A stretch of DNA of 32,620 nt from Pedosphaera sp. (lineage in GTDB: Bacteria > Verrucomicrobiota > Verrucomicrobiia > Limisphaerales > SIBH01), in contig JANOQV010000141.1 in the NCBI GenBank assembly GCA_031414955.1, positions 1 to 32,620 of the forward strand, in the 5' to 3' direction. This document shows, piece after piece, positions 1 to 32,620 of this stretch (positions within the stretch are counted from its first letter, which is position 1; each line of letters opens with the position of its first letter). The notes under the pieces are model-generated. The model saw only the letters and a program-made list of their open reading frames with translations, was not told the DNA's origin and did not search any database. The position numbers and the translations under genes are program-made.

Positions 1-13
1 TTTGCTGGGGATT

Positions 14-60
14 CCCCTCTCCCTGACCCTCTCCCCACTCCTGCGTCGTGGGGAGAGGGG
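14..60. repeat. CCCTCTCCC...GGGAGAGGG palindromic intergenic element
   Basis: 12-bp perfect stem ccctctccccac (27-38) / gtggggagaggg (48-59) with a 9-nt loop, preceded by a second ccctctccc copy. Resembles a common short intergenic repeat family. Confidence 0.7.
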
Positions 61-82
61 ACTTGTGTAGATACCAATGGCG

Positions 83-121
83 TCAGCCGTGGGCTACTTT
101 CTGACTCCGCTCCGCGGCTGA
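83..121. repeat. Imperfect hairpin just downstream of the CBM48 gene (REP-like or terminator)
   Basis: tcagccgtgg (83-92) pairs with ccgcggctga (112-121) at 9/10 positions. Confidence 0.4.
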
Positions 122-135
122 AATTGAACCCCGTC

Positions 136-444
136 TCAACTGACCGGAATCAAGGACACACGCTGATTCTGGTCGTCGCGAGTGATGCCCTGCGCTCGCG
201 GGTCGAGGGTGAGCACGCCATCCACCAGGAACGCATAGCGATGGTGGCCATGCTTGAGGTCCACGTTGATCAGCCAGGCGCCATCCGTCATCTGCTTCAT
301 GGGATGCGAGTGCGCGTTCCACTGGTTGAAATCCCCCACCAGCGTCACTGACTGGGCCTGGGGCGCGGTGCAGATAAAATTCATGGAGCGCAAGTTGAGC
401 TTGGGAGCCGGGCGCCTCATTGGACTGTAAGAACTCATGTTCAT
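136..444 (-). CDS. Stand-alone glycogen-binding domain protein (CBM48 / isoamylase early-set-like)
   Basis: Contains APQAQSVTLVGDFNQWN...MKQ..DGAW....LKHG.HRYAFLVDG...LDP, the typical CBM48/AMPK-beta pattern. Start set at ATG 444 (alternative 438) because the longer ORF overlaps the upstream gene. Confidence 0.85.
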   Translation of the reverse strand: MNMSSYSPMRRPAPKLNLRSMNFICTAPQAQSVTLVGDFNQWNAHSHPMKQMTDGAWLINVDLKHGHHRYAFLVDGVLTLDPRAQGITRDDQNQRVSLIPVS

Positions 445-467
445 GATTTGCTTCGAGAGACTGTAGC

Positions 468-1403
468 TCAACCGAGGAGGTTTCGCAGAATGGTCAGGGC
501 CGTGCGGCGGATTTGCTCCGACTGTGCGTCGAGCGTCCGGTATTCGTCGGTCCACTCGGAGCCGGACTGGTGGCGCTCGCGCCAGAGCGTCTTGAGCACA
601 CGCTCGGTGCGTTCGACCTGCGAAGTGGCCGAGGCGAACGACTCCGGCCCCTCCAGGAGGTCGGAGATTTCGCCCACCAGAAACCGGGTGATCTTTTTCC
701 CGCCGGCCGCCGCCTTGACCAGCATGACCACCGTCTGTTCGTAGGCGAACCAGCGGTCCTTCATCACTTCCTGGAGGAATTCATGGCGCACGGCGAAAAA
801 CTCCGAGCGCGGGCGCTCCGTCATCTCGCGAATTTTTTGGGCCTCGGCGGGAAACCAGTTGTAGAGCAGAGCGAAGGTGCCGTAGGTGTCGATGAGATGC
901 TTGGAGTTCCCCTGGTCGGTGGCGATTTCGCCGACGCAGATGTCCTGGTCCAGTTCGGCCACAATCTCCGGCAAATCATGCAACCGGCTGAGCACATGCT
1001 GGCCGGCGACGGTGCCGTAATCGAAGTCGCCGGGAATCAGCCAGTAGATGTCGCCCTTCGCGCCCAACTCAAAGGCGTGGCCCAGACCGGAGTACCACAT
1101 CTGGCAGGTGTCCACACACCAGTCGTCGAGGATGTCCGAGTGGCGCGCGACCACCTTCTCGCGAAAGTCGGCAAACTTCTTGTCACCTGCGGCCGAGAAG
1201 AAGGTCTTGCGGTCCATGACCGTGATGGGACGCGCGTAGGTTGTCCGGTCGCCATCCAGCCGGGCCACCAGTTCATAAAGCGCGGCCAGGTGGGAGTAAT
1301 CCTTGCGCTGCTTGAACGGGTAAATCACAACGGGATGAATGCGTCCGGCCCGCGCGGCTCTCGCGGAGGACTGTCGTGCCCTGGATTCGGCAGTGGATTT
1401 CAT
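468..1403 (-). CDS. Divergent GT-A fold glycosyltransferase-like protein
   Basis: Ordered GT-A elements: PVVIYP, PITVMD, GLGHAF..GAKGDIYWLIPGDFD (DxD), DICVG, RPRSEFFAVRHEFL, FAYE...KAAAGGKKITRF. Start ATG 1403 is supported by a promoter-like motif. Confidence 0.6.
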   Translation of the reverse strand: MKSTAESRARQSSARAARAGRIHPVVIYPFKQRKDYSHLAALYELVARLDGDRTTYARPITVMDRKTFFSAAGDKKFADFREKVVARHSDILDDWCVDTCQMWYSGLGHAFELGAKGDIYWLIPGDFDYGTVAGQHVLSRLHDLPEIVAELDQDICVGEIATDQGNSKHLIDTYGTFALLYNWFPAEAQKIREMTERPRSEFFAVRHEFLQEVMKDRWFAYEQTVVMLVKAAAGGKKITRFLVGEISDLLEGPESFASATSQVERTERVLKTLWRERHQSGSEWTDEYRTLDAQSEQIRRTALTILRNLLG

Positions 1404-1463
1404 GGCGCGATGTTGCTCGCCCGCACCGGGATTCGCCAAGACTTTCTTCATCTTCGTGCCAAA

Positions 1464-1543
1464 AAATCTCTCTGCCAAGAACTCGCCCAGTCTCCTGTCC
1501 AGCCCCGGAATTATGGCAGAAAGATTTGATGGCAGAAAAATGA
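1464..1543. repeat. Short TGGCAGAAA repeat cluster
   Basis: tggcagaaagattt (1514-1527) and tggcagaaaaatga (1530-1543) are direct copies; aaatctctctgcca (1464-1477) is an inverted copy (13/14). Confidence 0.55.
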
Positions 1544-1636
1544 GGGAGGGGCATCAGGAACCTATTTCCCCGCCCTTCCCGCGCCAAAGCAGCGTGATTC
1601 TATCTCAGCAGTTTATGGAGGCGGCTTTTCGACAAC

Positions 1637-3097
1637 TCACCTCGGCAAAACCGCATTCATCTCGCGCCGCCAGGTTTGCAGACGGTCGTGCCGCGCGGCC
1701 CCGGACCGGGCCGGGATGTGGCGGGAGACATCCACGTCTTCGTAGAGATTTTTCCAGAGCGCGGGCTGGAAGCCGGGATTGGGCGCGTTGGTTTGCGCGT
1801 CCACTTCCAGAAGCCAGAGCGAGTGCAGTTGCCGGAAATCAGCCACACGCTCGGACTGGCGCGCGGCGAGATTGTTGGTTTCGCCCGGATCAGCCGCGAG
1901 ATCGTAAAGCTCCGGCACACCCGTGTCGTAGTGCTCGATGAATTTCCAATCCCCCCAGCGCAGTGCGCCACCCGGCCGGCTGCCTTGATTGGTGTAATGA
2001 GGAAAATGCCAGAAGATCGGTCGCTCGCGTTGCCCCGGGCCCGCGCCCGTGAGCAGTGCGGCAAAGCTCTCGCCATCCAGGCCGCGCGGGATTGACGCGC
2101 CGACCAGTTCCATCAAGGTCGGAAACCAGTCGGTGTTGATGACCGGCGCGTCCACCACGCGCCCGGCCGGCACGCGCTCCGGCCAGCGGACGATGAGCGG
2201 CACGCGCACCCCACCTTCGTAGAGAAAGCCTTTGCCGGCGCGATAAGGAGAATTGTCCGTGATGCTTTGGTGCGGCCCCTCCGGCACATGCAGTCCGCCG
2301 TTGTCGCTGGTGAAGATCACCAGCGTGTTCGTGGCCAGCCCAAGTTCATCCAGTTTCGCGAGGAGCAAGCCCACCGAGTCGTCGAGCGTCTCGATGACCG
2401 CAGCGTACATCGGATCGAAGGCGCGGGAATTTTTCGCGAGGAGATTAGTTCGCGCGGAATACGGAATGTGCGGCGAGTTGTGCGCGAGGTAGAGGAAGAA
2501 GGGGCGGGCCCGGTTGGTCTCGATGAACTGCATGGCGGCGCGGGTCAGACCGTACTCACCTTTCCCGCCTTCGGTATCGCTGGGAACCGTGACCGCCTGG
2601 CCGGGGTGATACACCGCGAAGCCTTGCTCGGTCGGCAGGAAGCCTTTGCCGCCCAGATGCCACTTGCCCACGCAGGCCGTGGCGTAGCCTTGCTGGCCCA
2701 GTGCTTCCGCCAGCGTGGTCTCGCGCAGCGGGAGTTGCTGATTGATCCGCGGGTGCAGCAATTTCTGCGACGGCGCATCAGCCCGCCCCGGCAGAAAAGT
2801 AGTCAGGTGCAATCGCGCCGGAGCCTTGCCAGTGAGAATGGCCGCCCGCGACGGCGAGCAAATCGGCTGCGCACAGTACGACGCAGTAAAGCGCGTGCCA
2901 CCCCGGGCCAACCGGTCAAGGTTCGGGGTGTGGTGTGCGGCCCGGCCGTAACAGTTCAGATCGTTGCGGCCCAGATCGTCGGCGAGAATGAACACGATGT
3001 TGGGCCGAGATGCGTCAGCCGCAGCGGCGGCGGCGGCAAACCACCACCCCACCGCGAGAGCCAGCCCGAGCTGGAGATGATTTTGAAGAAGGCGCAT
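1637..3097 (-). CDS. Secreted arylsulfatase (S1, formylglycine-dependent)
   Basis: Signal peptide, RPNIVFILADDLG, CSPSRAAILTG (CxPxR), GKWHLG, FTSDNGG, KGFLYEGGVRVP. Confidence 0.95.
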   Translation of the reverse strand: MRLLQNHLQLGLALAVGWWFAAAAAAADASRPNIVFILADDLGRNDLNCYGRAAHHTPNLDRLARGGTRFTASYCAQPICSPSRAAILTGKAPARLHLTTFLPGRADAPSQKLLHPRINQQLPLRETTLAEALGQQGYATACVGKWHLGGKGFLPTEQGFAVYHPGQAVTVPSDTEGGKGEYGLTRAAMQFIETNRARPFFLYLAHNSPHIPYSARTNLLAKNSRAFDPMYAAVIETLDDSVGLLLAKLDELGLATNTLVIFTSDNGGLHVPEGPHQSITDNSPYRAGKGFLYEGGVRVPLIVRWPERVPAGRVVDAPVINTDWFPTLMELVGASIPRGLDGESFAALLTGAGPGQRERPIFWHFPHYTNQGSRPGGALRWGDWKFIEHYDTGVPELYDLAADPGETNNLAARQSERVADFRQLHSLWLLEVDAQTNAPNPGFQPALWKNLYEDVDVSRHIPARSGAARHDRLQTWRREMNAVLPR

Positions 3098-3245
3098 GGC
3101 CCATTCATCCCGCCGCACGGCAGGAAAGACAAGCCGAGTTCGTGGGGAATCTCACCCCGACGCAACTGGCGTCCCAACTGTTCGCGCCCAAACGACGCCG
3201 CCAGCTCCAGGGTTGTGCCTAAATTCGTCACGACGGAGAATGCTT

Positions 3246-3467
3246 TTTTGAACCCGAATTCCGAGGCCGGAGAAGCCTGGCCGGTCATGGGCGCGGAGCG
3301 CCCATCATCGGAGCGCGGGTTTTCAACCCGCAGCCAGCCGCTCCCGCCGAGGATCGAAATAGTCCCTGCGACTTCCGCCCCGGCCACGCGCGGCGGGTTG
3401 AAAACCCGCGCTCCGGGGCCAGGCCACTGGCCGGGCTGTGGTTCGACTTCGCAGTTCGGGTTGAAAA
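3246..3467. mobile_element. MITE-like element with imperfect ~40-bp terminal inverted repeats enclosing a REP doublet
   Basis: ttttgaacccgaattccgaggccg (from 3246) matches the reverse complement of the segment ending at 3467 (ttttcaacccgaactgcgaagtcg) at 19/24, then agcctggccggt / agcccggccagt at 10/12. Non-coding. Confidence 0.5.
3309..3415. repeat. REP doublet (REPIN-like)
   Basis: Perfect 23-bp inverted repeat: cggagcgcgggttttcaacccgc (3309-3331) / gcgggttgaaaacccgcgctccg (3393-3415). Each arm is a GGAG tetranucleotide followed by a GCGGGTT-ttc-AACCCGC hairpin. Confidence 0.85.
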
Positions 3468-3513
3468 GTCGTGCCCTTCGCGCGGCCAGCGACGCGAACT
3501 TCAACAGCCCGGT

Positions 3514-3876
3514 TCATTCCACCACGAACGTGTCGCTGTGCTCGTAGCAGGGCGCGCAGCAGCAGAGCAGCCGCAGCGTGTCGAAGCCCGTGTTCCAGAG
3601 CTTGTGTTTTTGGCCCGGCGGGATGGCGACGGCATCGCCGGTTTTCACTTCGCGCAGTTCGTCCTCGATCTTCATGCGGCCCGTGCCGTGGGTGATGAAA
3701 TAAATCTCCTCCGACTTGGCGTGATAATGCTCCTGCGTGCTCGCGCCCACCGGCAGCCGCGCCTCGGCCAGGCTTTGATGGCGAATGACCGAGTTGCGAT
3801 AGGCCAGCAGTTCACGAATCTCCGATCCGTCCTTGGTGATAAACGGCGGGACCTCGGCAATGTTTTTCACATCCAT
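3514..3876 (-). CDS. Cupin domain protein (Cupin_2)
   Basis: EHYHAKSEEIYFITHGTG and GDAVAIPPGQKHKLWN are the two cupin motifs with the H-H-E...H metal set. Start ATG 3876. Confidence 0.92.
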   Translation of the reverse strand: MDVKNIAEVPPFITKDGSEIRELLAYRNSVIRHQSLAEARLPVGASTQEHYHAKSEEIYFITHGTGRMKIEDELREVKTGDAVAIPPGQKHKLWNTGFDTLRLLCCCAPCYEHSDTFVVE

Positions 3877-4074
3877 GCCCGGGATGGTTCCGCAAGCCCG
3901 CTGCCTCGCCAAATCAAAACGAAATTGCGCCTCGGGCACGATCATGCGGACCGGATGCCGGCGATGGGCCGGTCCAAACGGGATTCCCCTACCCGGCTCT
4001 CCGCATTCCACCGGGGTGGCCACCGCTGGTTTGCCCCGATGGCAGCCAGGTCACAGTCATGAAATTGTGGGCGT

Positions 4075-4103
4075 GAATCTATCGTCCTGTGACGAATAGA
4101 TTC
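4075..4103. promoter_or_regulatory. Near-perfect palindrome over the putative start of the MbnP-MbnH operon
   Basis: GAATCTATCGTC-ctgt-GACG(A)ATAGATTC: 12-bp arms with one bulged A, overlapping GTG 4089. Confidence 0.4.
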
Positions 4104-5912
4104 CGCCTTGTGAGGATCGCCATCAAATCAACGATAAGAGAGCGCCGCGCCCGAACGGTGTGGGCGGGCTTGTTCCTGTGCGGTGCGCTGGCCTGCTTCG
4201 GGCAGGATTCCCGCCAGAAACTCCGCCTGGAGTTTGAGCCGGAGTGGCAAGGGAAACCGCTGCGGCTGAACCAACGACTCGACCACAAAGCGGGCGGGGA
4301 ATTTTCCATTAGCCGCCTTGATGGTCTGATTTCCCAACTGGCCCTGCAGCGGCTGGATGGAACCTGGCTGGAAACCGACCGTTGGTATTTTTTCCTGAGC
4401 GTGAGTCAGGGTCGTCTCACCACCACGGCGGATGGTTTGCCGGCCCAGGAGTTCAAGGCGCTACGGTTTCGGGTGGGGCTTGATCCCAAGACGGATGCCG
4501 GCGACCCGCAGGTCTGGCCGGCGGACCATGCGCTGCATCCCGATGTCTGCGGCCTGCACTGGGGCTGGAACTCCGGCTACGTGTTTCTCGCCGTGGAAGG
4601 CCGCTGGCAACCGGAGCCGGCGCGCAGCAGCGGATTCTCCTATCACCTGGCCGGAGCGAAGGCACCGATGGTGGTGGAGGTGCCGGTCAAATTCTCCGGC
4701 GCTCAACCCACGACCATTCGCTTGAGCATGGAGATGAGCACGGTGCTGGCGGCGGGCGAAGTGTTGCGTGAATCCTCCTCCACTCATTCCCGGGACGGCG
4801 ATGCCCTGGCGATGCGGCTCAAGGCTCGGGTCACAAAGTCCTTCGCCGTGCAGAGCGTCACGACGGATCTCTATCAGGCGAAAACCGAGTTACTGTCTTC
4901 AATCCAGCCGCTGCCCGTCGGCACCAGGCCGTTCCCGCTGAACATTTCCGAGCGGCTGCCCAAGGTAAAACTGCCTGCCGACAATCCGTTGACCATCGAG
5001 GGCGTGGAACTGGGCCGTCGCCTCTTTCACGAGACGCGGCTCTCGCGCAACAACTCGCAGTCCTGCGCTTCGTGCCACGATCAGGCCAAAGGTTTCACCG
5101 ACGGTCTGACCCGCAGTCTCGGCGAGAGCGGCCAGAGCGGACGCCGCAATGCCATGCCTCTCGCCAATCTGGCTTGGGAGAAGGATTTCTTCTGGGACGG
5201 CCGCGCGAAGTCGTTGCGCGAGCAAGTGCTCAAGCCCATCCAGGACGCGCATGAGATGAACGAGACGCTGGAGCGCGTCACGGCCAAGCTGGAAGCAGAT
5301 CAAGAATACCGGGCGCGGTTCCAAGCCGCGTTTGGCAGCGCCGGCATCACACCGGAGCGCCTCGCCCAGGCTCTTGAACAGTTCCTGCTCACGCTGGTCT
5401 CGCAGGATTCCAAGTTTGATCGCGCCGCGCGCAAGCTCGTGACCCTGACGCCGCAGGAGCAGCGCGGCTTGCAACTCTTCGTCACCGAGCACGACCCGGC
5501 GCGCGGATTGCGCGGTGCCGATTGTTTTCACTGCCACGGCGGCAATCTCTTTCGCAACCAGCAGTTCATGAACAACGGACTGGAGGAGCGCGCCGGGGAT
5601 CGAGGCCGCATGGAAGTGACCGGTGCGGCGGCGGACCGCGGGAAATTCAAAGTGCCAACCCTGCGCAATGTCGCCCTGACCGCGCCCTACATGCACGACG
5701 GCCGCTTCGCCACGCTTGAGGAAGTCGTCGAGCACTACAACGGTTCCCTGCACCGCGCGCCCACGCTGGACCCGAATCTGGCCAAGCATCCCGCCGCCGG
5801 TCTTGGCCTGAGCACGGAGGACAAGGCCGCGCTTGTGGCCTTTCTCAAGACACTCACCGACGAGACTTTCACCGGAACGGCAACCCCGCCGCAATTGACC
5901 CAAACCAAGTAA
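4089..5912 (+). CDS. Fused MbnP-family copper-binding domain + MbnH/MauG-like di-heme cytochrome c peroxidase-family protein
   Basis: N-terminal half: [22 protein letters not shown] (WxW at aa 158-160) and FSYHLA. C-terminal half: [24 protein letters not shown] (aa 326), FFWDGRA, CFHCH (aa 479), [29 protein letters not shown]. Exact start uncertain. Confidence 0.85.
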
Positions 5913-5916
5913 GCCT

Positions 5917-8900
5917 ATGAAACCCCAATCCTCCTCGTTCCGCCGCGCGCGCGCCGCCGTCATGTGCAGCCTCGCGGCCTGCTCAGTGTTTTCTCCCGCC
6001 GTGCGCGCCGATGAAGATCCTCACGTCCAGGCGGACACTTTTGCGGCCGAAGCCGCCGCGCTCCTCCCGGCGGCGGACGTCATCTCAAAAGCCGTGCCCA
6101 CTCCGACCCAGCGCATCCTCTATGGCAACTGGAGTTCGGTGATACCCTGGACTCCGCACATCCCGGTCTCGGCCGCCACCCTGCCGGATGGGCGCGTGCT
6201 CACCTTCGCCTCGAACGAGCGCACTTCATTTCCAGCCGGACCCGAGTTCACTTACGCAGCCACCTGGAATCCGGCCACGGGGCAGTTCGTGGAATACAAT
6301 CACCCAAGCCACGACATGTTTTGCGGCGCGCTCGTGATGTTGCCCGATGGCCGAGTGCTGGTGAATGGCGGGCGCAACACCACGATCCGCTCGAGCATTT
6401 TCGACTACCGATCCAACGCCTGGACGCGCACGCCGGACATGAATGACGCGCGGTGGTACAACACCACCGTGGCCCTGCCCAACGGCCGCGCCTGGACCGT
6501 GAGCGGCAGTGGCGGCTCAGGCACGGCGGAACGATTCGATGTCGCCACGGGCTGGAGCCGGCAGACGGGCATCAACTGGAACCTGGTCACGAGCGAGCCG
6601 GGCTACATCAACATCTGGCATCCCTTTCTCGTCGTGGCTCCGGATGGTCGCCTGATTCACTTCGGACCGACCGACACGATGCACTGGGTGAACACGGACA
6701 ACACCGGCAGCATGACCAACACCGGCACGGTCGTCCCCGGCGCGCATTATCCGAAGGAAGGCTCGTGGGTGATGTTCGATGAAGGCCGCATTCTGGTGGC
6801 CGGCGGCGGTTCCAACACCACGGCCAATCCCAACGACACCACCACCGGCATCAGCAGCAAGACGGCCTACACCGTGGATGTCCGCACGGGCACGCCGGTG
6901 GTGACGCCCGCGGCCTCCCTGAATTTCGCGCGGCAGTTCGCCAACGCCACCGTCCTGCCCAACGGTGAAGTCATCGTCATGGGCGGCAACACCTCCGGCC
7001 TCAAGTTCAACGACACCGGTTCCATCCTCACTCCCGAAATTTGGAACCCCACCAACGGCCAGTGGCGCCAGGCGGCGGACATGTCCGTGCCGCGCAACTA
7101 CCATTCGCTCGCCTTGCTGCTGCCCGATGGACGCGTGCTTTCCGGCGGCGGCGGTCTCGGCGGCGGCAATCATCAGGACGCGCAGCTCTACACGCCGCCC
7201 ACGCTCTTCAATGCCGACGGCACCCTCGCCACCCGGCCCGTGCTCAGCGCCGCGCCGGCCAAGGTGGGCGCGGCCACGCGCTTCAACGTCTCGGGCACGG
7301 CGGGCTTGCAGAAATTCAGCTTCATCAAGATGTCGGCCATCACGCATTCGGTGAACACCGACTTGCGTTACCTCTCGCTCCCGTTCACGGAAACTTCGCA
7401 GGGCAATTACGAACTCACGGCGCACGCCAGCTTGAACGTGATGACGCCGGGCTACTGGATGCTCTTCGGCCTGAACGCGGCCGGCGTTCATTCCGTCGCG
7501 AAAATTGTCCAGGTGGATGCCGTCGCGGCGGTCAACGTCACGCCGCCCGGAAACCAGTCCTCGTACGTCAGCCAGCCCGCTTCCTTGCAGATGATTGGCA
7601 CCGGCCCGGCGGGCAGCGTGTTGAACTGGTCGGCTCTCGGCTTGCCGGCTGGCCTCGCCATCCACGGCACCAACGGACTGATCTCCGGCACGCCGACCAA
7701 CACCGGCACCTTCACGGCCCAGGTCACACTGCGCGCCGGGGCGGCTTCAAACACGACGGCCTTCACCTGGACGATTCAGCCGGCGACCTTCAGCCGGAAC
7801 TTCACCACCTTCACCAACGCCACCGGCCTGACTCTGAACGGCAACGCCGCGCTCTCCGGCAACGTGTTGCGCCTCGCGCCCAAGACGAAAAACAAAGTCG
7901 GTTCCGCCTTCCTGACGGCGCCGATTCTGATCAGCTCGAACACCTCGCTCTCCACGCGGTTTGTTTTCCGAACCCACGGCACCACCGATGGCGCGGATGG
8001 ACTGGCCTTCATCATCCAGGGGAACGCGGCCACGGCCATCGGCGGCGGCAACAGCGGTCTCGGCTACTCCGGGATGACGAAGAGCCTCGCGGTGGAGATG
8101 GACAACAACCAAAACACCGGCGACCCGAATGGCAATCACCTCGGCCTCCTCACCAACGGCAATGTGACCGCGCATCTCGCCACCTTCACGCCGGGCTGGG
8201 ATCTGGAAGACGGACAGAGCCACACGATCTGGGTGGAGTATGACGGCGTGTCCAATCAACTGCGTGTCTATGCCGCGCAGGGCATTGTCACCACGCGTCC
8301 CGGCAGTCCCGTGCTGACCGCGACCATCGATCTCCCGACCGTCGTGGGCGGGAGCCAGGCCTGGGTCGGTTTCAGCGGTGCGACCGGGTCAGTGAACAAC
8401 AATCACGACATCGAAAGTTGGAGCCTGACCGTGAATGCGTTCTCGCTGCCGGCCCAGCCAGTGCTGACCGCGCCCGGAGTCTCGACCTCGGTGATTGGCT
8501 CCGTGATCAGCCGGCAGCTTTCCGCCACCGATCCCAACGGCGATCTGCTGACCTGGAGCGCAACCGGTTTGCCCACCGGACTCTCCATCAATCCAGCCTC
8601 GGGACTGATCTCGGGCACACCCAGTCTCGTGGGAGTTTTCTCTCCCACCGTGGCCGTGACTGACAGCAACACGCCTCCAGTCAGCGCAAACTTCACCTGG
8701 ACGATCAACGATCTGCTCGCGGTTCAACCTCTCTCCGGCACTGTGGTGCTGGCCGGTTCCACGGTCACGAACACCGCCGTGTCTTCGGGAGGATTGAACC
8801 CCCAGTATCGCTGGAACTTCGGAGACGGTTCCCCGGACACGGCCTTCTCCAGTTCGCCCACGACCACGCACGCGTTTCCCATTCCAGGCCGCTATGCGAT

Positions 8901-11900
8901 CACCGTCACGGTGCGCGATGACACCGGCCGCGAAGTCACCGCGAGCTACCATCAAGCCGTTCATGCACCGCTCACCGCCGCGCGACCGACCGCGTCCAGC
9001 AGCATCGCTTACGAATCCAAGGGCACGAACTCGCGGGTCTGGGTCGTGAACCCGGACAACGACAGCGTGAGTGTGTTCCACACCCTCAGCTACGCGAAGC
9101 TCGCCGAAGTGAACGTGGGCCGCGCCCCGCGCAGCCTCGCGCTCGCGCCGGACGGACGGGTCTGGGTGGCGAACACCGAGTCGGCCACGCTGACGATCCT
9201 GCGCACCAACTTCACCGTCGCGCAAACCATCAGCCTGCCGCGCGGCTCGCGACCCTTCGGTGTGGTCTTCGATCCCGCCGGCCTGAACGCCTACGTCGCG
9301 CTCGAAGCATCTGGGAAAATCCTGAAACTCAATCCCACCAACGGCGCGACCATCGCTTCCCTGGAGGTGGGACCGGCCGTGCGCCATCTCTCCGTGACGG
9401 CGGATGGCACGAAGATTTTCGCCACGCGCTTCATCACGCCGCGATTGCCCGGTGAAGACACGGCCAGCCCGCAGACCACGGTGAACGGAGTGAAGTATGG
9501 CGGCCAGGTGCTGACCATCGACCGCGCGACCTTTGCCCTTGCCGGCACCATCATTCTCGAACACAGCGAACGGCCCGACTCCTCGATCTTCGGTCGCGGC
9601 ATTCCCAACTACCTCGGGGCCGCCATCATTTCCCCGAACGGCCAGACCGCCTGGGTAGCTTCCAAGCAGGACAACATCCGGCGTGGCCAGTTGCGGATTA
9701 ACAGCCAGCTCTCCCATGACCAGACCGTGCGCAGCATCGCCTCGCGCATCAACCTGACCACGCTCACCGAGGAGACAACCGTGCGGCTCGACTTCGACAA
9801 CGCCGGTATCGCCAGCGCCGCCGCCTTTGATCCGCAGGGCGTGTTCCTTTTCACCGCGCTCGAAGGCAGCCGGGAAGTGGCCGTGGCCGACACGGTGGCG
9901 AATCAGGAAATCCTGCGCTTTGAATCCGGCCGCGCGCCGCAGGGTCTGGTGCTCTCGCCCGACGGCCGGAAGTTGTTCGTCCACAACTTCATGGACCGCA
10001 CGATCAGCGTTCACGACCTCACCGCGCTGGTGAATGGCACCGCGACCGCCCCGCCTGCGCCCATCGTGTTGCCCTGCGTGACGACGGAGCAACTCGCGGC
10101 CAACGTGCTGATCGGAAAACAATTTTTCTACGACTCGCGCGACACCCGCATCGCCTTGCAGCAGTACATCAGTTGCGCCGCCTGCCACAACGACGGCGGA
10201 CAGGACGGCCGCATCTGGGACTTCACCCAGTTCGGCGAGGGCTTGCGCAACACCATCACGCTGCGCGGCCACGGCGGCACGGCGCAGGGGCCGGTCCACT
10301 GGACGGGCAACTTCGACGAGATTCACGACTTCGAAGGCCAGATGCGGAATTTCGCTGGCGGCACCGGCCTGATGAGCGACTCGAACTACTTCGCCGGCAC
10401 GCGCTCCCATCCGCTCGGTGACACCAAGGCGGGCTTCAGCGCCGACCTCGACGCGCTCGCGGCCTACGTCAGTTCCCTGACCAAGAATGGCGACAGCCCG
10501 GATCGCAACGTGGACGGAACCTTCACCAGCGCGGCCCTCGCTGGACAGGCCGTGTTCCAGCAACAGAACTGCGCGCAATGCCACGCTGGTCCGCAGTTCA
10601 CCGACAGCGCGCTCAATGTCTTCCGCAATGTGGGCACGTTGAAGCCGTCGAGCGGCCAGCGCCTCGGCTCACCCTTGACCGGACTGGACACGCCGACGTT
10701 GCTCGGACTGTGGGACACCGGGCCGTATCTGCACGACGGTTCCGCCGCCACGCTCGAACAAGCCGTCAGCGCGCACACCAACGTCACCATCAATCCGGCC
10801 GACCTCACGAACCTCGTCGCCTACCTGCGCCAGCTTGATGACGGCGGCGCGTCCTCGCCGACGCTCAGCGGGATTCCCGATCAAATCACGCTCGTGAACA
10901 CGGCGACCGCGCCCATTCCTTTCGTCCTGAACGACCTCGACACGCCACTGGTCAACGTGACGGTGAGCGGCACTTCTTCCAATCTCGTGCTCGTGCCCAA
11001 CGCCAACATCGTGTTCGGCGGATCGGGGACGGACCGCACCGTGACCATTTCACCCGCGCCGCATCGAATCGGCACAGCGGTGATCACGATTACCGTGAGC
11101 GACGGGCTGTTCTCGGTGGCCACGAGCTTCGTCCTCACCGTGCAACGAAAAACCGTGGCCGTGGCTGGTGTGGCGGCCGCCAGCAAAGCGTACGACGGCA
11201 CCACGGCCACTTCGCTCGACGCGTCAAGTGCATCGCTGGTGGGAGTGGAGGCCGGCGATGAGGTGACATTGGATGCGACAGGAGCCAGCGCGGCATTCGT
11301 GAATCGAAATGTGGGCGACGAAAAATCCGTGCAGATCACCGGACTCTCCCTGGGCGGAATCCACGCGGACAGTTACACGCTCACCCAACCGGGAACCAAG
11401 GCCAACATTACGGCCAAGGGTTTGGTCGCCACGGGGATTATCGCGCAGGCAAAAATCTATGACGGCACTGTGTCCGCTTCACTCGACACCGCCAGCGCCG
11501 CGCTGATCGGAGTGGTGAGTGGAGATGAGGTGGGGTTGGTGACGGCCGGGGCGAGTGCGGCCTTTGCCGACAAGAACGCGGGCCTTGGAAAGCCCGTATC
11601 GATTACAGGAGTCGCCCTCGGTGGCTCCAATGCCGCCAACTATTCGCTGACCCAGCCAAACGCTCTCGCGACCATCGCGCCCGTGTCACTCACAGTCACG
11701 GCGGAGAACAAGAGCCGCCATTATGGAGCGGACAACCCATCGTGGACGGCAGCCTTCGTTGGTTTTGTTCCCGGCGAGTCGCTGCTCAATAGCGGCGTCA
11801 CCGGCAGCCCCGCGCTGAATTGCACCGCGACGAACACCACGCCGCCCGGCGCTCATCCGATCACGACCACGATGGGCACGTTGCAGGCGATCAATTACAG

Positions 11901-12162
11901 CTTCGCCTGCGTCGGCGGCACGCTCACCATCTCGTCCCCTGGACAGGTGCGAGTTGCCGCCATCGTGCGCCTGCCCAACCAGCACGCGCGTCTCACCGGC
12001 ACCGGCGATCCAGGCGTGGCCTACCAGATTCAGTCCTCCACCAACCTGACCCAGTGGGCCGACCTCGGCACCGTGACGGCAGGAGAAGATGGCGCGTACG
12101 AATTCGACGACGCGAACGCGGCCGCGTTGGGAACATGCTTCTATCGCGTGAGGCTGCCCTGA
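5917..12162 (+). CDS. 2081-aa secreted multidomain protein: copper radical oxidase (AA5/galactose oxidase-like + DUF1929), Ig (He_PIG), legume lectin, Ig, PKD, YVTN beta-propeller, di-heme cytochrome c, cadherin-like, 2x YDG, MBG, C-terminal tail domain
   Basis: Signal peptide; HDMFC, RWYNT, PRNYHS, ITHSVN; GLPAGLAI..GLISGTPT; GADGLAFIIQ...SLAVEMD...WVGFSGATG; YRWNFGDG; VWVVNPDNDSVSVF; CAACH, CAQCH, TGPYLHDG; KAYDG/KIYDG; KSRHYGADNP; SSTNLTQW...FYRVRLP. Confidence 0.9.
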   Translation: MKPQSSSFRRARAAVMCSLAACSVFSPAVRADEDPHVQADTFAAEAAALLPAADVISKAVPTPTQRILYGNWSSVIPWTPHIPVSAATLPDGRVLTFASNERTSFPAGPEFTYAATWNPATGQFVEYNHPSHDMFCGALVMLPDGRVLVNGGRNTTIRSSIFDYRSNAWTRTPDMNDARWYNTTVALPNGRAWTVSGSGGSGTAERFDVATGWSRQTGINWNLVTSEPGYINIWHPFLVVAPDGRLIHFGPTDTMHWVNTDNTGSMTNTGTVVPGAHYPKEGSWVMFDEGRILVAGGGSNTTANPNDTTTGISSKTAYTVDVRTGTPVVTPAASLNFARQFANATVLPNGEVIVMGGNTSGLKFNDTGSILTPEIWNPTNGQWRQAADMSVPRNYHSLALLLPDGRVLSGGGGLGGGNHQDAQLYTPPTLFNADGTLATRPVLSAAPAKVGAATRFNVSGTAGLQKFSFIKMSAITHSVNTDLRYLSLPFTETSQGNYELTAHASLNVMTPGYWMLFGLNAAGVHSVAKIVQVDAVAAVNVTPPGNQSSYVSQPASLQMIGTGPAGSVLNWSALGLPAGLAIHGTNGLISGTPTNTGTFTAQVTLRAGAASNTTAFTWTIQPATFSRNFTTFTNATGLTLNGNAALSGNVLRLAPKTKNKVGSAFLTAPILISSNTSLSTRFVFRTHGTTDGADGLAFIIQGNAATAIGGGNSGLGYSGMTKSLAVEMDNNQNTGDPNGNHLGLLTNGNVTAHLATFTPGWDLEDGQSHTIWVEYDGVSNQLRVYAAQGIVTTRPGSPVLTATIDLPTVVGGSQAWVGFSGATGSVNNNHDIESWSLTVNAFSLPAQPVLTAPGVSTSVIGSVISRQLSATDPNGDLLTWSATGLPTGLSINPASGLISGTPSLVGVFSPTVAVTDSNTPPVSANFTWTINDLLAVQPLSGTVVLAGSTVTNTAVSSGGLNPQYRWNFGDGSPDTAFSSSPTTTHAFPIPGRYAITVTVRDDTGREVTASYHQAVHAPLTAARPTASSSIAYESKGTNSRVWVVNPDNDSVSVFHTLSYAKLAEVNVGRAPRSLALAPDGRVWVANTESATLTILRTNFTVAQTISLPRGSRPFGVVFDPAGLNAYVALEASGKILKLNPTNGATIASLEVGPAVRHLSVTADGTKIFATRFITPRLPGEDTASPQTTVNGVKYGGQVLTIDRATFALAGTIILEHSERPDSSIFGRGIPNYLGAAIISPNGQTAWVASKQDNIRRGQLRINSQLSHDQTVRSIASRINLTTLTEETTVRLDFDNAGIASAAAFDPQGVFLFTALEGSREVAVADTVANQEILRFESGRAPQGLVLSPDGRKLFVHNFMDRTISVHDLTALVNGTATAPPAPIVLPCVTTEQLAANVLIGKQFFYDSRDTRIALQQYISCAACHNDGGQDGRIWDFTQFGEGLRNTITLRGHGGTAQGPVHWTGNFDEIHDFEGQMRNFAGGTGLMSDSNYFAGTRSHPLGDTKAGFSADLDALAAYVSSLTKNGDSPDRNVDGTFTSAALAGQAVFQQQNCAQCHAGPQFTDSALNVFRNVGTLKPSSGQRLGSPLTGLDTPTLLGLWDTGPYLHDGSAATLEQAVSAHTNVTINPADLTNLVAYLRQLDDGGASSPTLSGIPDQITLVNTATAPIPFVLNDLDTPLVNVTVSGTSSNLVLVPNANIVFGGSGTDRTVTISPAPHRIGTAVITITVSDGLFSVATSFVLTVQRKTVAVAGVAAASKAYDGTTATSLDASSASLVGVEAGDEVTLDATGASAAFVNRNVGDEKSVQITGLSLGGIHADSYTLTQPGTKANITAKGLVATGIIAQAKIYDGTVSASLDTASAALIGVVSGDEVGLVTAGASAAFADKNAGLGKPVSITGVALGGSNAANYSLTQPNALATIAPVSLTVTAENKSRHYGADNPSWTAAFVGFVPGESLLNSGVTGSPALNCTATNTTPPGAHPITTTMGTLQAINYSFACVGGTLTISSPGQVRVAAIVRLPNQHARLTGTGDPGVAYQIQSSTNLTQWADLGTVTAGEDGAYEFDDANAAALGTCFYRVRLP
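11150..11680 (+). repeat. Tandem intragenic duplication of two YDG-type domains (~88 aa each)
   Basis: KAYDGTTATSLDASSASLVGVEAGDEV...GASAAF...YTLTQP versus KIYDGTVSASLDTASAALIGVVSGDEV...GASAAF...YSLTQP. Confidence 0.8.
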
Positions 12163-12367
12163 TCGAATTGGAGGCAAGCAAGCGTGGTGGCCAACCGGCC
12201 GAAGCTGGGCGCGGGCTGGTTTTGTTGCAGCGCGACCAAACCCACCACCGGCCCGCCACTTTCAAGCACACCCCTGCTGGCCGGGATCTCATTCACACCC
12301 TGAACCTTTGACCCGGCGGCGAGATGGAAGTCGTCGGGGCGGTCAGGAGGCGAGTGGGTTCGAGACG

Positions 12368-12386
12368 GCGCTCGCAGCGCGAGCGC
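12368..12386. terminator. GC hairpin between convergent genes
   Basis: gcgctcgc-agc-gcgagcgc, about 20 bp past the stop of the ceramidase-like gene; no clear U-tract. Confidence 0.3.
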
Positions 12387-12405
12387 GGCCACTTTGTCAG
12401 CTCCT

Positions 12406-13953
12406 TCACTTGCCCGGGGCCGCCGCCGCCGGGGCCGACCAGGCGCGGAAGACGGCGTGGATTCTGGCCGCGGTCTCTGGTCCCACCGAATTGATCTCGC
12501 CGTAGGGCGCCTTTTTCGAGTCGTAGAGGAACGGTGGCTTCCGGTCGAACTCACTCCGCGGAATGATGTAACCGATCTCATCGTTGGCCAGGCCGAAGAT
12601 GAATTTCACGCGGCCCGGCAACAGCTCGCGCAAGGGCGGCGTCTCCAGCGGTAGTCCCGGATAGTCCGCGCCCGGCGGCGTCTCGAGACCGCCGTTGACC
12701 AGCTCGGGATAAATCTCGCCCGGGATGCAGGCGATGGACGTGTCGCCCAACTGCACGAGCGCGACCTCGGTGCGAATGGTTTTCCAGCGCACCTGTCCGC
12801 GATCGATCAGCCCGATGATGGGGGCGAGCAGAAAACCGGTGTTGTCCAAGGGCAGCTCGATGGTCCGGGCACGAATGGAGATGGGAACGCGGGCGAGGGT
12901 TGTGACGTTGGTCGCTTCGAGCCGGGGGAGGATTTTCGCCGCGAGCGCCCGGCCCACGGCGCGGGCCTTTTCGTGGGAAGGCTTCTCGAAGTCCTGTTCG
13001 AGAAATGGATCACGCACTTTAACTTTGGGCGTGGTGCTCATCAATCCGCCGACCGCGCCGTTGACGAAGAGGTGGATGCCGCCCACGCCCGCGCGCAGCA
13101 TGAGGTTCTGTTCGTAAACGCCGTTCTCCAGTGCCTCGCGCAAATAGCCGGGGAAATCGGCGGTAATCTCGGTGTTGCGCGACCAGACGGTTTCGGGGTG
13201 GTTGGCCCAACCGACAATGGAACCAAGCGTCGCGTCGTTCGTTGGGTTGGTGAAGTGCAGCACGCGCAGATCGGGGTCGAAGACAATGGGCTTGCGCGTG
13301 TCCGCGACGAGACCCTCGGGCGAGGACGGGATTTCATGCACCGCCAGGCGCGCAGGAACCAGGGCGGCGGCGGCGGCATCGAGAGCCTGCGCGGCGGCGG
13401 CAATCACCTGCCGGCGATAGTCGGCGTTCACCCCGGTGCGGGAATAATCCGGCCCCCACAAACCCATCAGGTCAGGCGTGGAATGGTTGTGCGTGGAACA
13501 CACCACGGCGTAATCAATCTTGGAACCAGGCTGAATCCGGCGGCGGACTTCGATCACGTCGTCATGAAAAAAACCGATGGCATCGAGCACCACGACGCCC
13601 AGGCGCGTGTGACCGTCGTCGATGACGCAGGCCACCGCCCAAAGGTCGTCGTGGATCTTCGTGGCCGCGCGATGCTGGTTGAACCCCGCGAGCCAGATGG
13701 GCCGGCCGGGCTGCGACAGGTCGGGATTGATCATCACACGAGCAAAGCCAGCGCGCAGCGGGGCGGTCCCGGCGGGGCGGGCGGGCGGGCTGATGTTCAG
13801 GTCCACCTGGTAACCGGGATGACGATCCCGAAAGGCCAGGCCCGTTCGCAACCCGACTGCGGCCACGAAGAGAAACAGGAACCAGGAGCCAAGACGCAAC
13901 GCCTCGCGCCACCAACGGCGGCGGGCGGAAGGAGCGGAAGGAGTGGGGTTCAT
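12406..13953 (-). CDS. Membrane-anchored neutral/alkaline ceramidase-like metallohydrolase
   Basis: N-terminal TM helix; LRAGFARVMINP, WLAGF...RAATKIHDDLWA, STHNHSTPD, WANHPE, ITADFPG, IPGEIYPE, GLANDEIGYI. Confidence 0.75.
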   Translation of the reverse strand: MNPTPSAPSARRRWWREALRLGSWFLFLFVAAVGLRTGLAFRDRHPGYQVDLNISPPARPAGTAPLRAGFARVMINPDLSQPGRPIWLAGFNQHRAATKIHDDLWAVACVIDDGHTRLGVVVLDAIGFFHDDVIEVRRRIQPGSKIDYAVVCSTHNHSTPDLMGLWGPDYSRTGVNADYRRQVIAAAAQALDAAAAALVPARLAVHEIPSSPEGLVADTRKPIVFDPDLRVLHFTNPTNDATLGSIVGWANHPETVWSRNTEITADFPGYLREALENGVYEQNLMLRAGVGGIHLFVNGAVGGLMSTTPKVKVRDPFLEQDFEKPSHEKARAVGRALAAKILPRLEATNVTTLARVPISIRARTIELPLDNTGFLLAPIIGLIDRGQVRWKTIRTEVALVQLGDTSIACIPGEIYPELVNGGLETPPGADYPGLPLETPPLRELLPGRVKFIFGLANDEIGYIIPRSEFDRKPPFLYDSKKAPYGEINSVGPETAARIHAVFRAWSAPAAAAPGK

Positions 13954-15515
13954 CGCGCGGGGACGGTGGCAAACCCGCAGCGGTTAAGCATGGCATTTAT
14001 TTCGCCGGGACTCGCGCCCAGCTTGGGCGCGGCCGCCAGCAAATCTTCCGCGAGGGCCGGATACCAGTTGCGCCGGTCAGGTTGGGCCAGGCCGGCGATG
14101 TTCACCGGTTCGATGGCGCGCTGGATTTTCGTGAGCAGCTCCAGCCGGGCGGCGCCGGTGGGTTTGCGCAGTGCCGCTTCGAGACACTCGCGACAGCGCG
14201 ACGCGAAGTGCGGGTGCTCTCCGAGCAAAAATGTGTTCCCCACCAGTTCGAGACGGCCGAGCCGGCGCGCGGTTTCCGTGAAGCTGGCGGCGGCGAAGTA
14301 AAGCAGGGTGAGCGCGTGGAACAATTCCGCGTCGGGCATCGAGGCGTAGAGCGCCGCGATGAGCCGCCCGGTCGCGACGAGTTCCACCGTGGTTTGCATG
14401 GAGTAGTTGAGCACTTCAGAGGTGAATTCCTCGCGCTCCCAACTGGACTCGAGGATGCGCGCCAGTCGTTCCACCCCGAGCAGCGTGAGCGGGAAACCGG
14501 TCGAGAGCAGCGGATCAACGAAGCCCGCCGCGGAGGGCAGCAGCGTCCAGTTCGGCCCGGCCATCTCGCCGCTCAAAAAGGCCAGTGGCTTGGCCTGGAC
14601 GAACGGTCGCGTGGCGCGGGCGTCAGCGAATTGGGCGCGCACGCTGGGAAGTTTTTCCAGCAGGCGTTGCCAGGCCGGTTCACCTTCCGCGAAACGCAAC
14701 TCATGGGCGCGTTTGTCCACCGCCGCCACGCCCGCGCTGGTCACGCCGTTGTTGAAGCGCAGCACCCAGATCCAGCCACCGTCGAAGACGTGATGCACGG
14801 CGGCGTCATCGACGGGATACGGCGGTGTTTCCTGCTCGCGATTTAATTCGTCCCACCGTTTCACACCGGTGAAGTGCGTGTAGAGCGCCTGAGTAGGCGG
14901 CAGATGCTTGAAGGGCACTGCGGGCAAATCGAGCGCGCGATGCAGGAAACCGCGCGGCCCGGTGGCATCGATGATGAAGCCGGCGTGAATCTCCAGGGGC
15001 TGGCCGTGATGGCGGCCTTGCAGCACGGGGCGCTTTTGCCCGGCGTCCACACCCCACAACTCCGTCTGGTCGAGATACTCCACGCCGAGTTGTTGTGCCT
15101 GTTCGACGAGGAAGGCATCGAAGTCCGGTCGATACCAGTGCGTGTCAGCAATGTGATCGTGAGGCGAGGCGGCGACGAGCAACTGGCGGCGGTGCGCGCG
15201 GTCGTCGCGGAAGGAACGGCCCAGTTCGTGATGGAAAAAGGTGAAGCCACGCTTGAGACCGCAGGCGATCTCCGGGTGCGACTGCTGCCACGTTCCCCAC
15301 TTGGCGAGCGGTCGAATCATGGGCAGGTCGTAACGCACAGCCAGTTCTTCGAGGATCAAGTTGGCCAGCGGCGTGGAGGATTCACCGATGACGAAGCGCG
15401 GATGCTTGGACTTCTCGATCAGCACCACCGAAAGCCCGAGCCGCCGCGCAATCATGGCGATGAGCGAACCGGCAAAGCCGGAACCAATCACCGCGATGTC
15501 GCAAGCGCGTTCCAC
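13950..15515 (-). CDS. Flavin-dependent halogenase, PrnC/CtcP-like
   Basis: GSGFAG FAD motif, HPRFVIGES, GLKRGFTFFH (candidate catalytic Lys), HWYRPDFD, HHVFDGGWIWVLRFNN (WxWxI variant), GFVDPLLSTG. GTG start; ATGA overlap with the next gene. Confidence 0.8.
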   Translation of the reverse strand: MERACDIAVIGSGFAGSLIAMIARRLGLSVVLIEKSKHPRFVIGESSTPLANLILEELAVRYDLPMIRPLAKWGTWQQSHPEIACGLKRGFTFFHHELGRSFRDDRAHRRQLLVAASPHDHIADTHWYRPDFDAFLVEQAQQLGVEYLDQTELWGVDAGQKRPVLQGRHHGQPLEIHAGFIIDATGPRGFLHRALDLPAVPFKHLPPTQALYTHFTGVKRWDELNREQETPPYPVDDAAVHHVFDGGWIWVLRFNNGVTSAGVAAVDKRAHELRFAEGEPAWQRLLEKLPSVRAQFADARATRPFVQAKPLAFLSGEMAGPNWTLLPSAAGFVDPLLSTGFPLTLLGVERLARILESSWEREEFTSEVLNYSMQTTVELVATGRLIAALYASMPDAELFHALTLLYFAAASFTETARRLGRLELVGNTFLLGEHPHFASRCRECLEAALRKPTGAARLELLTKIQRAIEPVNIAGLAQPDRRNWYPALAEDLLAAAPKLGASPGEINAMLNRCGFATVPAR

Positions 15516-15613
15516 GGGAGGATTGAATCAGGAAGGTGAGGCAAGGGAAAGACGGGGCGGGCGTCGCTGGCCATGGGGCCGCATCTCGGAAGCACCACCA
15601 TTGTTCCATCTTC

Positions 15614-15780
15614 GCGACGTAACGCCGGCTTTCCAGCCGGCAGGTTGGGAGGCTTTCCAGTCTCCCGCAGGTGTTACCCTCAAGATGCGCGCAGGCAAGG
15701 ATGGTGCGTCTTGGAAGCACAACGAAAACGAGACTGGAAAGTCTCGTTACCTGCCGGCTGGAAAGCCGGCGTTACGTCGC
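15614..15780. repeat. Composite REP/BIME-like element
   Basis: Perfect 32-bp inverted repeat gcgacgtaacgccggctttccagccggcaggt (15614-15645) / 15749-15780. Inner hairpins: gggaggctttccagtctccc (15647-15666) and aacgagactggaaagtctcgtt (15727-15748). Confidence 0.9.
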
Positions 15781-16629
15781 TGGGACCGCGCGTTGCAATC
15801 CCAGCGCCAGCAGGAACAGCACAACAAAGATCCCGGCCACCGCGCGGGGCGCGTCGGCCACCGCCAGCAGGTCCACCCAGACGATGCCGGCGAGCAAACC
15901 GGACACCGCGCGTGAGACGGCGCGCGGCTCCATCCAGACGTGGCGCAACGAGCGCACCGTCCAGAGCGCGAAGACCAGGGCGAGGAGCATGGCCGGCTGG
16001 CGGTAGCGATCGTCGTTGACCAGCAGCGTGAGCGCAATCGGCACGGCGAGGAGAAACTGCGGCCAGCGTTGAATGACCACGCCGGTCGATTCGTTCCGCG
16101 CCAGATAACTCAGACCGACGATGTACGAAGACAGCGCCAGCGCGCTCCACACCGTCAGTCCGGTAATCCCTTCGCGCGCCGCCGAGGCCGCGACCAGGTA
16201 AAGGAGGAAGCGGCACAGCGCCATGAGCAGCGGCGAGATGGTGACCAGTTTATGAACCGCGTCGTAGAGCACGATGCAGCCGCACAGCAGCACCGCCAGG
16301 ACTCCGGTGGAAAGTCCGAGCGGAATCAGCAGGGCGACACCCAGCACCAGCATCACGAGGCCAAGACGCCAGACCGCAGCCAGGCTGATGGCTCCGGAGG
16401 GGATCGGTCGCTCGCGTCGATGCTGCGAGTCGAACTCCGCGTCGAAGGCGTCGTTCAAATACATGCCGCCGACGTAGAGCAGCGTCGCGCCGGCAGCGAG
16501 CAGCGCGAAACGCGTCCAATCGCCGCCGTGGCCGAGCAGCCAGCCCGCGAGACAGTTGGACCACACGGTCGGCAGATTCGACACGCGGCCCAACACCAGA
16601 AGTGTTCTCAACCTGGAAGGCGAAGTCAT
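15772..16629 (-). CDS. UbiA-family prenyltransferase (EboC-like)
   Basis: LGRVSNLPT, YLNDAFDAEFD...RERPIPSG (first Asp-rich motif), YDAVHK, LMALCR, multiple TM helices. Confidence 0.9.
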   Translation of the reverse strand: MTSPSRLRTLLVLGRVSNLPTVWSNCLAGWLLGHGGDWTRFALLAAGATLLYVGGMYLNDAFDAEFDSQHRRERPIPSGAISLAAVWRLGLVMLVLGVALLIPLGLSTGVLAVLLCGCIVLYDAVHKLVTISPLLMALCRFLLYLVAASAAREGITGLTVWSALALSSYIVGLSYLARNESTGVVIQRWPQFLLAVPIALTLLVNDDRYRQPAMLLALVFALWTVRSLRHVWMEPRAVSRAVSGLLAGIVWVDLLAVADAPRAVAGIFVVLFLLALGLQRAVPAT

Positions 16630-16676
16630 CGGCGCGAGAGCTAAACAGGATTCTGGAAAACACCAACATCAAAGGC

Positions 16677-16782
16677 GGGACGCAGACTTTTCGGTCCGCA
16701 GAAATGATCGAAACGAAAGGTGCCGACCCGGTAAGGGCCAGCCGGCATTCCACGTTGCTGCGGGCTGGAAAGCCCGCGCTCC
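16677..16782. repeat. Degenerate REP doublet
   Basis: gggacgcagacttttcggtccgcag (16677-16701) matches the reverse complement of 16758-16782 (ggagcgcgggctttccagcccgcag) at 18/25. Same architecture as the REPs at 3309 and 15614. Confidence 0.7.
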
Positions 16783-16799
16783 AGGCGCTCCACGCCGCC

Positions 16800-17447
16800 T
16801 CACTTCGCCGGTTTGGGGATAAAAAGCTTCTTCCCAATTTGGAGCCGGTCCCAATCCACAGTCGGGTTGGCTTCCTTGATGGACTGCGCGGTGACCATGA
16901 CGCCTTCCTTCCGATGCTTTTGCACGATGATGGACAGGGCGTCGCCGGGCTTGATGATGTAATCGAATCCCAGTTGCGGCCCGTTGTTAGGCGGCGGCCG
17001 TGAACCGCCGCCAGGGTTGTCCGTTGATGGAGGAGGATCGCTCGGAGGATTGCGCGGTGGCCGTCCGGCGGTCGGCGGTGGCATGCTTAATATCCTCTCG
17101 AGGGAGCGGGCCAGCTTGTCCATCGCTTCCTGGATGCGCTTGTTGTCGGCAATGCGCGCCTCGTCCACCTTCAAAATCTGCTCCCGGAGCCGGCGGATGG
17201 ATTCCTGCGTCTCGGTGTTGTTGTTATTGCGTGCCGCGTCTTCGCGCAGCTTGCTGAGGTCGGAAGCGAGGACGTTGATCTGCTTCTGCTGCGCCGCCTG
17301 GCTGGTCTGAAATTCTTCGAGCGTGGCGGTGAGGCGCTTCATGCGCTCCTCGGCTTCCTGCTGGGTGGCGATGGTGATGGCGTCAGCGGCGCGAAGCACG
17401 GCCGTCAAGACGCAGAGCGAAGCGAGAAGAATAAGAGCACGATTCAT
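16800..17447 (-). CDS. Secreted coiled-coil + LysM peptidoglycan-binding protein
   Basis: Signal peptide, heptad coiled coil, Pro-rich linker, C-terminal YIIKPGDALS.I...NPTVDWDRLQIGKKLFIP. Start ATG 17447. Confidence 0.9.
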   Translation of the reverse strand: MNRALILLASLCVLTAVLRAADAITIATQQEAEERMKRLTATLEEFQTSQAAQQKQINVLASDLSKLREDAARNNNNTETQESIRRLREQILKVDEARIADNKRIQEAMDKLARSLERILSMPPPTAGRPPRNPPSDPPPSTDNPGGGSRPPPNNGPQLGFDYIIKPGDALSIIVQKHRKEGVMVTAQSIKEANPTVDWDRLQIGKKLFIPKPAK

Positions 17448-17455
17448 GGCGCTGG

Positions 17456-17483
17456 AAATTAAGAGACCCCGACGGGGCTTCAA
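17456..17483 (-). promoter_or_regulatory. Sigma70-like promoter, probably leaderless
   Basis: TTGAAG-16 bp-TAATTT-8 nt-ATG 17447. Confidence 0.55.
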
Positions 17484-17511
17484 AGTTCAAAATTGAAGAG
17501 ATGCTTCAAAG

Positions 17512-19044
17512 TTATTCGCCCGGAGCCGCCCCATGGCGCGACTGGCGACGTGGGCCGGTTCTCGGGCGCGGGGCCGCTGGTTCGCCTGCAAGGTGCGGCA
17601 GGTACGGCCCGAGGAAGCTGGGCTTGTCGTGCCGGCCACCGCGCCGGTAATCGCTCCAGAGCACGGGGGCGACTCGGACAGGATCGAGTCCGCGCTGCTG
17701 AGTCAGGAACGCGAAGAGGAGTTGCATCAAGCGCACCAGGGCAATGCTGTCGGTCCGGCCAACCTGGGTGTAAAGCCAGTCGCTGAAGGCCAGGAAGCCG
17801 GCGAACGGAGCGTCCGCCCACAGCAGCGGCGCGGTCTCGACGAAGTTGCCGCTGTTCCCTACCAGTTCCCAATACTTGGCGAAACGACGCAAGCGTTGCA
17901 TGTCCGCAAATGGGATAAGGCGGTTCTGCAAAATCTCGTAAGGCGGGCCGGCGCTGTAGGCCATGCCCCATGCCGTGTCGTGCCGCGAGATGGGCGTGCC
18001 GCGCAGCCGCTTGAGGATGCCGACCTGGATTTCTTGCGGCCCCAACGCGACCAACCGGTCGAAGCCCGCCGCGAAGCTCTCGAGGGTTTCGCCGGGCAGA
18101 CCCGCGATCAAATCGGCGTGGATGTGAACGCCGGTCTGGCCGCGCAGGTAACGGAAGTTATCCTCCAACCGCGCGTAGTTCTGCTTGCGTTGGATGAGCG
18201 CGCCGGTCTGCTCGTTGAAAGTCTGCACGCCGACCTCGAATTGCAGCGCGCCCGGCGGGAACTTGGCGATGACCTCGCGCAGAGCCTCCGGCAGCCGGTC
18301 CGGCACCATCTCGAAATGGAAGAACAGACCCGGCTGCCAGCGTTCGAGGAAAAACGTCAGCAGCGCGCGGCTCGTGTTCAGGTTCAGGTTGAAGGTGCGA
18401 TCCACGAACTTGAACTGCTTCACGCCGCGGTCGATCAGCCGTTGCAAGGCCTCGAACATTTTCTCCAGCGGAAACTGCCGTACCGGAATGTCGAGCGACG
18501 AAAGGCAAAACTCACAGGTGAACGGGCAGCCACGCGAGGCCTCCACGTAGATGATGCGGTGCGCGATGTCGTCGTCGTGGTAGAGATCGTAGGGCAGCAC
18601 GAGCCGGTTCACGTCCGGCAGTTCGGCGGGAATGATTTTGTCGGCGGGCTTTTCGCCCCGAAGCAACAAATCGCAGACGGCCGCGAACTTAAAGTCCGCC
18701 TCGCCTGTGATGACGTAATCGGCCAGCGCCACGATGGGCTGCGTCTCCCATTCGTAGCTCACTTCCGGCCCGCCGAGGATAATGATGATGTCCGGCCGAA
18801 GTCCTTTGATGGCGGAGACGACTTCCAAAGTCTCGGCCACGTTCCAGATGTAAACGCCGAAGCCAAGAATGCACGGTTCGCGGGCCAGCAACACCTCCAC
18901 GATGTCAAGCGGGCGCTGGTTGATGTCGAATTCGACGAGACAGGCGCGCGCCTGCAACGCGCCAAGGTTCGCCATCAGATAGCGCAGCCCGAAGGCGGCG
19001 TGAATGTACTTGGCGTTGAGCGTGGTGAGAACGATGTCCGGCAT
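17512..19044 (-). CDS. B12-binding radical SAM protein (DUF4080 type)
   Basis: [50 protein letters not shown] (CxxxCxxC), [11 protein letters not shown]. Start ATG 19044. Confidence 0.9.
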
Positions 19045-19052
19045 CGGGGCGA

Positions 19053-19080
19053 AGGTTAGCGGGAATTCCCGGCGGCGCAA
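19053..19080 (-). promoter_or_regulatory. Sigma70-like promoter, probably leaderless
   Basis: TTGCGC-16 bp-TAACCT-8 nt-ATG 19044. Confidence 0.5.
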
Positions 19081-19227
19081 TGCGGAGGAAACGCGCGGAA
19101 GATTTGGAAGAACCATCGCAGGGCGAGCCTTCAACCTGGGTCAGCGCCGGAGACGCGGCAGAGAATAGCCCACCGCGCTGCGACTGAGTTTGAAAGCCTG
19201 GGAGCAGGAACGGGAACACAGCCGCCG

Positions 19228-19253
19228 TACTGATGACTGCTCACTGATTACTT
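19228..19253. repeat. 7-bp periodic short tandem repeat at the shc stop codon
   Basis: TACTGAT-GACTGCT-CACTGAT-TACT; includes the shc TGA on the minus strand. Confidence 0.5.
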
Positions 19254-21229
19254 CCCGCCCCACGCACCGCCTCGCCGATCGGCTCGCCGCGCAGCAGCTT
19301 GCGATAGGTGGCGAGGGCCAGCAGCGGCCAGGCGTTCCGGTACATGTCGTACTTGAGGTAGAAGACTTTCGGGAAGCCGGTGCCGGTGACTTCGTTTTCG
19401 GTCCACGAACCGTCGGCGTTCTGCGTGCGGGTCAGGTATTCGATGCCGCGCTGGACGCTGGCGCGGTTGGGGTCGCCGAAGGCGAGCAGGCCCATCACGG
19501 CCCAGGCAGTCTGCGAAGCGGTGCTGGGACCGCGCCCCTTGTAGACGGGATCATCGTAGGTATTGCAACGCTCGCCCCAGCCGCCATCGCTGTGCTGGAC
19601 GCTCTCCAGCCAGTCGCGCGCCTTGATCAGCCAGGGTTGCTGCATGTCCAGGCCCATCGCCCGCAAACCACGCGCAACCTGCCAGGTGCCGTAGATGTAA
19701 TTGACGCCCCAGCGGCCGTACCATGAGCCGTCGGACTCCTGCTGTTCGCGCACGTAGTCGAGCGCCTTCTGCACCTGCGAATGGTCCTGATCCCAGCCCT
19801 CGTAACCGAGCAGTTCGAGAATGCGCGCGGTGATGTCGGCGCACTCGGGGTCGAGCATGGCGTTGTGATCGGCGAAGGGAAATTTCTCCAGAATGCTTTT
19901 GGTGCAGTCTTTGTCGAAGGCCGCCCAGCCGCCGTCCTTGCACTGAAAGGTCATCATCCACTTCAGGCCGCGTTGGAAGCATTCATCGCGGCGCTTCGGA
20001 TCATCGGTGGGGATTTTGCGCAGCGCCAGGAGAACCATAGCCGTGTCGTCCACGTCCGGGTTCCATTTGTTATTGTACTCGAAGACCCAGCCGCTTGGCT
20101 CGACCTGGGCCGGGTTCTTGTACTTCCAGTCACCGCGAAAACGAATCTCGTGGTCCATGATCCAGGAACAGGCCTTCTTCATGGCCGGATGTTCGGCGGG
20201 CACGCCGGACTCGTGCAGGCAGATGGCGACGATGGCGCTGTCCCACACCGGCGAGAAACACGGCTCGACCCGCACGCTGTCCTCGGTCTCGTGCTGGAGG
20301 CGCTTGAGTTCGCGCTCGGCGCGGAGCACTTGCGGATGGTCATCGGCGTAGCCCAGCGCCTTGAGGGCGATCAGCGAATTCAGCATGGCCGGGAAAATCG
20401 CGCACAACCCGTCGGTGCCCTCGAAGCGTTCCAGCATCCACTGCTCGGCCTTTTTCAGGGCGAACTTGCGGAAGGGGCGGAGGTGATACTGCTCGACGAA
20501 CTTGAGCAACTGATCGAGCCAGAGGAAGAAGTTGCGGAAGGTGAACGTGTCGGGATCGGGCGCGGGCGCAAGATCGCGTTCGTGATAGCCCAAAGGATGC
20601 AATTCATTCAAATCCACCGCCACCTTCCGGGTGGGCTTGTAGTGGTTGATGATCGAGAGCGGCACGAGCATGGAGCGCGTCCAGTTGCTCATGTCGTGAA
20701 AGTTCACATGGAACCATTTGCCGATGAGAATGACCTCGCTCGGAATGGTCGGCACGTAATCCCACGGGAACAGGCCCAGCAGCGCGAGGTAGAGCTTGGA
20801 GAAGGTGTTCAGCCGTGGCACGCCGCCGAGGTTCTTGGCCATCTCGCGGGCACGCAACATGCGCGGGTCGGTCACAGGCACGCCGGCCAGCTTCAAGGCC
20901 AGATACGCCTTGATCGTAGCGTTCACTTCCGCCGGGCCGCCGGTGTAGATGTTCCAGCCGCCGTCCGGCAACTGCATGGAGAAGAGGTGATGGACGGCCT
21001 TCCGCTGCCACGCGGGGTCCATGTCACCGGCCCAGTGGTGGTAGGCCACCATGTCCGAGACCAGGGTGGAGTCCACCATCAGTTCCCCGACCCAGTAGCC
21101 TTCGGGCTTCTGGATGCCCAGCAAGTAATCCTGCGACCTCGCGATCGCGAGGTCGGCGGCGGAAACGGGTTTCGCGCTGAAAGAATCGGAAGCGCGCCCG
21201 CTCTGCTTGTAAGTTTGCGTCAGCAGCAC
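19241..21229 (-). CDS. shc: Squalene-hopene cyclase
   Basis: PDVDDTA (DxDD), QW repeats (Q.PDGGW, QCKDGGW, QESDGSW, QHSDGGWGE, QNADGSW), SPVWD, GTGFP..FYLKY. Start GTG 21229 is supported by a promoter-like motif. Confidence 0.97.
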   Translation of the reverse strand: MLLTQTYKQSGRASDSFSAKPVSAADLAIARSQDYLLGIQKPEGYWVGELMVDSTLVSDMVAYHHWAGDMDPAWQRKAVHHLFSMQLPDGGWNIYTGGPAEVNATIKAYLALKLAGVPVTDPRMLRAREMAKNLGGVPRLNTFSKLYLALLGLFPWDYVPTIPSEVILIGKWFHVNFHDMSNWTRSMLVPLSIINHYKPTRKVAVDLNELHPLGYHERDLAPAPDPDTFTFRNFFLWLDQLLKFVEQYHLRPFRKFALKKAEQWMLERFEGTDGLCAIFPAMLNSLIALKALGYADDHPQVLRAERELKRLQHETEDSVRVEPCFSPVWDSAIVAICLHESGVPAEHPAMKKACSWIMDHEIRFRGDWKYKNPAQVEPSGWVFEYNNKWNPDVDDTAMVLLALRKIPTDDPKRRDECFQRGLKWMMTFQCKDGGWAAFDKDCTKSILEKFPFADHNAMLDPECADITARILELLGYEGWDQDHSQVQKALDYVREQQESDGSWYGRWGVNYIYGTWQVARGLRAMGLDMQQPWLIKARDWLESVQHSDGGWGERCNTYDDPVYKGRGPSTASQTAWAVMGLLAFGDPNRASVQRGIEYLTRTQNADGSWTENEVTGTGFPKVFYLKYDMYRNAWPLLALATYRKLLRGEPIGEAVRGAGSNQ

Positions 21230-21281
21230 GGTGCGGACTTTGCGTGACCCGCGCGGAAACAGGCAAGAATGGAAATGGACG

Positions 21282-22271
21282 TTAAGCTCCGCCGAACCAG
21301 CGCCGCAAAAACTCCACCCCTCCGGCCAGGACGAACACTCCCAGGACCGCAACCGTCCCGCCCGCGAGCGAGCGCCGGCGCGGACGCTCCCCTTCCACGT
21401 AGCGCGAGAACGGGATGATCACGAGCGGAGTGAGCGCCACGATGGGCAGCACCACTCCGGATTTTTCCGTCATCAAAGCCCATTGATAAAAGCCCACCCC
21501 GAGGGCCGGGCCGGCGAGAGCGTTGGCCACAATCCAAGGACGGACCGCACGCGGCGGAAAGAAACCGGGGCTTGGGTCGGCGGGCGCAGGACTGGCGGCG
21601 GTTTTGCCCTTCAACTCCGCCGCGTCAGCCTCGGGTACCCGCCGCGCCTGTTTCCAGCCCCGCACCACCACCCAGCAGACCAGCGCCACCGCCAGGCCGG
21701 CGAGAATTCTTTGGTAGGCTGCCGTCAGGCCATCCACGGGCGTGCCGGCGTGCGCGTCCTGACGCGAAGCGTATCCGCTCAGCACCGCGCCCATCCCCTG
21801 CCCCACTGCGGCGACCACCCCGCAGAACACGCCGATCCAAAAGGTGCGGCGCGGAATGTCGAGGTGCTTACCGGGGGCCAGCGCCAGCGCCACGCCGGAG
21901 AGAATCAAGACCGCGCCGATGATTTCCCGGCCACTCATGCGCGTGCCGAGCCACCACCACTCGGTGGTCGCGGCACACGGCGCGGCCAGGCAATGGACGA
22001 GGAGAATGGACAGCCGCGAGCCAAGCCGGGGCAAGGCTTGATACAAGGCCAGGTCTCCCAGGCCGAATCCAAGCAAGCCGCTCCAGAGAAACCAGTGAAA
22101 GGCCCGCCCGGTGATCCCCTGCCCCCAGACGTGCGCCCAGAGAGCGAGGAGGAGCGTGGCCAGCAGGATGCGCCAGAAATTCGCCTCCACTCCACCCAGC
22201 GCTTTGGTGGTGCGTTGCGCGCAAACTGCGGAGAGCGAGAACAGAATTGTGGTCAAAAACGCCGGCAGCAT
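21282..22271 (-). CDS. DMT/EamA-family transporter
   Basis: About 10 TM helices in two EamA halves: SGLLGFGLGDLALYQAL.RLG.RL and SGVVLPIVALTPL..IP...EGERP. Start ATG 22271. Confidence 0.88.
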   Translation of the reverse strand: MLPAFLTTILFSLSAVCAQRTTKALGGVEANFWRILLATLLLALWAHVWGQGITGRAFHWFLWSGLLGFGLGDLALYQALPRLGSRLSILLVHCLAAPCAATTEWWWLGTRMSGREIIGAVLILSGVALALAPGKHLDIPRRTFWIGVFCGVVAAVGQGMGAVLSGYASRQDAHAGTPVDGLTAAYQRILAGLAVALVCWVVVRGWKQARRVPEADAAELKGKTAASPAPADPSPGFFPPRAVRPWIVANALAGPALGVGFYQWALMTEKSGVVLPIVALTPLVIIPFSRYVEGERPRRRSLAGGTVAVLGVFVLAGGVEFLRRWFGGA

Positions 22272-22485
22272 CGGCGCGTGTGTACGGGCAACGCGACGGC
22301 GGTGACAAGCCTCGAAGCAGAGGCGGGGATTGGAGGGGCGCTTCTTGAAACTGTTCTTCCTCCGATGCCGTGATGATGGCGTGCGGCGGGGCGCGCTGGG
22401 GACAGCGACGCCCGCCCGCCCGGCCCCGTTCGACAACAACCGTGTCCAGATGCGCCGCCCTTGTCGGTGCGCCGGGAATTTTCCG

Positions 22486-22514
22486 TTGGCGCGTTTCGAC
22501 ACCGAACGTATGGT
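22486..22514 (+). promoter_or_regulatory. Sigma70-like promoter, probably leaderless
   Basis: TTGGCG-17 bp-TATGGT-7 nt-ATG 22522; no Shine-Dalgarno. Confidence 0.6.
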
Positions 22515-22521
22515 GTCGCCC

Positions 22522-23313
22522 ATGATTTGCCGGCGCCTTTTACTGCCACTCCTGCTTGGCTTCGCCTCGTTCATGGCTTGCCCCGCAGGGCGGGCCGAGA
22601 CGATTTCCCTCCAGCCGGTGGCCGATACCACGCTCATTCAACTGGCGTTCGGGAACAACCTGGGCGGGGCGACCTACTTCAATGCCGGCTCCTCCGGCAA
22701 CGGTGGTTTTCTGAATCGTGCGCTCATTCGCTACGACTTGAGCTCCATCCCGGCTGGCTCGGTCATCACCAGTGTCAGCCTGACTTTTGATGTGATTCGC
22801 CAGGCCCAAAGCGGATCAGAGAATTCCTTCTTTAGTCTGCGCCGCCTGCTCCAGTCCTGGGGCGAAGGCGGGCAACTGGCGGAAAATGAAAGCAGCCCGG
22901 GCCTGGGTTCGCCCGCCGGGCCGGGCGAAGCCACCTGGAATTCGCGCTTCGCCGGGGGTGCAAACTGGTCGCAACCCGGGGGGGCCGAAGGCGTGGATTA
23001 TTCCGGGACCTTGAGCTCCACGGCTTGGAGCGCGGCCACGGGAGAGCAGATGTACTTCGGGCCAACCCCGGCCTTGATGGCCGACGTGCAATCCTGGGTG
23101 GGACAACCGGGATTCAACTTTGGTTGGATGCTGAGGACTGAGTCCGAGAGCCTCGAACGAACGGCGCGCATGTTCGCTTCGCGAGAGAGCGGCTTCGGCC
23201 CGACCTTGGTGATCGAGTTTAGTCCGGTGCCGGAACCGGACCTGTGGGCGCTGGCCGGCCTATCGGTGGTGAGTTTGCTGGCGGGACTCAGGGGGCGTCG
23301 TCCGCGGGCCTGA
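22522..23313 (+). CDS. DNRLRE-domain PEP-CTERM surface protein
   Basis: Signal peptide, LQPVADTTL, RALIRYDLSSIPAGSVITSVSL, WGEG...ATWNSR, NFGWML, FASRE...PTL; C-terminal VPEP + TM + RGRR. Confidence 0.88.
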   Translation: MICRRLLLPLLLGFASFMACPAGRAETISLQPVADTTLIQLAFGNNLGGATYFNAGSSGNGGFLNRALIRYDLSSIPAGSVITSVSLTFDVIRQAQSGSENSFFSLRRLLQSWGEGGQLAENESSPGLGSPAGPGEATWNSRFAGGANWSQPGGAEGVDYSGTLSSTAWSAATGEQMYFGPTPALMADVQSWVGQPGFNFGWMLRTESESLERTARMFASRESGFGPTLVIEFSPVPEPDLWALAGLSVVSLLAGLRGRRPRA

Positions 23314-23429
23314 CCGGATGGCCCAACAATTGCGAACTCTGGCGCGACATGAATTTTTATTCGGTTCCGCACAAAACTTGGATTGTCGCTTGAAAAATCT
23401 GAACCGAGATGAGACATCATCAAACTGTT

Positions 23430-26051
23430 ATGAAGCCTTTTAAACCCTTCGGGCAGGCTCTTTGCCTCTCGCTGTTGACCTTGGCCGCGTCTCCATCCGG
23501 CACCCGTGCCGCCGAGGCCAACCCAGCCCCGCCGGTCATTACTGTCACCCGGCTCACGAACGGACAGCCTCGGCTCGTGTTTCCCTATCCCGCCGCGCAG
23601 CAGTACAACGTGCTCAGTTCCGGGAGTGTAACCAATATTTCCACGCCTGATGTGGATTCAGGCAAGTTGCTGGGGCCGACCTTCATCATCACCAACGGCG
23701 GCGCGGCGCGTTTCTACCAGATTGGCGTCACGCCGATGAGCAGCAACGATCTCTTCGCAGCCACGGTGCTCAATCGATTGACCTACGGCCCGACGCCGGA
23801 TGACATCGATCACATTCGCACGGTAGGGCCGGAGCAGTTCATCGCCGAGCAACTGGCGGGTGAAGCCATTCTTGAATCCATCGATACCGACCCGCCGATC
23901 ACCAACACTCCGCCGGTCATCCCGCCGCCGAATCCGTTGACCAACTGGATTTACGTCACGGCTACGGGCACGGCGGGCGGAGCCAACTTTGGCATTTACC
24001 TGACGGGGGCGGGTTCGGTTTACCTCGACAACGTCTGGCTGGTTGCGGGCACCAACGCGGAGTCAGGACCGAATCTTCTGCTCAATGGCGACTTTGAAGA
24101 GCCGATCGTTTCGCCTTGGACCAACGGCTCGGCCATCCGCAGCTCGATCATCACCAACAGTCCAACCGTGGATGGCTTGGTGGCCTCGGGCACCAATTGC
24201 CTGCGCCTCACCGCCAGTGCCAATGCCTCGTCGCTCACGGCTGGATTCTGGCAGGCGTTCATGACCAACACGCCCGCTTCGACCCAGAAGTTCACCCTGA
24301 GCTTCAGTTACCTGCCGGTGCAGAATACCAACGCAGTCGATTTAGTTGCCCGCGTGTCCCAAGGCGGAGCCAGCGGCGGCACAACCGGGCGTGTGAGTCT
24401 CCCGACCTTGCCACCGGCACCGCCCACGCCGCCCACACCGCCGCCGACCATCGCCGCGACTTACGCCAAGCTGACCAACGCCGCCGCCACGCTGGATGAC
24501 CTGCGCGCGTGGCATGTCTTCCGCGCCATTCACAGCAAGCGTCAGTTGCAGGAAGTGCTCGCGCAGTTTTTCCAGAACCACCTCACTACCCAGTACCAAA
24601 AGACCGAGGATTACTTTGACAACAACTTCAACGTGGGGGTTTACACCAACGACGCCACCCGGCGTGCCGTGGCGCTCGACCTGCACTGGCGCGAACACAA
24701 GAACATCCGCGACGCCCTGATCAATCCAAACTGCAACTTCTACGATCTGCTCAAGGTCAGCATCGAGAGTCCCGCCATGATCATCTACCTGGACACCATC
24801 GTGAACTCCAAGGCCGCGCCCAATCAAAACTACGCCCGCGAGATTATGGAACTCAGCGCCATGGGCGCGGACAACGGGTACATCCAGCAGGACATCGTGG
24901 ACCTGGCCAAGGTCTGGACCGGCTGGCGCGTGGCCAAGAAGGATCCGACCAACGCGGCCTCGCCCTTCACGGTGGCCATCACGGGGAGCAACACCAACAT
25001 TGCCAACACGCCGGGCCTGTGGGTGCTGCACTTCAATTCCAGCGTGCATGACACCAACACCAAACGGCTCTTCACCAACGGTCCGATCGATGCGCGCTTT
25101 GGCGCGGAGTTCGGGGCCGGCCAGCCCTACGCGCTTTTCCTGAGCAACTCGCTCGCGACCGGCACGAATGGATTCGCCGAGGGCTACAAGGTGGCGCAAC
25201 ACCTCGCCGACCTTCCCTACACGATGGAGTTCGTGAGCGTGAAGCTCTGCCGCTTGTTCGTGCATGAGAACTTCGAGTTCGGAACTTACGATTTCACCGC
25301 GCCCAACCCCTCCCCGGAGGTCCAGTTGGTGAAGGCCTGCATGACGGCCTGGAACACGCCGGCGGGCGACGGCCGCAAGGGCCACATCCGTTCCGTGCTC
25401 AACACCATTTTCAGCTCGGCGCTTTTCCGGGGCCACGGCGCTTCGCAGCAAAAGACCAAGACCCCTTTGGAGTATTCGGTCAGCGCGATTCGGGCCTTGC
25501 GGGTCGTGATCACGGACTCCAGCAACTACGTCAGCTCCACCTCGGACAGCGACGGCTACGGCATCTCGGGCCGGAACGCCAACACCACCCCTCTGAGCCG
25601 CATGGGCGGGATGATGCTCTTCGACAAGCCGGAGCCGGACGGCTACTCGGAGTTTGGCCGCATCTGGCTCAACACCGCCAATCTCTGCGAGCGCATGCGC
25701 TATGCCCAGCACCTGCTCATGCCCACGACCAGCAGCATCAAGGACGATGACTATGGCACCACTGGAGTGGCCAACACCTCCGACCCCGTGAAGCTGCTCA
25801 AGCTGAAACTACCTGTGGCCAGCCAGACCAATGCGGCCGAAGTGGTGGACTATTTTCTCAGCCTGTTCTACCCCGGCGAGGGCGCGGGAAACCTGGGGCG
25901 GGATCGGCAGGCCGCCATCGACTTCATGAATCTCAATGAGTTGGGCACGGCCAACTCGGCGTTCAACCTTCTGACCGGTGCCGCCTACGACGGACGCGTG
26001 CGCAGCGTGGTCGGTTTCTTGATGAGCCTACCCCGTTTCCAGGAACAATAA
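23430..26051 (+). CDS. DUF1800-family secreted protein with an inserted CBM-like domain
   Basis: LNRLTYGPTP, SKRQLQEVLAQFFQNH, SPAMIIYLD...PNQNYAREIMEL..MG.D.GY.Q.D, KLCRLFV, KTKTPLE, LFDKPEPDGY...WLNT, LPRFQEQ. Start ATG 23430 (alternative 23409). Confidence 0.9.
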   Translation: MKPFKPFGQALCLSLLTLAASPSGTRAAEANPAPPVITVTRLTNGQPRLVFPYPAAQQYNVLSSGSVTNISTPDVDSGKLLGPTFIITNGGAARFYQIGVTPMSSNDLFAATVLNRLTYGPTPDDIDHIRTVGPEQFIAEQLAGEAILESIDTDPPITNTPPVIPPPNPLTNWIYVTATGTAGGANFGIYLTGAGSVYLDNVWLVAGTNAESGPNLLLNGDFEEPIVSPWTNGSAIRSSIITNSPTVDGLVASGTNCLRLTASANASSLTAGFWQAFMTNTPASTQKFTLSFSYLPVQNTNAVDLVARVSQGGASGGTTGRVSLPTLPPAPPTPPTPPPTIAATYAKLTNAAATLDDLRAWHVFRAIHSKRQLQEVLAQFFQNHLTTQYQKTEDYFDNNFNVGVYTNDATRRAVALDLHWREHKNIRDALINPNCNFYDLLKVSIESPAMIIYLDTIVNSKAAPNQNYAREIMELSAMGADNGYIQQDIVDLAKVWTGWRVAKKDPTNAASPFTVAITGSNTNIANTPGLWVLHFNSSVHDTNTKRLFTNGPIDARFGAEFGAGQPYALFLSNSLATGTNGFAEGYKVAQHLADLPYTMEFVSVKLCRLFVHENFEFGTYDFTAPNPSPEVQLVKACMTAWNTPAGDGRKGHIRSVLNTIFSSALFRGHGASQQKTKTPLEYSVSAIRALRVVITDSSNYVSSTSDSDGYGISGRNANTTPLSRMGGMMLFDKPEPDGYSEFGRIWLNTANLCERMRYAQHLLMPTTSSIKDDDYGTTGVANTSDPVKLLKLKLPVASQTNAAEVVDYFLSLFYPGEGAGNLGRDRQAAIDFMNLNELGTANSAFNLLTGAAYDGRVRSVVGFLMSLPRFQEQ

Positions 26052-26069
26052 TTTCAACCGGAGATCGCT

Positions 26070-27758
26070 ATGCCTAATATCATTACTCGACGTTCCTTCC
26101 TCTCGAACACTGGACGCGCCGCCGCCGGCCTGGGCCTGGCTTCGCTGATGAACATTCCGCCCTTCCTCAAGCGCGCCCTGGCCGAGGGGAACATCGGCCT
26201 CAACGGCAAGAAGCTCATCTTCATCTTCCTGCGCGGCGGCAACGATGGCGTGAACAACATCATCCCCGTGCTGGATCCCAGCTATCGCGGCACCGGGAAC
26301 ACACTGCGCAACTTCATCGGAATGCCGACCGATCCGCTCCTCGACTACTCCGCCGCCACCGGGCAGGCGGACAGTGTGCCCATCGACTATCCGTACGCGG
26401 TGCGCCTGGGCAATGGCTTCGCCACGCTCAATCCCGCGCTGCGCGATTTCGCCCCGATTTTCAATGCGGGCGACGCCGCCATCATCCAGCGCGCGGGCTA
26501 TCGGAGCCTTTCCCGTTCCCACTTCGATTCCGAGCAGTATTGGGAGAAGGGCACGGACGGCACGTCGAGCAACAAGTCCGTGGCCAACGGAATCTGGTAT
26601 CGCACCGTGGTCGAGTCCGGCTGGAATCAGAGCCACGCCCTTTCCGGCGTGAGCCTCCAGTCGAACATGCCGGCCAGCCTGCGCGGCGAGCAGCCGATGA
26701 CGAACCTCAGTTCGATTGGCCGCTACAATCTGCTCGGGGTTTACAGCGCCTCCGGTTCCACCAACCTCGACCGCGTGAAAATGTTGAACGCACTCGACCC
26801 GGCCTATCTCCAGCCCTTTCCGGCCAAGGATAATCGCGACCTGGTCCACACCCTGGGCGTGCAGTTCCGGGATACGCTCGACATCTTCCAAGATCCGACC
26901 TTCCAGAATAACACCTGGGTGGAGACGCAAGGAGCCAGTCCCGGAGTGACCTATCCGAACGGGACCTATCTTTTCCCCGGCAGCACGGCGCAGGACACCA
27001 TCGCCGGAGTCAGCCCCATTCCCGCCGTCACGCCCGCGACCTATCGCGTGGGCAGCGGCGGCTACGGGTTCATGAACAATATCCGCAGTTGCGCGCAACT
27101 CTTGAACAACACCGACGCCATCATCACCGGCACGGAGATTGGCGGCTGGGACACGCACACCGCGCAAGTCACTTATGATGCGGCCAACCTGGTTTCGCTG
27201 CCCCATCTCGGCGGACAGGCCAACTTGCTCCGCCGGGTCGCCGCGGCTTACTACGGGTTGTGGCGCTACTTCAGTCTCTACGGCAAAGGTGGCCCGAACG
27301 AAATTCCTGGGGCCAAAGTCGGCTGGGATGACGTCGTGGTCGTGACCATGTCTGAGTTCGGGCGCACCTCCCTGGAAAACGATTCGCAAGGCACCGACCA
27401 CGGTGAATCCAGCGCCATGTATGTCGCGGGCGGCGCGGTCAACGGCGGCGTGTTCGGCTGCGACCTCGGGACCAATCCCAAGCTCGTCACCGCCACCAAC
27501 CCCACCGGTCTCAACTGGCAGGTCGGCACCGGCCTCAAGAATGGCTCGCTCTACAGCGCCGACACCAATGTCGGCTACCTCCGCCGCACCATCGACTACC
27601 GCAGCGTCCTCGGCGAAATTATCCGCGAGCATCTCGGCGCCACGCAGAACCAGCTCAACCGGATCATCCCGGCCTATGCCAACGAGGCGGCCGAGCGCCT
27701 GCTCAACGGGGGACTTGTTTCCACCACCCCGATCGTCGGCGAGTTGGGCCTCATCTGA
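26070..27758 (+). CDS. Tat-exported DUF1501-family protein (DUF1800 partner)
   Basis: TRRSFL Tat motif, FIFLRGGNDGVN, SRSHFDS, GGWDTH, MSEFGRT..EN...GTDHG, IDYRSV; 18 bp after DUF1800. Confidence 0.92.
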   Translation: MPNIITRRSFLSNTGRAAAGLGLASLMNIPPFLKRALAEGNIGLNGKKLIFIFLRGGNDGVNNIIPVLDPSYRGTGNTLRNFIGMPTDPLLDYSAATGQADSVPIDYPYAVRLGNGFATLNPALRDFAPIFNAGDAAIIQRAGYRSLSRSHFDSEQYWEKGTDGTSSNKSVANGIWYRTVVESGWNQSHALSGVSLQSNMPASLRGEQPMTNLSSIGRYNLLGVYSASGSTNLDRVKMLNALDPAYLQPFPAKDNRDLVHTLGVQFRDTLDIFQDPTFQNNTWVETQGASPGVTYPNGTYLFPGSTAQDTIAGVSPIPAVTPATYRVGSGGYGFMNNIRSCAQLLNNTDAIITGTEIGGWDTHTAQVTYDAANLVSLPHLGGQANLLRRVAAAYYGLWRYFSLYGKGGPNEIPGAKVGWDDVVVVTMSEFGRTSLENDSQGTDHGESSAMYVAGGAVNGGVFGCDLGTNPKLVTATNPTGLNWQVGTGLKNGSLYSADTNVGYLRRTIDYRSVLGEIIREHLGATQNQLNRIIPAYANEAAERLLNGGLVSTTPIVGELGLI

Positions 27759-27856
27759 CCCGCACACGGCCTTGGTTCAGCACGCTCGGCGCGTCCCCAG
27801 GACGCGCCTGTTTTTTAAGCATGTCTTTCCGCCGTGGCGACCGGAGAATCACGCGC

Positions 27857-29131
27857 ATGAACCGGCGTAACTTTGTGGGAAACCTCTTGCGGGTCGGCGG
27901 CCTCACCGCTGCCGGGATGAACTTGGGCTGCCGGCACCAACCCCTCGCCCTCACCACCGAAGCATCGAAGCCGGTCCCGCTGCTGCTCGCATCGAATCCC
28001 CCGCCGGCCAAAGTCCTGAACGGCGTTGACGTCCTGGTGCGCGAAGATTTTGCCCGGCTCAAAAATCTCCGCCTGGGCCTCATCACGAACCACACCGGCC
28101 ACGATCGCCACCGTCGGGCCACCATCGATCTGCTGAAGGCCGCGCCCGGCGTGAAGCTAACTGCCTTGTTCAGCCCTGAGCACGGCATTCGCGGCGAGTT
28201 CGATTCCAAGATCGACGACAGCGTGGATCACCAGACGGGCCTGCCGGTTTACAGTCTCTACGGCCAGCGCCGGGCTCCGTTGCCGGAACAGTTGCGCGGA
28301 CTCGATGCGCTGGTCTTCGACATCCAGGACATCGGTTGCCGCTTCTACACCTACCCGTCCACGATGGGTTTGTGTCTCGAAGCGGCGGGCAAAGCGAAGT
28401 TGAAATTCTTCGTGCTCGACCGCGTGAACCCCATCAACGGTCTCGCGCTCGAAGGCCCGCTGCATACCGGCAAGAGCAGCTTCGTGGCGTTCCATTCCGT
28501 GCCGCTGCGTCACGGGCTGACCGTGGGCGAACTCGCGCGGATGTACAACGCGGAAAAAAATTACGGAGCCGATCTCACCGTGGTTCCCATGGAAGGCTGG
28601 GCGCGAAAAATGTGGTTCGACGAAACCGGTCTGCCCTGGACCAACCCTTCGCCCAACATGCGCAGCGTGGCCGGAACGATTCTTTATCCCGGCCTCGGCC
28701 TTCAGGAAACGCCGTTGAGTGTCGGCCGCGGCACGGACAAGCCATTTGAAATCATCGGTGCGCCCTACCTGGACGACTTACGACTGGCCCAAGAGTTGGA
28801 ACAAGCCGCGCTGCCCGGCGTACGTTTCGTGCCCATCCGCTTCACGCCCACTTACAGCACGTTCAAGGACAAACCCTGCGCCGGCGTGGCCTGCATTATC
28901 ACTGATCGCGAGCGGCTGAATTCCGTGGACCTTGGCCTGACCATCGCCCTGACCGTGCAACGGCTTCATCCCGGAGACTACGCCCTGCCGAAGCTCAACA
29001 CCCTGCTGCAACACCCTGCGACGGTGGAGTCCGTGCGCGCCGGCCGTTCGCTCGCTGCAATCAAGCAGACGTGGGCGGGCGAATTGGAGAAATTCCAGAA
29101 ACGCCGGCAACCGTTCCTTATTTATTCCTAG
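27857..29131 (+). CDS. namZ: Exo-beta-N-acetylmuramidase NamZ (DUF1343), probably Tat-exported
   Basis: MNRRNF Tat-like start; GLITNHTG, LFSPEHGIRG, PVYSLYG, FDIQDIGCRFYTY, LDRVNP, PSPNM, SVGRGT.KPFE. Confidence 0.9.
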   Translation: MNRRNFVGNLLRVGGLTAAGMNLGCRHQPLALTTEASKPVPLLLASNPPPAKVLNGVDVLVREDFARLKNLRLGLITNHTGHDRHRRATIDLLKAAPGVKLTALFSPEHGIRGEFDSKIDDSVDHQTGLPVYSLYGQRRAPLPEQLRGLDALVFDIQDIGCRFYTYPSTMGLCLEAAGKAKLKFFVLDRVNPINGLALEGPLHTGKSSFVAFHSVPLRHGLTVGELARMYNAEKNYGADLTVVPMEGWARKMWFDETGLPWTNPSPNMRSVAGTILYPGLGLQETPLSVGRGTDKPFEIIGAPYLDDLRLAQELEQAALPGVRFVPIRFTPTYSTFKDKPCAGVACIITDRERLNSVDLGLTIALTVQRLHPGDYALPKLNTLLQHPATVESVRAGRSLAAIKQTWAGELEKFQKRRQPFLIYS

Positions 29132-29281
29132 CCCGTGAGTCCGGAATCCGGGCCGGTCAGACCTCGAAGGGCGACGAGGAGGTCGCTGTGCCGCACCACT
29201 CCGCCCACGCTCAGAGGTTGGCCACAGAGAGGAAAAAAGAGCAGACCCCGGCCAGTTCGTCGCGCCGCTTCACGGACGGCT

Positions 29282-29449
29282 TCAACGTCCCGAACGTGAA
29301 GCCGAACCTGTCTTCATCTGCCGCGCACCGCGATCCTCGTGCAGATCGCGCGACTGCTTGAAGTTCTTGTCCGTCGGCCGCGCGTTGACCGCCGGCTCGT
29401 TGCGGTCCGGCCCCAGCTTGCGTGAGGTCTTGATGGGTATTGTTTTCAC
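29282..29449 (-). CDS. Small basic hypothetical protein (~55 aa)
   Basis: GTG start; MKTIPIKTSRKLGPDRNEPAVNARPTDKNFKQSRDLHEDRGARQMKTGSASRSGR; mostly G/C-ending codons; fills an otherwise empty 400-bp gap. Confidence 0.45.
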   Translation of the reverse strand: MKTIPIKTSRKLGPDRNEPAVNARPTDKNFKQSRDLHEDRGARQMKTGSASRSGR

Positions 29450-29539
29450 GAGGGAAAGCTCGCTCCGAAGCACCCGGGCGGCTCACCTCCGGTTGACCAA
29501 AGCTACACCTCTGCGGACAAACCCTGCCCTGTTTCCAGG

Positions 29540-31048
29540 CTAGAATCCGTCGCTCAAGCCCTTGACCGCGCCGCTGGCTTCCAAAAACGCGCGCAGACCG
29601 GGGCGTTCCTCGGAATCAATCTTGCCGTTCGTGTTCTTGTCGAAGGTGGTCATCATCAACTGCACCCGCTCCCGGGCGCTCGCGCGCGTGTCTTCCTGCG
29701 CCCGGTCGATGAAGAGGTCGATGTTGTGTTCTTTCTTGGCCTTCTTTAACTCGGCCAGTTCCGCGTCGCGCGCGGGGATGACGGTCAAGGTCATGGCGCC
29801 CATTTCGTCCGTGGTCATGGGTCCCCACTTCACCCGCGCCGGCGGGCGGGTGGGATTGTTCCGGTTCCCCTCGGAGTTGTCGTAGGTGATGGTGGCGTCC
29901 AGCCGCGTGCCTTTGGGCAGCTTGATGCGGTTCTGGTAAGCGCAGTCTTCCTGCCAGTTGAAATCCCAGTCGGCGATTTTCAGAAGCGTCTGCTGTTGGC
30001 CATCCGGCAGGGTGGCCGTGAGCAGAAACGTCTTGCCGAGGTAATGCGCGTGGGGCGTGACGGAGATGGCTTCGAGATCGATGGGCGTGGTGAAGGAATC
30101 CTTGATCGTGTAGTTGGTCGCGCCGGCCGGAATGTCCAGCCCGCTCAACCGGGCGAAGAGCGGCGGAAGCTGGAGAGTGGTGAACTTGCGCGTGGGCGGC
30201 TGGTCCGCGAAGTAGATGCCGACCGAGGAGGATTCGTGCTCGACCTTGCCGTTGGGATGGAAATGAGTCTGGAGCACGAGGTCGCTGTTGGTCGGGAAAT
30301 GCCAGGCCAGTTCCGGCGGCAAGGTCAGCGGTTCGCCGCCCAGCGCCCAGCCCCCAAGCGATTCAAACTGGCGGTTGGAACGGTTCCCTCCGTTGTAACC
30401 GGGCTTGGGATCGCGCTCGTCGAACTTGCGCGCGTCGCCGGTGGTGTCGAGGTAGTAGAGCGCATGATGGACGACGCTGCGGGCCTGGGGCCGGAACTCG
30501 ATGGCCCGCACCCATTTGCCCTCCGGCAGATTCAGCGGCAGGACGAAGTTCCAGTAGATGTCGCGGCCCTCGGCGCTGACTTCGTACGGCTCGGGCATCT
30601 TGACAATGAGATCGGGTTTTCCGAGCTGCCAGCCCTCGGTGAATTTCGGCGGCGCGGGGAGCTTCTTGGCCTCGCCCTCCTTCAAACCCTGTTGCACCCA
30701 TGCGCCGAGCAGCGCGATCTGCTTGTCGGTCAGGCGGCGCTCGTTGCTGAACTCCACGTAACCGTGGCCCGCGTGCCAGGGCGGCATGAAGCGCGATTGC
30801 GTCACCTCGGCGATCTGCTTGGCGTGCTTCTTCGCGTCCTGAAAGTTCAGGAGTGGGAACGGCGCGGCCTCGCCCGGCCGGTGGCAGCGCGTGCAGTTCT
30901 GAAACAGAATCGGCGCGACGTGCTCGGTGAAGGTCACGTTCGCTGGCACGGACTTCACATTGCCAGCCAGGACGGTGGATGCGCCCAGCACGGCGATCAG
31001 AGTCGCGGCGAGCCAGGAGTGATTCGACGAAGGGGTGTTGAGTTTCAT
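29540..31048 (-). CDS. Heme c-fused PHM/DbM-like copper monooxygenase with C-terminal EF-hand
   Basis: Signal peptide, CTRCH (aa 52) ...MPPW; VVHH (H194/H195), THFH (H262), PHAH (H333/H335), DEMG (M416); DKNTNGKIDSEE. Confidence 0.85.
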   Translation of the reverse strand: MKLNTPSSNHSWLAATLIAVLGASTVLAGNVKSVPANVTFTEHVAPILFQNCTRCHRPGEAAPFPLLNFQDAKKHAKQIAEVTQSRFMPPWHAGHGYVEFSNERRLTDKQIALLGAWVQQGLKEGEAKKLPAPPKFTEGWQLGKPDLIVKMPEPYEVSAEGRDIYWNFVLPLNLPEGKWVRAIEFRPQARSVVHHALYYLDTTGDARKFDERDPKPGYNGGNRSNRQFESLGGWALGGEPLTLPPELAWHFPTNSDLVLQTHFHPNGKVEHESSSVGIYFADQPPTRKFTTLQLPPLFARLSGLDIPAGATNYTIKDSFTTPIDLEAISVTPHAHYLGKTFLLTATLPDGQQQTLLKIADWDFNWQEDCAYQNRIKLPKGTRLDATITYDNSEGNRNNPTRPPARVKWGPMTTDEMGAMTLTVIPARDAELAELKKAKKEHNIDLFIDRAQEDTRASARERVQLMMTTFDKNTNGKIDSEERPGLRAFLEASGAVKGLSDGF

Positions 31049-31064
31049 AGGGTTGGGAAATCTT

Positions 31065-32411
31065 CTAGCCAGTGATCAATTCCCGCATCGGCTGCCAGCC
31101 ATCGACGAGATAGTGCGGGCGACCGGAGTGATCGGGCAGGGTGACGCGGTTCGGGTCGAGGCCGAGCTGATGGTAAAGCGTGGCGAAGACTTCGCCGAAG
31201 TGGACGCCGCGATCCGTGATTTCGCCGCCGAGCCGATCCGTCGCGCCGATGACCTGGCCGGTCTTCATGCCGCCACCGGCGAGCAGCGCGCAGCCAACCT
31301 GCGGCCAGTGATCGCGACCGCCTTCCGGGTTGATTTGCGGCGTGCGCCCGAATTCGCCCCACGCCACCACCGCCACGTCCTTGTCCAGGCCGCGCTCGTG
31401 CAAATCCTCGACCAGCGCGCTCATGGCCTGATCGAAAAGCGGCAGATGCGTGAGCAGTTCGCTGTGGTTGTCGCTGTGGAAATCCCAGCGCCCGAAATTG
31501 AGCGTGACGCAGCGCGCGCCGGCCTCGACCAACCGCCGCGCGATGAGGAAGTGCTCGCAGTTGCGCGGCGCGCCGTCGCCGTAGTTCTTGGGGTCGCCCT
31601 GGCCGTAACGCTCGCGCACCTTCGCCGGTTCTTTGCTCAGATCGAGCGCCTCCACCAGCTTGCTCGAGGTGAGGATGTTGAAAGCCTGTTGTTGAAAGGA
31701 ATCCATTCCCTCCACCGCGCCGCTGCGGTCGAGGTCGCGGCGGAAGTTATCGAAACCCTTGAGCAATGCCTGGCGATCCGCGAGACGATCCAGGGTCACG
31801 CCATTGAGCCGGAGGTCTTCCATGCCCGGACCATCGGGACGAAAGGCGGAGTGGCCCGGCCCAAGAAACCCCGGATGCCCCGGCGAACCATAGGGCGGAT
31901 GACCGGCCTTGGGCGCGAGTCCGACGAACGAGGGAATGGTCGGCTCGGTCGGGCCGCGCAGCTTGGAGAGCACGGCCCCCAGCGAGGGCCAGCCGCCCGG
32001 CGGCTGCTTCGGCACCGGCCGCCCGGTGTAACAGATGAAGGAATCGTGGTCGCCGTTGGGCGAGCCATACATCGTGCGGATGGGCACGAGCTTGTCCATG
32101 ATCTTGGCACAGCGCGGCATGTGCTCGGAGATCTGGATGCCGGGCACGTTCGTGTTGATGGGACGATGCGGCCCGCGAATCTCGAGCGGCGCGTCCATCT
32201 TCAGATCGAACATGTCCTGATGCGGCGGCGCGCCGACCAGATAGATCATGATCACGGCCTTGTGCGACTTGCGAAGGCCGTTGATCTGCTCGGCTTGCAG
32301 CAGTTGCGGAAGGGAAAGTCCGCCGAAGGCCAGGCCGCCAATCTTCAAGAAGTCCCGGCGCGATACTCCATCGCACAGACGACCGCCGGATTCCCCGAAG
32401 ATTTTAAGCAT
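31065..32411 (-). CDS. DUF1501-family protein (PVC type)
   Basis: CDGVSRRDFL, YLVGAPPHQDMFDLK, ARRLVEAG, WDFH, WGEFGRTP.IN..GGRDHW, GATD. Start ATG 32411. Confidence 0.93.
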   Translation of the reverse strand: MLKIFGESGGRLCDGVSRRDFLKIGGLAFGGLSLPQLLQAEQINGLRKSHKAVIMIYLVGAPPHQDMFDLKMDAPLEIRGPHRPINTNVPGIQISEHMPRCAKIMDKLVPIRTMYGSPNGDHDSFICYTGRPVPKQPPGGWPSLGAVLSKLRGPTEPTIPSFVGLAPKAGHPPYGSPGHPGFLGPGHSAFRPDGPGMEDLRLNGVTLDRLADRQALLKGFDNFRRDLDRSGAVEGMDSFQQQAFNILTSSKLVEALDLSKEPAKVRERYGQGDPKNYGDGAPRNCEHFLIARRLVEAGARCVTLNFGRWDFHSDNHSELLTHLPLFDQAMSALVEDLHERGLDKDVAVVAWGEFGRTPQINPEGGRDHWPQVGCALLAGGGMKTGQVIGATDRLGGEITDRGVHFGEVFATLYHQLGLDPNRVTLPDHSGRPHYLVDGWQPMRELITG

Positions 32412-32620
32412 GCTGAACGGCGAATTCTTACGCGATGCGAGCCTCGGAAGACAACCTGTTAAATGAAGCTCGGGCACGAACGGGTGCATCTTGACACTGT
32501 TCTTAAAGTGAGGTGGTCACGGTTCCTCGACCGGCAAAAACAAGAACATGGCTGTCGTGTCGTCACATGAAAAAAGCATCGCCCCCAAGTCAACCCAGTC
32601 CCGCGCCCAAGCCCCGGCCC

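Follow-up and report, generated by a model that had tools for sequence, protein, structure and literature searches.

MbnP and MbnH of Methylosinus trichosporium OB3b (PDB 7L6G and 6E1C; TIGR04052 and TIGR04039) are the closest described relatives of the first of the two genes analyzed here. The MbnP copper site is composed of His, Met and kynurenine according to a 2025 review, which leaves open what function kynurenine copper proteins serve in biology (PMC11951088). Deletion of mbnP or mbnH is reported to leave Cu-bound methanobactin in the medium (PMC13729199), and the pair is known outside methanobactin operons as well (PMC3621798). In MopE/SACCP and CorA/CorB of methanotrophs, a copper protein of the cell surface, its site made up of His/His/kynurenine, is encoded beside a diheme peroxidase (PMC3621798, PMC11951088); the fold differs from that of MbnP, and the protein is not known to have an oxidase client. 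Copper radical oxidases (CROs) with dedicated partners have also been described. Maturation of Streptomyces GlxA at low copper is reported to require Sco and DtpA, in a system that also includes ECuC; a copper chaperone and a heme peroxidase thus aid maturation, with the partner using peroxide, and the present gene pair may be likened to this arrangement by analogy (PMC4736821). Fungal AlcOx is described as genetically tied to a peroxidase that activates it, the two being separate head-to-head genes and the partner a class II heme-b peroxidase (PMC9770985). Finally, the beta and gamma subunits of hydrazine synthase (PDB 5C2V) are described as a seven-bladed propeller followed by a diheme domain of the bCcP/MauG fold with a bis-His second heme (PMC12607021).

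The window, a 32,620-nucleotide stretch of DNA from Pedosphaera sp., contains a pair of genes designated ORF1 and ORF2. Their features are as follows.

4089..5912, + strand: ORF1, MbnP-MbnH fusion of 607 aa (ORF call; alternative start at 4158, giving 584 aa)
4209..4859, + strand: MbnP-fold domain, residues 41-257 (PF20243 and fold match to 7l6g)
4560..4568, + strand: WxW motif, W158-G-W160 (read from sequence; W158 is the predicted kynurenine precursor)
4929..5882, + strand: MbnH-like diheme domain with CxxCH at 326 and 479, bridging W369 and Y550 at the heme-2 distal position (6e1c by sequence and fold)
5913..5916, + strand: intergenic gap GCCT, 4 bp (read from sequence)
5917..12162, + strand: ORF2, CRO/propeller/diheme giant of 2081 aa (ORF call and domain matches)
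5917..6096, + strand: signal peptide (to about residue 31, by eye), then a conserved His/acidic segment (pattern H-x3-D-x-F-AAEA)
6121..7515, + strand: copper radical oxidase, Kelch propeller and E-set (PF09118, Kelch; C136, Y181, Y395, H396, H477; W180; G199; I231)
7516..8937, + strand: variable spacer of Ig (He_PIG), legume-type lectin (628-841), Ig and PKD domains (domain profiles)
8941..10041, + strand: YncE/YVTN seven-bladed propeller (domain profiles and homolog model)
10042..10866, + strand: second diheme domain with CxxCH at 1420 and 1552, W1462 and His1620 at the heme-2 distal position, predicted bis-His (sequence)
11146..11928, + strand: stalk of two YDG domains and one MBG_2 domain (domain profiles)
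11941..12159, + strand: C-terminal domain common to many large ORFs of the genome (profile matches)

An earlier sequence-only reading had described the genes as co-oriented with a 4-bp gap, and this was confirmed. The start of ORF1 may lie 23 codons further downstream, as in the 584-aa database version of the protein. A sigma-70 promoter scan returned 0 sites, terminator-like sites occurred at chance level (10 versus 7.1 +/- 2.7 expected) with none between ORF1 and ORF2, and no upstream 8-mer was common to more than 7 of 45 loci. The same reading had noted that the window lacks methanobactin genes and a TonB receptor. This held on a wider scale: a TIGR04159 search for mbnB gave no match in the genome, which is 95.9% complete, and the six TonB receptor matches (PF00593) genome-wide include none on this contig. 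A methanobactin cluster was rejected on these grounds.

ORF1 begins with a Sec-type signal peptide that ends near residue 38, as judged by eye. The WxW MbnP domain proposed for it was verified by a PF20243 match over residues 43-222 (94 bits versus a cut-off of 27) and by WGW at residues 158-160. In the structure model of ORF1 (pLDDT 85, pTM 0.77), the MbnP domain aligned with 7l6g over 206 residues (Z 17.0, rmsd 3.4); a single-sequence search of the PDB with this domain gave no match, and 7l6g was reached only by profile and fold. The MbnP alignment contained W158 in 81/81 rows and W160 in 77/81, and H157, W158, H186 and H233 were invariant. ORF1 shares with the M. trichosporium pair the MbnP fold, WxW, a MauG-like diheme, the bridging Trp and the heme-2 distal Tyr. 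It differs in being a single polypeptide, in having an extra invariant His, and in lacking the four-Cys pattern of MbnP, with a single Cys in the mature domain. It also falls below both TIGRFAM cut-offs, with 20.8 bits for the TIGR04052 equivalog (cut-off 140), and is accompanied by a cuproenzyme gene in place of mbnB or, on this contig, a TonB receptor. A further difference lies in the Met two residues before the first Trp of WxW, which we take to be a copper ligand of MbnP. In ORF1 this position is Leu156, with GMAWNW of 7l6g opposite GLHWGW in a weak alignment (E 0.029). Since Leu occupied the position in 76/81 rows and Met in only 5/81, copper binding by the MbnP domain is an extrapolation. 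The residues present suggest a His-rich site, as in MopE/SACCP and CorA/CorB. H150 or C154 was found beside WxW in 36/58 rows of the branch linked to oxidases versus 0/32 rows of its sister branch; as a requirement these residues were rejected, being missing in 22 of the 58.

The MbnH-like domain gave 6e1c as its best match both by sequence (E 1e-50) and by fold (predicted model; Z 29.6, rmsd 2.5, 303 aligned). The C326 and C479 motifs, W369 and Y550 align with those of 6e1c and were invariant in 83/83 sequences. Y550 presumably acts at the heme-2 distal position as Y294 does in MauG. TIGR04039 (MbnH) scored 253 bits, below its cut-off of 362.85, yet was still the best of all models.

ORF2 encodes the AA5 CRO architecture, a Kelch propeller with a C-terminal E-set. 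The claim of a complete copper radical oxidase site proved correct: C136, Y181, Y395, H396 and H477 line up with the active-site residues of galactose oxidase and were invariant in 82/82 aligned CRO domains. The model of an ORF2 homolog (L112) aligned with 9g43 over 460 residues (Z 56.2, rmsd 1.8). A W290/R330 pair marks the AA5_2 galactose 6-oxidases (PMC11267884), and this pair is not present in ORF2, which has G199 at the position of W290 and I231 at that of R330. Gly was found at position 290 in 80/82 CRO domains, the same residue as in the W290G mutant 2eid, while the equivalent of position 330 was I, V or E, and R in none of the 82. Galactose 6-oxidase identity was rejected because the pair is missing. 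A second-sphere Trp precedes the cross-link Tyr (W180-Y181) in 82/82 domains, with RWY in 21/22 distant copies; such a Trp is W509 before Y510 in FgrAldOx and W288 in GlxA, the AA5_1/GlxA type (PMC13094651). ORF2 resembles GlxA in this Trp and in being a bacterial CRO (PMC4736821). Unlike the GlxA system, no cellulose-synthase-like gene was found among the window ORFs scanned, the GlxA model (NF052501) scored 159 bits, below its cut-off of 800, and the CRO sequence is nearer to the AA5_2 galactose oxidases, structures of which outscored GlxA and 9n3u. The Cys-Tyr link of CROs is entered among autocatalytic modifications in PMC11951088 and would thus require no maturase.

Downstream of the oxidase, the spacer is variable, and in relatives the lectin is swapped for PA14, F5/8 or jacalin-like modules or is missing. 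The propeller that follows, in the homolog model, aligned with hydrazine synthase beta (5c2v_B) over 304 residues (Z 37.6, rmsd 2.1) and with 1l0q (Z 36.6). The best diheme match in the PDB for the second diheme domain was hydrazine synthase gamma (E 3.5e-15). The heme-2 distal residue is Tyr in diheme enzymes of the MauG type and Met in those of the bCcP type. His1620, placed by the same 14-residue distance from the HDG His as Y550, takes this position in ORF2, and His was found there in 69/70 and 33/34 rows. The domain was therefore rejected as a MauG/MbnH-type maturase or a canonical bCcP. The four CxxCH motifs reported earlier (326 and 479 in ORF1, 1420 and 1552 in ORF2) are present, but the two domains that carry them are of different kinds, with Tyr550 in one and His1620 in the other. 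ORF2 thus has the arrangement of hydrazine synthase beta-gamma, a propeller followed by a bis-His diheme (bis-His being predicted), while differing in its propeller identity of about 20%, its CRO fusion and its presumably aerobic, non-anammox host; the NCBIfam hydrazine synthase models fell far below their cut-offs (NF052342, 58.8 bits versus 1250; NF052341, 51.1 versus 625). Every complete giant examined has its own diheme unit. The module was rejected as oxidase-specific because it also follows LVIVD-type N-terminal domains. A minimal natural giant (L112, 1190 aa) folded with pLDDT 85 and pTM 0.59, the diheme part being the least confident, and the model has no bearing on whether oxidase and diheme dock.

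The ends of ORF2 relate to its location. The H-x3-D-x-F-AAEA pattern after the signal peptide was found in 81/86 close giants versus 1/22 distant ones, and the segment is a candidate pro-sequence or metal-handling arm. The C-terminal domain matched 95 ORFs of the genome, 88 of them with the match ending no more than 15 aa from the stop, and is a candidate export or sorting domain. The giant is likely exported, and the signal peptide and C-terminal domain together suggest that it may be located at the surface.

The proposed survey of gene neighborhoods, the main test by which the earlier reading could have been refuted, did not refute it: the pairing is conserved in related genomes, tight and clade-specific. 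MbnP and MbnH lay directly upstream of the giant at 44/59 informative genome loci (45/59 when MbnH alone was the criterion), and 14/59 had no such upstream neighbor. In an evenly drawn 200-genome sample of the order, 11 of 13 close CRO matches were adjacent; the distribution was patchy, at 11/200 genomes. Among 58 pairs, 30 had a 4-nt overlap and 56 a gap of 30 nt or less. The oxidase-linked fusions formed one branch of 58 rows (SH-aLRT 100), of which 50 were adjacent to a giant, 3 were at contig ends and 5 were unlinked. All five unlinked fusions came from genomes with an unlinked giant, and 10/10 verrucomicrobial genomes with an unlinked giant held a fusion of this branch. The tree showed at least three independent separations. 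In one Prosthecobacter-type lineage the genes come apart. Across four orders the pairing has persisted through repeated exchange of the spacer and stalk domains in the giants, and no other neighbor recurred across lineages. The two proteins co-varied (Mantel rho 0.55), as expected from linked inheritance alone.

Neither MbnP nor MbnH adjoined CRO-less propeller-diheme giants at any of 9 loci; MbnPH adjacency thus tracks the copper domain rather than the diheme module. Immediately downstream of distant CRO giants, 6/44 metagenome loci carried an SCO gene (two of these loci being identical in sequence), and on plasmid CP099607 SCO sits one gene downstream; this genome carries two SCO genes elsewhere. 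Most of the distant, lipoprotein-type giants adjoined neither MbnPH nor SCO, and PF20243 had no match in four genomes with a giant (two Chloroflexota and two unclassified, completeness not given). The earlier proposal that MbnPH is a dedicated copper or maturation partner is therefore upheld in part, in that adjacency is conserved and follows the copper domain and SCO takes the neighboring slot in distant relatives. Dedication is limited to one verrucomicrobial branch, since giants occur in genomes without an MbnP match and at many loci without a copper gene.

Our preferred explanation, to which we give about an even chance, is that the MbnP-MbnH fusion supplies copper to the CRO domain of the giant. 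From the observed order and spacing of the genes, their domain make-up and catalytic residues, and their clade-specific linkage we infer the following steps. Both products would be exported by Sec and their c-hemes attached. With H2O2, the MbnH domain would turn W158 in the MbnP domain of the same chain into kynurenine, the reaction known from M. trichosporium. MbnP would then bind Cu(I), probably not at a His/Met site but at one rich in His (H157/H186/H233, joined in many oxidase-linked members by H150/C154). Within the envelope MbnP would hand its copper to the apo-oxidase, and the Cys136-Tyr181 link would then form by itself. The lectin may place the oxidase on glycans, where aldehyde groups, or alcohol groups other than galactose C6, would be oxidized and H2O2 made. 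The fused propeller/bis-His diheme unit inside the giant likely uses this H2O2, probably re-oxidizing the Cys-Tyr radical or clearing peroxide. MbnPH would be a help under copper shortage with no absolute requirement for it. Copper supply is weakened by the giants in genomes without an MbnP match, the 14/59 loci without the neighbor, the SCO genes elsewhere in this genome, the YHYH neighbors of the sister fusions, Leu at the Met position and the autocatalytic Cys-Tyr link. The sequence-only reading was not aware of a description of such a role, but the general idea of a chaperone and a peroxidase maturing a CRO is reported for GlxA, Sco and DtpA (PMC4736821). The present pair differs in having MbnP and not Sco as the candidate chaperone, and in its peroxidase-like unit, which is a c-type diheme and belongs to the oxidase chain itself. 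Compared with fungal AlcOx-Perox, the putative activator is a fused diheme of the bis-His type that also occurs without a CRO (PMC9770985).

It is unlikely that MbnPH instead scavenges copper for the envelope in general, is regulated together with an exported metalloprotein, and raises local copper but does not pass it directly or specifically to the oxidase. Sister fusions adjoin YHYH proteins (20/32 rows; 6/7 in a phylum sample), the genes come apart in the Prosthecobacter-type lineage, and methanotroph MbnPH is described as helping to free copper from methanobactin or to take it up (PMC13729199), all of which would suit a scavenger. Against it, H150/C154 are branch-specific, the contig lacks a TonB receptor, and one genome can keep two fusions of different branches, each beside its own partner, as here (contigs C141, the present one, and C117). 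We regard as quite unlikely that the MbnH domain is itself the oxidant of the oxidase, generating the Cys-Tyr radical or oxidizing Cu(I) in the manner of DtpA or the fungal tandem peroxidase, with MbnP secondary. The invariance of the Tyr550/W369-type diheme agrees with this, as do the reported need of CROs for one-electron activation by peroxidases (PMC9770985) and of GlxA maturation for DtpA (PMC4736821). The giants nevertheless bring their own diheme unit, the WxW site of MbnP stays invariant, and where MbnPH is missing the recurrent neighbor is SCO and not a peroxidase.

The flow could also be reversed, the oxidase being a local H2O2 source for kynurenine formation by MbnH and copper-binding MbnP the product that matters. 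MbnH is described as reacting with H2O2 (PMC11951088), which the oxidase would supply, and the gene spacing is tight; a 2000-residue lectin-bearing enzyme is hardly needed for a one-time modification, sister fusions do without a CRO and giants persist without MbnP, and we consider this improbable. An inherited neighborhood with no functional link would fit block transfer, given the patchy occurrence, and the repeated separations on the tree. It appears most improbable because the pair is kept across four orders despite the domain swaps, no second neighbor recurs across lineages, and separated genes co-occur in all ten genomes. A broader form of the copper-supply explanation is offered tentatively, as a possibility we rather doubt: that MbnPH proteins made as a single chain are copper chaperones based on kynurenine, mature themselves and have split into client-specific branches. 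One branch would load a self-activating CRO, whose oxidase shares its chain with a hydrazine-synthase-like diheme; the other would load YHYH proteins, in that case a new class of exported copper enzymes. For YHYH proteins, zinc has been predicted by others (PMC7824862; bioRxiv 10.64898/2026.10.18.759936).

If copper supply holds, MbnP would gain its first client enzyme, one that can be assayed with a color read-out for H2O2. As CRO biocatalysts usually have to be supplied with a peroxidase, the giant also draws interest as a candidate for a naturally occurring fusion of oxidase and peroxidase. It would further place a module resembling hydrazine synthase beta/gamma in an aerobic context. The system is also carried by a cultured bacterium, Brevifollis gellanilyticus NBRC 108608 (locus L089).

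The window covers the full length of contig C141, part of a 6.5-Mb genome (completeness 95.9%, contamination 5.8%), and two of its ORFs form the pair considered here:

4089-5912 (+): ORF1, MbnP-MbnH fusion (MbnPH), 607 aa
5917-12162 (+): ORF2, 2081-aa giant with copper radical oxidase (CRO), propeller and diheme domains

A sequence check agreed with the sequence-only reading: the two ORFs are present with the 4 bp between them, as are the WxW motif, the four CxxCH motifs and the five oxidase residues. A gene for mbnB was not found in the genome, and C141 has no TonB receptor. Cytochrome c assembly genes and two genes for the copper chaperone SCO are located elsewhere in the genome. Named near relatives of both proteins belong to Verrucomicrobiota, the nearest being Limisphaerales-type MAGs, which would place the host there as well. 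An imperfect palindrome (window 4075-4103) overlaps the GTG called as the first codon of ORF1. Translation may in fact begin at 4158, in which case the palindrome, which was not seen among relatives as a common motif, may be an operator or a hairpin.

The best 80 of 113 genome loci encoding the oxidase domain were assessed, and 59 with at least 2300 nt upstream were considered informative. The loci were from Limisphaerales-type, Verrucomicrobiales, Chthoniobacterales and Opitutaceae records. The adjacency seen on the single contig proved to be conserved in related genomes: MbnP and MbnH were both directly upstream in 44 of the 59, MbnH in 45 and neither in 14, and MbnH was also seen in 9 of 21 shorter loci. 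An even draw of 200 genomes from the order gave 13 oxidase matches (at least 55% identity), located in 11 genomes. MbnH is directly upstream of 11 of these matches; the exceptions were a second copy in G125 and a match starting at a contig end. MbnPH and giant were separated by -4 nt in 30 of 58 pairs and by at most 30 nt in 56. None of 13 ordinary CRO matches (31-36%) was on the contig of an MbnH-type match among the 150 of 227 listed. The MbnPH-oxidase pairing is real and conserved.

A tree of 90 full fusions was generated, leaving out frameshifted copies and L125-L144, which repeat longer or earlier loci. All 50 oxidase-adjacent rows fell within a single branch that holds 58 rows (quick search, SH-aLRT 100, no bootstrap). 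Of the 14 giants without the link, ten were verrucomicrobial, and all 10 of those genomes carry an oxidase-branch fusion elsewhere. Kin are not independent, and the link may have arisen once. Two full operons are present in one genome (G088). The records L047, L058, L070 and L102, which bear the names Bifidobacterium or Akkermansia muciniphila in their titles, nest among Limisphaerales/Prosthecobacter operon copies, and these titles look like mislabels.

In a phylum sample of 300 genomes, 8-18 kb were fetched around close diheme matches. The nine matches, in eight genomes, were giants lacking the CRO, several with an LVIVD-type N-terminus, and MbnP/MbnH was not found beside any of the nine within the fetched sequence. 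MbnPH thus accompanies the copper domain; the diheme module also exists independently of this domain, which weakens the self-activation step. The sample held no oxidase-linked pair, so the system is patchy. Sister giants at L245-L253 (e.g. L246 4623-9512) combine an LVIVD-type N-terminus, Big_5, PKD, a YncE propeller and the same His-type diheme, with neither copper oxidase nor MbnPH neighbour. The genome itself has a PKD-propeller ORF at the end of C33 (L003 1-1641, -) and a His-type diheme ORF at the start of C102 (L004 1-1347, +), possibly one CRO-less gene broken by assembly; by eye, it sits behind an ECF sigma/anti-sigma-like pair.

Metagenome loci (79) were fetched with a Rivibacter protein; 44 were examined, the other 35 being weak PKD-type matches. 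MbnPH was present in 4 of the 44, each time adjoining a close-type oxidase, and SCO was directly downstream in six, two of them identical. On a Comamonadaceae plasmid SCO lies one gene further downstream of the giant. SCO-linked rows fell at two places of the oxidase tree (FastTree, one long branch). In the loci examined, the majority of distant giants had no adjoining copper gene, and four genomes with a giant had no PF20243 match.

The N-terminal domain of ORF1 has the MbnP fold (7l6g, Z 17.0), and its C-terminal domain is nearest to MbnH (6e1c) by both sequence and fold, with W369 and Y550 kept in 83 of 83 rows. Such fusions are frequent: of 7998 candidates scored, 6114 gave a match of some strength, and both domains were present in each of the 120 listed. 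Where GMAWNW of M. trichosporium MbnP aligns, weakly, with GLHWGW, 76 of 81 rows have Leu; H157, H186 and H233 are invariant in alignment A1. Judged from these residues, the copper site appears to be a variant of the M. trichosporium site, and it is likely to resemble the His/His/kynurenine site that PMC11951088 describes for MopE and CorA.

ORF2-type giants share a fixed core of oxidase, PKD, propeller and diheme, while the spacer (legume lectin, PA14, F5/8, jacalin-like or none) and the stalk differ. The oxidase fold is nearest to AA5_2 galactose oxidases, yet position 290 is Gly and 330 lacks Arg; PMC11267884 gives the W290/R330 pair as the indicator of galactose 6-oxidase activity. A Trp directly precedes the cross-link Tyr, as in fungal aldehyde oxidases and GlxA (PMC13094651), and R102, F105, W234, K363 and F364 are conserved. 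Since the 290/330 pair is missing and Trp precedes the Tyr, our guess is an aldehyde or non-galactose substrate.

By structure, the propeller best matched hydrazine synthase beta, with 1l0q narrowly behind, and the diheme domain matched hydrazine synthase gamma as its top PDB entry. His1620 of this domain occupies the position of Tyr550 in ORF1. A His there excludes a bis-Fe(IV) state of the MauG type, so the two diheme domains probably have different roles. The second heme of hydrazine synthase gamma is bis-His (PMC12607021).

The best-supported reading, with about an even chance of being correct, is that MbnPH supplies copper to the CRO of the giant. Published work reports MbnP/MbnH pairs outside methanobactin operons (PMC3621798), a role of MbnP/MbnH in copper release from methanobactin (PMC13729199), a chaperone and a peroxidase serving GlxA (PMC4736821) and peroxidase activation of AlcOx (PMC9770985). 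In the open literature searched, a scope that leaves out the two primary MbnP/MbnH papers, neither an MbnPH adjoining a cuproenzyme nor a fusion of CRO and diheme was found described. The pair poses a directly testable question.

In 81 of 86 close giants the signal peptide leads into a His/acidic segment, and a lipobox takes the place of that segment in 17 of 22 distant giants. The last 70 residues of ORF2 (window 11941-12159), which have no Pfam match, are found in 95 of the genome's ORFs, in 88 of them at the very end; this recurrence suggests a sorting domain, a candidate verrucomicrobial export signal. Many large proteins encoded in the genome and, by eye, YHYH proteins of relatives terminate in this domain. 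The Rivibacter protein P0122 repeats a PKD-propeller-diheme-PA14 block twice, and L173 has two giants in tandem.

Downstream of the pair (window 12406-22637) are ceramidase-like, flavin halogenase-like, UbiA-like, B12 radical SAM and squalene-hopene cyclase genes, which are not common to related loci and appear to have no connection with it. Two further features were recorded:

29540-31048 (-): secreted protein, one CxxCH, HH and HxH motifs, weak matches to copper type II monooxygenases
C117, locus L001 2114-5876 (+): second MbnP-MbnH fusion of the genome (48% identity), immediately after the gene for an exported YHYH protein

The weak matches of the former, 17 kb from the pair, cover both halves of peptidylglycine/dopamine-type monooxygenases, making it a candidate further exported cuproenzyme. 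A YHYH protein adjoins sister fusions in 20 of 32 rows and, in the phylum sample, 6 of the 7 that were fetched; the C117 fusion is one such case, and this pairing recurs widely in the phylum.
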